Below, piece after piece: positions 1 through 54,017 of a DNA stretch of 54,017 nucleotides; the stretch's first letter is position 1, and every line of letters starts with the position of its first letter. Made by a program: the position numbers and the translations under genes. The notes beneath the pieces are model-generated. The model did not search any database. It was not told the origin of the DNA and saw only the letters and a list, made by a program, of their open reading frames with translations. This DNA is from Promethearchaeia archaeon. Its GTDB lineage: Archaea; Asgardarchaeota; Lokiarchaeia; Sigyniarchaeales; SOKP01. The stretch is from NCBI GenBank assembly GCA_029856045.1, contig JAHQWG010000009.1, positions 1 to 54,017 on the forward strand, read 5' to 3'.

Positions 1-1
1 T

Positions 2-301
2 GGCGGAGTTATTAAACCAACAACAATCTTATTTGGAGAACAGCTTCCTTCAAAAGTTTTATCTGGTGCTCTTAATGCTTGTAGTAATTGTGATTGTTTT
101 TTAATGATTGGAAGTTCCCTACTTGTTACTCCCGCAAACCAAATGCCTTATTTAGCTAAAAAAAATGGAGCAAATCTTATTTTTATTAATAAAGAAGAAA
201 CTTTTATGAATTATATAGCAGATATATTTTTAAAAGGAAAGGTTGGTGATATCTTGCCATTAATAATTTCCTATTTAGATAAAAGAAAAAGCAATTTTTA
301 A
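2..301 (+). CDS. cobB: Sir2-family NAD-dependent deacylase, C-terminal part (5' end outside window)
   Basis: The frame of ORF 104..301 is open from base 2: GGVIKPTTILFGEQLP...FLMIGSSLLVTPANQMP...LIFIN, matching sirtuin motifs (KP.v.lFGE.LP; GsSL.V.PA; .IN). Confidence 0.9.
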   Translation, partial: GGVIKPTTILFGEQLPSKVLSGALNACSNCDCFLMIGSSLLVTPANQMPYLAKKNGANLIFINKEETFMNYIADIFLKGKVGDILPLIISYLDKRKSNF

Positions 302-483
302 TTAATTTTTATACAATTTGGTAAATATAATTAATAATTAGACATAATTGATTATTACCCCAATAATAATAAGATTTTTTTAAATAGTATTAATGATATA
401 ATTTACTATAAAGTTGATCCAATAAATTTGATCAATTTTTTATATAATAATCTAAATAAGAAGAGCAAAATCTAATTAAAAAA

Positions 484-3400
484 GTGAAAAAAATGGTAAG
501 AAAAATTAAAATTCTTGCTTTTAGCGCTTTCTTAGCAATACTGATACTCTCTACACTTAACACGACCTTTCTGATGGCAGTAGTCTCGCAACAGGGAGGA
601 AGTACTACGATACAACTAAAAAAAGAAGATCCACGACAATATGGAGTACTTATACCGACGCCAAATATGTATATCACCACTAGCTTAGCAGGATCATATC
701 AGGCGAATCTTGATATCATTGATTGGAATAGAACATTATATGGAAATATTAACACTGAATATATTCCAGGGAAAAATATTTCGGATTATGGTCCCTGGTA
801 TTCTGAAGGATACTCCATCAAGACCCCTACGAGCAATGGATACATCGATCCATGGGATATTCGATGGTTAAACCTTACTGCATTAAATGCTGAAAATAAT
901 ACATTAACTAATCCATTCAATATAAATACTGTATGGAACACTTATACTTTAGTCGAAGGTGGTTCCTTAACCATCGATGTTAATTATTCGATTCCTATTG
1001 AAGTTGATATAACAATTAATTCCGCTGGTCCCAAGATGATGAAAGTTGATTTTTTAACAAATATTAAAGATTGGGGTTATGTCTTTGGAGGTAATAATCC
1101 ATTTACTAATGGTTTATATACGATGATTTCACCTTCTGGACATGTTCTAACACCAAATATAAATATATTTTGTGAATATATTGAAAACGAAATTTCATCT
1201 GATAAAGAATATAATATATTTCAATTTGTCGCCCATGAGGTCGGCGTCTACAAACTATTAGTGGAGCCAGTACATACACTACCGATAAGTATAAGCCTTG
1301 AGTTTGTTCCAACATCGATTGCTGCATTACCTGTTGACACTATGACATATACTGGAACCGGTGATATCGATCCAACATATTTAGAACGAATATCAGGAGG
1401 ATTTTGGAACCAATGGTATAGTATAAGCGCAATCAAAGGTGAAAAATTCAGACTCGATTATGCTTCAGATTATGTAGACAATAACCAATTCAGTGTTTAT
1501 ATTTGGTATCCGTGCACTTATGGATATCGTGGTCAATTCATAACATCAGGGTCACCATACCCAACATATTATGATTTAATTGCCCCAATAACGGGAAATA
1601 TCTACGTGAGTATTATACCTTGGGACATATATACTTGGTGTAGATTTGGTCTATATCTACAAAAGATTCAATCACAAACACTTGCAATCAATGGAACTGA
1701 AACAGTCCACGTCTCGAGAGACGAGAGAAAAGCACTTGATTTCACATTAGAAGAAGATAGTTTTCTTAGAGTTAATTGGACAGAATATGGTAATGGAAAT
1801 GCTGGAATGTATGGTTTTGATGGAGGATCGTTAAGTTGGACAATGGACTCAATCACTTTCTTAGATTCCAAAAAACAATATTGCGCTCAAGCTATCGATC
1901 CACTCGATACCAAGACAGAATGGGGTTGGGATTTCCATTATTATTATTTACCAAAAGGATCATACGAAATCCTTATTAAAAATACAGATATTACAAGAGA
2001 TAGTGTTTTTATGATCACTACTCTACCTATCACCTTTGAGAATATATCAATTGCAATGAGTGAACTTGTTTATCCAGAAACTATCCAAAAAGTTTTCTCT
2101 AAAATAACATTTGAAGCTGATCCATTCCTTTCCGGAATAAAGCAGGCCAAATGGATTGAAATTAACATCACAAAACCAGATATATATTCATTAAACACAA
2201 CGATCTGGGAAGCTGACAATTTGGGTGCGCTTCATTCGTTTGTAAATCCATCTTATGTTATTGTGTATAACGATACTGATAGCTCTTACACAGATTGGAC
2301 GGCAGTAGCACTTAATAGTAGTGAATATTTCCCCGTAGTTTCCGATGATGATACTGATAGTACCGTACTTGATGAATGTTATATCGCTTATCCACAAAAA
2401 TGGCATAATATTGAGTTTAACTTCACACAAGTGGGTTCTGTTGGAGGTTCGATGGATATTGATCTCTATACTGGAAGTAATTGGGATGATATAACACTCT
2501 CACTGGAATCAACGAGCGATTTCACGTCAAACGGAACAATCGAATTAGATTTTACCGATTTACAAGGTGATTATGACGATTGGACAAGAGGTGCCCCTTT
2601 CGACTTACCTAACGTTGAAGAAAATCTATATTATTGGCTTCGAATCGATTGCGATTCAGATTGGGCAACACCAGCAGATATTCCTTACATTAACCATATT
2701 AGACTTTCAAACACGACTTTAATAGGTGATTTCAACTTGATTTGGGTAAGAGATAGTCCTTATCAATACTGTGATTTCGTTTTAAATGATATTAATGATA
2801 TTACGGATTTAGAGGTCATCTCCCTCCTGGATGGATACGACAATTCTTCTCAACAAGTAGATTTATGGAATATAATTGGAGATGAGACGGGAATCTTGAA
2901 ATTATTGATTATACCAGAGTATTGGTCTTATTCTGGAGCTGTCACGGCTGGTTTCGGTATCAATAGTTGGAGTGGTTATATAACACAAAGTCAATATAAT
3001 TGCACATCTAATCCGCTATACGCTCCATGGAATATAATTGATGGCGTTGTTGATGATTTACCGGGATATACCAATTATACAATTTATCCTGGTTATGGAA
3101 CTGACATCAATCTTAACTCCACTGTATGCAAGATACCAGGATTTTACGGATCTTGTTTCCATTTAGTTAAAGTCTATTGCAGTCCACTCAATTGGACACA
3201 ACTAGTTATTTCCGTATCAAACATAACAGGGTATGGCATTTATATTATACAAGATCTACCATGGGTTAGCAACAGTGGACCAAATAACGAATTACAAATA
3301 CTCGATTTAGTCCTCCCTGCAGCGAACAAAACACTTGAATTTGGAATTTTAAGTAATAATTTTACATTAATGCTTGTATATATACCAAAAACATTTGTAG

Positions 3401-3624
3401 TACCTGATCCGGACTGGGGGATGGTTCAGATTAAGCTAGGAATAACCCAATATAATACCACAAAGGTCTTAGTGGTTCCGCCTGGAGTCGTAGTTCCACC
3501 AATTATTCCAGGATTTGATATATTTATCGTATTAGGAATCTCATTTACCGCAGTAGTGGTAATTGCCTACACGGTGAAAAAAGAAAATGGGTTAATTAAA
3601 CGTACAAGAGGTGAAAATGTATGA
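484..3624 (+). CDS. Large secreted surface glycoprotein with C-terminal IPGF-TM-basic sorting signal (Loki-CTERM/PGF-CTERM-like)
   Basis: Basic + hydrophobic N-terminal signal peptide; beta-rich, Asn/Thr/Tyr/Trp-rich body with many N-x-S/T sequons; ends PPIIPGFDIFIVLGISFTAVVVIAYTVKK. Confidence 0.8.
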   Translation: MKKMVRKIKILAFSAFLAILILSTLNTTFLMAVVSQQGGSTTIQLKKEDPRQYGVLIPTPNMYITTSLAGSYQANLDIIDWNRTLYGNINTEYIPGKNISDYGPWYSEGYSIKTPTSNGYIDPWDIRWLNLTALNAENNTLTNPFNINTVWNTYTLVEGGSLTIDVNYSIPIEVDITINSAGPKMMKVDFLTNIKDWGYVFGGNNPFTNGLYTMISPSGHVLTPNINIFCEYIENEISSDKEYNIFQFVAHEVGVYKLLVEPVHTLPISISLEFVPTSIAALPVDTMTYTGTGDIDPTYLERISGGFWNQWYSISAIKGEKFRLDYASDYVDNNQFSVYIWYPCTYGYRGQFITSGSPYPTYYDLIAPITGNIYVSIIPWDIYTWCRFGLYLQKIQSQTLAINGTETVHVSRDERKALDFTLEEDSFLRVNWTEYGNGNAGMYGFDGGSLSWTMDSITFLDSKKQYCAQAIDPLDTKTEWGWDFHYYYLPKGSYEILIKNTDITRDSVFMITTLPITFENISIAMSELVYPETIQKVFSKITFEADPFLSGIKQAKWIEINITKPDIYSLNTTIWEADNLGALHSFVNPSYVIVYNDTDSSYTDWTAVALNSSEYFPVVSDDDTDSTVLDECYIAYPQKWHNIEFNFTQVGSVGGSMDIDLYTGSNWDDITLSLESTSDFTSNGTIELDFTDLQGDYDDWTRGAPFDLPNVEENLYYWLRIDCDSDWATPADIPYINHIRLSNTTLIGDFNLIWVRDSPYQYCDFVLNDINDITDLEVISLLDGYDNSSQQVDLWNIIGDETGILKLLIIPEYWSYSGAVTAGFGINSWSGYITQSQYNCTSNPLYAPWNIIDGVVDDLPGYTNYTIYPGYGTDINLNSTVCKIPGFYGSCFHLVKVYCSPLNWTQLVISVSNITGYGIYIIQDLPWVSNSGPNNELQILDLVLPAANKTLEFGILSNNFTLMLVYIPKTFVVPDPDWGMVQIKLGITQYNTTKVLVVPPGVVVPPIIPGFDIFIVLGISFTAVVVIAYTVKKENGLIKRTRGENV

Positions 3625-6600
3625 AAATCATGATAAGAAAATATAAAATTCTTGCTTTTAGTGCCTTCTTAGCGATACTTGTACTCTCTACATTCAACGC
3701 GACATTTTCGGTAGCAGCGGTCTCACAACAAGGTACGTGTGCTTCAATACAATTAAATAAGGATAATCCACGAGCCTACGGTGTTATAGTGCCACCACCC
3801 AATATGTACGTTACCACCAGATTACAGGGATCCTATCAAGCAAACCTCGATATCATTGATTGGAATGGTGGTACACCTGATTATACCATAAATACCGAGA
3901 ATTATCCAGGTAATAACATCTCATGGGGCGGTCCGTGGTATTCTGAAGGAAAGGAATTCTTCACACCTACACTCAATGGCTATACCGATCCGGGGGATAT
4001 TCGATGGTTTAACCTTACCGCTTTAGAAGCTAAAAACGACACGCTTGCAGATCCTTTCGAATTTAATATGGTATGGAATTCGTATTCTTTTACCGAAGGT
4101 GGTTCTTTACTCATTCCTATCAATTATTCGATTCCTATAGAAGTTGACATCACGATAAATTCTCTTGGACCTAAGTTATTAAAAGTTGATTGGTTAACAA
4201 ACAATCCTGATGGAAATTATCTTGGTACATGGAGAATTATTTCACCTTCAGGACACGTATTATCCGAAAATGTACATATTAGTCGTATAGATGTCGAAAT
4301 ATCTACTGCATCAGAAGAACAATACGATGTGCTTCAATTTATCTCCCATGAGACGGGTACATATAAATTATTAATGCTAACATCGACAAATACAGTACCT
4401 ATGCAATTACTACTTGAATTTATAAACCCAACGATTAAAACATTATCTCTCAGTACCAACTCATATGGTGGACCTGGCGATGCCGATCCAACATATTATG
4501 AGAGATTGGATAATGCTTTTTTTGCTGAGTGGTGGAGAATAAGTGCAATAAAGGGTGATAAATTCGTTCTTGATTATAATCCGGTTTATTGGGAAGACAC
4601 GAATGACCATGTAGTCAATATCTGGTATCCGTGCAGTACAGGATACCGTACTGAGGCTTCAGTTAATGCTGGTTACGGTCGTTTTGATATAATTGCACCT
4701 ATAACGGGTGATATCTATGTCTCTTGCATTTCGAGAGATTATTGGTCAAATTATAGAAATCGGCTATATTGTGAAAAGATCGAGGCAAATACGCTTACTT
4801 TAAATACGACAGAAGCAATTCATATCTCAAGAGGCGAAAGAAAAGTGTTTGATTTCACACTGGAAGAAGAATCATTCCTTAGGGTGAATAAAACAGTCAT
4901 AGGAACCGCAGGAACTATGATGTACGGCTGGGATGGTTCGTCAACTAGTTGGTCATCTAATAGATTCTCTTTTTTAGATACTAAGAAAGGCTATTGCGTC
5001 CAACCAATAAGTTCGATCGAAACAAAAATTGCTAATTATACATATGACTACTATTATTTACCAAATGGGTCGTACGAAATACTCGTTAGAAACACAGATA
5101 TTAAAAAGGATGGCGTTTTTATGATTACTACGAGTTTTGTAGAATACGCAAATTTAACTATTGTGCCGGAAGTGTTAAGTTATCCATCAGATGACCCTTC
5201 AATAGGAGGTTTTACAAAACTAACCTTTAAAGCTGACGATTACGAGAAATCTCTTAAAAAAGCGCAATGGGTAGAAATCAATATAACGGAAGCTTCTAAT
5301 TGGTTGCTCAACGGAACAATCTGGAGAAGCGATAATTTAGGAGCGTTTCAACCTTATGTTAATCCTTCGAAAGTTATAGTGTTCAATGATTCTGACAATA
5401 GCTTCACAGATTGGACGGGTGAAGCATTAGATCCCAATAAATATTTCCCAGCATTTTCTGATGATGGTGGAGATGAAACTGGTGATCGATTGTTAATAGC
5501 ATATCCGCAAAAGTGGCATGATTTGGAATTTAACTTTACCACATTCCAATCTGGAGGATCTTGGGTGATTGAAACTTGGACAGCAGGCGGGTGGGATCAA
5601 CTCACAACACCTGCTGATTATACGGATAATACAGGAGGCTTTACCTCAAACGATACTATAGACCTTGTATTAACATCAGAGGAATATGAGGATTGGATAA
5701 TGGGAGCACAGTTTAATATCCCAGGTGTTGAAAAAAGGTTATATTATTGGCTCAGTATTAGAGTAGATTCGGATATAACAACAGTTCCAGAAATAAATCA
5801 CCTTCGAATCTCGAATACGACATTATCTGGAGAATTAAATTGGATATGGGTACGAGATAGTCCATATCAATATTGTGATTATGTTCAGAGCAGTACAGAT
5901 ACGCTTTACTTTATTAACGTATTATCTCTATTGGATGGCTACGAGAATGATAGTGATTCAACTTCTCTTTGGGCATTTCAAGGAGAAGAGAGTGGAGTTC
6001 TTAAGTTGTTATTGGTCCCCGAACATTGGTCTTATAGTGGAGATGTCGTAATTGGAATCAATGCCTATTCTTTTGATGGATATAATCGAGGTGGTGTCTA
6101 TAATATCACATCGAATCCATTAGTTTATCCATGGCAGATAAAAGACGGCGTAAATGCACCCGAAGGAAATGTTGTTTATAACTATACAACCTATCCTTAC
6201 GTATATATTGACAGGTGGAATTGCTCTACAAATAAAGTCGGATCTTGGGTACATTACTATCTTGACATTTTAGGTAATACATTAAATTGGACTCAATTAG
6301 TACTTGCATTAGAGAATGTAACAGGTAGTTACTATGTGCAGCTTTACCAAGACCTCCCATGGGTCGATAATACAGGACCTAAAAACGAGTTATTAGTGGT
6401 GCAAAGTTCTATTGGTGCAGCAAATAAAACTTACGAGTTCGGAGTTCTTAATGGTAATTTCACCTTACATATAGCATTCTCAACAACCGAAGATCTTGTA
6501 GGACTTAAATTACACGTGACACAATACAATACCACAAAAATAGATATCATCCCGCCCGAAGTCGTAGTGCCCCCAATTATTCCAGGATATCCATTATTAA

Positions 6601-6674
6601 TTACCCTAGGAGTTTCCATAATTGCTGTAGTGATAATCACATACACGATCAAGAAGAAAAAACTGCGAAAATAG
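3621..6674 (+). CDS. Tandem paralog of 484..3624; secreted surface glycoprotein with IPGY-TM-basic tail
   Basis: Colinear similarity throughout (GSYQANLDIIDWN, GPWYSEG, ISPSGHVL, WYPC, YYYLP.GSYEIL, AYPQKWH, LYYWL, WVRDSPYQYCD, NWTQLV, QDLPWV, TQYNTTK); ATGA overlap with the upstream gene; GAGGTGA at 3608-3614. Confidence 0.8.
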   Translation: MKIMIRKYKILAFSAFLAILVLSTFNATFSVAAVSQQGTCASIQLNKDNPRAYGVIVPPPNMYVTTRLQGSYQANLDIIDWNGGTPDYTINTENYPGNNISWGGPWYSEGKEFFTPTLNGYTDPGDIRWFNLTALEAKNDTLADPFEFNMVWNSYSFTEGGSLLIPINYSIPIEVDITINSLGPKLLKVDWLTNNPDGNYLGTWRIISPSGHVLSENVHISRIDVEISTASEEQYDVLQFISHETGTYKLLMLTSTNTVPMQLLLEFINPTIKTLSLSTNSYGGPGDADPTYYERLDNAFFAEWWRISAIKGDKFVLDYNPVYWEDTNDHVVNIWYPCSTGYRTEASVNAGYGRFDIIAPITGDIYVSCISRDYWSNYRNRLYCEKIEANTLTLNTTEAIHISRGERKVFDFTLEEESFLRVNKTVIGTAGTMMYGWDGSSTSWSSNRFSFLDTKKGYCVQPISSIETKIANYTYDYYYLPNGSYEILVRNTDIKKDGVFMITTSFVEYANLTIVPEVLSYPSDDPSIGGFTKLTFKADDYEKSLKKAQWVEINITEASNWLLNGTIWRSDNLGAFQPYVNPSKVIVFNDSDNSFTDWTGEALDPNKYFPAFSDDGGDETGDRLLIAYPQKWHDLEFNFTTFQSGGSWVIETWTAGGWDQLTTPADYTDNTGGFTSNDTIDLVLTSEEYEDWIMGAQFNIPGVEKRLYYWLSIRVDSDITTVPEINHLRISNTTLSGELNWIWVRDSPYQYCDYVQSSTDTLYFINVLSLLDGYENDSDSTSLWAFQGEESGVLKLLLVPEHWSYSGDVVIGINAYSFDGYNRGGVYNITSNPLVYPWQIKDGVNAPEGNVVYNYTTYPYVYIDRWNCSTNKVGSWVHYYLDILGNTLNWTQLVLALENVTGSYYVQLYQDLPWVDNTGPKNELLVVQSSIGAANKTYEFGVLNGNFTLHIAFSTTEDLVGLKLHVTQYNTTKIDIIPPEVVVPPIIPGYPLLITLGVSIIAVVIITYTIKKKKLRK

Positions 6675-6709
6675 AAGATATTAGTTGAAGTTTTGAAATT
6701 TTATATATA

Positions 6710-6828
6710 TTTCTTTTTTTTATTTCTCTTATTCTGTTAATTCAAATACCTATTTTGACATGAAATTTTTATATAAAAAATTTATGATAAAAAAATAATA
6801 TAACATAAACAAAAAAAAAGAAAAAAAA
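6710..6828. terminator. Probable convergent archaeal oligo-T terminators
   Basis: T-tract at ~6710-6725 after the + gene and A-tract at 6811-6828 (T-tract on the - strand) after the convergent - gene. Confidence 0.4.
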
Positions 6829-6861
6829 TTGAATTTAAACTTTGATGGTTTTCAGTAGATT

Positions 6862-9036
6862 TTACTTTAATTCTCTCTTTTTATAGAGTTTTAAGGCTAC
6901 GACGACAATTGCAACAAACGAGAAGCTTAGAATTATGAATATTGGATAACCAGGAATCATTGGGGTGGCGACTACAGCTAAGCAAGTTACAGTTGCTTTA
7001 AAGGTTCCAATATTACTATAACCATCATCAGTAGGACTGCTTAATACCACATAATATTCGGCGTTTTTACAAGCATATGCTATAACTCCAGTTGATCCGT
7101 AAGGGAATGTCATACTGAAACATGTTTGGTCTATTGATCTAACGGTTGCTGAACTAGTAGCAAGATAATCGAGATTTACCATCCCTGTAATCGCTTCAAT
7201 ATCAATATAACAACAGCAATCTAATGTACCTTTGAATAAAGTTAAGTCTTCACCTCTATTACGGTCATATTGAGTATCAAACTCAATCGGATCCTTCCAA
7301 TCATATGACATAGTAAATGAAGTCGTATTTTGAAATGGATATCCGTCGTGTAAACCATTTTCAGCTAAAACGACCCATGTTTCTTCGAAAATTGCCCATT
7401 CGGTGGGATATTTATCAAGATTAAGAGTTTCATACGTAGAATTATCATACGCTATACTGGAACCAAGTAGGAAAGGTTCTGGGATTATACCTGAACTCGT
7501 AGCATTAGCTAATCTAAGAGTTGCCGTCGCGTTATTACCCATCGAGGTCATTAAAAATCCAGTGACAGTATTAGTTGTATTTTCCATTAATTTATAAATA
7601 CCCTCATCATCATTATCGGAAATAGCACTGAAATTATAGGTTTTCGTTGTTGGAAGATCACCGGGTTGTTTTGAAGATTCTTGAACGCTAAAAGTTAAGG
7701 ATGTATCCGTAAAAGGGACAGAATAATTCATAATTAATATACCCATAGTCAAGTCAATCGTATCATTTGATCCAATTATAAAATCACAGCTTTTAGTAAT
7801 TGGATTACCAGGGCTATAATAACGTTCAAGAGAATCACCCACATCACCATCAAACCCACCAAGCATCAATGAATTGAGATCTGGTATTGCTACACCATTA
7901 TATTTACACTCTGTAGGCATTTCGGATGGAATAAAAAACATTGCACCAGATTCAGTTTTATTTTCTACTCTATAATCCTGAAAAGCGTAAGAGTAAAGAA
8001 AGGGAAATTGAAGTTGAACATTATAACCTAGAGGACAAGTAACAGAATAGTCATATAAAACACGATATTTAAGACCCGAAACTCTTACTCCTTGAAATGC
8101 AAAGTAAGTAATCCCTCCAGCATAAGACATATTAGAGCTATAAAGTTGTATATTAGTTGAAGTAACCGTAGGTGGTGAAACAACTGGTAATAAAGCCTCT
8201 TTAATATCGAGACGGAACGAGCAGCCTTCCGTAGAAGTCGTTGCTTTAAGATAATAAGTTCCTTGGCACAAGTATAATTGCCATGTAAAGGGGTCATCAG
8301 TAGAATTAGAATCAGAAATTGGAAAAGAGCGAGAAATAAGCGTTTCTCCAAATGGATCAGGTTCCCATATTTCGATTTGCGTAGAATTTGCAGTTGAATT
8401 TAAACTAAATTGATATAATCCAGCAGAAGTGATTTCCAATTTTTTGTACTTAAAATCTTTAGAGGTTGTCAATGATGTACTCCAGTTCATTGCGCTAACT
8501 GTATCTAAATAAGCTGCAGTAGTGTTCGATACTGTAATACTACCACCTAAATCTTCCCATGCGATCAAAGTCGAAGCATTTCTATCACTATTAGTACTAT
8601 AACAGTTAATCATTAAGTTAAAATCACGAATAGCAAAATAAAAAAAGTCTTCAGAGGTTGCATTCCAATGTGTACACCCATCAACACCCATGCTATAAGA
8701 TGCTAAACTCATTCCTTTTTGTCTTGGTATGCCAATTCCACATCCCTCACATTCAAAAAGATAATCTGGCCAATAAAGATTCGCTAAAATATTGCAACCT
8801 TTTTTATTTGTTAAGGTTATTTTATATAAATTATCTTTTGTAAAATTGATTGCATATGTAGCAATATGGGTATCATTAGTATAAGAAAATGATTGTGTAG
8901 CTCCTAAAGTCAAGGCAGTTGGTGTGGTAGCGTTTGCAGGAGTTATAAAGAAAATTGAGCTAAAACCTGTAAATATTGAAGCACAAAGTATAAATGTTAT
9001 TATTAAAATTTTTAGATTTTTTTTCATTTCATTCAC
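6862..9036 (-). CDS. Third secreted surface protein with IPGY-TM-basic sorting signal
   Basis: Signal peptide (MKKNLKILIITFILCASIFTGFSSIFFITPANA); Ser/Thr-rich with many sequons; C-terminus TPMIPGYPIFIILSFSFVAIVVVALKLYKKRELK. Confidence 0.8.
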   Translation of the reverse strand: MNEMKKNLKILIITFILCASIFTGFSSIFFITPANATTPTALTLGATQSFSYTNDTHIATYAINFTKDNLYKITLTNKKGCNILANLYWPDYLFECEGCGIGIPRQKGMSLASYSMGVDGCTHWNATSEDFFYFAIRDFNLMINCYSTNSDRNASTLIAWEDLGGSITVSNTTAAYLDTVSAMNWSTSLTTSKDFKYKKLEITSAGLYQFSLNSTANSTQIEIWEPDPFGETLISRSFPISDSNSTDDPFTWQLYLCQGTYYLKATTSTEGCSFRLDIKEALLPVVSPPTVTSTNIQLYSSNMSYAGGITYFAFQGVRVSGLKYRVLYDYSVTCPLGYNVQLQFPFLYSYAFQDYRVENKTESGAMFFIPSEMPTECKYNGVAIPDLNSLMLGGFDGDVGDSLERYYSPGNPITKSCDFIIGSNDTIDLTMGILIMNYSVPFTDTSLTFSVQESSKQPGDLPTTKTYNFSAISDNDDEGIYKLMENTTNTVTGFLMTSMGNNATATLRLANATSSGIIPEPFLLGSSIAYDNSTYETLNLDKYPTEWAIFEETWVVLAENGLHDGYPFQNTTSFTMSYDWKDPIEFDTQYDRNRGEDLTLFKGTLDCCCYIDIEAITGMVNLDYLATSSATVRSIDQTCFSMTFPYGSTGVIAYACKNAEYYVVLSSPTDDGYSNIGTFKATVTCLAVVATPMIPGYPIFIILSFSFVAIVVVALKLYKKRELK

Positions 9037-9179
9037 TTTTTAATTAAATTTTTAATTTTGGATACTAAAAAAATGTATTAATAATACTGATTCATAATTA
9101 CTTTTAATAATTACTCTTAAATTGCCTTTTATTTAATTATGTGAATATTAAATGTGTTCAAGTTAAAAAAAGAAATAAA

Positions 9180-9935
9180 TTATCTCGGTAAATAAAATTT
9201 ACACAAACCACACTGATAAACCATCATTCTACGTTGGGGACCTAATATCACAAACGCTTGTTTCATTTCTCCTCCACATTTTGGGCAGTGTCTTTCAAAG
9301 GATTCCTTTAAACGCACTAATGCTTGAGAGATTGTATCTTCTAATAAACTAGTCTTAATAGCACTAGGTTGTTTGGCTTCTGGTGTGTCCAACCCTATTT
9401 CAGGCGTCAATTCTAAATCGAAGATATCATCGAATTCTGACACGTATTCAAATTCTGGAATTTCCTCAAATTCGATGACATCTTGTGCTTTCTTTTTACT
9501 TAAATCTGGGGAAATAATAGTTGGTTCAACAAAAATTTGTTTAACTTTTTTAAGACCTTTGGAAATTTTAGAACTTTCAGGTTTGAATTTAGCAGGTTTT
9601 TCTTTTAGAGTTATGATTTTTTGTCTATTTTTCCATTGGAGATAGATTTTTGTTATTTTTCCTCTCCAAATTGCATGACGCCCAGTTGAATCTTCAAAAA
9701 CCTTCATTAATTTTGCTTCTTCTAATTCACTAAGTTTTTCAGTTAGTTCTTTTTCTACTTTTTGAATTTTAGTAAGAGATTTTTTAGGAATTGAAGGTTT
9801 TACTTTTGATATTAACAAATTATGTCTTTTTTTCCATCGGAGGTATATTTTTGTTATTTGGCCTCTCCATATAGCATTTTTACCTGTAGTATCTTCAAAA
9901 TATTTCATAAGTTCAGCTTCATTTAACTGACTCAA
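9180..9935 (-). CDS. Hypothetical protein with two ~37-aa 'FEDxTGxxAIWRGxITKIYLxWK' repeats and C-terminal Zn ribbon
   Basis: Repeat visible twice in the translation; C-terminal CPKC...CGLC; the frame stays open upstream to an ATT at 10019. Confidence 0.75.
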   Translation of the reverse strand: MSQLNEAELMKYFEDTTGKNAIWRGQITKIYLRWKKRHNLLISKVKPSIPKKSLTKIQKVEKELTEKLSELEEAKLMKVFEDSTGRHAIWRGKITKIYLQWKNRQKIITLKEKPAKFKPESSKISKGLKKVKQIFVEPTIISPDLSKKKAQDVIEFEEIPEFEYVSEFDDIFDLELTPEIGLDTPEAKQPSAIKTSLLEDTISQALVRLKESFERHCPKCGGEMKQAFVILGPQRRMMVYQCGLCKFYLPR

Positions 9936-10186
9936 TTTCTCTGCCGGAATTTTCCTTCCATTTACTTCTTTAGTATGAGTTTTTATTTGTGAATTTGATT
10001 TAGTTTTTTGATTTGGAATTTTTTATCCCGCCAGACTTATAATGATTCTATCTTAATAAAATTCTAATTTAAAGATATAACCTATTTATTTTTAAAAAAA
10101 TAGGATATATACATAATATAATCTACTAGGATTGGAATAAAAAATTTTTTCTAATAATTTAAAAAAATAAAAATAATTTTGATAAT

Positions 10187-10906
10187 TTAAACTTGTTTTC
10201 CAACCCCGTAATATACCAGATAAGCACCGACAACAATCACTATTCCAGTTAAACCAAAAACGAGTCTAAAAGTTTCATTATCTAAAAAATTATTAATACA
10301 TGTTCCTATAGCAACGTACCAGAAAAAACACATACCAAGTGTGAAAAATCTCCATTTTTTTTGTAAGCTTTTATCTTCAAATTTAAAAAAAACTACTACA
10401 CATAACCGATATGTTATTCCGATAGTTATTCCAATTATTGTAAGTGTATAAATTACAAAACCAAGGCCCCAAACAGGGGCTAATTGAGTTCCATCAGGTA
10501 GAATTTCCACTTTTGCACCATAAGGTGGTGGTATAAAAAATAGAACAGATAATATTGCTGCATAGATTAATATGATAAGGATTTGCTTTCGAGTATTAAT
10601 AATTTTCTCGGATTTATTGACAATCATAATAAAAATAAGTAGAAAAGCCATAGATAAGACGATAAAATAGATTGTAAAGATATTCAAAATTCTTGCCAAC
10701 TCTTGTAGATTTGGATCTTCAATCGGTGCATAAAAAAAATTTATAACTAGACTCGCTGCTACAATTAGAAAATATAATGCGAATATCTGATTTAACCTTT
10801 TTTTGCGATTTCTTTTAATTATTTTATACCCAATAAAAAAAAAGAAAAGACAGACTGCTCCTTGGATTATATATACTTGCAGAATCCGGGTAAGGGACAT
10901 TACCAT
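10187..10906 (-). CDS. Stand-alone seven-transmembrane protein (putative receptor-like)
   Basis: Seven hydrophobic segments counted by eye, separated by short basic loops (KRNRKKR, NKSEK, EDKSLQKK); no soluble catalytic domain. Confidence 0.7.
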   Translation of the reverse strand: MVMSLTRILQVYIIQGAVCLFFFFIGYKIIKRNRKKRLNQIFALYFLIVAASLVINFFYAPIEDPNLQELARILNIFTIYFIVLSMAFLLIFIMIVNKSEKIINTRKQILIILIYAAILSVLFFIPPPYGAKVEILPDGTQLAPVWGLGFVIYTLTIIGITIGITYRLCVVVFFKFEDKSLQKKWRFFTLGMCFFWYVAIGTCINNFLDNETFRLVFGLTGIVIVVGAYLVYYGVGKQV

Positions 10907-11153
10907 AATATTTCACTCGTATAAAATCAATTTTACATTTGTTATATAATATTTTGAAATTAGATTATATAAGCTTATTTATCATAGGATTAAAAATAAT
11001 AATTAGCACATTATTTCGCTTTTCACATTATTTTAAATTATTTTCTATTAGATATTTTAAAATCAAAATGATAAGGTTTAATGAAAAAAGGAATAAAATC
11101 GAATAATAAAAAACTTATTTCATAAAAAAAAATCCATTAATTTTTAAAACGTT

Positions 11154-12134
11154 TTAATATTCTTCTCTCCATTTTGCTTTACAGAAGCCACATCTCCATT
11201 TACGTCCATAAATCCTTGGATAAGCTAATAAAATTTTATCTCTATCTTCAGATTCATGGATCATGGCTTTATTTGCATTATCACAGATAGGGCATCTTCT
11301 CCTACCTTCTGGTTTTTTGATTACTAAAATTTCCATTGGTTCTTTAATTATTTTATTGATAATCTTTTCTTCTTTTATTTGCTCTGTAAGTTCAATTATT
11401 TCTTCTCTAATTTTCAAATCATTTTTAATCTCTATTTGCATTTCACTATAAGCATTCTCTAAATTTAATACTCTGGAAGTTCCAGATCCGTGAGTCAGGG
11501 TTATGATTGGTTCAATTGGTTTTTCTTTTGATTTTTTAAAATCAACTAAATTTTTGTGTGTTATTGTTTTTTCAAATAATTTAGGACTTGTAAGTTTCAT
11601 TTTAAAAACATAATCTTTAATGATTTTATTAAAAATCTCATTTAAGTCATCAAAATTTTTCAAATCTGCTTCGAAACAATATAAAATGTTTAAATCTAAC
11701 GACTTTTTGATAATTTGGTCTCTATCGATTTGTATACCTGTTGAATTTCCATAATTTATCCCAACCATTATTATTGATTCAGAAAATTCAAATACGTTTA
11801 TAATTTTATCAAAATCTTCCTTTTTCAGAAATTTAAATGAATCAATATCATGAATATCAAAAATTAAAAGTAAAGAATTGATTTCTTGAATGATATCACG
11901 CATTTCTAAGATGTTTAAAAATGTATTGATTATCCAAATCTTAATTATTAGAGAAATATTATTATACATTAAGGATTTTTCATATTCAAGAAAATTTTTT
12001 GTATCTCCATTATCAAACTCTCCCTCAGTCAATTTAAAACCATAAGTGCGAAGAAATTGTATGGATTTTTCGTAATTTGAACCAATGAGTAAAACTTTTA
12101 TTGTTGAGGGATTCTTTTTCAAATATTGACTCAA
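11154..12134 (-). CDS. Degenerate Ras/Rab-like GTPase domain fused to C-terminal Zn finger
   Basis: Segments IKVLLIG, IKIWIIN, LLLIFDIHDIDSF, IIMVGIN and YCFEAD occur in small-GTPase order, but G1/G3/G4/G5 consensus residues are lost; C-terminal RRRCPIC...YPRIYGRKWRCGFC. Confidence 0.6.
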   Translation of the reverse strand: MSQYLKKNPSTIKVLLIGSNYEKSIQFLRTYGFKLTEGEFDNGDTKNFLEYEKSLMYNNISLIIKIWIINTFLNILEMRDIIQEINSLLLIFDIHDIDSFKFLKKEDFDKIINVFEFSESIIMVGINYGNSTGIQIDRDQIIKKSLDLNILYCFEADLKNFDDLNEIFNKIIKDYVFKMKLTSPKLFEKTITHKNLVDFKKSKEKPIEPIITLTHGSGTSRVLNLENAYSEMQIEIKNDLKIREEIIELTEQIKEEKIINKIIKEPMEILVIKKPEGRRRCPICDNANKAMIHESEDRDKILLAYPRIYGRKWRCGFCKAKWREEY

Positions 12135-12289
12135 CCAAAAATTAAAGAAATCTACTTAACATTATTTTTAGTAAATAATTGCTTTTAATTTTTTCTTCAA
12201 AAAATAATAATTTATAATGAGTAATCTTAACATTTTTTAGTCTATCTTTATTTAATTTTATTATATAATAGTTAGATGTATCAAATTAA

Positions 12290-13207
12290 ATGAAAATACT
12301 TCCTCCTGAAGTTATAGTTATACGTCCGCCAGTTGAAGCATATTCCTTATTAATCGCTGTAACTGGGGGCTGTTCTTGGAATTCCCAAACTGGTGGTTGT
12401 AAATTTTGTGGGACATATAAAGGAATTTATGGAGGAATACAGCCATATGCTATAAGACCATTGGAGGATGTTCTGCAGAATATTGATAAATATGGTAAAT
12501 TGCATTATGACGGGTTTCCAGTCTTTTTAGCTGGAGGTAATCCTACTTCACTTCCTACTGAACACCTAGCTACAATTATAAAATATATAAGAGAAAGAAT
12601 CAAAAATGTTCCTAGAGTGAGCTGTTATGCAAGAGGATTAGATATTTTAAGAAAATCTGATGAAGAATTAAAAATATTAAGTGAAGCTGGACTTGACATT
12701 GTTTATATGGGATTAGAGAGTGGATCTGACATAATATTGCGGATGATGAGAAAGGGTATAAATTCAAAAGGATTTATTAAAGCAGGAAAAAAAGTAATGA
12801 AATCGGGAATAAAATTGTCTCTATATGTAATTTTAGGATTAGGTGGTTATAAATATACTGAAGAACATGCAATAGAAACAGCGAGAGTTCTTACCGAAAT
12901 AAATCCAACAATATTTAGATTTCGAACCCTAAATGTTTTACCAAATACAGAGTTATATAAAGAAGTACAAGAGGGAAAATTCAAAATATTGAAACCTGTT
13001 GATGCATTAAAGGAAGAATATAAGGTTGTTGATAATTTAGGACCCAACGTCACATCAGCATTTAGAAATGATCACATATCCAATTATTGCGATGTAGAAT
13101 CAGAGAATATAAAAGAAGATCGTGAAGTTGTTTTAAAGATATTAGATTCATTTATTAATGATCCGAGAATTAAAAATATGGAACCTAAAAATCTAATTTA
13201 CATGTAA
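12290..13207 (+). CDS. Radical SAM protein (IRPPxEAxSLL-type family)
   Basis: IRPPVEAYSLLIAVTGGC...CKFC, VFLAGGNP, VYMGLESGSD, YVILGLGG, FRNDHISNY; Cys motif is C-x8-C-x2-C. Confidence 0.8.
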   Translation: MKILPPEVIVIRPPVEAYSLLIAVTGGCSWNSQTGGCKFCGTYKGIYGGIQPYAIRPLEDVLQNIDKYGKLHYDGFPVFLAGGNPTSLPTEHLATIIKYIRERIKNVPRVSCYARGLDILRKSDEELKILSEAGLDIVYMGLESGSDIILRMMRKGINSKGFIKAGKKVMKSGIKLSLYVILGLGGYKYTEEHAIETARVLTEINPTIFRFRTLNVLPNTELYKEVQEGKFKILKPVDALKEEYKVVDNLGPNVTSAFRNDHISNYCDVESENIKEDREVVLKILDSFINDPRIKNMEPKNLIYM

Positions 13208-13319
13208 TTTCTCCTTTTTTAAAAAAATTTTTAGAGTGTAAACAGTTATATTTTTAACAGTTTATTTATTTTTAATAATTTATTTAAGAAAAGAAAAGAA
13301 ATTTAATTGGTTTTTTCGA

Positions 13320-14798
13320 ATGGCTGGAAATTATAGAAAAAAAATATTAGCCGATCAAGGCTATATGCATGCCTTTGATGATGTGTTAATAAAGCCCGGA
13401 TTTACAAATTTTGATCCTAATGAAGTAGATATATCGAGTAGTTTAGGTCCATATAAATTTAATATTCCAATAATGTCAGCGGCAATGGATACAGTTACAG
13501 GAGTAAAAATGGCAATTCAAATGGCATTATTAGGTGGTCTTGGAGTACTTCATAGAAATTGTTCTTGCGAAAAGAGACTTGAAATGGTTAAAAAAGTTAA
13601 AAGAGCCCGCTCCTATATAGTTGATGATGTAGCAACTATTTTTCCAAATTCTCCATTACATGAAGCAATATCTAAAATGGAGCAATTAGGAATCAGTGGT
13701 TTAGTGGTTGTTGATGACAATAATAAAGTTGAGGGGATCCTTACTTCGAGAGATATACCTTTCGACGCAAAGCTGAAAGAAGACGGCTTAGTAAAAGATG
13801 TTATGACAAAAGAAGTAATCACCGGAAATATTGGTATTTCAAGAATAGAAGCTGCTAAAATGTTATATAAGTTTCGGAAGGAGAAATTACCAATAACAGA
13901 TGAGGAAGGAAGGTTAGTTGGGTTAATTACAAATAAGGATCTTAAACCAGATTTTCCAAAAGCTTCTCTTGATAAGAGAGGTCGGCTATTATGTGCTTTA
14001 GCAGTTTCTCCCGTTATGCCTCTTAATGTTAAAGAAAGAAAGATATTTGAAGAAATTGTTGAATATACGGATATATTCTTTATTGATGTTGCAGATTTTT
14101 ATAAAAAACAAGATATTGAGAATACTAAAGAAATAATGGAAACTTTTGACGTTCATTTTATATTGGGGAATATTGGGACTTTTGAAGCAGCTGAATATAT
14201 TTTAACAAAAGTTGATTATGACAGAGATAAATTTATTGCATTAAAAGCAGGAATGGGGTCTGGTTCTATATGTTCAACATCAATTCAAACTGGTGTTGGT
14301 GCTCCAACTTTATTTGCTACAGCTCAAATTGCAGATGCAATAGAAAAATATGATCCAAAAATGGGTTTAATTGCAGATGGTGGCTTTAAAAATTTAGGTG
14401 ATTTACCTAAGGCATTTACCGTTGGAGCAAATATGGTAATGACTGGGCATTTTTTTGCTGGGTGTGTTGAGAGTCCAGGGTTTGTGGATACAATTCAAGG
14501 TCGTAAGGTTAAAGTTTATCGAGGTATGGGAAGTAAAGAAGCAAGATATGTAGCGGGAGATTATATTGTTGATCGCTATTCTGAAGAAACAAAAACATTA
14601 CCAGAAGGTGTGAGTGATTATGTACCTTTTGTTGGGCCCGTAGAAGGGGTTATTGAACAAATGAAAACAGGAATCAAAAATGGGATGATTTATGCTGGGG
14701 CAAAAAATATTAAAGAGATGAAAAATGTTGAAATTGGAATTATTACAATGAGTGGTAAATTAGAAAGCGAGCCTCACGATTTAATTGGTAAAAGGTAA
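13320..14798 (+). CDS. guaB: IMP dehydrogenase with CBS pair
   Basis: FDDVLIKP, PIMSAAMDTVT, GGLGVLHRN, catalytic GSGSICST, IADGG, YRGMGS, PEGV. Confidence 0.92.
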   Translation: MAGNYRKKILADQGYMHAFDDVLIKPGFTNFDPNEVDISSSLGPYKFNIPIMSAAMDTVTGVKMAIQMALLGGLGVLHRNCSCEKRLEMVKKVKRARSYIVDDVATIFPNSPLHEAISKMEQLGISGLVVVDDNNKVEGILTSRDIPFDAKLKEDGLVKDVMTKEVITGNIGISRIEAAKMLYKFRKEKLPITDEEGRLVGLITNKDLKPDFPKASLDKRGRLLCALAVSPVMPLNVKERKIFEEIVEYTDIFFIDVADFYKKQDIENTKEIMETFDVHFILGNIGTFEAAEYILTKVDYDRDKFIALKAGMGSGSICSTSIQTGVGAPTLFATAQIADAIEKYDPKMGLIADGGFKNLGDLPKAFTVGANMVMTGHFFAGCVESPGFVDTIQGRKVKVYRGMGSKEARYVAGDYIVDRYSEETKTLPEGVSDYVPFVGPVEGVIEQMKTGIKNGMIYAGAKNIKEMKNVEIGIITMSGKLESEPHDLIGKR

Positions 14799-14899
14799 TG
14801 GTATTATTTAATTCAATTTTAATTATTTTTCTGATTTTTTGAATTTAGGATTAAGATTTTTAAATTATTTTAATAATAAAAGATGAAATTGGTATAAAT

Positions 14900-16498
14900 A
14901 TGCAAAAAATTCAAAGAGCATTGATTAGTGTATATGATAAAACCAGTATTGTAGAATTCGTTAGGATATTAGTGGATGAATTTGGAATAGAAATATTATC
15001 TACAGGTGGAACGGGAAATCTATTAGAAAAAAATGGGATCGTTTTTAAAAAAATCTCAGAATATACACAAACAGATGAAATGTTTAATGGTAGAGTTAAA
15101 ACCTTACATCCAAAAATCCAGGGGGGCATTTTATTTCGACGAAATATTGTTAATGATATTAAAGATGCTGAAAAATATAATATTCCTTCAATTGATTTAA
15201 TAGTTAGTAACTTGTATCCGTTTAAAGCCGTAATTTCTAAGCCTAAATCTACTTTAACAGAAGCTTTAGAAATGATCGATATTGGAGGCCCAACAATGAT
15301 AAGGGCAGCCGCAAAAAATTATCCAGATGTAGCCGTTATTACTAATTCTAAAGATTATCCACTCATTATAAAAGAGCTAAGGGAAAATGAAGGAGCAATC
15401 AGTGAAAAAACCAGGGCTCTCCTAGCTCAAAAAGTTTTTACTATTATGGCAGAATATAACGCAAATATTGCAAATTATTTACAAAAAATTAATTTCCCTG
15501 ATGAAAAATTTGGAGATAATGTAATAAAAATATATAAAAAAGTGCTTGATGTTAGATATGGAGAAAATTGGGATCAAGATGCTGCATTGTATAAGGATCT
15601 CTCAGCAGACTTAGGACTTCAAAATATTAGACAGATATCAGGAAAAGAAATCTCGTTCAATAATTATTTAGATATTGATGCATGCATGCAAGTTCTTTTA
15701 GAGCTTAGAACAAAAGATTACGTTTGTTCAATTTTCAAACATACAACTCCAAATGGAGTTGCAATAGATAGAAAAAGTCAATTGAATGCAGTAAAAAGAG
15801 CTTTTAACACTGATCCTTTATCTGCTTTTGGAGGAATTTGGGGATTAAATAAGGAATTAACAGTTGAGATTGCAGATTTTATTGTGAATCAAAAGAAAAT
15901 TTTTGTAGAAGTCCTACTTGCACCAACGTATGAAGAAGGTGCTTTAAAAATTCTTAAATCTAAAAAAAATATGAGAATTCTTGAATTTGGAGATCTATTG
16001 AATAAAAGAGTAAAAATATATAAAAATCCAGAAATAAGGAGTGTGCTTGGGGGAGTTTTATTTCAAGATTATGATTTTGGTCCTATAATAAAAGAATGGA
16101 AAGTTGTTAGTAAAAGGAAAATCTCTAAAGATGAAAAAGATGCATTGATTTTCGCCTATGAAATATGTAAATATGCAAAATCAAATTCTGCTGTATTTGC
16201 GAAATGGGACCATGATGGAATCTATACTGTTGGGATAGGAGCAGGGCAACAAAGCCGAGTTCATGTTGTTAATTTGGCACATCAAAAAGCCTTAGAATTT
16301 GGGCATGACCTTTCAAGTAGTGTAATGGGTACAGATTCTTTTTTTCCTTTTCCGGATGGATTAGAAGCTGCAGTAAAAGCTGGTGCTATTGCAATAATTA
16401 ATCCAGGAGGATCCATTCGGGATAATGAAGTTATAAAAAAAGCAGATGAATTTAATTGCGGATTAGTATTTTGTGGCAAACGGGTGTTTCGACATTAA
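14900..16498 (+). CDS. purH: Bifunctional AICAR transformylase / IMP cyclohydrolase
   Basis: RALISVYDK, STGGT, GRVKTLHP, IDIGGPTMIRAAAKN, RYGEN, SFNNYLD, DPLSAFGG, GAGQQSRV, DSFFPFPDG, PGGSIRD. Confidence 0.95.
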   Translation: MQKIQRALISVYDKTSIVEFVRILVDEFGIEILSTGGTGNLLEKNGIVFKKISEYTQTDEMFNGRVKTLHPKIQGGILFRRNIVNDIKDAEKYNIPSIDLIVSNLYPFKAVISKPKSTLTEALEMIDIGGPTMIRAAAKNYPDVAVITNSKDYPLIIKELRENEGAISEKTRALLAQKVFTIMAEYNANIANYLQKINFPDEKFGDNVIKIYKKVLDVRYGENWDQDAALYKDLSADLGLQNIRQISGKEISFNNYLDIDACMQVLLELRTKDYVCSIFKHTTPNGVAIDRKSQLNAVKRAFNTDPLSAFGGIWGLNKELTVEIADFIVNQKKIFVEVLLAPTYEEGALKILKSKKNMRILEFGDLLNKRVKIYKNPEIRSVLGGVLFQDYDFGPIIKEWKVVSKRKISKDEKDALIFAYEICKYAKSNSAVFAKWDHDGIYTVGIGAGQQSRVHVVNLAHQKALEFGHDLSSSVMGTDSFFPFPDGLEAAVKAGAIAIINPGGSIRDNEVIKKADEFNCGLVFCGKRVFRH

Positions 16499-16689
16499 AT
16501 AATATTTCTCACTTTTTCAATAATAACGCAATTAATTCATTCTTTTTTAACTAACTCTTAAAATCAGCATAAATGATTCTTAGATTAACTTGAAATAAAA
16601 GTTTAAATAATTTACGGTGTAAATTAATAATGTTAAATAATTTATTATATAATATTAGGTAATTACATTTTCTTGAGGGTTTTTTCTCC

Positions 16690-16986
16690 ATGGACTTCTT
16701 TATCGAAAATTTAAGAGAAACTATTGATGCCATAAATAAAATAATTGACCGAAAGATTAGTTACGTCGATGTTAAGAGAATTAGAAAAACAATTAATGTT
16801 AAATCCTCAAATAGGTCAAAAATTAATTTTATTTGGCGTTCCTTGAAAGTTCTTGAAAATGATGGAATCCTTAGATGCAATGGAAGTAATAGCCCTAAAA
16901 CTTATAAAATTGTAAAATTGCAAAAAATAGATATTGACAGTCTATTAAATAAAGTTAAAGGAAAGAAAAAAGTTATTAAAGTTTAA
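16690..16986 (+). CDS. Small basic winged-helix-like DNA-binding protein (putative)
   Basis: Lys/Arg-rich 98 aa; SLKVLENDGILR...PKTYKIV resembles a recognition helix followed by a wing. Confidence 0.5.
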   Translation: MDFFIENLRETIDAINKIIDRKISYVDVKRIRKTINVKSSNRSKINFIWRSLKVLENDGILRCNGSNSPKTYKIVKLQKIDIDSLLNKVKGKKKVIKV

Positions 16987-17182
16987 TCCTACTTATTTGT
17001 ATCTGATTTCTAAATAATTATTACTTTATATTAAAAATTTAATCAAAATACTTTATGTTTTTAGGTATAAATTCCATTCCCGAGAGGTTTTTGTTTTTCA
17101 ATAGAGAATGATATTGTTCAAGATTTAAAATTTCGAGTGAATAAAAAATAAAAGATTTAAAAATTTAAAGATAAATATAGTT

Positions 17183-19894
17183 ATGGATATTAATCCTAAT
17201 GACTTTATCGATAAAAATTTAATCAAAACTATTAATAAACTAAATAAATTTATAGATAAGGACAAAAAAGAGAAAATTAAGGAAATTATTGAAGAGTTAG
17301 AGCAATTTACAAAAGTCGATCATCTTAATATTCAAGCCTTATATATTTTAAGTATTCTTGCGGAGAAATTTCCACAACTTTTCAATAGAAACAACATAGA
17401 ATCCATTAAAGAAAATCTGGATTCCAATAATGTAAAAGCAAAAATAAATACGTTGATAATTATTGGATTTTATTTACGTGAAAACCTTAAAAAAGAAAAA
17501 GTATTAGTTAAAAAATTTTTAGATTATCTAAAAGAAGACAATAAAGAAATTGTTGAAAATATACTATTTTTTTTAAATTATTTTGCTGAAAATGAACCAG
17601 ATATTATTGAAAATAATAGTGATTTAATTTTCGATTTACTCCATAAAGAGAAGGATATTAATAAAATAAATATATTTTTAGAAATTCTTGATACATTTAA
17701 ACTAAGAAATCTTTCAGTAATATTGAGAGTTAGAGAGACATTAAAATATTTAATTCAAACCTATAACAATGAACATATATTAAAGAGAGCAATTGAAATA
17801 CTCTCAAAATTTATTCCTGAAGTTAAAAACATTGAATATTCCAAAATGAAAAAAAATGATTTATTAGAAAGAATTACAAACAAAATTTTACTGAAAAGAC
17901 ATAATTTGACCGTTAAAAATGGAAATCTAAAAAAAATTATTAATGATTTTAAAAAAAAAATAAAAAATACAATAAAAAATGAAGATATTTATTATTTCTA
18001 TATAAAGGACAAAGAGATACTATTTTTTATCGAATTTGAGAAATCTAATCTTTTACACTTTTTAGAAAATAAACGGATTTCCCTTGAGGAATTGCGAGAA
18101 ATTTTATCTGAAGTAATCGAAAACATTTCACAAATAAAGTTATTTTTGTTAAACTTAATTCAATTTAAATTTATAAAAGGATATGTTTCTGAGTTTTATT
18201 TTTACTCTTATGGTTATTTAAAAAAAGAGATATTTACAGAAATTGTGGATCGAGGTTTTATAGATTTAACTAAATATAGGCATATTGAGACTAATTTTAT
18301 AGAATTAATTCTTGGGGATATAAAGTCTGAATTAAATTACACATTATTATATAATAATTCTAAGAATGGTGTTTACTCTCTCAAAAAAATTATCGAAGAT
18401 ATTTCCCATTTAGCCTCAAAAGAAAGTATTATAGATATGAAACAGTATCACGGATTATTTGATGATAATAATTTCTTAAAAATTATAAAGAAACTTCCCA
18501 AAGGTTATTTGACAGATTATCATATAAGAACAATTTGGTTAACTAACGTTGGAAAAACAAAAATAGTAAATGAATTTGAGAACTCTAAAAAAATTGGTTT
18601 TTTTGATAAGAAGAAGATTAGTGAAAAATTGAGTGTGCCTGAAATTCTTCTTGATTCATTTATCCATTCAATCCTAAAGTCACAATTAGGTTTTTGGGAT
18701 AAATTTCAAGAAATTTTCTATTATTCTAAATATATCCAAGACCAAATAGACAAATTTAAAAACATTGCAGATGAGACGATAAAAAACCAGAAAATTAATT
18801 CTTTGGCACATAAATTAAATATAGAGCAGGACCAAATTCAATTAAAAATTGATGAGGAAATTCAAAAATTTGGTGAAATAATTAAAAATAAAGGAGAGAT
18901 AAGTATTATGGAATACATGGATAAAATGGGGATGAATTCTAAAAGATTTTTTAATTTCATTAACAGTCTAAATATTACTTATTTCAAAAAAGGTGATATG
19001 CTTTACTTAAATGAGGATAGAATATTAGATATAAAAAGTGAAGTTAGAAAACAGATAAAGCTTCAATCGAAATCTCAATCTCAAATAATTTTAGGGAATT
19101 TTAATATAGAAATGTCCATCGTCAAAGAAATTATTGAAGATTTAGAACAATCGGAGAATTTAAAAGGTATTTTTTATGAAGAAGAGAATCAATTAATCTT
19201 TTATACTAAGAAAGGAATTAATGACAAAATTCTGGATTCTTCTGATATTTTCTCTATAGATGAATTATTTCCTGGGAAAAAATTGAGTAAAGATGAGTAT
19301 TTATTGATTGAGGATATTATACAATCTCTGATTAAAAATAAAACTCTTATTGGAACATATGATATATCGAATCGCAATTTTGTAAGTTCTGATATTGAAT
19401 TTTCAACAAATTATAATGATTCTATTAACCAATTTGTAAATTTAATTGATTATTATTGCTCAATATTCAAAAAAACGTTTGAATCCATAAGAAAAATATT
19501 AACAAAAGATAATGAGATCATTCGACCAGCTGAAGTTACTTTTATCCAAAAATCTTTTGATGAAATAATAAAATCTTATGTACGTTGGCGCTCCCAAATA
19601 AACATAATGAAATTTAAACAAACATCCTTTTTTTTAAGACAACAAGGTATAAGCTCTAAAAAAGAATTTGAATTATTATCTGAAGATGCTAGAAAAGAAA
19701 TAAAAGATTTTAAAGAAGAACAACTAATTAGAGAAGCAGAAGATATGTTTAATGTGTGGGTTAAATTATTTAAAGAATTGGAATTAAATTATGGAAAATT
19801 GATTTTCTATCAAAAACAAATATTAATTAAGCCAGATGATAAGGAAATCAAAAAAAAATTAGAGGAACTCTATGATTTACTTGATTTAAAATAA
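17183..19894 (+). CDS. Large hypothetical protein: N-terminal HEAT/ARM-like helices, tandem winged-helix-like units, C-terminal helical region
   Basis: Uninterrupted 903-aa ORF; amphipathic helical repeats in the first ~230 aa; recurring 'aromatic-T/S...E/KI...G(F/E)I(D/S)' units. Fold is inferred. Confidence 0.55.
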   Translation: MDINPNDFIDKNLIKTINKLNKFIDKDKKEKIKEIIEELEQFTKVDHLNIQALYILSILAEKFPQLFNRNNIESIKENLDSNNVKAKINTLIIIGFYLRENLKKEKVLVKKFLDYLKEDNKEIVENILFFLNYFAENEPDIIENNSDLIFDLLHKEKDINKINIFLEILDTFKLRNLSVILRVRETLKYLIQTYNNEHILKRAIEILSKFIPEVKNIEYSKMKKNDLLERITNKILLKRHNLTVKNGNLKKIINDFKKKIKNTIKNEDIYYFYIKDKEILFFIEFEKSNLLHFLENKRISLEELREILSEVIENISQIKLFLLNLIQFKFIKGYVSEFYFYSYGYLKKEIFTEIVDRGFIDLTKYRHIETNFIELILGDIKSELNYTLLYNNSKNGVYSLKKIIEDISHLASKESIIDMKQYHGLFDDNNFLKIIKKLPKGYLTDYHIRTIWLTNVGKTKIVNEFENSKKIGFFDKKKISEKLSVPEILLDSFIHSILKSQLGFWDKFQEIFYYSKYIQDQIDKFKNIADETIKNQKINSLAHKLNIEQDQIQLKIDEEIQKFGEIIKNKGEISIMEYMDKMGMNSKRFFNFINSLNITYFKKGDMLYLNEDRILDIKSEVRKQIKLQSKSQSQIILGNFNIEMSIVKEIIEDLEQSENLKGIFYEEENQLIFYTKKGINDKILDSSDIFSIDELFPGKKLSKDEYLLIEDIIQSLIKNKTLIGTYDISNRNFVSSDIEFSTNYNDSINQFVNLIDYYCSIFKKTFESIRKILTKDNEIIRPAEVTFIQKSFDEIIKSYVRWRSQINIMKFKQTSFFLRQQGISSKKEFELLSEDARKEIKDFKEEQLIREAEDMFNVWVKLFKELELNYGKLIFYQKQILIKPDDKEIKKKLEELYDLLDLK

Positions 19895-19916
19895 ATATAT
19901 ATATGAAAATTAAGTG

Positions 19917-20726
19917 TTATTTTAAGATTTTAATTAAATCAGTAGCTTTATTTAAGACAATATCTGGTTTAATTTCTGATTTTTCAATCATTTCTCGAGA
20001 TGTCTCACCCGAGAATACACAAATAGTAGTTACCCCTGCTTCTTTTCCCATTCTTATGTCAGTATACAATCGATCTCCAACAATTACGGCATCTTTTGGA
20101 GATATTTTTAATTCTCTTAATTTAAATAGAAGCATTTCTTTATTTGGCTTACCGAAAATTTTCGGTTTTTTGCCCGTTGCCTCATATAATAAAGAAATTA
20201 TTGCTCCTGCATCGGGGATATATCCTTTTCTTGTAGGACATACTTTATCAGGATGAGTGGCAATGTAAGGCAAGTTATCCTGTAAAAAATATGAAACTTT
20301 AACAAGTTTCTCATATGTAAGTTCTTTATCAAAACCTAAAACAACAATTTCTGGATCCTTATCTGTAATTTCAAATCCTTCTTCGATAAATTCAGATTGC
20401 AAAGATTTCGTTCCAAGAAGATAGATTTTTTTAACTTTTTTTTTTTTTAAATATTGTATCGTTGGGTGCGTTGATAAAATAATATTTTCAATATTAATAT
20501 CTAATCCTAACTTCTCCAATTTAAGGAGATATTCTTTAGTAGAAATACTTGAATTATTTGATAAAAAGAAGATTTTTTTATCAAGAGATTTCAATTTATT
20601 AATTAGATTTAGAATTCCTTCAAATAGTAAATCTTCTAAATAGAGAGTACCATCTAAATCAAAAAAATAAACTTTTTTATTTTTTAAAAGTTCAAAGATT
20701 TCATTAAAAGTCGTTTTTGTTTCCAT
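19917..20726 (-). CDS. HAD-superfamily subfamily IIA hydrolase (NagD-like)
   Basis: FDLDGTLY, FLSNNS, ATHPD, PDAG, GKP, VGDRLYTDI, SGE. Confidence 0.92.
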   Translation of the reverse strand: METKTTFNEIFELLKNKKVYFFDLDGTLYLEDLLFEGILNLINKLKSLDKKIFFLSNNSSISTKEYLLKLEKLGLDINIENIILSTHPTIQYLKKKKVKKIYLLGTKSLQSEFIEEGFEITDKDPEIVVLGFDKELTYEKLVKVSYFLQDNLPYIATHPDKVCPTRKGYIPDAGAIISLLYEATGKKPKIFGKPNKEMLLFKLRELKISPKDAVIVGDRLYTDIRMGKEAGVTTICVFSGETSREMIEKSEIKPDIVLNKATDLIKILK

Positions 20727-20879
20727 TTAAGTTTACTAAACTATAATTATTTATATAACATATAAAAAAAGGATAAAAATTTGATATTGAATTAATATTG
20801 AAAAATTAATATAATTTAATTAAATTCATTTCTTTAGATTTAAATAGAAATAACATATAAATTATTTTTTCTAATCACA

Positions 20880-22574
20880 ATGACCCTAACAAATAGAATT
20901 TCACCCGAAGATAGAAGAAAATCCTTAAAACAATTACTTAACAAGAAAAATTTAATAAGAATTATAGAAGCTCATAATGGGCTTAGTGCAATAATTGTGA
21001 ATAATATAAAAGAAAAAGTTGGAGATGAAATTCTTGAATTTGATGGAATTTGGGTTAGTAGTTTAACAGAAAGCGCAGCTAAAGGATACCCTGATGCAGA
21101 TATAATTGGAATTGAATCAAGATATGAAACTATTAGGCAAATATTAAATAGCTCAAATAAACCATTAATTGTAGATGGTGATACTGGAGGAGAGGCAACA
21201 AATTTTGAATATTTTGTAAGATCTTTAGAAGATATGGGAGTTTCAATGGTTATCATAGAGGATAAGAAATTTCCAAAAAGAAATAGTTTGGATCCTGGTG
21301 CTAAACAAACACAAGAAGATCCCGATATATTTGCATTGAAAATTAAAAGAGGGAAAAATATTCAAATAACCTCTGATTTTATGATTGTTGCAAGGATTGA
21401 AAGCTTAATATCGGGTTCGGGACTAAGAGACGCATTGTATAGAGCTAAGAAATATCTACAAGTTGGAGCAGATGGGATAATGATACATTCCAAGGACACT
21501 AATCCTAAAGAAATATTTGATTTCGCAATAGAGTATAATAAATTATCTAGGGAGTTAGGAATCAATAAACCATTAGTTTGTGTTCCAACAACCTATAATA
21601 CTGTAACAGAACATGAATTGAAAGATAAAGGTTTTAATATTGTTATATATGCAAATCATATATTGCGTTCAGCTCATAAAGCAATGAAAAAAGCCGCATC
21701 AATTATTCTAAAGAATCAAAGGGGCTTAGAAGTTGAATCTGTATGTAGTCCAGTTAATAATATTTTTAAAGATGTTGGATTCTTAGAAGTAAAAGAAAAA
21801 GATTTGAAATATGATATCGGTAAGATAAGAGTTATTATTCCTGCGGCAGGTAAAGATCCCAATTTTAACATTCCAAAATCGATGATAAATATAAAAGGAA
21901 AATCAATCCTTCAAAGACAAATAAACATTTTAAACCGTTGTGGAATTAAAGATATCAATGTAATTAGAGGTTATAAAAAAGATCTTATCAATGTAGAAGG
22001 AGTTCAATATATTGATAATAATAAATATTTAACAACCTTCATATTACATTCATTATTTAAAGCCGAAGATAATATGAAAAACGGCTTTATCTATATAAAC
22101 TCTGATATAATATTTAATGACCAAATTATAAACAATTTATTGAATTCTAAAGGAGATATTGTTTTAGTAGTAGATAATTCCTATTTTTATCATAAACATG
22201 AAGTTGATAAGAAACTCGATTTAGTTTTGACTAAAAATAAACCCAACAAAGAGTTCAGGAGATTATACCAAAAAGAAAATGAAATAATAAGAATTGGTAA
22301 AACATTAGATAAAAATATGGCAGATTATGAATTTGTGGGGCTTACTTATTTTTCTGAATACAGTGTGGATATTATTAGAAAAATATATCATGATTGTAAA
22401 ATAAATCATGAAGGTCCATTTCATGAAGCTGTTTCATTTGAAATGGCATCATTTACTGATTTTATTCAAGAAGTAATTGACAGAGACTTTAAAGTGAACG
22501 TATTAGAGGTATATAAGGGATGGATTGAAATTCACAATAAAAAGGATATTGAGATTGCTGAGAGGATAATATGA
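20880..22574 (+). CDS. aepX: Phosphoenolpyruvate mutase fused to C-terminal NTP-transferase (PntC/LicC-like cytidylyltransferase)
   Basis: EAHNGLSA, FDGIWVSS, DGDTG, PEP mutase signature EDKKFPKRNS (EDKx5NS), ARIES, GADGIMIHS, VPTTY, IYANH; C-terminal IIPAAG...PKSM...GYKK...SDIIF...WIEI. Confidence 0.93.
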   Translation: MTLTNRISPEDRRKSLKQLLNKKNLIRIIEAHNGLSAIIVNNIKEKVGDEILEFDGIWVSSLTESAAKGYPDADIIGIESRYETIRQILNSSNKPLIVDGDTGGEATNFEYFVRSLEDMGVSMVIIEDKKFPKRNSLDPGAKQTQEDPDIFALKIKRGKNIQITSDFMIVARIESLISGSGLRDALYRAKKYLQVGADGIMIHSKDTNPKEIFDFAIEYNKLSRELGINKPLVCVPTTYNTVTEHELKDKGFNIVIYANHILRSAHKAMKKAASIILKNQRGLEVESVCSPVNNIFKDVGFLEVKEKDLKYDIGKIRVIIPAAGKDPNFNIPKSMINIKGKSILQRQINILNRCGIKDINVIRGYKKDLINVEGVQYIDNNKYLTTFILHSLFKAEDNMKNGFIYINSDIIFNDQIINNLLNSKGDIVLVVDNSYFYHKHEVDKKLDLVLTKNKPNKEFRRLYQKENEIIRIGKTLDKNMADYEFVGLTYFSEYSVDIIRKIYHDCKINHEGPFHEAVSFEMASFTDFIQEVIDRDFKVNVLEVYKGWIEIHNKKDIEIAERII

Positions 22575-23707
22575 TTACTTCTTTTGAATTATATAATATA
22601 TTTAAAAAATACGAATTGACCTTCTTTACGGGGATTCCAGATTCTACATTTGCAGATTGGATGTTTTTTTTAGCAGACCATGATGAAAAATTATTAATAA
22701 ATATTATTGCTTGTAATGAATGTGAATCTATTGCAATATGTGTAGGATATTATTTAGCAAGTGGTAAAATTGGGGTTGCTTATATGCAAAATGCTGGTTT
22801 TGGAAAAACAATAAATCCATTGACATCGCTTTGTAACCCAGAACTCTATTCAATTCCTGTTTTATTAATGATTGGATGGAGAGGAGAGCCTGGAAAGTTA
22901 GATGAACCCCAACATAAAAAGATGGGAAGAATTATGAATTTATTATTAAAAGATTTAGAAATTCCTTATGTAATTTTGCCTTCTGATATTGGAGGTATTG
23001 AGAGGGAAATAAAAAAAGCAAAAAATTACTTGGAAACAAATAAAGCTCCTTATGCACTAATAATTAAAAAAGGGATTATTAAAAATAAAAAATCGAAGGA
23101 AAATTTATTATTAAATTATGAAATGACAAGGGAAATGGCTTTAAAATTAATTATTGATAAATTCGATCAAAATGAAATAATTATTAGTACAACAGGTAAA
23201 ACTTCAAGAGAACTTTATGAATATAGAGAAGGCTATAATAAAATTCACAAAAAGGATTTTTATATGGTTGGATCTATGGGTTGTGCAGCATCGATAGGAC
23301 TTGGTATTGCACTTCAAAAAAAAGGTAGAAGAGTGATTGTTATAGATGGTGATGGGGCTCTTATTATGCAGATGGGAGCGTTAGCAACAATTGGAAATAA
23401 ATCTCCCCCTAATTTGATTCATATTGTTTTTGATAATGAAGCACATGATTCAACAGGAGGACAACCAACAGTTTCCCCATCCTTAAATTTAAAAGAAATT
23501 GCTTTAAATTGTAATTATAAATATTCTACATTAATAAAATCAAAAAGTCAATTAATATTTGAATTGGATAAGGTTAAAAAATTAGATGGTCCTTCAATGT
23601 TAGTTATTAAAGTAAAAAAAGGGTCTCGAAAAGATTTGGGAAGACCAAAAACCTCTTTTATCAAACTTAAAAATAATTTTATCAGATATTTAGAAGATAA
23701 TGATTGA
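22571..23707 (+). CDS. aepY: Phosphonopyruvate decarboxylase (ThDP-dependent)
   Basis: FFTGIPDS, YMQNAG, NPLTSL, IGWRGEPG..DEPQH, STTGKTSREL, VGSMG, DGDG, HDSTGGQPT, LGRP. Confidence 0.93.
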   Translation: MITSFELYNIFKKYELTFFTGIPDSTFADWMFFLADHDEKLLINIIACNECESIAICVGYYLASGKIGVAYMQNAGFGKTINPLTSLCNPELYSIPVLLMIGWRGEPGKLDEPQHKKMGRIMNLLLKDLEIPYVILPSDIGGIEREIKKAKNYLETNKAPYALIIKKGIIKNKKSKENLLLNYEMTREMALKLIIDKFDQNEIIISTTGKTSRELYEYREGYNKIHKKDFYMVGSMGCAASIGLGIALQKKGRRVIVIDGDGALIMQMGALATIGNKSPPNLIHIVFDNEAHDSTGGQPTVSPSLNLKEIALNCNYKYSTLIKSKSQLIFELDKVKKLDGPSMLVIKVKKGSRKDLGRPKTSFIKLKNNFIRYLEDND

Positions 23708-24836
23708 ATATATTGGAAAAAATTCTATTAAACATTTGCAATCAATAATAAAAAAATATTCTTTTAAAAATATATTTCTTGTAACGGGTAAAAAATCGTT
23801 TGAAATATCTAAAGCAAAAAAAATAGTAATGAATGTTCTGAAAGATTGCAATATCATGCGGTTTTTTAATTTTTCACCCAATCCCAAGATTGAAGATATA
23901 AAAAAAGGATTAGAACTTTTTAAAAAGGATAGATATAATGTAATTATAGCGGTTGGTGGAGGTTCTGTAATAGATATTGCTAAAAGTATTGCAATTTTTT
24001 CTACAAATAATGGAATGATTGAAAAATATATTAAAAAAGAAATAAATGTTGAAAAAAATGGACCTCCACTAATTTGCATCCCAACTACTGCTGGTTCTGG
24101 AAGTCAAGCAACTCATTTCGCAGTTATATATATAAACAAAAAAAAATATTCTTTAGGACATCCCACCTTTATGCTTCCAGATTATAGTATTGTTGATCCA
24201 CAATTTACTTATAGCTTACCTCCAAAAATTACTGCCTCAACAGGTATGGATGCTTTATCTCAAGCGATTGAATCATATTGGAATATAAATTCTACCAAAG
24301 AATCAAAAAAATATGCAGAAAAAGCAATAAAATTAGTTGTGAATAATCTAGTTAAGGCGGTTAATAATCTAAATAAAGAATCAAGACGAAATATGTCTAT
24401 AGCAGCACATTATGCAGGTAAGGCAATAAATATTACTAAAACTACGGCTTGTCATGCAATATCATATCCTATTACTTCATATTTTAATGTTCCACATGGT
24501 CATGCAGTTGCATTAACTCTTCCAAATATGTTTATCTATAATTCAGAAGTAAATGAAATTGACATTCTAGACCCTCGAGGATTAGATTATGTCAAAAAAA
24601 CAATGAAAAAATTAGAAACAATTATTGGAGTATCTACATCTTTCGAAGCTAAACTAAAAATTGAACAGATAATGCTAAAAATTGGATTGGAAATTAAGTT
24701 AAATAAATTGGGAATCAAAACACAAGAAGATATAGAATTAATTATAAAAAATGGATTCAATCCTGAACGTGTAAAAAATAACCCAAGAAAACTAACAGAA
24801 GAGAATTTAAGAAATATTTTAGAAGAAATTAAATGA
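23700..24836 (+). CDS. Fe-dependent alcohol dehydrogenase, probable phosphonoacetaldehyde reductase (2-hydroxyethylphosphonate-forming)
   Basis: GGGSVIDIAK, PTTAGSGS.ATHFAV, DALSQAIESYW, GKAINITKTTACHAISYP, PHGHAV; overlaps directly downstream of ppd. Confidence 0.85.
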   Translation: MIEYIGKNSIKHLQSIIKKYSFKNIFLVTGKKSFEISKAKKIVMNVLKDCNIMRFFNFSPNPKIEDIKKGLELFKKDRYNVIIAVGGGSVIDIAKSIAIFSTNNGMIEKYIKKEINVEKNGPPLICIPTTAGSGSQATHFAVIYINKKKYSLGHPTFMLPDYSIVDPQFTYSLPPKITASTGMDALSQAIESYWNINSTKESKKYAEKAIKLVVNNLVKAVNNLNKESRRNMSIAAHYAGKAINITKTTACHAISYPITSYFNVPHGHAVALTLPNMFIYNSEVNEIDILDPRGLDYVKKTMKKLETIIGVSTSFEAKLKIEQIMLKIGLEIKLNKLGIKTQEDIELIIKNGFNPERVKNNPRKLTEENLRNILEEIK

Positions 24837-25564
24837 AGGTAATAATTTTAAACGCAGGCATTGGAAAACGATTACAACCAATAACAAACAAGATACCAAA
24901 ATGTCTCATTGAAATATCTAAAAATTTAACAATTCTTGATTATCAACTTAAGAACGTTATAGAGTGTAAATTAAATGATCTAATTATTCTCACAGGAGCA
25001 TTTGAAGATAAAATAAAAGCACATATTAAAAAAAATTACAATTCGTTAAAAGTTAAATATGTTTATAATCCAAAATACGAAAAAACAAATTACATCTATT
25101 CGATGTATCTTACTAAAGAGATAATTGACGAAGATGTAATATTATTTCACGGAGATTTGATATTTTCAAATTTATTATTAAAAAAAATTATAAAATCAAA
25201 ATTATCGAATTGTGTTTTAATAAATAAAAAACTACATCCTAAAAAAGATTTTAAGGCATATATTGTTTCTGATAGAGTTTTAAAAATTGGTGTTAATATT
25301 TTCGGTCCTAATTCGGCCTTTTTAGCGCCATTATATAAATTAACAAAAAATTTTTTTAAAAAATGGTTAAATCAAATTGAAAAATTTGTACTGGCTAATA
25401 GATTAAATGTTTATGCTGAAGATGCTTTAAATAAAATTTTAGAACAAGTGATTTTGAACCCATTATATTTTAATGAAAGAAATTGTATGGAAATTGATGA
25501 TTTTGAAGATTTAAATTTAATTCGAAATCTTATGAAAAATGTAGATTTCCGTAATAATCACTAA
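24833..25564 (+). CDS. LicC/PntC-like nucleotidylyltransferase (probable phosphonate cytidylyltransferase)
   Basis: ILNAGIGKRL.P.T..IPKCL, NPKYEKTNYIYS, HGDL, MEIDDFEDL; ATGA overlap with the ADH gene. Confidence 0.85.
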   Translation: MKVIILNAGIGKRLQPITNKIPKCLIEISKNLTILDYQLKNVIECKLNDLIILTGAFEDKIKAHIKKNYNSLKVKYVYNPKYEKTNYIYSMYLTKEIIDEDVILFHGDLIFSNLLLKKIIKSKLSNCVLINKKLHPKKDFKAYIVSDRVLKIGVNIFGPNSAFLAPLYKLTKNFFKKWLNQIEKFVLANRLNVYAEDALNKILEQVILNPLYFNERNCMEIDDFEDLNLIRNLMKNVDFRNNH

Positions 25565-25590
25565 ATTCAATATCTATTTAATTTTATTAA

Positions 25591-26796
25591 TTATTTTATT
25601 CTTAGATTCAATAACTTGGCAACACGCTCACATGATTTGTCATCGATATATTTATTAAAAAGATCTCTAATTTTATTTCTTTTAGATTCATATTTGTGTG
25701 CCAATTCGGATATATTTTTTAAATAGTAAATCAATTCTCGACCATTTTTAGCAATTGGACCGGGGGCAATTTTCTCATAGTCTTTATAATACATCCCCCG
25801 TTGCTTCTGATATAATTCTAAATCATAGGCAAAAACAATAATAGGTTTTTGAAGAATTGAAAAATCGTGCATAATAGAAGAATAATCAGAGATTAATATA
25901 TCTGTTATTAACAATAATTCTTGTGTGTCAGAATATTTATCTGGTATAATCAATCCTCTTAAATCTTTTAAGTCAAAAGCTTCAATAAAAATATGAGCTT
26001 TATAAATTAAGATTGAATTAGATTCTTCCAAAAAGTTTTCTAATTCTAGTAATTCTTCTTTTGAAAAAGGCATTTTACCAACAAAGTCTTCTCGGAAAGT
26101 TGGAGCATACGTTATGATGTTTTTAATCCCTTCTGGAACTCTAAATTTTTGTTTTAATTTTTTTATTTCTTCTTTCTTTTTATTAAGAAGAAAATCATTT
26201 TGAGGTAAGCCAGTTATTTTGATTTTTTTTTGAGGAATTTTAAATGCCGATTTGAAATTTTTTTTGATTTCTTCCGATGGAGACAATAAATAGGTCAAAT
26301 CTTTTACGAGTTTTTTTAATACTATATAATTATATCGATTACCAAGGAATTTAAGAGCATCAAAACCAATTTTCTTCATTGGATTTCCATGCCAAGTAAG
26401 TATTATTTGAGTTTGAGGAGAAAATTCTATAGGTAATATATCACCCTCACCATGAGTAATAAAAATACAGCGAGCAGAACGTAATTTAAAAAATGCTTTG
26501 AGTGAAAATGCATAGAGAGAATTAAAACCCTGTTCTTGAAGATGTTTTACAATTTCTTTAGATCTTGAGATCCAGAGACATTTATAATTAGAATATTTAT
26601 TAAAATAGAGAAAAAGATATTTTGTATTACCCAAAAATGCTTTACCAAGATTCCCACCAAAAATCAATAAATCTTTGTCAATTTTAGGTCTTATAAAGAT
26701 TGATATGATTTTTAATATTTTTAAAAATGAAATCTTTACTCTAGATAAATTAATATTAGTAATATTAAAAATATCAATTAGCCTTTTTGAAATCAT
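25591..26796 (-). CDS. CDP-glycerol:glycerophosphate transferase family protein (TagF/TagB-like)
   Basis: GNTKYLF, TWHGNPMKKIG, TGLPQND, YAPTFRE, TDILISDYSSI..DF, YDL..Y...RG, PGP. Confidence 0.88.
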   Translation of the reverse strand: MISKRLIDIFNITNINLSRVKISFLKILKIISIFIRPKIDKDLLIFGGNLGKAFLGNTKYLFLYFNKYSNYKCLWISRSKEIVKHLQEQGFNSLYAFSLKAFFKLRSARCIFITHGEGDILPIEFSPQTQIILTWHGNPMKKIGFDALKFLGNRYNYIVLKKLVKDLTYLLSPSEEIKKNFKSAFKIPQKKIKITGLPQNDFLLNKKKEEIKKLKQKFRVPEGIKNIITYAPTFREDFVGKMPFSKEELLELENFLEESNSILIYKAHIFIEAFDLKDLRGLIIPDKYSDTQELLLITDILISDYSSIMHDFSILQKPIIVFAYDLELYQKQRGMYYKDYEKIAPGPIAKNGRELIYYLKNISELAHKYESKRNKIRDLFNKYIDDKSCERVAKLLNLRIK

Positions 26797-26954
26797 ATAA
26801 TAGTTTTAAAATTTTTTCTAATGTTTATTTTTCTTATTTATTTTAAGAATATTAAAATTAATTATAACTTATTTTTTCTAAAAGTTAATTTCCAATATTC
26901 AATAAAAAGTTCTATCATTTTAATATAGTTTTTTATAAAATAATGATTTTCATC

Positions 26955-28610
26955 TTACGGTATCATATTTGGAGGTGGGGTTTTTAGACAAAATCCACAT
27001 TTACCAAATGAAGAAATTGTTTGATCCCAACAATGTTTATGATATAATCTTTCACAGTACGGACATTCCGTTCGACATTGATTACCATCAGCAGACGCAA
27101 TAGGTAATTTACATGCACCGTCTGGACATTGAATCTGATGACAAATTACACACGAAATAACCGAAACTTCAAAAATCTTTTTAGATATTGCATTAAATAA
27201 ATCAATCAGATATGTAAAAGGCGTCCAGTCATTAAAAAATTGCTGAATAGATGCTTCAAGTTTCTTTTTTATTGGCTCGTGGGTCTCATCTTCAAATTCA
27301 TTTAATACTTTAAGTTCGGGAGGATTCATAGGATAATTTGTGGGTAAAATTGCTTGAAATTCAAAAATTACATTCTCGGTTTTCATTTTACCTTTCATTT
27401 TAAGATTAATTGTATTTGTGAAAGCGTCAAATTGAAGCTCATCAATGCCACCTTTTAACAAATTAATCTCAAAATTTACTCTCGAATTTTTATCGACTAA
27501 CCAAGATATTTCTCGTAAAATGTCCACTACTTCTGATTGTTTAGATATCCAACTCTTGATTGAGTCTAACTGAGAAGGAGAAATTTGTATTAAACTATTT
27601 AATTCTGGGCTATATTGCAAAACGGGTGGGTTTGGATATTTGCTAATATCTATCTCTAAATCATATTCTTTAAATCCATAGGTAAGTAAATGAACGTTCA
27701 ACTTTGAAATATTTCCCTCTATTGGCTCAGCTTGATATTCTCCTGATATTTTTTTGAATTGCATTTCAATATCTTTTACGAAAAATAATTTACTTTCGAT
27801 TTCTCGTATTAACTCTACAATATGTGGAGGTGATTTTGAGTTCCATTTTTTAAGCAAATCAAGTTCTTTCTTTGGTTCTACTAAAAGATTTATTATTTCT
27901 TCTGGAAATGTAATGATGGGTTTTTCAGGGTAGTTATTGAAATTAATCTCGATGATAAATGTTTTTTCTAAGGTAATTGTGAGATATACGTTGATATCTG
28001 CTTTATTTTTTTCTATTTGATCAATTGGGTATTCCATTTGGATTAATCCTAATTCTGTAGTGACTTTTAAAGGCATAGTTAATGATTCTTCAGTAAAAGA
28101 TTGCATTTCTGGTTTTGGGGGTTGAAGAGATTCTTCCTTCGTTTTTTCTTCTTCATAATAGTCAGGAGTAATGAACGAGTCTTTTTGAAGAGATATTTCT
28201 TCTGCAGGATATTTGGAATAATCTGGAGTAATAAAATCTTCTGATTTCTGGGATTCTTCAACAAGAGGTTGAATATGACCTAAATCTTCTTCAATTTTTG
28301 CCGTTCCACTTAAAGCACTTTGAATTTTTCCTTTTAATTCTTTTATTATATCAACAACTCTTGAATCAGGAGTCCAATTTTTCTCTTTATCAAGATTTAT
28401 ATCTCCTAATAAATCTTTTATCTCTTGATGAGGTATTATTTGAGGAGGGGCATGAGGAAAAGTTTCATCAAATTTCACTTCTATAATGAATTTTTGTTTT
28501 GAGCTTTCATATACAGCTCCATATAAATGAGCAATATTTCCAGATACCATCCAAAAAGAAAATTGTGATGCGATAATTTGAGCTTCTTTTAAAATTCTCT
28601 GTTTTTCCAT
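26955..28610 (-). CDS. Tandem UBC-like (UEV/RWD) domain protein with C-terminal RING-variant Zn finger; candidate E3 ligase
   Basis: Four (F/Y)Pxx(x)P motifs, each followed by a W(T/N/I)(P/S) helix motif; C-terminal CVIC...CPYC.RLYHKHC...CGFC. Confidence 0.7.
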   Translation of the reverse strand: MEKQRILKEAQIIASQFSFWMVSGNIAHLYGAVYESSKQKFIIEVKFDETFPHAPPQIIPHQEIKDLLGDINLDKEKNWTPDSRVVDIIKELKGKIQSALSGTAKIEEDLGHIQPLVEESQKSEDFITPDYSKYPAEEISLQKDSFITPDYYEEEKTKEESLQPPKPEMQSFTEESLTMPLKVTTELGLIQMEYPIDQIEKNKADINVYLTITLEKTFIIEINFNNYPEKPIITFPEEIINLLVEPKKELDLLKKWNSKSPPHIVELIREIESKLFFVKDIEMQFKKISGEYQAEPIEGNISKLNVHLLTYGFKEYDLEIDISKYPNPPVLQYSPELNSLIQISPSQLDSIKSWISKQSEVVDILREISWLVDKNSRVNFEINLLKGGIDELQFDAFTNTINLKMKGKMKTENVIFEFQAILPTNYPMNPPELKVLNEFEDETHEPIKKKLEASIQQFFNDWTPFTYLIDLFNAISKKIFEVSVISCVICHQIQCPDGACKLPIASADGNQCRTECPYCERLYHKHCWDQTISSFGKCGFCLKTPPPNMIP

Positions 28611-28690
28611 AATTAATCAAAAAATTTTCTTTAAATTCACTAATTATGTATTAAAATCGAACTTCTGGAATAAAAATATATGTGAAATGG

Positions 28691-29590
28691 CTATAAATTT
28701 TTATGCTCTTTCATAAAATTTAGACCTTCATCTAAATTTAAGATTTTCAATTTATTTCCTAATATTTTTTTGAGCTTAGATATGTTTAATGAACCATTTT
28801 TCGGTCTAATGGCTTTTTGTTTAAAAAAATCAATTGGGTGGATTAATTCTTTTGAAAAATTAAAAATTTCAGCACATTTTACTGCAATTTCATATCGACT
28901 TAGTGCACAATCTCCAGCAGTATGAATAATCCCTGATTTATTATAATCAATTAAATGGAGTAAAATTTCCGCCAAGTTATTTGCTAAGGTTGGTGAATTT
29001 ATTTGTTCAGTAACAATATCTATTTTATTTCCATTTTCTAGATTATTTAATATCCAAGTTATGAAATTTTGCCTATACAGATACCAACCATACAAAACAG
29101 CAGTTCTACAAATCAAATAATCAACTCCTGTTTTTATTATGTGTTTTTCACCTTCAAGTTTTGTATTTGCATAATGGCTTAATGGCTTCGGTTCATCTAT
29201 TTCTGAATAATCTCCTTTTTTCCCGTCAAATACAAAATCTGTTGAGAGGTACATCATTTTTGAATTAATTTTTTTACATCCCAAAGCCACATTTTCAGGA
29301 CCAAGAATATTTAAATTATAAGCAAGTTTCTTCTCATCTTCACATTTATCGACATCAGTGTAGGCTGCAGTTAAAATAACAGTGTCTGGGTTTATTTCTT
29401 TTATAGTCTCGATAGTTTTTTCTCTTTTTGTTATGTCAATTCTATTAAAGTTAATTTCTTTTGGGATTGTATTATTTTGAATGTCTGCAGCAATTGGAAT
29501 AAATTTATGGCTGTAGAGTTCATTTAGAATATAGTAAATTAATTTACTCCCTAAAAACCCATTTGCTCCTATTATTAGTACTTTCTGCAA
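28691..29590 (-). CDS. rfbD: dTDP-4-dehydrorhamnose reductase
   Basis: GANGFLG, AAYTDVDKCE, STDFVFDG, YANTKLEGE, SPT, RPKNGSL. Confidence 0.92.
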   Translation of the reverse strand: MQKVLIIGANGFLGSKLIYYILNELYSHKFIPIAADIQNNTIPKEINFNRIDITKREKTIETIKEINPDTVILTAAYTDVDKCEDEKKLAYNLNILGPENVALGCKKINSKMMYLSTDFVFDGKKGDYSEIDEPKPLSHYANTKLEGEKHIIKTGVDYLICRTAVLYGWYLYRQNFITWILNNLENGNKIDIVTEQINSPTLANNLAEILLHLIDYNKSGIIHTAGDCALSRYEIAVKCAEIFNFSKELIHPIDFFKQKAIRPKNGSLNISKLKKILGNKLKILNLDEGLNFMKEHKNL

Positions 29591-29621
29591 GATTTCTTAA
29601 AACCAATTTTTTGTAAAATAT

Positions 29622-30659
29622 TTAACGCTCCTTATACATTTTTTCATAATATTTGAGGTATTCTTCATTGATTATATGTTCTAACCAATCCTGATTTTGT
29701 AAATACCATTGCACTGTATATTTTAATCCATCTTCAATATTGGTTTTTGGTTCCCAAGATAACTCACTTTTGATTTTATTAAAATTAATAGCATATCTTA
29801 AATCATGTCCAGGTCGGTCTTTTACAAATTTTATTAGAGTTTCTGGTTTATTTAAAACGGATAAAAGCTCTTTAACTAAACTTAAATTTGAAATTTCAGA
29901 ATTCCCTCCAATATTATAGATCTCTCCAGGAATTCCATGCTTTAAAACTAAATATATTGCTTCGCAATGGTCTTCTACAAAAATCCAATCTCTAATATTT
30001 TGTCCAGTTCCATAAATTGGCAATTCTTGATTATTCATCGCGTTGTTGATTATTAAAGGAATTAATTTTTCCGGAAATTGATAAGGACCATAATTATTTG
30101 AACAACGGGTGATATTAATCGGCAAATTGAAAGTTTTAAAATATGATCGGACGATTAAATCCGCCGATGCTTTACTTGCAGAATAAGGACTATTTGGTTT
30201 TAATAGTAAGTCTTCAGTAAAGGCAGGGTCTTTAAAATTTAACGATCCATAGACTTCATCGGTCGAAATTTGGATAAATTTTTTAATTTTTAATTTTTTT
30301 GCAATATTCAATAATGATTGAGTTCCTAAGATATTTGTTTTTATGAAAATATCTGGATTGTCAATAGATCTGTCTACATGTGATTCTGCCGCAAAATTTA
30401 TAATATAATCGACCTTTTCATTCTTTGCGACTTCTAGGATATGATCAAAATCGCAAATATCATATTTATAAAATTTATATAAATTTTCATCAAATCGTTC
30501 TAATTCTCTCAAATTTTCGGGATTTCCTGCATAAGTTAAATAATCTATATTAATTACTTTATACTCTTTTTTATTTTTTAATAAATAATGAACAAAATTG
30601 CTTCCGATAAATCCCATGCCCCCAGTAATTAAAATAGATTCCATTTTTTCATACTCCAA
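29622..30659 (-). CDS. rfbB: dTDP-glucose 4,6-dehydratase
   Basis: TGGMGFIGSNF, LTYAGN, FAAESHVDRSI, STDEVYG, PNSPYSASKAS, RCSNNYGPYQFPEKLIP, DRPGHDLRY. Confidence 0.95.
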   Translation of the reverse strand: MEYEKMESILITGGMGFIGSNFVHYLLKNKKEYKVINIDYLTYAGNPENLRELERFDENLYKFYKYDICDFDHILEVAKNEKVDYIINFAAESHVDRSIDNPDIFIKTNILGTQSLLNIAKKLKIKKFIQISTDEVYGSLNFKDPAFTEDLLLKPNSPYSASKASADLIVRSYFKTFNLPINITRCSNNYGPYQFPEKLIPLIINNAMNNQELPIYGTGQNIRDWIFVEDHCEAIYLVLKHGIPGEIYNIGGNSEISNLSLVKELLSVLNKPETLIKFVKDRPGHDLRYAINFNKIKSELSWEPKTNIEDGLKYTVQWYLQNQDWLEHIINEEYLKYYEKMYKER

Positions 30660-30670
30660 ATATTAAATTT

Positions 30671-31135
30671 CTAACCCATTTTAATTTCCCAATCATAATC
30701 TATTTCGTTAGTATCGTATGGTAGTCTATATTCATCTGGATTATCATAATTGTAAAGTTCCGTTGGACAATTTAGAATTAATGTTTCTTTTCCCCCAATA
30801 GCTTTAAATCCATGCCAAACATGATTGGGAATAGTTAATAATATCAGATTTTTCTCCCCCATAAAAAATTCATTTATTTTCTTATATGTGGAAGAATCTT
30901 TTCGGTTATCACATAAAACAACTTTTGCATTACCTTTAATACAAACAAAGTAATCAGTTTGAATTTTATGATAATGCCACGCTTTAACTACATTCGGATA
31001 GGCTACCGTAATATAGGCTTGTCCAAATTTTTTAAAAATTGACCAATCTGACCTAAAACATTCCATTAAATAGCCTCTTTCATCTAAAATGGAGTTTAAC
31101 TTTTTTACTTCTACTCCTTCTATTAAATCGACCAT
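30671..31135 (-). CDS. rfbC: dTDP-4-dehydrorhamnose 3,5-epimerase
   Basis: DERGYLME, VVKAWHYH..QTD, DNRKDSST, WHGF; lies inside the rml operon. Confidence 0.9.
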   Translation of the reverse strand: MVDLIEGVEVKKLNSILDERGYLMECFRSDWSIFKKFGQAYITVAYPNVVKAWHYHKIQTDYFVCIKGNAKVVLCDNRKDSSTYKKINEFFMGEKNLILLTIPNHVWHGFKAIGGKETLILNCPTELYNYDNPDEYRLPYDTNEIDYDWEIKMG

Positions 31136-31169
31136 AAATATTTTCCCTTTCTTTTTAATATTACTTAAT

Positions 31170-31943
31170 TTATTCTTTTTTTAATTGATTTTTTATAAAA
31201 TTGCTACATTTCAATAAAGTCTTAAAAGTTCCTGCATCAGACCAAAATCCTTTAAAAATTTTAGATTTTGTATTTCGCTTTTTAATATAATAATTATTAA
31301 CATCGGTTATTTCTAATTCTCCTCTTGATGAATAGCCAATCTCCTTAATTACATTTTGAATAATATTAAAAATTTTCTCATCATAAAAATATAACCCAGT
31401 AACGCATAAGTTTGATTTTGGTTCTTTGGGTTTCTCTTCAATATTAAGAATTTTCCCATCTTCATCGATTTCTGCAACACCAAATCGTTCAGGGTCAGGT
31501 ACTTCCTTTAAAAATAGCATACATTCCCAATCATTGGATTTTTCAAATTTTTGAACTTCTTCTTTAAAATTATCTTCAAAGATATTATCACCTAATATAA
31601 CAGCGATTTTATGACCCTTTACAATATTTTTTGTTAAATTTAATGCCTCAGCAATTCCACCAGCACCTTCTTGGTAAACATAACTAAATTTTGCCCCAAA
31701 TTCTTTTCCATCACCTAGTAATCTAATGAAATCTCCAACGCTTTCTCCACCTAAGACAATTACGATATCATATATTCCTGAATTAGTTAAAGTTTTTATT
31801 GCTTTATATATCATAGGTTCATTATATACCGCTAATAGATGCTTATTGGTAACTTTTGTTAATGGAGACAGACGAGATCCAGTTCCACCAGCTAATATTA
31901 CTCCTTTAATTTTTCTCACTATTTTTACTTTATCTTTTAACAA
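31170..31943 (-). CDS. rfbA: Glucose-1-phosphate thymidylyltransferase (short form)
   Basis: GVILAGGTGSRL.PLT...NKHLL, LGDN, RFGVAE, EEKP, GELEITD, WSDAGT. Confidence 0.9.
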   Translation of the reverse strand: MLKDKVKIVRKIKGVILAGGTGSRLSPLTKVTNKHLLAVYNEPMIYKAIKTLTNSGIYDIVIVLGGESVGDFIRLLGDGKEFGAKFSYVYQEGAGGIAEALNLTKNIVKGHKIAVILGDNIFEDNFKEEVQKFEKSNDWECMLFLKEVPDPERFGVAEIDEDGKILNIEEKPKEPKSNLCVTGLYFYDEKIFNIIQNVIKEIGYSSRGELEITDVNNYYIKKRNTKSKIFKGFWSDAGTFKTLLKCSNFIKNQLKKE

Positions 31944-32043
31944 TTACTAATTATTTATAAATAATATATACGGATTTTTATTTAAAAATTAGATAGAAAC
32001 AGATTAATTATAGAGTTATGGAAAATAATGTATTATTATTAAA

Positions 32044-32274
32044 CTATAAGTTGAGGATTTTGAGTATTCTACTATTCAATTCATTATAATAAATTTTTAA
32101 TTTACTAATTTTGCTTAAACTTAATGTATCTTTTTTATTTTTAATTAATGTAATCACTTTTACAATTGATACGTCTTGCAGTTTATTTTCATTTTCGATA
32201 ATATTTTCTTGAAATAAGGCAGGAAAAAAATTAGGAAATTGATTGAAAAGCAATTTTAATTCATTTACTCCCAA
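32044..32274 (-). CDS. Small hypothetical protein; frame open upstream to ~32358
   Basis: Co-oriented between rph and rfbA with protein-like composition; 26 extra in-frame codons back to CTG at 32352; true start uncertain. Confidence 0.45.
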   Translation of the reverse strand: MGVNELKLLFNQFPNFFPALFQENIIENENKLQDVSIVKVITLIKNKKDTLSLSKISKLKIYYNELNSRILKILNL

Positions 32275-32416
32275 ATCTTTTATTAAAATATTCGGATTCT
32301 CTGCATTTTCTAAAAAATCTTGAACTATTTTTAGATTAAGTATATTTTCCAGTTTTTTTCACAAATAAATTCTTATTTAATATAATAAAAAGGAAAAGAA
32401 TATTTTAAAATAATTT

Positions 32417-33151
32417 TTATTTTAAGTTTAAAGCTTTTCGTAGGAGTTCGATTATTTCCTTTATCCCCTTTTTCCCTAGATTTAAAAGATCTAGTAATTG
32501 TTGATGATCAAATGGATTTTTTTCTGCTGTTCCTTGAACCTCAATAAACTTTTCTTGTTCATTCATTATAATATTCATATCTACATCTACTCTTGAATCT
32601 TCTTCGTAATTTAGATCTAAGATTGGATTTCCATCTCTCATTCCTACAGATATCGCAGCAGTAATTATATAATCGGGAAATTTCTGAATTAGACCTTCGT
32701 TATATAAATATCTTATTGCATCAAACACTGCAACAAATCCTCCAGTTATAGATGCACATCTTGTCCCTCCATCTGCTTGGATTACATCACAATCCACTTT
32801 TATTGTTCTTTCTCCTAATTGTCTTAAATTAAAAGCCGCTCTTATACTTCTTCCTATTATTCTTTGGATTTCAATAGTTCTCCCTTTTAAAAACCCTCTT
32901 CTACTTTCTCGATTATTTCTGATTTGTGTTGCTCTCGGAAGCATATTATACTCAGCGGTTATCCAGCCAGAACCTGAATCTTGTAAAAATCTTGGAACAG
33001 ATTCATCAATTGAAGCAGTTATGACTACTTTAGTATTTCCTTGGGAGATCAAAACCGATCCTTCTGGATACATTAGATAATTACGCTCTATTTGTAATTT
33101 ACGTAGGTCATCATTTTTTCTTCCATCAATTCGTTTATCAAATAGTGACAT
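32417..33151 (-). CDS. rph: Ribonuclease PH, bacterial type
   Basis: EGSVL...GNTKV..TAS, GWITAEY.MLPRAT, GRT.EIQR.IGRS.RA, DCDVIQADGGTR.ASITG, DL.YEEDS, EVQGTAE. Confidence 0.9.
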   Translation of the reverse strand: MSLFDKRIDGRKNDDLRKLQIERNYLMYPEGSVLISQGNTKVVITASIDESVPRFLQDSGSGWITAEYNMLPRATQIRNNRESRRGFLKGRTIEIQRIIGRSIRAAFNLRQLGERTIKVDCDVIQADGGTRCASITGGFVAVFDAIRYLYNEGLIQKFPDYIITAAISVGMRDGNPILDLNYEEDSRVDVDMNIIMNEQEKFIEVQGTAEKNPFDHQQLLDLLNLGKKGIKEIIELLRKALNLK

Positions 33152-33295
33152 TTAATATTACCAGAAATGTTCAATTATTTCTTATAAATAACCCTAATCT
33201 TATAATTTTTTACATATTAACAAGTGTATAAAAGGTAGTAAGGTACCAATTAATTAGAAAATTTGATTGAGTGTATATTTTATATGTATAATTAA

Positions 33296-34387
33296 TTATT
33301 TATTTTCAAAAGATTTTGGAACAAAAGATCCTAAAATTTTATACCAGACAGTGATATCTTTCATTTTATTAAGAACTGATTTTATCTTTCTGTCATTTCT
33401 ATGACCTTCAAAATCCAATAAAAAAATGTATTCCCAAAGTCCTTGCCGTCTTGGTCTCGATTCTATTTTCAACAGATTTATATTTTCTTCAGCAAATATT
33501 TTTAAAACTCCATATAATGCACCTGGAATATGTTTTGTAACAAAAATAATAGATGTTTTATAGATATCTGCTAATTCCTTACTTTCTTCCTTGGAAATGA
33601 CTAAAAATCTTGTATAATTAGATGGATTATCTTCTATTCCTCTAGCAACTATTTCTAAATTATTAAGATTTGCTGCGATATCGCTTCCAATTGCAACATT
33701 TTTATTATCACCTAAATTCGTAATTTTTTTTACAGCTTGTGCTGTGGAATTTGTTTTAATAATTTCTGCATTAGGAATATTACTTCTAAGCCAATTTTTA
33801 GTTTGAAATATTGCTTGTGGGTGTGAATATACAGCATTGATTTTATTTATTTGAGTATCTTCAAAGCCTATTAAATTTTGAATTATTCTAATCTCGAATT
33901 CACTATAAATCTTTAAATTTTTTTCAATTAACAAATCTAAAGTTTCTCTTACAGTCCCTTGAAGACTATTTTCAATTGGAAGGACTCCATAATCCACTTT
34001 TTCAGTTTCTATTTGTTTAAAAATATCAACAATAGCATTAGTTTCAATAAATTCAGTTCCAGATTTAGGAAAAAATGTTAAAGCTGCTTTATGAGAATGA
34101 GTTCCTTCTGGACCTAAATAGCCTACTTTTATTATTTTTCCTTGAACTTCCTTACAAGCACTGATGATTTCTTTCCAAATTACTTTAATATTTTTCCTTA
34201 AAAGGAAAGATTTTTTTTGAACGTTCTTAATTACTGTTTTTTCTCTTTCAGGTTGATAAATATTTTTACCTAATTTTTCCTTTTTTTCTCCGATTAATTT
34301 TGAAATTTCAGCCCTTTTTTCTAATAATTCAACGACTTTATCGTCCAATTCGTCAATTAAGGCTCTTAATTTTTTTAAATCTTCCAT
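33296..34387 (-). CDS. pheA: Chorismate mutase / prephenate dehydratase (P-protein)
   Basis: N-terminal AroQ domain (LR..ID.LD...L..R...IG..K...PERE), YLGPEGT, PIENS, SHPQA, NYTRF, ACT domain KIESRP. Confidence 0.93.
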   Translation of the reverse strand: MEDLKKLRALIDELDDKVVELLEKRAEISKLIGEKKEKLGKNIYQPEREKTVIKNVQKKSFLLRKNIKVIWKEIISACKEVQGKIIKVGYLGPEGTHSHKAALTFFPKSGTEFIETNAIVDIFKQIETEKVDYGVLPIENSLQGTVRETLDLLIEKNLKIYSEFEIRIIQNLIGFEDTQINKINAVYSHPQAIFQTKNWLRSNIPNAEIIKTNSTAQAVKKITNLGDNKNVAIGSDIAANLNNLEIVARGIEDNPSNYTRFLVISKEESKELADIYKTSIIFVTKHIPGALYGVLKIFAEENINLLKIESRPRRQGLWEYIFLLDFEGHRNDRKIKSVLNKMKDITVWYKILGSFVPKSFENK

Positions 34388-34402
34388 AATTCTTCCCTTA
34401 TA

Positions 34403-36097
34403 TTATATTAATTGCTTTCCTGGAAATTTATTTATATTCACTTCTAAAGCTGCAACAGGAAATTCTAAATTGAAGTTTAAAATAACTTCTGGGTTAATTT
34501 CCCCAATTATACCAATGGATTCATCATTATATAAAATCTTTCCGACTCTTCCTTCAATATAAGTTGGACTATTTGTTGGTATCACCTTAATTTTTTCATT
34601 AATTCCTAGTGAAATCGTTAAATGATCTAATAAACTCCTAATCTCTGTGAAATTGGAGTTCTCATGGTATGAAGCAGCCGCCAGATGTAGTTCTTGTCTT
34701 GCACCAGTTTCTGTAGATAAATCAAGTTCAATTATTTCTCCTACTTCAAATATTTTAATTGGTTTTTCCTCAGATCTATTAAAGAGTAAATTTTCCATAA
34801 GTACAGGAAGTAAATGTGTCCGAGTAGTATCAAGTTCTTTAGATTTTGGATTTAAAATTTGTATATGGTCTTTTAAGTTATATTCTCTTTTCATAAAATT
34901 ATAATGTCTTTCAGAATTTGTAAGCATAAAATTAACAACTTCTAAATATTGTGCCCCAATCATTATTTTTCTAATCTTATTGCAATAATCTTGAAATGGA
35001 TGAAATTCTCCAATACAACCTTCTCGAATAGTTGTTGGTAGATTAAAATAACCATATCCTATAGCACACTCCTCTACAAAATCTACTTCATGCATAATAT
35101 CCACTCTAAATGCTGGAACCCAGATATCAATCTTACCCTTTTCTCCAGAAGGTTTAGCGTTGAATCGGACTTTTTGAAAACATTTAATCATTTCAGTTTC
35201 ACTTAGATTAACTCCTATATAATCATTAATGTATTTTTTTGATACTGTCCACTTCATTAACTTTAAATCGGGTGTTATAATTTGCCTTCCATCTTCATTA
35301 TAATTTACTTTAACACTTTCTATTTTTGCGCCCATATCTGACAATGTTGTAGAAAGAATGTTTAGAGTATAATTAATCGCTCTAAAATCAGTTCCCGTTA
35401 TATCAATAAATAAATTTTTAGTATCATCAGTTACCATTGTAAGAATCCCATTAATTATTGGAGGAAAGGATATAACTTCATTATTCTTATCGAATATTAT
35501 TGGATATACTTCTTTACCTTCTAAGATATGTGCATATTTGATTCCTTTTGGATGTTCCTCTAAAATTTCAGCTGGAGTTAATTCAAAGTGTTCCAGTTGT
35601 AATGCACGAAATTTACAACTATCCGGTTTAACTGCTGTGTAAAGGTATGGAGGAACAATTTTATCTAAATCATGCACACCTATTGCAACTTTTTTCCTAT
35701 CTCTACCAAGAGCCCAATGCAAGTCTTCTTGAATATTCATTAAAGTTGCAACTTCATCCTCATCTAAATCAATATTCCTAATGACACCCCCAACTATAAA
35801 GGGTCTAACTTTATTAACTACGGGATCTACATTGATTTCTAATGATCCCGGATTAACTTTATATATTGGAGCTCCCAATTCTAATTCATAATATCCCTTT
35901 AAAGTTCTGGCGATACCTTCAGGACTGGAAAAATCAGGTCTATTTGGGCTATATTCCACTTTTATTTTATTTTCTTTCTCATTTATGGATTCTAGATCTA
36001 AGCCAATCCATTGAAGATCATACTCAAGATCTTTTATGTTTAATTTTTTTCCTAGTAATCTTTCCAATCTTTCTACTTTCAATTCAAGTGTTGGCAT
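34403..36097 (-). CDS. pheT: Phenylalanyl-tRNA synthetase beta subunit (archaeal type)
   Basis: MPT start at 36097 preceded by AGGAGG; NRPD, QEDLH..GRDRKKVAIGVHD, SFPPIIN, R.DIMHEVD..E..AIGYG, GEINP. Confidence 0.93.
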   Translation of the reverse strand: MPTLELKVERLERLLGKKLNIKDLEYDLQWIGLDLESINEKENKIKVEYSPNRPDFSSPEGIARTLKGYYELELGAPIYKVNPGSLEINVDPVVNKVRPFIVGGVIRNIDLDEDEVATLMNIQEDLHWALGRDRKKVAIGVHDLDKIVPPYLYTAVKPDSCKFRALQLEHFELTPAEILEEHPKGIKYAHILEGKEVYPIIFDKNNEVISFPPIINGILTMVTDDTKNLFIDITGTDFRAINYTLNILSTTLSDMGAKIESVKVNYNEDGRQIITPDLKLMKWTVSKKYINDYIGVNLSETEMIKCFQKVRFNAKPSGEKGKIDIWVPAFRVDIMHEVDFVEECAIGYGYFNLPTTIREGCIGEFHPFQDYCNKIRKIMIGAQYLEVVNFMLTNSERHYNFMKREYNLKDHIQILNPKSKELDTTRTHLLPVLMENLLFNRSEEKPIKIFEVGEIIELDLSTETGARQELHLAAASYHENSNFTEIRSLLDHLTISLGINEKIKVIPTNSPTYIEGRVGKILYNDESIGIIGEINPEVILNFNLEFPVAALEVNINKFPGKQLI

Positions 36098-36111
36098 TTT
36101 GATCCCTCCTT

Positions 36112-37647
36112 TTAATAGGATACCTCCCTTAACCATTTTAATGGATTTCTATATAGATCTCTAATATCTCCCCGCCTATATTTTAACATCGCTAATCTTT
36201 CTAATCCTAACCCCCAAGCCAAAACTCTTGTTGGATCTTTAATTCCCCACGGATAAGTGACTTCTGGCCTGAATATACCTGAACCTCCCATTTCAAGCCA
36301 TTCACCAAATTTTTCAGAATATACTGCAATTTCTAAACTAGGTTCAGTATAAGGGAAGAAACTAGGACGTGTGATTATTTTAGGAAAACCCATTTTTCGA
36401 TAAAACTCCGTTAATAATCCTCTTAAATCACATAAAGTTACGTTCTCATCAATTACAATCCCTTCAATTTGCATAAATTCAGCAAGATGAGAATGATCTA
36501 ATCTTTCATTTCTGAAAACCTTATCAATCGAAAATACTTTTACTGGTGGTTTTTCATTTTCTCGATAAAATTGAGCTAGTCTTCTACAAGTTGTTGCTGT
36601 TGTGTGTGTTCTTAGAACAACTTTTTTTGCAATATCATAACTCCAATCATACCCCCATCCTATTGAACCACAATCTCCTCCATTTTCATGTGTTGCTTTT
36701 ACCGCCTCAACTCGCTCTCTTTCAGGCAATTTAGATTGTTTAGGGTTATTAAGATAAAATGTATCTTGCATTTCTCTTGCTGGATGATCTTGAGGTTGAA
36801 ATAATGCATCAAAATTGAAAAAAGCAGATTCAACAATAGGTCCTTTTATTTCGGTAAATCCCATAGAAAGAAAAATTTCTCTAATTTCATTGATTATATT
36901 AATTAACGGGTGAATCTTTCCCGCATGAATTCTTGGACCTGAAATCGAAACATTGAAAGGTTTTAAATCAATATTTTTCCATTCTCCTGAAGTAAGCATC
37001 TGCGAAGTAATCTTGCTAAATTCTTTTAATATTTCAATTTTCCGCACATCTATTTTTTTACCTTCTGGAGTTAAGAAAATTAATCTTTGAGTCCTTTTTT
37101 CTCGACGGATTAAATTTCTTTTATTCAAAGTCCCAATTAATTCTACTTCTTTCTTAGATAATTTACTTTTATCATTAAAAGGTTTTTTTTCAAATGTTTT
37201 AAGAAAAATCTCCAATTCTGTAGTTGGGAAATCATCTGCAATTATATACACTTTATTTTCACCTGTTGCTTTGCTAGTAGCAATCCATTTATTATGTCTT
37301 AAATTTTGAATTGCTCTATAAAAAGATTTATCATTTAATTCCGATTTGTCTTTTAATTCTGCTATAGATATTTCCTTAATTTTATTTTTAACTAAGTAAT
37401 TTATTAGTTGTCTACTTGGAAGTCCTTTTTTAAGATAATTAAGTCCTTCATCAGTTAAATATAGATAATCGATAGATTTCTCTTTAAAACCTCCCAATTT
37501 AACCTTATCTAAATCATTTACGGCGGACATTAGAATAATATAGTCTATTTTAAGTTCTTTTGCTAATTCTGATGCATCACATTCTATATTTTTTTCTTGA
37601 AGTGTTTTTAAAATTTCTAAGACATTTTGTCTTAATTTAATTCCCAA
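36112..37647 (-). CDS. pheS: Phenylalanyl-tRNA synthetase alpha subunit (archaeal/eukaryotic long type)
   Basis: GKIHP, FNFDALFQPQDHPAREMQDTFY, LRTHTT, VFRNE..D.SHLAEF.Q.EG, FPYTEPS, GSGIFRPEV, WGLGLERLAM. Confidence 0.95.
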   Translation of the reverse strand: MGIKLRQNVLEILKTLQEKNIECDASELAKELKIDYIILMSAVNDLDKVKLGGFKEKSIDYLYLTDEGLNYLKKGLPSRQLINYLVKNKIKEISIAELKDKSELNDKSFYRAIQNLRHNKWIATSKATGENKVYIIADDFPTTELEIFLKTFEKKPFNDKSKLSKKEVELIGTLNKRNLIRREKRTQRLIFLTPEGKKIDVRKIEILKEFSKITSQMLTSGEWKNIDLKPFNVSISGPRIHAGKIHPLINIINEIREIFLSMGFTEIKGPIVESAFFNFDALFQPQDHPAREMQDTFYLNNPKQSKLPERERVEAVKATHENGGDCGSIGWGYDWSYDIAKKVVLRTHTTATTCRRLAQFYRENEKPPVKVFSIDKVFRNERLDHSHLAEFMQIEGIVIDENVTLCDLRGLLTEFYRKMGFPKIITRPSFFPYTEPSLEIAVYSEKFGEWLEMGGSGIFRPEVTYPWGIKDPTRVLAWGLGLERLAMLKYRRGDIRDLYRNPLKWLREVSY

Positions 37648-38037
37648 TTATAAAACCTTATTTTATTTATTTTTTTTCCTATATTTTTTTTAAATCTTTG
37701 ATTTATTTAAATCTTTTGGTGAATATCTCTAAAATATTTAACTAAAATGCCATAAACTTAAATTAGATTATAAAATCACCTCTTTACGTTAAAATTTTTC
37801 ATTATAGAAAATTTTATCCAAAAACTTTCATTTCAAAACTCCCAAGAGAACCTATCAAAGCATGCCTCTTGGGCTAAATAAAGAATAAAGAGGCTAGACT
37901 AAAAATTACTCCAATTATATCGATTCTTAAAAAATTATAACCCTTCTGACTAATCTTTTTCCAACTATTAATTTTTTTAATATTTTAAATCTAGCTAATT
38001 TAAAATTTAAAATAAGATATTATTTTTAAAATTACTT

Positions 38038-38478
38038 TTATTTAAGATTCTTTCTGATATTTGTAGAACTAATTTTTTTACCATTTTTATCTTTGAGTAG
38101 TGATATGATTATAAATATTAGAGGATTCATACCCTTTTCTTCTCTAATTTCATTTATTTTAATTGCATTGGGAAGTGTCTCTAAACTAAATACTAATGCT
38201 TCATAATTTTCATCTTCAATTGGAGGACCATAAGAATCATTTAATTCTATAATTTCAAGCCGGCTTAATTCAGTGAACGATTGAACAAAATTTTCAATAT
38301 TTTGTTTTCTAATTGAATAATCTTGAATTATCTCTTTGTATTGCTTCTTTTGATTCATTTTTTCGGTAGTTAAACCAATTACCAGCTTTTCGGAAACCTT
38401 AAGTGCGGTTTCTATTAAATATTTGTGCCCTTCATGTAAATGATCAAAACATCCACCCATACCTACTCTGGAAAACAT
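38038..38478 (-). CDS. coaD: Phosphopantetheine adenylyltransferase (archaeal/eukaryotic type)
   Basis: GGCFDHLHEGH, IGLT, DSYGP, SLET, INEIR..G..PL, KISSTNIR. Confidence 0.85.
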   Translation of the reverse strand: MFSRVGMGGCFDHLHEGHKYLIETALKVSEKLVIGLTTEKMNQKKQYKEIIQDYSIRKQNIENFVQSFTELSRLEIIELNDSYGPPIEDENYEALVFSLETLPNAIKINEIREEKGMNPLIFIIISLLKDKNGKKISSTNIRKNLK

Positions 38479-38490
38479 ACTTCTTCAAAA

Positions 38491-38874
38491 CTAAGATTTT
38501 TCTTTTTTTATTTTTACTGTGTAAATATCATTAATTTTCATAGAACCATCACATTTTGAACATTTTCCCGCTACTTTAAAAACAAAATCCCCTTCTTCAT
38601 AATCTTGAACTTTTGTATAATCACAAAGATCACATCGAAGTACACATAGAGTTTGAGTTAATGGTTCTTTGGGCCTTTTCTTTACATTTAGAAAAAAAGA
38701 TGCTATACACATTATAGAAACACCTACCCAGAATAGATAAGTCACCCCAAAGACATTTCCAAGGACAAGTATTATAACTCCTATAATTATAAGAATAAAT
38801 ATTAAAATACTCTTTATAATGGATTTTTTGCTTTTTTTCTTGTTTAAAAAATCTTCATCTTCTTCTTCAATCAA
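38491..38874 (-). CDS. Two-TM protein with C-terminal Zn ribbon
   Basis: Two hydrophobic segments followed by CDLC...EGDFVFK...CSKC. Confidence 0.65.
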   Translation of the reverse strand: MIEEEDEDFLNKKKSKKSIIKSILIFILIIIGVIILVLGNVFGVTYLFWVGVSIMCIASFFLNVKKRPKEPLTQTLCVLRCDLCDYTKVQDYEEGDFVFKVAGKCSKCDGSMKINDIYTVKIKKEKS

Positions 38875-39061
38875 TGAGTTCCACTTATGTTCTATATAAA
38901 TTTATCAAAAAACCAAATTTTCTCTTCAAATAATAATTAATAATGAAAAAAAATAAATCTTTAGATTATTTCTTCTTAAATTAAATGAAATATCAAAGTT
39001 TTTATTTTTGATTTTTTTTAAAAATATAATTCTTAAGAGAAAAAATAAAGTCTGATTTATT

Positions 39062-40204
39062 ATGATTTACCAGTTTGGTCAAACTCAAGGAACTGATCCG
39101 ATTTCACTACTATTAAGTATTTTCTTTTATGTTATCTTCATTGTTTTTATGTTTTATGGAACCAAAATTCAGGGGTGGCGTGCTTCAAAGGAAATTGAAG
39201 TAGCTTTAGGTGAACTAAAAACGTGGAATAATGAGGGAAAGAGTCTTGTTATGAAAAAGATGCAAGAATTTAAAGACAAGAATTTATCTTCACAAGATTT
39301 AAAAGTAAAAATTGAAGATATTATGACGTTTGTAACGATCTCACCGACTAATTTGGATCCAGCTGGAATTATACCAAAATTGGACCATTTAATAAATGTT
39401 AGAGATGACCGATTCAAAGAAGAGATCAAGATCTTAGCCCCTAGCGCCGACTCTGTGACCTCTAGTAATCTTGAGAATCTTTTAGAGGCATCAATGGCTT
39501 TGGATTTCATTTATCGTCTTATTAGGCATTATTTGATCTTAGGAAAAAAAAGTAAAAGTATGTTGTTATTGATGCAGATTCAAATGCAATTATCATTAAT
39601 TATGACAATGGCCAAGTCTTATTTACATGCAACTAGAGCATTTAAGGAAGGTAGTCCCATCGGGGATGCACTGGGACCATTAGTTGTAGCTAGTATGATT
39701 CGAGATATTTCAAATAGAGATGATGTTGAAGCTATTGAGATAGCTAAGGATACAATCTATCAACAAGTAGATTTTGAGGATAGAACAATTTTTTTAGTAA
39801 GAGCTAAAGGCCCAGGTGGAACTGTCGGAAAACCCGGAGAAGCTATTAAAATATTAGTAGAAAAGCATAAAAATGAGATATCAAGGATTATTATGATTGA
39901 CGCAGGTTTAAAATTAGAAGGTGATCGAACGGGTTCAGTTGCAATAGGTGTTGGCGCAGCAATTGGTGGGATTGGAGTTGAAAAATTTAAAATTGAAGAA
40001 TCAACTTCCGGAGTGAAAATACCTATTGATGCAGTAATTTGTAGAGAAAGCTTAGAAGACGCAATAACAACAATGAAACGACCTATTACCCGTTCTGTTC
40101 CCAAAATAATTGAGAGAATTAAGCAAGCCATCAGAACACGAACAGAAAAAGGCACAAAAATAATTATTGCGGGAATAGGAAATACAATTGGAATAGGAGT
40201 TTAA
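39062..40204 (+). CDS. DUF1512-family archaeal membrane-anchored protein
   Basis: N-terminal TM; LDPAGII.KL, PIGDALGPLV, AKGPGGTVGKPGEA, IDAGLKLEG..TG, GAAIGG.G.EK, GIGNTIGI. Confidence 0.8.
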   Translation: MIYQFGQTQGTDPISLLLSIFFYVIFIVFMFYGTKIQGWRASKEIEVALGELKTWNNEGKSLVMKKMQEFKDKNLSSQDLKVKIEDIMTFVTISPTNLDPAGIIPKLDHLINVRDDRFKEEIKILAPSADSVTSSNLENLLEASMALDFIYRLIRHYLILGKKSKSMLLLMQIQMQLSLIMTMAKSYLHATRAFKEGSPIGDALGPLVVASMIRDISNRDDVEAIEIAKDTIYQQVDFEDRTIFLVRAKGPGGTVGKPGEAIKILVEKHKNEISRIIMIDAGLKLEGDRTGSVAIGVGAAIGGIGVEKFKIEESTSGVKIPIDAVICRESLEDAITTMKRPITRSVPKIIERIKQAIRTRTEKGTKIIIAGIGNTIGIGV

Positions 40205-40296
40205 CTATTTTTTTCAAAATTTTCTAATAATTCATTTCAAATATCATTTAATCAAATAAAATAAAAAAAAATATTAAAATAAGAGAATTTTTAATT

Positions 40297-40701
40297 TTAA
40301 TAGAGTTGTGTATCTGTAGCAACAACACTATTTACCATTTCTTGTGCAGCCTTCGTTGCACGCATTATTTTTGCCATATTACCTACTAATTTAAATTTCC
40401 CAGCCATTAATCCTTGGATCGGATCAACTTTTTTAGTTAAAAGTAATATCCAATTATCCCATGTACCTGACCATATAAATTCAGCTTCTTGCTCTTCTCC
40501 AGGTTCTAAGACCCTCCCACCACGACATTTTCCGTGCCAAAGATCCACATATAACTTTAGTTCATGATCAAGGTTTCCAGCAGGTTCAGCTATGAAGACG
40601 AAATCACCTTCCCACCAGCTAGCTGCCTCTTCATAGGCTTTGTTATTATTTAATTCTTCAACATATTTTTCAACCCATTCTTTAGTTCCAAATAAAGGCA
40701 T
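40297..40701 (-). CDS. SCP2 sterol/lipid-binding domain protein
   Basis: WEGDF, DLWHGKCR, DPIQGLMAGKFKLVGNM (SCP2 C-terminal motif). Confidence 0.8.
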   Translation of the reverse strand: MPLFGTKEWVEKYVEELNNNKAYEEAASWWEGDFVFIAEPAGNLDHELKLYVDLWHGKCRGGRVLEPGEEQEAEFIWSGTWDNWILLLTKKVDPIQGLMAGKFKLVGNMAKIMRATKAAQEMVNSVVATDTQLY

Positions 40702-40964
40702 TTTACTTATTCCTCTAATTTTTTTTAATTAATATATTTAGTATTAGATACAAAAAAATGTTTTGTCTTTTAAATTTAAAAAAATCTTTCTTTCATATAT
40801 TGAATACAATGTTGAAAAAATAGAACTAGAAATTACGTAATATATTCTTTAATTAGATTTTTTCTTTAGTCTCATAATAGATTAAAAAAAAATATTAAGC
40901 TTGTTTTATTACAATTATATGATTAAGAGAAAATATCAATTTAAATTATGGATTTGTTTTAATA

Positions 40965-43661
40965 ATGGTGACCTCTAATAATAAAAAACAAATATATACT
41001 TTTAAAGAAGGTTCTAAAGAATTAAAGCTTCTTTTAGGAGGGAAAGGAGCAAACCTCGCTGAAATGACTAACTTAGGATTAAATATACCTCCAGGCTTCA
41101 CTATCTCAACTGAAGCGTGTTTAGAATATTTTGAGAATCCAAAAATTATTGATGCTCTACGAGATGATATTTTAAAAAATATCAAGTTGTTAGAAGAACA
41201 AACAGGAAAGAGTTTTGGAAGTAATAAAAATCCTTTATTACTTAGTATAAGGAGCGGTGCACCTATGTCGATGCCGGGAATGATGGATACTGTATTAAAT
41301 CTTGGATTAAATGATATTTCCGTGGCAGGTCTTGCAGCTACTACAGATAATCAGAGATTTGCATATGATTCATACAGGAGATTTATACAAATGTTTGGAG
41401 ATGTTGTTATGGGAATTCATGCTGATAAATTCGAGAGAATTTTAGAGGGTTATAAAAGAAGAATAGGAAGACACGCACAAGATACTGATATCACTGTAGT
41501 TGATCTTCAAAAACTTATAAATGATTATAAACAACTTTATAAAACTGAAATTGAGAAAGATTTTCCTCAAAACCCTAAAGAACAGTTGTTTCTGGCAATA
41601 GAAGCAGTATTTAAATCTTGGAATAATAAACGTGCAATTACATACAGAAGAATTAATGATATACCGAATTATGGAACTGCTGTTAATGTACAAGCAATGG
41701 TTTTTGGAAATAAAGGTTTTAATTCAGCTACTGGAGTAGCATTTTCAAGAGATCCAGGAAATGGTGAAAAAATTAAATTTGGAGAGTATTTAACTAACGC
41801 ACAGGGAGAAGATGTTGTAGCAGGAATAAGAACTCCAAAAAAATTAGAAAATATGAAAGAAGAATTTCCTGAGATATATAAAAATCTGATTAAAACGATG
41901 GAGAATCTTGAAAAGCATTATAGAGATATGCAAGATATCGAATTTACTATCGAAGATAAAATTTTATTCATTCTACAAACAAGAAATGGAAAAAGAACAC
42001 CACTTGCAGCTGTAAAAATCGCAGTTGATTTATTCAAAGAAGGATTGATTTCAAAAGAAGAAGCAATAGAAAGAATTGATCCAAAAGGTTTATCAAATTT
42101 ACTCTTTAAAAGTATTGATGAAAATTCTTATTTTCAGGTCTTAGCACATGGCATTGCTGCATCACCTGGAGCTGTATTCGGATTGGCAATTTTTGATGCA
42201 GATACTGCAGAAAAATTAGTACATGAAAGTAATAAAGATGTTATTTTGGTAAGACCTCAAACTAAACCTGAGGATATTCATGGTCTTTATGCGTCAAAAG
42301 GTGTTTTAACTCAATTTGGTGGTAAAACATCTCATGCTGCTGTTGTGGCTCGTGGAATGGGAAAACCTGCCATTGTAGGTGCTTCTGAAATCCATATTGA
42401 TGTTGATAATCGAGAATTTACTGTTGGAGATGTTGTTATTAGAGAAGGTGAAGTGATTACAATTGATGGTACAAAAGGATTAGTGATAGCAGGAAAAGTT
42501 CCTTTAGTGGAACCAGAGATTAGGGGAGAATTTAAAGAATTATTAGAAATGGTAAATGAAATAAAATTTCTTGGTGTTAAAGCAAATGCAGATACTCCTA
42601 CTGACGCTCAAAAAGCTATAGAATTTGGTGCGGAGGGAATTGGTCTCTGTCGTACAGAACATATGTTTATGGCACAAGATAGATTACCTGTAGTCCAAAA
42701 GATGATTTTAGCTAGAAACCAAGAAGATAGACAAGATGCATTAAATAAATTACTTCCAATGCAAAGATCTGATTTCTATGAAATTTTTAAAGTTATGGAA
42801 GGAAAACCTGTTACGATAAGATTACTTGATCCACCATTACATGAATTTCTTCCGGATTTAAATGAAATTCTACTAGAAAATATGACGCTTAAGATTACAA
42901 ATAATTTAACACGTCAATTACTCAACCTCACTCCATTAGATGAGGAAATTACAGAAAGAAATAAAATGGTTTCCTTAATTCGTTCAATTTCTGAAGTAAA
43001 TCCAATGATGGGTTTAAGAGGTTGTCGTTTAGGAATTACTTGGCCAGAAATTAATGAGATGCAAGTTAAAGCAATATTTCAAGCGGCATGCCAATTAAAG
43101 AAAGAAGGAGTCGACGTTAGACCAGAAGTTATGATTCCTTTAGTAGGAGTTGTGGAGGAATTGCTTGAGGTTAAAACTCAGCTTCAAAAAGTTGCTGAAA
43201 AAATTTTAAAAGAAAATGAATGTGATCTTAAATATAAATTCGGAACAATGATTGAAGTACCTCGAGCTGCATTAATTGCCGGAGAAATTGCAAAACATGC
43301 TGATTTTTTTTCATTTGGCACAAATGATATGACTCAAATGACTTTTGGTTATTCTCGGGATGATGCAGAAGGTAAATTTATTCCAGTCTACTTAAGTAAA
43401 GGAATATTAAAAAAGAATCCATTTGAAGTCTTAGATAGAGAAGGTGTAGGAAAACTCTTAAAAATGGCAGTAAAAGATGGAAAAACAGCAAATCCTGATT
43501 TAGAATGCGGAATTTGTGGAGAACATGGTGGAGAACCATCATCTATAGAATTCTCTCACGAAATTGGGTTAGATTATGTTTCTTGTTCACCTTATAGAAT
43601 TCCCATTGCACGTGTCGCAGCTGCACAAGCTGAATTAAAATATCAAAGGAAAAAATCTTAG
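40965..43661 (+). CDS. ppdK: Pyruvate, phosphate dikinase
   Basis: LGGKGANLAEM, RSGA..SMPGMMDT, QGEDVVAGIRTP, GGKTSHAAVVARG (phospho-His), GIGLCRTEHMF, FSFGTND, CGEHGG, YVSCSP. Confidence 0.97.
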   Translation: MVTSNNKKQIYTFKEGSKELKLLLGGKGANLAEMTNLGLNIPPGFTISTEACLEYFENPKIIDALRDDILKNIKLLEEQTGKSFGSNKNPLLLSIRSGAPMSMPGMMDTVLNLGLNDISVAGLAATTDNQRFAYDSYRRFIQMFGDVVMGIHADKFERILEGYKRRIGRHAQDTDITVVDLQKLINDYKQLYKTEIEKDFPQNPKEQLFLAIEAVFKSWNNKRAITYRRINDIPNYGTAVNVQAMVFGNKGFNSATGVAFSRDPGNGEKIKFGEYLTNAQGEDVVAGIRTPKKLENMKEEFPEIYKNLIKTMENLEKHYRDMQDIEFTIEDKILFILQTRNGKRTPLAAVKIAVDLFKEGLISKEEAIERIDPKGLSNLLFKSIDENSYFQVLAHGIAASPGAVFGLAIFDADTAEKLVHESNKDVILVRPQTKPEDIHGLYASKGVLTQFGGKTSHAAVVARGMGKPAIVGASEIHIDVDNREFTVGDVVIREGEVITIDGTKGLVIAGKVPLVEPEIRGEFKELLEMVNEIKFLGVKANADTPTDAQKAIEFGAEGIGLCRTEHMFMAQDRLPVVQKMILARNQEDRQDALNKLLPMQRSDFYEIFKVMEGKPVTIRLLDPPLHEFLPDLNEILLENMTLKITNNLTRQLLNLTPLDEEITERNKMVSLIRSISEVNPMMGLRGCRLGITWPEINEMQVKAIFQAACQLKKEGVDVRPEVMIPLVGVVEELLEVKTQLQKVAEKILKENECDLKYKFGTMIEVPRAALIAGEIAKHADFFSFGTNDMTQMTFGYSRDDAEGKFIPVYLSKGILKKNPFEVLDREGVGKLLKMAVKDGKTANPDLECGICGEHGGEPSSIEFSHEIGLDYVSCSPYRIPIARVAAAQAELKYQRKKS

Positions 43662-43718
43662 AAATTTTTCCTTCTTCCTTTTAAATATCTAATTTCTATT
43701 AATGCTGGTGAGACTTTT

Positions 43719-44339
43719 TTGATTGATATCCTAGTAATTGGAGATACACACATTCCTAAAAGAGCCGTGAGCTTACATCCATTATTGATTAAAGAACTAA
43801 ATAATCTATCTACAGAAAAACTATTTGATTTTGTAGTATTTACGGGAGATGTAGTTAAATCACCAGAAACTATAAGATATTTTAAAAATCTAGCCGAAGA
43901 AAAATTCTTGATAGTTCAGGGCAATATGGACTATTATTATGGAAATATTGAAGCTCCTTTATATGATTCTTTCTCTATTAGATTAAAAAACGACTCTTAT
44001 TTAAATATAGGAATAACACATGGGGCAGAAATTCATCCACGTGGAGATAAAGATGAATTATTAAAAATTGCTAAAGAAAATGACGTTAACCTTCTAATTT
44101 TTGCACATACACATTTTGCAGAAATTTTTCTTTCTTCAGATGGTATTCTATTACTTAATCCTGGGAGCTTTACGGGTGCTTGGAGTTTCGTAGCATCTAG
44201 AACTCCATCCTTTGTAATTATTAAAGTATATATTGAAGAAAATGAAATTAAGGTTATTTTGTATGAACTAAAAAATGATCGAATAATTACAACGATTGAG
44301 AGTTTTTATTTTAAACATCAACAATTTTTAAAATCTTAA
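43719..44339 (+). CDS. Metallophosphoesterase of the YfcE/MJ0936/Vps29 family
   Basis: GDTHIP.RA, TGD, GNMD, THG, AHTH, NPGSFTGAWS. Confidence 0.85.
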   Translation: MIDILVIGDTHIPKRAVSLHPLLIKELNNLSTEKLFDFVVFTGDVVKSPETIRYFKNLAEEKFLIVQGNMDYYYGNIEAPLYDSFSIRLKNDSYLNIGITHGAEIHPRGDKDELLKIAKENDVNLLIFAHTHFAEIFLSSDGILLLNPGSFTGAWSFVASRTPSFVIIKVYIEENEIKVILYELKNDRIITTIESFYFKHQQFLKS

Positions 44340-44392
44340 ATATTTACTTTTACTAATTTTTTTACAGAATTAATACTAAAAGAAAAATAAAA

Positions 44393-44809
44393 TTAATTTT
44401 CTACTGGGATTTTATCTAAAACTAATATTTTTGAAATTTTTAATAATTTTCTAAGATTTCTGCCACCTTTCTTAACTTTTAGCTTCCGTTTGCCAAATCT
44501 ATTTTTTTTAGTCACCATATGCACAGTTGAGTAAGTCCCATTTGAAAAATACATTAAATCTTCAGGATCTGCCATTAATTCTAAATCAAAATTTTCTAAT
44601 CTACCTCTATTTAATTTATAATCTCCATCTTTTGCTGTTAAATTTAACCAAAAGTAGTATTCTTCTTCTATTTGAAGTCCCAAATTAACGTTTCCTTCAA
44701 AAGAATTAAGTACTTTAATATTTTTAGGATTTTTTCTTTTGTCTTCTATTATTGCGTTGATAACTCCACTAAATGTTATAAATAAATTTTTTTTTTCAAA
44801 TTCTTCCAT
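44393..44809 (-). CDS. SCP2-like small protein
   Basis: Size, beta-rich middle, DLELMADPEDL and C-terminal KLKVKKG match an SCP2-like pattern. Confidence 0.5.
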   Translation of the reverse strand: MEEFEKKNLFITFSGVINAIIEDKRKNPKNIKVLNSFEGNVNLGLQIEEEYYFWLNLTAKDGDYKLNRGRLENFDLELMADPEDLMYFSNGTYSTVHMVTKKNRFGKRKLKVKKGGRNLRKLLKISKILVLDKIPVEN

Positions 44810-44946
44810 TTTTTTTTACCTTAAATTTCTGCATTTTTTAGAATTTTCTAATTACAATATAAAATCTATTAATCCATAATTATCATAAATAATTAAATAT
44901 TATTTGTTTTAAAATTAAATAAAATAAATTAAGAGGTAAATTAAAA

Positions 44947-46146
44947 ATGTGGTATTTTTTCAGTCCAAATATTGTCTACGGAGAAGATGCTCTTGATTTC
45001 TTAGAAAAGATTCCTGGAAATAAATGTTTTATTGTAACTGATGAAGTTCTTGTCAACCTAGGGTATTTAGATATATTAACTGAAAAGCTAACTAAATTTG
45101 GAAAGGAATTTAAAGTATTTAGCGAAGTAGAATCAGATCCTCATGAAGAAACCGTTTTAAAAGCGAGAGAACATTGTATATTTTACAAACCAGACATCGT
45201 AATTGGATTTGGAGGTGGCTCTCCAATGGATACGGCAAAAGCTGTCAGAGCATTATATGAATTTCAAAACATGGTTGTTGATGATCTGCATCCATTTAAT
45301 GACGAGTTATTTAAATTAGGTCAAAAAACAAAAATGGTTGCAATCCCAACAACAAGTGGAACTGGTGCAGAAACTACATGGTCTGTGATTATTAATCGTT
45401 TTGAAGATAACTATTGGAGAAAATTAGAACAAGCTCATAAGGCATTAGCTCCCGATATTGCTATTGTGGATCCAATATTTACGGTTGGAATGCCCCCAAA
45501 ATTAACTGCAGGAACTGGTTTTGACGCTGTTGCTCATTCACTTGAAGGTCTATTTTCTGTATGGCGTAATGATTTCAGTGACGCAATGAGTTATAAAGCA
45601 TTAGAACTTGCTTTTGAATATCTCCCTAAAGCATATAAAAATCCAAATGATATGGAAGCAAGAGATAAAATGCATCAAGCAGCTACGATGGCTGGCTTAG
45701 CATTTGGAAATTCTCAAGCCAATCTAGGTCATAGCATGGGTCATGCATGGGGTGCAGTATTTCATACTCATCATGGTTTAGCAGTTGGACTTTTCTTGCC
45801 TTATATCATGCAATATTGTATAAATAATCCAGATGAAAATGATAAAACAGCGGCAATCTTAGGAAAAAACGCAAAATTATTGAATTTTGCAAAATGGGAT
45901 ACCAATGATAAAGAAGCTGCAAATGTTCTTGTCAAGAAAGTTAAAGAATTACAGAAATTGGTTGATTTTCCTCAATCTTTAAAAGAGTTAGATATTCCAA
46001 AAGAAGATTTTGATAAAAACTTAGATCATCTTGTAAGTTTATGTTTTCAGTCAAGTAGTTCCGTAATGTCTCCTAGATCAGCGGATGGAGAAGCATTTCG
46101 AAATTTATATAGATATGCTTATGAAGGTAAAGATATTGATTTTTAA
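44947..46146 (+). CDS. Iron-containing alcohol dehydrogenase
   Basis: GGGSPMDTAK, IPTTSGTGAETT, GFDAVAHSLEG, AATMAGLAFGNS, HSMGH, HHG. Confidence 0.92.
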   Translation: MWYFFSPNIVYGEDALDFLEKIPGNKCFIVTDEVLVNLGYLDILTEKLTKFGKEFKVFSEVESDPHEETVLKAREHCIFYKPDIVIGFGGGSPMDTAKAVRALYEFQNMVVDDLHPFNDELFKLGQKTKMVAIPTTSGTGAETTWSVIINRFEDNYWRKLEQAHKALAPDIAIVDPIFTVGMPPKLTAGTGFDAVAHSLEGLFSVWRNDFSDAMSYKALELAFEYLPKAYKNPNDMEARDKMHQAATMAGLAFGNSQANLGHSMGHAWGAVFHTHHGLAVGLFLPYIMQYCINNPDENDKTAAILGKNAKLLNFAKWDTNDKEAANVLVKKVKELQKLVDFPQSLKELDIPKEDFDKNLDHLVSLCFQSSSSVMSPRSADGEAFRNLYRYAYEGKDIDF

Positions 46147-46168
46147 ATAAATATTAAGGTGTATTAAA

Positions 46169-47998
46169 ATAAAAGGATTTAGAGGTAAGTTATTAAAGGT
46201 TAATCTTACAACAAAAGAAATTACTACTGAACCATTAAATGAAGAAATCGCGAAAAATTTTTTAGGAGGTTCTGGCTATGCGTGTCGTTATTTATATGAT
46301 TTAGTTGAAAAGGATACAGACGCACTTTCACCTGAAAGCATTTTGATGATAATGACAGGTCCTCTTTTGGGGACATTTGCTCCTAATACTGGAAGATGGG
46401 TAGTTTGTGCGAAATCACCTTATACAGGAATTTGGGGTGAAGCAAATTGTGGTAGCTTTTTTGGAGCTGAGGTTAAAAAAGCGGGGTATGACGGCTTAAT
46501 AATTGCAGGCGCCTCAGATAAGCCTGTTTATCTTGAAATTATTGACGATAAGGTCGAAATTAAGGATGCAGACTTTTTATGGGGAAAGGGTACATATGAA
46601 ACAACTGAAAAACTCAAAGAAATTTTGGGAGATAAAAAAGCCTATGTTGCATGTATAGGACAAGCCGGTGAAAATCTCGTAAAATTTGCAAATATCATAT
46701 CTGAAGAAAGAGCAGCTGGAAGAACAGGAATGGGTACAATAATGGGTTCCAAGAAATTAAAAGCAATTATTGTCAAAGGAAGTAATATAAAAGTTGATGT
46801 AGCGAATCCTGATAAATTAAAAGAAGCAATAAATATTACGAAAGAAAGTGTAAAAAATGCATTTTTTTCAACTTTAATGAATGATTTAGGAACATCCAGT
46901 GGTGTAGATATGTATAATGCAACAGGTGAATTGCCCATTAAATATTGGACTCAATCAAATTGGGATGGTGCATTTAACATATCTGGATCAACCATGGCTG
47001 AAAAGATGTTAGTGGGTCAAAGATTTTGTCATTCATGTGTTATTGGGTGTGGAAGGAAAATTGCTATTAAAGAAGGGAAATATCAAACAGAGGAATGTGA
47101 AGGTCCCGAGTATGAAACGATTGCCGGATATGGATCAATGCTTTTGAATGATAATATAGAGTCAATTGCTCATTTAAATAAAAAATGCACTGATTATGGG
47201 ATTGATACTATTAGTTCAAGTAGTGTGATTGCTTGTCTATTTTATCATTATGATCTTGGTAATATTAAAGTAGAAAATCTTGACGGATTAAAACCAGAAT
47301 GGGGAAATATTGATGTTGCTGAAGAATTATTAGATAAAATAGTATATAGACAAGGAATTGGTGATCTTTTAGCTGAGGGTTCAGATGCAATTGCAAAAAA
47401 ATTTAATATCTCACAAGATGAAATCGCTACAGTTAATGGATTAGAAGTTACATATCATGATCTTCGTTCTTGTTATGGAATGGCAATAGCATATGGAATT
47501 GGACCAAGAGGTCCCTCCCACAATGCGTGCGACACCTATATGGTTTTAATGGGTCTTCCATTTCAAGAAATTGGCATTCAAAATATTGACAAATTCTTGG
47601 ATAATAAAGAAATGGCTGAAGTATGTGCTTTAAATCAAGATTATCGCGCACTCTATAGTTCAATGATAATGTGCTCTTTTGCTAACCCCCCACCATCCCA
47701 AAACGCTGCTTTAATTGAAAATACAACTGGATTAACATTTGGAATTAAAGAAGTTAAATTATATGGTGAAAGAATTCTCAATATGAAAAGAATGTTCAAT
47801 ATTAAAATGGGTTTAACATCAACGGATGATAGATTGCCTGATATATTGTTAAGACCATTTAATGATGGTGGTGCGGCAGGTAAAACGCCAAATTTTAAAC
47901 AATTGAAGAATTTATTTTATGATTATCGTGACTGGGATCCTAATACTGGAAAACCCAATGAATCTAAATTAAAATCATTAGGCTTGGATAAACTGTAA
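46169..47998 (+). CDS. aor: Tungsten-type aldehyde:ferredoxin oxidoreductase family protein (start extended to ATA at 46169)
   Basis: The 58 in-frame codons upstream of 46343 encode the AOR N-terminus (KGFRGKLLKVNLT...FLGGSG...DALSPE); KSPYTG, GRTGMG.IMGSKKLKA, CHSCVIGC, EGPEYET, GIDTIS, D.LP. Confidence 0.9.
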   Translation: MKGFRGKLLKVNLTTKEITTEPLNEEIAKNFLGGSGYACRYLYDLVEKDTDALSPESILMIMTGPLLGTFAPNTGRWVVCAKSPYTGIWGEANCGSFFGAEVKKAGYDGLIIAGASDKPVYLEIIDDKVEIKDADFLWGKGTYETTEKLKEILGDKKAYVACIGQAGENLVKFANIISEERAAGRTGMGTIMGSKKLKAIIVKGSNIKVDVANPDKLKEAINITKESVKNAFFSTLMNDLGTSSGVDMYNATGELPIKYWTQSNWDGAFNISGSTMAEKMLVGQRFCHSCVIGCGRKIAIKEGKYQTEECEGPEYETIAGYGSMLLNDNIESIAHLNKKCTDYGIDTISSSSVIACLFYHYDLGNIKVENLDGLKPEWGNIDVAEELLDKIVYRQGIGDLLAEGSDAIAKKFNISQDEIATVNGLEVTYHDLRSCYGMAIAYGIGPRGPSHNACDTYMVLMGLPFQEIGIQNIDKFLDNKEMAEVCALNQDYRALYSSMIMCSFANPPPSQNAALIENTTGLTFGIKEVKLYGERILNMKRMFNIKMGLTSTDDRLPDILLRPFNDGGAAGKTPNFKQLKNLFYDYRDWDPNTGKPNESKLKSLGLDKL

Positions 47999-48121
47999 TT
48001 TATAATAATTTCTTTTTTTTTTTATATCTCAAAAATAAAGTAATTGATTCAGAATTTATTAAGTGATTTTGAGAAGATTACAATCGAAAATACTTAAAAT
48101 GGAAGTTAAAGTTACATGAAA

Positions 48122-48280
48122 TTACTCATTTTTTTGAATTTCTCGATATTCCTTAGTTATCAAAAATCTAATAATTTCAGTGTTATTTTTTATTCCATGA
48201 TACTCTTTAATGTCTTCTAACTTTTGAAATATTTCACTTTCGATTGGAACATGTAATTCTTTATTTTTCTCAACAACCAT
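48122..48280 (-). CDS. Ribbon-helix-helix (CopG/Arc/MetJ-like) transcriptional regulator, 52 aa, absent from the ORF track
   Basis: Hand translation: MVVEKNKELHVPIESEIFQKLEDIKEYHGIKNNTEIIRFLITKEYREIQKNE*; strand (ELHVPI), helix, G turn, TEIIRFLI helix. Confidence 0.75.
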   Translation of the reverse strand: MVVEKNKELHVPIESEIFQKLEDIKEYHGIKNNTEIIRFLITKEYREIQKNE

Positions 48281-48315
48281 TAGGTATATTTTAATAATAT
48301 TATTTAATAATTTTT

Positions 48316-48431
48316 TTGATTATCCATATAAAATCCACAAATTGGAAATTAAATTGATAACTTTATATCAAAAAGTTATTGATTATCCATATCTTATCCA
48401 AAAATTGGATAATAAATGAATAACTTTATAT
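48316..48431 (+). promoter_or_regulatory. Tandemly duplicated 53-bp operator/TATA unit between the RHH gene and the membrane-complex operon
   Basis: 48316-48368 and 48379-48431 match at 45/53 positions by hand alignment; each has TCCA-N5-TGGA (perfect TTATCCAA-AAA-TTGGATAA in copy 2) and ends in TATA-like CTTTATAT. Confidence 0.7.
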
Positions 48432-48584
48432 AACCTTAAATTGAATAATTATTCATAAAGCAGATAAATATCATTCAGATTAATTAAGTTTCATCACAAA
48501 AACTTTTGATGGAACAAAAAAAATGATACAACAGGGAGAATTTCCGTTTATTCATATTTTTTAATAAATAAGTGGAGAAAGAAT

Positions 48585-48890
48585 GTGATCATAATTGACG
48601 TTCTAGTATCAATATTTATTGTATATCTGGTAGTATTTATTATATATTTACTTGGAAATAAAAAAAAAAGGAATAGTGATACTTATCTATGCGGCGAAAG
48701 AACAACTGCAATTAAGGTGAAATATAAAGTCCGATGGATTTTTTATGCTAGTCTCTTTATTGCATTTGATGCAACAATAGTTCTTGTCGCTATTACCTCC
48801 CTTTCGCTTAATATTGTTACTATAATTTTTTTAGTTTTAATCACACTCTCTTTACTCTTTATCCCAAAGGAGGAAGAGAGAGATGAATAA
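48585..48890 (+). CDS. NuoA-like (ND3) membrane subunit
   Basis: TM, YLCGE loop, YASLFIAFD, TM; first gene of the operon. Confidence 0.75.
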   Translation: MIIIDVLVSIFIVYLVVFIIYLLGNKKKRNSDTYLCGERTTAIKVKYKVRWIFYASLFIAFDATIVLVAITSLSLNIVTIIFLVLITLSLLFIPKEEERDE

Positions 48891-49854
48891 AATCGCAATG
48901 ATATTGATATGGGTTCTATTATCTTTTATATTCGCCCTTTTCTATGAATGGTTTGACAGGAAGGTATATGCACGTTTTCAAAATAGGGTTGGACCACAAA
49001 TAACAGGTTATAAAGGAATATTGCAACCTTTGGCTGATTTTATTAAATTATTGAAGAAAGAGAGCATATTTCCAGTAGGAAGTAATACTTTTTTGATAAT
49101 ATTCTCTGCAATATCATCAGTTGCACTTATATTTTTTATATTGCTTTTTATTCCTCTTTATGATTTTAATGCTCCACTTTCGTTTAATGGAGATTTGATA
49201 TTACTATTCGGGATCGGAGTACTCATCGATATTTTAATTATCATAACTGGTTATTCCGTTGCTTGTCCCTATTCAAATGCAGGTGCAGCGCGAGAGGCTG
49301 AAATGATAATTTCCATTGAAATACCTTTCGGGGTATCATTAGCAACAATAATTGCTATATCCAAATCAATAAGTATAAAAGAAAATTTAATATTTCAATC
49401 CTTAGGCGTTCCTCTGATAATATTCGCCCCTTTGGGTTTTATTGCATACATACTCAGTAGCATGGCAAAAGTAGAGAAAGTCCCTTTTGATGCTCCAAAT
49501 GCTGAGTCAGAAATTGTAGCAGGATGGTCAACTGAAATCAGTGGGAGAACTTTAGCATTGTTCAGACTTTCCTCAGACCTTGATCTGTTTTTCTTGGCTT
49601 CTTTTGGAGCAGTCATTTTCCTAGGTGGTCCAACACTCCCTTATTTTAATCTTCCCGAATTATTGTTTTTTAATCAGATTTTGAATTTCATAATATTATT
49701 TATTAAAACATTAGGAATAATTTTTCTAATTACGATGATAAGAAGCCTTACGGCAAGATATCGTATTGATCAAGTAATTAAATTCTTTTGGAAAATTATT
49801 ATTCCATTAGCGATGCTGAACTTAATTGCAATCATTATGTTTGGTTTGGGGTGA
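48883..49854 (+). CDS. nuoH: NuoH/HyfC-like (ND1) membrane subunit
   Basis: DRKVYARFQNRVGP, GILQPLADFIKLLKKE, PFDAPNAESEIVAGWSTEISG, ARYRIDQ..KFFWK. Confidence 0.88.
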   Translation: MNKIAMILIWVLLSFIFALFYEWFDRKVYARFQNRVGPQITGYKGILQPLADFIKLLKKESIFPVGSNTFLIIFSAISSVALIFFILLFIPLYDFNAPLSFNGDLILLFGIGVLIDILIIITGYSVACPYSNAGAAREAEMIISIEIPFGVSLATIIAISKSISIKENLIFQSLGVPLIIFAPLGFIAYILSSMAKVEKVPFDAPNAESEIVAGWSTEISGRTLALFRLSSDLDLFFLASFGAVIFLGGPTLPYFNLPELLFFNQILNFIILFIKTLGIIFLITMIRSLTARYRIDQVIKFFWKIIIPLAMLNLIAIIMFGLG

Positions 49855-49860
49855 TACAAT

Positions 49861-50115
49861 ATGGAAATTTATATCATGTCACTAATCTTTTTTATTTTGA
49901 TAATAATAATCACATTAGCAATCTATTATGTAGATAAATTAATGGATGCCGTTATTTTTTTTACACTATTCAATATACTAATAGGAATATTTTACATATT
50001 GTTGGGTTATACTCTCTTGGGTATATTTCAGATAACAGTATATTCTGTTTCAATGGCAACTTTATTGTTTTATGTTATAAGTTTAATGGGAGGGGAAAAT
50101 AATAAAGAAGAGTAA
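49861..50115 (+). CDS. NuoJ N-terminal-like small membrane subunit
   Basis: Three TMs; YILLG...GIFQITVY resembles the NuoJ TM3 motif. Confidence 0.6.
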   Translation: MEIYIMSLIFFILIIIITLAIYYVDKLMDAVIFFTLFNILIGIFYILLGYTLLGIFQITVYSVSMATLLFYVISLMGGENNKEE

Positions 50116-50134
50116 AATCTTTTTATGTGTATTT

Positions 50135-50374
50135 TTGTTCTTATCAGTGGTAATTGCTATTCTTTATGCCGTCGAATTTGGGAATATTCAAAGCAATTAT
50201 GTTAATAACGCTAGTGATATATTAATAGGAGACAATGATGAATCATTTAATGTAATGATAAGTAAATTTGTTTGGGAATATAGAGGGCTGGAGATTATCA
50301 TAATAGCATTTATATTACTTGGTATATATGCGGGTATTTCAGCACAAATAAGGAAAGTCAATAATAAGGGGTGA
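50135..50374 (+). CDS. NuoJ C-terminal / MnhB-like small membrane subunit (start may be ATA at 50099 or 50102)
   Basis: VWEYRGLEIIIIAFILL resembles the 'w.yRglDt' MnhB motif; the frame is open upstream to ATA ATA after GGAGG. Confidence 0.6.
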   Translation: MFLSVVIAILYAVEFGNIQSNYVNNASDILIGDNDESFNVMISKFVWEYRGLEIIIIAFILLGIYAGISAQIRKVNNKG

Positions 50375-50393
50375 TATAAAAATCGATATAATA

Positions 50394-50696
50394 GTGCTTA
50401 TGTTCTTTTTAATAATTATTGAGTTTTTCATAGGTTTAGTAATTGCTGCTAGTAGTAAAAATGTAATTAAGATAATAATTGGGGTGGAAATTTTAATAAA
50501 TATAGCAAATGCATTTTTAGTCTTTTTTTCTGTTTATTTTTCGGGGGGCAGTTTAAACCCTCTCGTTGTAACTATCGTTATGATCTCAACAATAATTGCA
50601 GCAATCGTTGCTGCATTTCTTCTAATTATTATTTATATGATGCAAGAAAAATTTGATACACTTGATGCTGAAAAAATTAGTGAGCTTCGGTGGTGA
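50394..50696 (+). CDS. NuoK / MnhC-like subunit
   Basis: KNVIKIIIGVEIL, three TMs, C-terminal TLDAEKISELRW. Confidence 0.78.
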   Translation: MLMFFLIIIEFFIGLVIAASSKNVIKIIIGVEILINIANAFLVFFSVYFSGGSLNPLVVTIVMISTIIAAIVAAFLLIIIYMMQEKFDTLDAEKISELRW

Positions 50697-50699
50697 GAT

Positions 50700-51809
50700 A
50701 TGTATAAAGACGCGTGGCTAATATGTTTAACTCCAATAATCGGTTCATTCATTGTATATGGAATCGCAAAGTGGAAGAAATCATATACCGGCTATTTCTC
50801 GTTAGGTATATCGATAATTAATTTATTTTTATCGTTGAAAATTTTATATGATATAACAATATCTACTCCATCGCTTCCCTACCAAGATGTATTCAGAATT
50901 TATTTGATAATTATTATTGCCTTTATTTCAATTTTGTTTTTTTTCTATAGTTTGGAACATATACATGAAGATATCAACTTAGGTCAATATTGGTTCTGGA
51001 TAAATTTCTACTTAGGTTCTATTTTTATTTTATTGCTATCAAATATCGGTATTGAAATGGTATTAGCAATTTTAATGGTCTATTTCTCTAATTTGGGATT
51101 AATTTCGTTTCAGTATAAAAAAAGTGATGCAATTCCAGTTATTAGAATTGATATTGAAGACAAATATAATCGCCACTGCGGAATTAAAGCTATAATAACT
51201 ACTATAATCGCTATTAGTTTTATGGAGGTTATAATAATTTTACTTGAATTTGCAACAAAGAATTCTTTATTTCGTTTTACTTTTGAGTCATTCTATTTTC
51301 AATTACTTATAGGGGGTTTTATGATAGCTTACCCTTTTTATTTTGCAATAGAAATTTTTCCTTATGTCATATCATCGAAATCTCTTATGAAAGATATATA
51401 TAAGATTTTAGAAAATCAAGTGATCCTAAATCCTTTTTATCGTTTTTTTCTCCAAAGTATTAACAAATTAGGTAATTTAATGGAAAGCTTTCATTTATCA
51501 ATTGATAAGCTTTATCATAGTATTCCCCATGGGATTAACAAGTTAGGAAGTGCAATGAAAAGTTTTCATCAATATATCGATAAATTTTATCATCTCATCC
51601 CCCGTGGGATTAACAAGTTGGGTACCATCATGAGAAAATTCCATACATCACTTGATAAGCTTTACAGCATATTTGGATGTAGTGTTGGAAAGTTTGGTGG
51701 TATTATAAGGAAATTTCACTCTGGAAAAATTAATTTAAATTTAGTTTATTTTGTTGTTTGTATGTTTTTATCCCTTTTTTTTATATATATAATAATAATG
51801 GTGAGGTAA
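50700..51809 (+). CDS. Shortened NuoL/MrpA-like subunit with repeated amphipathic C-terminal helix
   Basis: NuoL-like N-terminal TMs (YSLEHI, LGLISFQY, GIKAIITT) and C-terminal RKFHSGKINLNL, but only 369 aa and lacking the antiporter core motifs. Confidence 0.6.
   Translation: MYKDAWLICLTPIIGSFIVYGIAKWKKSYTGYFSLGISIINLFLSLKILYDITISTPSLPYQDVFRIYLIIIIAFISILFFFYSLEHIHEDINLGQYWFWINFYLGSIFILLLSNIGIEMVLAILMVYFSNLGLISFQYKKSDAIPVIRIDIEDKYNRHCGIKAIITTIIAISFMEVIIILLEFATKNSLFRFTFESFYFQLLIGGFMIAYPFYFAIEIFPYVISSKSLMKDIYKILENQVILNPFYRFFLQSINKLGNLMESFHLSIDKLYHSIPHGINKLGSAMKSFHQYIDKFYHLIPRGINKLGTIMRKFHTSLDKLYSIFGCSVGKFGGIIRKFHSGKINLNLVYFVVCMFLSLFFIYIIIMVR
51459..51725 (+). repeat. Intragenic 75-bp (25-aa) tandem repeat, about 3.5 copies
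   Basis: Units start at 51459, 51534, 51609 and 51684: INKLGNLMESFHLSIDKLYHSIPHG / INKLGSAMKSFHQYIDKFYHLIPRG / INKLGTIMRKFHTSLDKLYSIFGCS / VGKFGGIIRKFHSG. Confidence 0.85.
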
Positions 51810-51815
51810 AAAAAA

Positions 51816-53324
51816 ATGTCAGAATTAATGTTAGAATTAAATATCTATCTATTTCCTATAACTCTACCGCTAATCGCAGCTGTAATAGTTTTAATTACTG
51901 GAAAGTGCCAAGAAAGTAAAAAGATATTGGGAGGAATCAGTACAGTTAGTTCTCTTATAGTTATATATTTTTCTTTCTTAAATTTAATCAAGTCTCAAAC
52001 CGCTCCTATTCTTCTCAACTTTAATACTGGAGGAACAATTATTGCAATTGATAGTCTTTCTGCGTTGATATCGCTTATCTCATCCATTCTTGGAATGATA
52101 GTAGCTCTTTATAGCATTGGCTACCTAGAGGAGGAAAGAATAACCGAATTCTATTTTCTACTCTTATTAATGATTTCAGCGTTAAATGGTGTTGCTTACT
52201 CCGGTGATCTCGTAACTCTTTACGTATTCTCTGAATTTCTTGCAATAACCGCTTATGTTCTGGTTGCATTTTATAGAAATAAGGAGGCTATTGAAGCGTC
52301 ATTTAAGTATATAATAATGGGTTCAATCGGTGCAGCCTTTGCATTGTTTGGAATAGCATATGTCTACATCATTTCAGGCACTACTGACTTAGCACAATTA
52401 CATGGTGTATTAAATAATCAACCCTCTGCGATTTATTATTTCCTTCTTATCATGTTCGTGTTTGGATTTGGTGTGAAGTCAGCAATCTTTCCGCTCCATA
52501 CATGGTTACCAGATGCACATTCAGCAGCTCCATCGGGAGTAAGTGCGATGCTTTCAGGAATTGTTATTGAAGTAGAATTGTACGCATTACTAAAGATATT
52601 AGCTTCTCTCTTTTACAATGGAACTACTTTACCTTTTGATGATATAACAATAGTTTTTTTGTTTATAATAGCTGCTTTAACTATTACAATACCAAATCTA
52701 ACGGCATTAGTACAAGAAGATATCAAAAGAATGTTAGCTTATTCCAGTGTCTATAATGTGGGTTTGATGTTAGTAGGTATAGCAGTGGGTACTCAAATGG
52801 CTTTATCAGCAACAATATTTCATATTCTAAATCATGAAATAGCAAAAGCATCTATGTTTATCTGTGCTGGAGCATTTATCAAAGAGGCAAAAACAAGGGA
52901 AATAGACAAAATGAGGGGGATAGGAACTATAATGAAAATTACAGGAACGATATTTACCATAACTGCATTCTATATAGCATGTTTTCCACCATTAGGAATG
53001 TTTTGGAGTAAATTATTTCTAATAGAGGTTACAATTGAATCTTCACAACAGGTTGGTTGGTTGGGAATTGTGCTTGCTGTTTTAATTGTGTTGAACAGTG
53101 TAATTTCTATAGGCTACTACTATGGTGTTCTCGTAAAAAAAATAGTATTTATTCCTAAAAATGAAATCTTAAAAGATATTCGTGAAGTTTCAGAAAAAAG
53201 TAAGATCATATTAACATCTGAGATAATACTTCTTGCAATTATGCTACTGATAAGCATCTTTTCAATTTTTATATTTGATATAATTAAAGCTTGTGTAATT
53301 TCTTTCTTATCAATTTATAGTTGA
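51816..53324 (+). CDS. Antiporter-like proton-translocating subunit (MrpD/NuoN/MbhH family)
   Basis: LYVFSE, EASFKY, GFGVKSAIFPLHTWLPDAHSAAPS..SA.LSG, KRMLAYSS, NHEIAKA, PPLGMFWSK. Confidence 0.88.
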   Translation: MSELMLELNIYLFPITLPLIAAVIVLITGKCQESKKILGGISTVSSLIVIYFSFLNLIKSQTAPILLNFNTGGTIIAIDSLSALISLISSILGMIVALYSIGYLEEERITEFYFLLLLMISALNGVAYSGDLVTLYVFSEFLAITAYVLVAFYRNKEAIEASFKYIIMGSIGAAFALFGIAYVYIISGTTDLAQLHGVLNNQPSAIYYFLLIMFVFGFGVKSAIFPLHTWLPDAHSAAPSGVSAMLSGIVIEVELYALLKILASLFYNGTTLPFDDITIVFLFIIAALTITIPNLTALVQEDIKRMLAYSSVYNVGLMLVGIAVGTQMALSATIFHILNHEIAKASMFICAGAFIKEAKTREIDKMRGIGTIMKITGTIFTITAFYIACFPPLGMFWSKLFLIEVTIESSQQVGWLGIVLAVLIVLNSVISIGYYYGVLVKKIVFIPKNEILKDIREVSEKSKIILTSEIILLAIMLLISIFSIFIFDIIKACVISFLSIYS

Positions 53325-53338
53325 GGTGTTATATTCAT

Positions 53339-53833
53339 ATGTCTGAAGGAATTGATTCTTTAAAACAACTTGAGGAGGTTTCTTTAGAGCATAAGGCAGA
53401 TAAAAATATCTATTTTTTCAAAATTGATAAAAAAAAATATCTCAATACCGCAAGATACCTAAGGGAACATGAATTCAGAAGGTTATTAACTGTAGGTGCG
53501 GTGGACTGGATAAAAGATAATTTATTTGAGGTATATTTTATCTTACATAATATGAACAAGAATGTTTATGTTAAAATTTCTACGTGCTTACCACGAATAA
53601 ATAAAGTTAAAATTGAAAGTATATCAAAAATATGGTTTAATGCTGCGTTGCACGAAAGGGAAATATGGGAAATGTTCGGTATAATCTTTGATGGGAATAA
53701 AATGTTAAAACCATTGTTTTTAGAAAATTGGATAGGACCACCTCCATTTAGAAAGGATTTTGATTGGAGGAAATACGTAAAAGAAAATTTCAATATAACA
53801 ATGCCAGAATTTAGAAGAGATAAAGCAAAATGA
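53339..53833 (+). CDS. nuoC: NuoC-like (30 kDa) subunit
   Basis: AVDW, FEVYF.L, SISKIWFNA..HEREIWEMFGI.FDG, PPFRKDF; ATG at 53339 follows GAGGTG and is preferred over TTG at 53321. Confidence 0.85.
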   Translation: MSEGIDSLKQLEEVSLEHKADKNIYFFKIDKKKYLNTARYLREHEFRRLLTVGAVDWIKDNLFEVYFILHNMNKNVYVKISTCLPRINKVKIESISKIWFNAALHEREIWEMFGIIFDGNKMLKPLFLENWIGPPPFRKDFDWRKYVKENFNITMPEFRRDKAK

Positions 53834-54017
53834 TCAAGAATACACTTAATATTATAAAAACAGGATTAAAACTATTAATAAGAAAACCCATTACATATAA
53901 ATTTCCTCCTGAGATGCCAGTCTCAAAAAAATTTAGGGGACGGCATAAATTTCATCCAAAAAAGTGTATATCTTGTGGAATATGTTCCAAAATATGCCCT
54001 AATGGAGCGCTTGAGAT
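53830..54017 (+). CDS. nuoI: NuoI-like [4Fe-4S] ferredoxin subunit (truncated by window end)
   Basis: Hand translation MIKNTLNIIKTGLKLLIRKPITYKFPPEMPVSKKFRGRHKFHPKKCISCGICSKICPNGALE; FRGR and CxxCxxCxxxCP motifs; ATGA overlap with nuoC. Confidence 0.85.
   Translation, partial: MIKNTLNIIKTGLKLLIRKPITYKFPPEMPVSKKFRGRHKFHPKKCISCGICSKICPNGALE

Follow-up and report, generated by a model that had tools for sequence, protein, structure and literature searches.

A putative cassette for decorating the cell surface with phosphonate, at a variable glycan locus in a Lokiarchaeia-type Asgard archaeon

Introduction

The methylphosphonate pathway of Nitrosopumilus maritimus consists of PEP mutase (PepM), phosphonopyruvate decarboxylase (Ppd), an Fe-ADH and MpnS. 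For the Asgard archaea we found no paper on PepM or phosphonate clusters in the literature. Their surface is the contact interface of these syntrophic archaea with their partners, and to our knowledge nothing is known about its chemistry.

Several bacterial systems combine related genes. In the Pnt system a Ppm enzyme is fused to a PF12804 nucleotidyltransferase and accompanied by a separate cytidylyltransferase, PntC; Ppm is set apart from the isocitrate-lyase superfamily by the motif EDKxxxxxNS (Rice et al. 2019, PMC6697681). As cited in the same paper, the early fosfomycin steps of Streptomyces wedmorensis involve Fom1 (CyTase-PepM), Fom2 (Ppd) and FomC (Fe-ADH). In a survey of ppm neighbourhoods, 8.5% were of the 2-hydroxyethylphosphonate (HEP) type (PMC8942020). 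In the capsule locus BT1708-BT1721 of Bacteroides thetaiotaomicron, BT1716 belongs to the CDP-glycerol glycerophosphotransferase family; four genes away are aepX (BT1720) and BT1721, a member of the phosphocholine-cytidylyltransferase family (PMC10434189).

Here we analyse a locus within a stretch of 54,017 nucleotides (the window). Judging from its sequence, we lean slightly towards reading it as a self-contained phosphonate surface-decoration cassette that sits in a variable glycan locus.

Gene content of the locus

Four forward-strand genes overlap one another (ATGA at 22571, ATGATTGA at 23700 over 8 bp, ATGA at 24833) and converge on a TagF-like gene (Table 1). All five reading frames are intact, and the positions and overlaps of the original prediction proved exact. 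The matches to Fe-ADH, NTP_transferase and Glyphos_transf all exceed the Pfam gathering scores. That the cluster contains no aminotransferase or cupin gene also held, as profile matches place none inside or adjoining it. An rmlABCD operon adjoins the cassette.

Table 1 Features of the phosphonate locus, in positions of the window
Feature	Position	Strand	Remarks
PEP mutase with C-terminal PntC/LicC-fold domain, 564 aa	20880-22574	+	ORF intact
PEP mutase domain, residues 1-300 of the 564-aa fusion	20880..21779	+	TIGR02320, EDKKFPKRNS
PntC/LicC-fold nucleotidyltransferase-like domain, PepM-fused	21780..22574	+	PF12804 sub-threshold, LicC 1jyk, AF2
Ppd, phosphonopyruvate decarboxylase, 378 aa	22571-23707	+	TIGR03297, GDG motif
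Fe-ADH family reductase, 378 aa	23700-24836	+	PF00465, PF25137, GGGSVID motif
NTP2, canonical LicC/PntC-like nucleotidyltransferase, 243 aa	24833-25564	+	PF00483
TagF-like (GT-B) putative phospho-alcohol transferase, 401 aa, convergent	25591-26796	-	PF04464
Presence/absence block, absent from G146 and G148	20787..26730	.	blastn of window
HAD-IIA hydrolase beside the cassette	19917..20726	-	present in cassette-less congeners too

Predicted route to 2-hydroxyethylphosphonate

PepM is a single-copy gene in the genome, and its product exceeds the equivalog cut-off of TIGR02320 (343.1 bits against 319.55; 345 bits in the genome scan). It carries the motif EDKKFPKRNS, and the catalytic EDK...NS motif is kept in all 121 sequences compared (P0001 and 120 homologues). 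Ppd likewise exceeds its equivalog, TIGR03297 (431 bits, cut-off 312.5), matches TPP_enzyme_N and TPP_enzyme_C, and shows the GDG thiamine-diphosphate motif at residue 260. The third enzyme is a family match (PF00465 and PF25137, with GGGSVID) that misses the cut-off of every NCBIfam equivalog: TIGR03405 (Phn_Fe-ADH / PsrA) gives 192 bits against 423.7 and ranks third after ErcA and lactaldehyde reductase. For the Lokiarchaeum ossiferum orthologue TIGR03405 is the top match, at 259 bits also below cut-off.

Its role as a predicted phosphonoacetaldehyde reductase is nevertheless well supported by comparison. A synteny survey across Asgard genomes, called for in the original prediction, found the PepM/Ppd/ADH/NTP2 core in two gene orders and about 25 loci, in which the ADH adjoins PepM/Ppd. 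In the sister genus g10 the ADH is swapped for an AEP transaminase (TIGR03301, 437 bits, cut-off 360.8). Three natural Ppd-ADH fusions occur among the best 60 ADH relatives, and relatives at 40-46% identity lie in CyTase-PepM/Ppd/ADH operons within glycan islands.

PepM would convert PEP to phosphonopyruvate, Ppd would decarboxylate this to phosphonoacetaldehyde and so drive the unfavourable PepM equilibrium forward, and Fe-ADH would turn the aldehyde into HEP. This route, as originally predicted, draws strong support from the equivalog matches together with the operon, fusion and AEPT-alternation comparisons, and we consider its three steps very probable. That the pathway ends in 2-aminoethylphosphonate or a different phosphonate, with the ADH acting on another substrate and a distant enzyme taking phosphonoacetaldehyde, is very unlikely. 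Such a product would fit an ADH above no equivalog threshold and the six Fe-ADH paralogues that the genome carries, but it conflicts with the Ppd-ADH fusions and the ADH/AEPT alternation. The suggested search for aepZ points the same way: no match reaches the AEP transaminase cut-off anywhere in the genome, and the top-ranking class-V aminotransferase is a housekeeping gene with 73-93% identity in PepM-less relatives.

The mpnS search proposed alongside it used cupin size as a proxy for the methylphosphonate/HEPD branch. Bicupin dioxygenases of the HEPD/MpnS type measure about 440-460 aa, and no cupin of that size was found genome-wide, the five Cupin_2 matches lying in open frames of 96-123 aa (all ≤125 aa).

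Candidate nucleotidyltransferases

The domain fused to PepM shares the fold of PntC and LicC. PF12804 reaches 26.6 bits, slightly below the cut-off of 27, a profile match to LicC (1jyk) has an E of 2e-17, and an AF2 model (pLDDT 86) finds its best matches in PntC-AEPT (6pd1/6pd2) and LicC. Despite this fold, the domain does not carry the G-x-G-x-R-L and PK signature: its loop reads AAG-x-D-x-x-F and has lost 5 residues by deletion, and 102 of 117 homologues lack the Arg of G-x-G-T-R-L. Of the proposed fusion of a PEP mutase to a cytidylyltransferase, the PEP mutase and the PntC/LicC fold stand, but the cytidylyltransferase label is not secured because the signature arginine loop is missing. 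The domain may have a regulatory or structural role, or it may act as an atypical transferase.

NTP2 matches LicC (1jyk, E 2e-14) and PntC (6pd1, E 8e-6), and its motifs G-x-G-x-R-L, PK, HGDL and EID..D are invariant in 14 orthologues. Its gene always follows the ADH gene in the Asgard loci compared, and the NTP2 subfamily covaries with the branch enzyme (ADH or transaminase); identity to the g10 NTP paired with the AEP transaminase is only 26-27%. In the window NTP2 is translationally coupled to the HEP genes and is the sole canonical LicC-like NTP beside the TagF-like gene. Activation to CMP-HEP, as first proposed, is plausible for NTP2 with its canonical motifs and doubtful for the PepM-fused domain with its degenerate loop. 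We regard it as fairly likely that NTP2 would join HEP and CTP to CMP-HEP.

A native and variable locus

The block is native DNA of a Lokiarchaeia-type Asgard archaeon. Compared with random windows of the genome, its tetranucleotide distance ranks at the 68th percentile, and in the PepM phylogeny that had been suggested the PepM-NTP lineage is one Asgard clade with support 100. Full-length relatives at ≥67% identity are all Promethearchaeota MAGs of one clade; bacterial relatives reach at most 51%. The block recurs, left flank included, at 94% identity in the congener G145. The Asgard origin that was initially put forward is confirmed. Mis-assembled or contaminating bacterial DNA is effectively refuted by the composition, the clade and the G145 copy, and by a TagF 5′ remnant in G146 and G148; we found no support for it, though similar cassettes do exist in bacteria.

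The locus is variable, and the cassette represents one of its alleles. Two congeners, G146 and G148, have lost it by deletion, with about 65 bp in its place (blastn against G148:C12 and G146:C12). In both, the 5′-terminal ~22 codons of the TagF-like gene remain, ATG included, and it is this surviving remnant that marks the difference as a deletion, one that removed the TagF-like gene along with the rest of the cassette. In the near-identical contig L140 the locus holds TagF and an NTP-HAD fusion instead of the cassette: TagF is followed directly downstream by a 501-aa NTP_transferase-HAD fusion, whose C-terminal half is a HAD with 84% amino acid identity to the window HAD-IIA. The window HAD-IIA hydrolase is possibly linked to the cassette or a relic of an alternative one. 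TagF alleles are 78% identical in nucleotides where the flank is 97.7% identical, and an indel block in g10 again holds phosphonate genes and one TagF-like gene.

Of 400 Asgard genomes, 43 encode PepM, among them those of the cultured L. ossiferum and Promethearchaeum syntrophicum; 24 genomes have both PepM and TagF, 19 PepM only, 34 TagF only and 323 neither. The closed L. ossiferum genome has PepM and no TagF. GenBank labels its PepM '2-methylisocitrate lyase'. Clusters of both cultured species show an N-terminal PF01467 CyTase-PepM architecture, that of L. ossiferum with an MFS transporter inside; g11 clusters contain an MFS transporter, a sulfatase-family protein and a CDP-alcohol phosphotransferase (CDP-OH_P_transf).

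Candidate transferase and fate of the product

The TagF-like protein matches PF04464 with 271 bits and aligns to TagF of Staphylococcus epidermidis (3l7m, E 4e-38). Its TWHGNP and KAHIF motifs align with the two catalytic His positions, which we take to be H444 and H584, and both His are conserved. It is the genome's only TagF/LicD-type transferase: LicD was not found genome-wide, and neither was TagD (TIGR01518) above cut-off, its two weak matches being CoaD-like small PF01467 proteins. Via the His pair, the enzyme would move the hydroxyethylphosphonyl group from CMP-HEP onto a hydroxyl that belongs to a surface glycan or glycoconjugate, with release of CMP. We infer this step from sequence and give it an even chance. 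It is helped by the loss and exchange of the gene together with the cassette and by its standing as the only such transferase, and weakened by a 71%-identical TagF without PepM and by the TagF-only and PepM-only Asgard genomes. The adjoining rmlABCD operon suggests that the acceptor may contain rhamnose.

A possible, though less probable, alternative is that HEP or CMP-HEP is made while the TagF-like enzyme takes a non-phosphonate CDP-alcohol, the phosphonate going to another acceptor via another enzyme (a lipid via a CDP-alcohol phosphotransferase, for example) or staying soluble. The closest TagF relative outside the genus, the one with 71% amino acid identity, sits at the same locus of a near-identical, PepM-less genome beside the NTP-HAD fusion, and 34 Asgard genomes have TagF without PepM. 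A TagF-rich island in G173 includes two inositol-1-phosphate synthases and an NTP transferase, and both the CDP-OH_P_transf gene of the g11 clusters and the TagF-less L. ossiferum fit this alternative as well. The surface-decoration reading is further weakened by TagF relatives at 52-57% identity, whose glycan loci have ABC2 transporters but no PepM, and by PepM-adjacent TagF-likes, which spread over at least four clades. A CDP-alcohol donor is, however, harder to reconcile with the window's genome (G000), which has neither TagD nor another recognisable donor pathway beside its single TagF-like gene. The sole adjoining canonical LicC-like NTP is coupled to the HEP genes, and the TagF allele moves with the cassette.

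The product could also be a secreted, antibiotic-like small-molecule phosphonate, which we hold to be quite unlikely. MFS transporters lie within the g11 and L. ossiferum clusters, and CMP-HEP is described as a fosfomycin intermediate in PMC6697681, citing Cho 2017. Tailoring genes argue otherwise, as radical-SAM methyltransferase, HppE-like epoxidase, ATP-grasp and NRPS genes are all absent beside the cluster in the window; so does the setting, with rmlABCD and the TagF-like gene adjoining and related HEP operons in glycan islands.

Within surface decoration, the reading we prefer, a bolder but unlikely version is that the TagF-like enzyme depends on CMP-phosphonate and polymerises HEP through its free 2-hydroxyl to a teichoic-acid-like poly(hydroxyethylphosphonate), as one allele of a hypervariable serotype-like locus. 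If true, no polymer with a phosphonate backbone would have been known before, and C-P surface chemistry would be shown for the first time in the archaea most closely related to eukaryotes.

Implications

A conserved, strain-variable cassette predicts hydrolysis-resistant C-P groups on the Asgard surface. The prediction is directly testable by 31P-NMR, as related clusters occur in the cultured P. syntrophicum MK-D1 and L. ossiferum B-35. Phosphonate enzymology gains three leads from the comparison: an ADH subfamily with Ppd fusions and a D-x-x-x-Q motif as its marks, a PntC-fold domain that is fused to PepM and has no arginine in its catalytic loop, and TagF-like enzymes, which are candidates for the phosphonyl-transfer step that is still missing. 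Asgard archaea living in anoxic sediments would become potential producers of HEP-type phosphonates there.

Comparison with known systems

The window resembles Pnt in its PepM-LicC-type fusion, its Ppd, a second LicC/PntC-like NTP one or two genes off, and its surface-glycan setting. It differs in the branch enzyme (Fe-ADH towards HEP, where Pnt has an AEP transaminase), in the candidate transferase (TagF-like rather than LicD-like), in its Asgard host, and in a fused domain that is C-terminal and without the signature Arg. With Fom1, Fom2 and FomC it shares the predicted sequence from PEP over phosphonopyruvate, phosphonoacetaldehyde and HEP to CMP-HEP, and the N-terminal PF01467 CyTase-PepM architecture of Fom1 recurs in L. 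ossiferum and P. syntrophicum. Unlike Fom, the fused domain of the window is of the C-terminal PF12804 type, Fom3/Fom4-type tailoring is absent, and the proposed fate is surface decoration instead of an antibiotic.

N. maritimus provides an archaeal PepM-Ppd-ADH route to HEP as well, whereas the window's genome lacks a MpnS/HEPD-sized cupin and adds nucleotidyltransferases and a TagF-like gene. With TagF/TarF/TarL (PF04464; PDB 3l7i-m, 8va1) the TagF-like protein is homologous in the catalytic domain over residues 43-399, including both catalytic His. In contrast to these glycerol- and ribitol-phosphate transferases, it is a 401-aa catalytic domain only, in an archaeal host without TagD/CDP-glycerol synthase, and its presumed donor is a CMP-phosphonate. 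The capsule locus of B. thetaiotaomicron, too, combines a TagF-like gene with aepX, but it is bacterial, AEP-type by inference from the aepX name, and its TagF link is likewise putative.

Given the Pnt and Fom1-Fom2-FomC logic, the share of HEP-type ppm neighbourhoods and this B. thetaiotaomicron gene pairing, the novelty first suggested for the locus was too high. The chemistry is already known from bacteria; here the cassette is found in an Asgard archaeon.

Gene content and origin of the cassette

All five open reading frames of the original prediction were found exactly where it had placed them, together with the overlaps (ATGA at 22571, ATGATTGA at 23700 and ATGA at 24833) and the EDKKFPKRNS motif in the first protein. 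Two of the encoded proteins pass NCBIfam equivalog cut-offs, namely PepM (TIGR02320, 343 bits vs 319.6) and Ppd (TIGR03297, 431 bits vs 312.5). The third is a two-domain Fe-ADH, the fourth (NTP2) a member of NTP_transferase and the fifth a member of the Glyphos_transf family (271 bits); the genes of the last two converge across a gap of 26 bp.

Locations of the cassette genes, neighboring features and compared loci
Feature	Location	Strand	Description
Large ORFs	window 484-9036		three ORFs of 1046, 1017 and 724 aa
HAD gene	window 19917-20726	-	HAD-IIA hydrolase
PepM-NTP fusion	window 20880-22574	+	first cassette gene
PepM-fused domain	window 21780-22574	+	C-terminal PntC/LicC-fold part of the fusion
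Ppd	window 22571-23707	+	second cassette gene
Fe-ADH	window 23700-24836	+	third cassette gene
NTP2	window 24833-25564	+	stand-alone LicC/PntC-like nucleotidyltransferase
TagF-like gene	window 25591-26796	-	fifth cassette gene
551-aa protein	window 26955-28610		between the TagF-like gene and rmlD
Small PF01467 gene	window 38038-38478		pantetheine-phosphate adenylyltransferase
L. ossiferum cluster	L059, G138:C1:4923000-4942999		CyTase-PepM architecture
P. syntrophicum cluster	L060, G143:C1:1146000-1165999		CyTase-PepM architecture
Genus g11 cluster	L039, G181:C78:70155-90154		extended on one strand
TagF-rich glycan island	L087, G173:C2:262000-281999		genus g10
TagF-rich glycan island	L088, G169:C10:322000-341999		genus g10
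Actin-family protein	L075:4429-5964		congener G145, 511-512 aa
Actin-family protein	L140:2964-4502		JGI contig, 511-512 aa

The window is an entire 54-kb contig of a 3.34-Mb genome (55 contigs, estimated completeness 100%), and its remaining genes are housekeeping (IMPDH, PurH, PheRS alpha and beta, PPDK, CoaD) plus an rmlABCD operon. The three large ORFs near its start are without a Pfam family. The 551-aa protein beyond the TagF-like gene has weak UQ_con and RWD matches.

Mis-assembled bacterial DNA, which the original prediction had named as a threat to its reading, is contradicted by several lines of evidence. At 67% identity or above, every full-length relative of the PepM fusion is from a Promethearchaeota/Promethearchaeia MAG; the next-ranked are bacterial PepM domains at 42-51%. 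All 21 Asgard PepM-NTP sequences group together in the PepM tree (support 100), on a long stem. GC content is 26.7% in the cluster vs 29.4% genome-wide, and its tetranucleotide distance ranks at the 68th percentile among windows drawn at random from the genome. Finally, both the block and the sequence to its left recur in the congener G145 (MAG isolate 6H3_1), at 94% identity. Because of these close relatives, the clade, the composition and the second copy, mis-assembly or contamination is excluded for practical purposes.

The branch point: an Fe-ADH and the predicted product

The ADH missed every NCBIfam equivalog cut-off, including that of Phn_Fe-ADH (192 bits vs 423.7), and its role was therefore examined through gene context. 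The synteny survey proposed originally, now run across Asgard genomes, found PepM, Ppd, ADH and NTP2 contiguous in about 25 loci and in two gene orders, with ADH and NTP2 adjacent in every case. Genus g10 keeps the PepM-NTP/Ppd backbone and has a different NTP and an aminotransferase in place of the ADH; this aminotransferase lies above the equivalog cut-off for AEP (2-aminoethylphosphonate) transaminase (437 bits vs 360.8). Given this exchange, the branch-point slot can be filled by either the ADH or an AEP transaminase.

A search of 1.84 billion representatives returned three natural Ppd-ADH fusions among the best 60 ADH relatives, the Ppd part of each being bona fide (413-489 bits). These fusions (P0131, P0157 and P0180) are metagenomic proteins of 735-747 aa. 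Among four loci of ADH relatives, those at 46% and 40% identity stand in CyTase-PepM/Ppd/ADH operons within glycan islands, a third adjoins a PstS-like ABC importer, and the contig of the fourth is too short to read.

The phosphonate-linked ADH subfamily shares the pattern G-x-D-A-x-x-Q-x-x-E, and three of the other Fe-ADH paralogues in the genome have His at the Gln position. This Gln, residue 188 of the cassette ADH, is found in 113 of 125 scorable relatives, among them all three Ppd-ADH fusions and the orthologues of L. ossiferum and P. syntrophicum. We take it to occupy the D-x-x-x-H metal-motif position, replacing a His metal ligand.

The searches that the original prediction proposed for AEP-transaminase and large-cupin genes elsewhere in the genome found neither. 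With TIGR03301 and TIGR02326 the sole match was a housekeeping class-V aminotransferase, the genome's best, which is retained at 73-93% identity in five PepM-less relatives; the AEP route is thus rejected. Cupins longer than 125 aa are absent from the genome. From the ADH context and these two absences, 2-hydroxyethylphosphonate (HEP) is the predicted product, and its synthesis by the cassette is well supported as a prediction from sequence.

Two nucleotidyltransferase-like proteins

In NTP2 the motifs G-x-G-x-R-L, PK, HGDL and EID..D are invariant, and LicC and PntC are its nearest relatives with solved structures. HEP-type NTP2s share 42-63% identity among themselves and 26-27% with the g10 NTP that partners the AEP transaminase. 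Split by branch in this way, the nucleotidyltransferase co-varies with the branch enzyme, as it should if its substrate is the product of that branch. Activation of HEP with CMP by NTP2 is likely on sequence grounds.

The PepM-fused domain is a different case. Its AF2 model (pLDDT 86) best matches PntC-AEPT (TM 0.72) and LicC. Its signature loop is conserved but departs from the canonical form: five residues are deleted, leaving AAG-x-D-x-x-F, and 102 of 117 homologues do not have the arginine seen in LicC's GTRL. AAGxxxRL is retained by the stand-alone paralogues beside the g11 and L. ossiferum clusters. The fused domain may be a pseudo-enzyme or an atypical transferase. The closest bacterial PepMs have N-terminal extensions instead of a C-terminal NTP fusion, and in bacteria Rice et al. 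characterized separate PntCs alone, not Ppm-fused domains (PMC6697681).

The predicted transfer step and a variable locus

The TagF-like protein aligns to the catalytic domain of S. epidermidis TagF (E 4e-38) with both catalytic histidines kept, and its gene is the only TagF-like one in the genome. Neither TagD nor LicD was found in the genome; the small PF01467 gene considered as TagD is a pantetheine-phosphate adenylyltransferase (142 bits vs a cut-off of 104).

Is this transferase dedicated to phosphonates? In favor of a link to the cassette are its standing as the sole TagF-like gene, the missing TagD and LicD, a cassette deletion that took TagF with it (described below), and co-occurrence. 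Across 400 Asgard genomes, which are related and not independent, 24 have both PepM and TagF, 19 PepM only, 34 TagF only and 323 neither. The link is also supported by a g10 indel (G169 vs G173) made up of the phosphonate genes and one TagF, a block bordered by two further, paralogous copies of TagF. Against a dedicated link, the tree has no one clade of phosphonate-specific TagFs and spreads the PepM-adjacent ones over at least four clades. Three further observations count the same way: the closed L. ossiferum genome has PepM and no TagF; g11 clusters have, instead of TagF, an MFS transporter, a sulfatase-family protein, a GT4 and a CDP-alcohol phosphotransferase; and in G173 the TagF-rich island also encodes two inositol-1-phosphate synthases plus an NTP transferase, suggestive of CDP-inositol-type donors. 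The g11 genes are alternative candidates for the transfer step, with phosphonolipids as a possible product. The g11 sulfatase-family protein has an alkaline-phosphatase fold, and locus L039 adds a canonical stand-alone NTP. The G173 island and its G169 counterpart also hold a tandem TagF-TagF fusion (814-815 aa), GT4s, a sulfotransferase and a radical-SAM/SPASM gene, a content that suggests a CDP-inositol-fed, teichoic-acid-like polymer in Lokiarchaeia.

Closer relatives show how the locus varies. Two congeners, G148 (100% complete) and G146, have about 65 bp in place of window 20787-26730; since the first ~22 codons of TagF survive in both, they represent a deletion of an ancestral TagF-containing cassette. 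The 551-aa protein, 91-93% conserved in congeners, lies outside this indel. Outside the genus, the nearest TagF relative (71% aa) stands on the near-identical JGI contig L140 (Ga0315547_1000007), whose left flank matches window 12459-20709 at 97.7% nucleotide identity. Its region 9001-11746, syntenic with window 19917-26796, reads FkbM-methyltransferase, TagF (78% nt) and a 501-aa NTP_transferase-HAD fusion, PepM being absent; the TagF allele is thus strongly divergent and the flank is not. The window's HAD gene corresponds to the C-terminal half of this fusion (84% aa identity), for which an NCBIfam search gave no specific function. FkbM/GT2 genes flanking TagF in G145 and L140 are absent from our assembly. 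In the variable flank past TagF, both also encode an actin-family protein with C-terminal zinc-ribbon domains, without an orthologue in our genome, where only paralogous actins (36-38% identity) occur.

Three states of the locus thus occur among near-identical genomes: TagF accompanied by NTP-HAD, TagF accompanied by the phosphonate cassette, and a deletion. Judged by gene content, the pattern is one of apparently exchangeable surface-glycan cassettes, the transferase moving with its donor pathway. It speaks for a surface role and for TagF being paired with the NTP beside it, and shows that phosphonate specificity is not intrinsic to this TagF lineage. Transfer by the TagF-like enzyme is plausible.

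Distribution and relation to known systems

Of 400 genomes of the phylum, 43 encode PepM, as do 30 of the 134 in the window's family and two of the five in its genus. A second architecture, an N-terminal PF01467 CyTase-PepM (Fom1-like) with Ppd, ADH and NTP2, occurs in two closed genomes identified by exact-sequence match as Candidatus Lokiarchaeum ossiferum B-35 and Promethearchaeum syntrophicum MK-D1. In GenBank, the L. ossiferum PepM (UYP47934.1) is labeled '2-methylisocitrate lyase', and the ADH and NTP 'hypothetical protein'.

We found no literature linking Asgard archaea, L. ossiferum or Prometheoarchaeum to phosphonate biosynthesis or pepM beyond survey-level mentions of archaeal phosphonate BGCs (PMC11051675). 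Elsewhere, a PepM-NTP fusion has been noted in a Borg (10.1101/2024.11.05.622173), HEP-type clusters make up 8.5% of surveyed ppm neighborhoods (PMC8942020), and B. thetaiotaomicron has a TagF-family gene four genes away from aepX (PMC10434189). The finding is valuable mainly because cultured Asgard archaea allow an immediate test of the prediction. We conclude that the cassette is genuine, native to its host and well conserved, the Asgard version of a phosphonate-decoration system already known; it follows the same logic as the bacterial Pnt pathway and Fom1/Fom2/FomC (PMC6697681).
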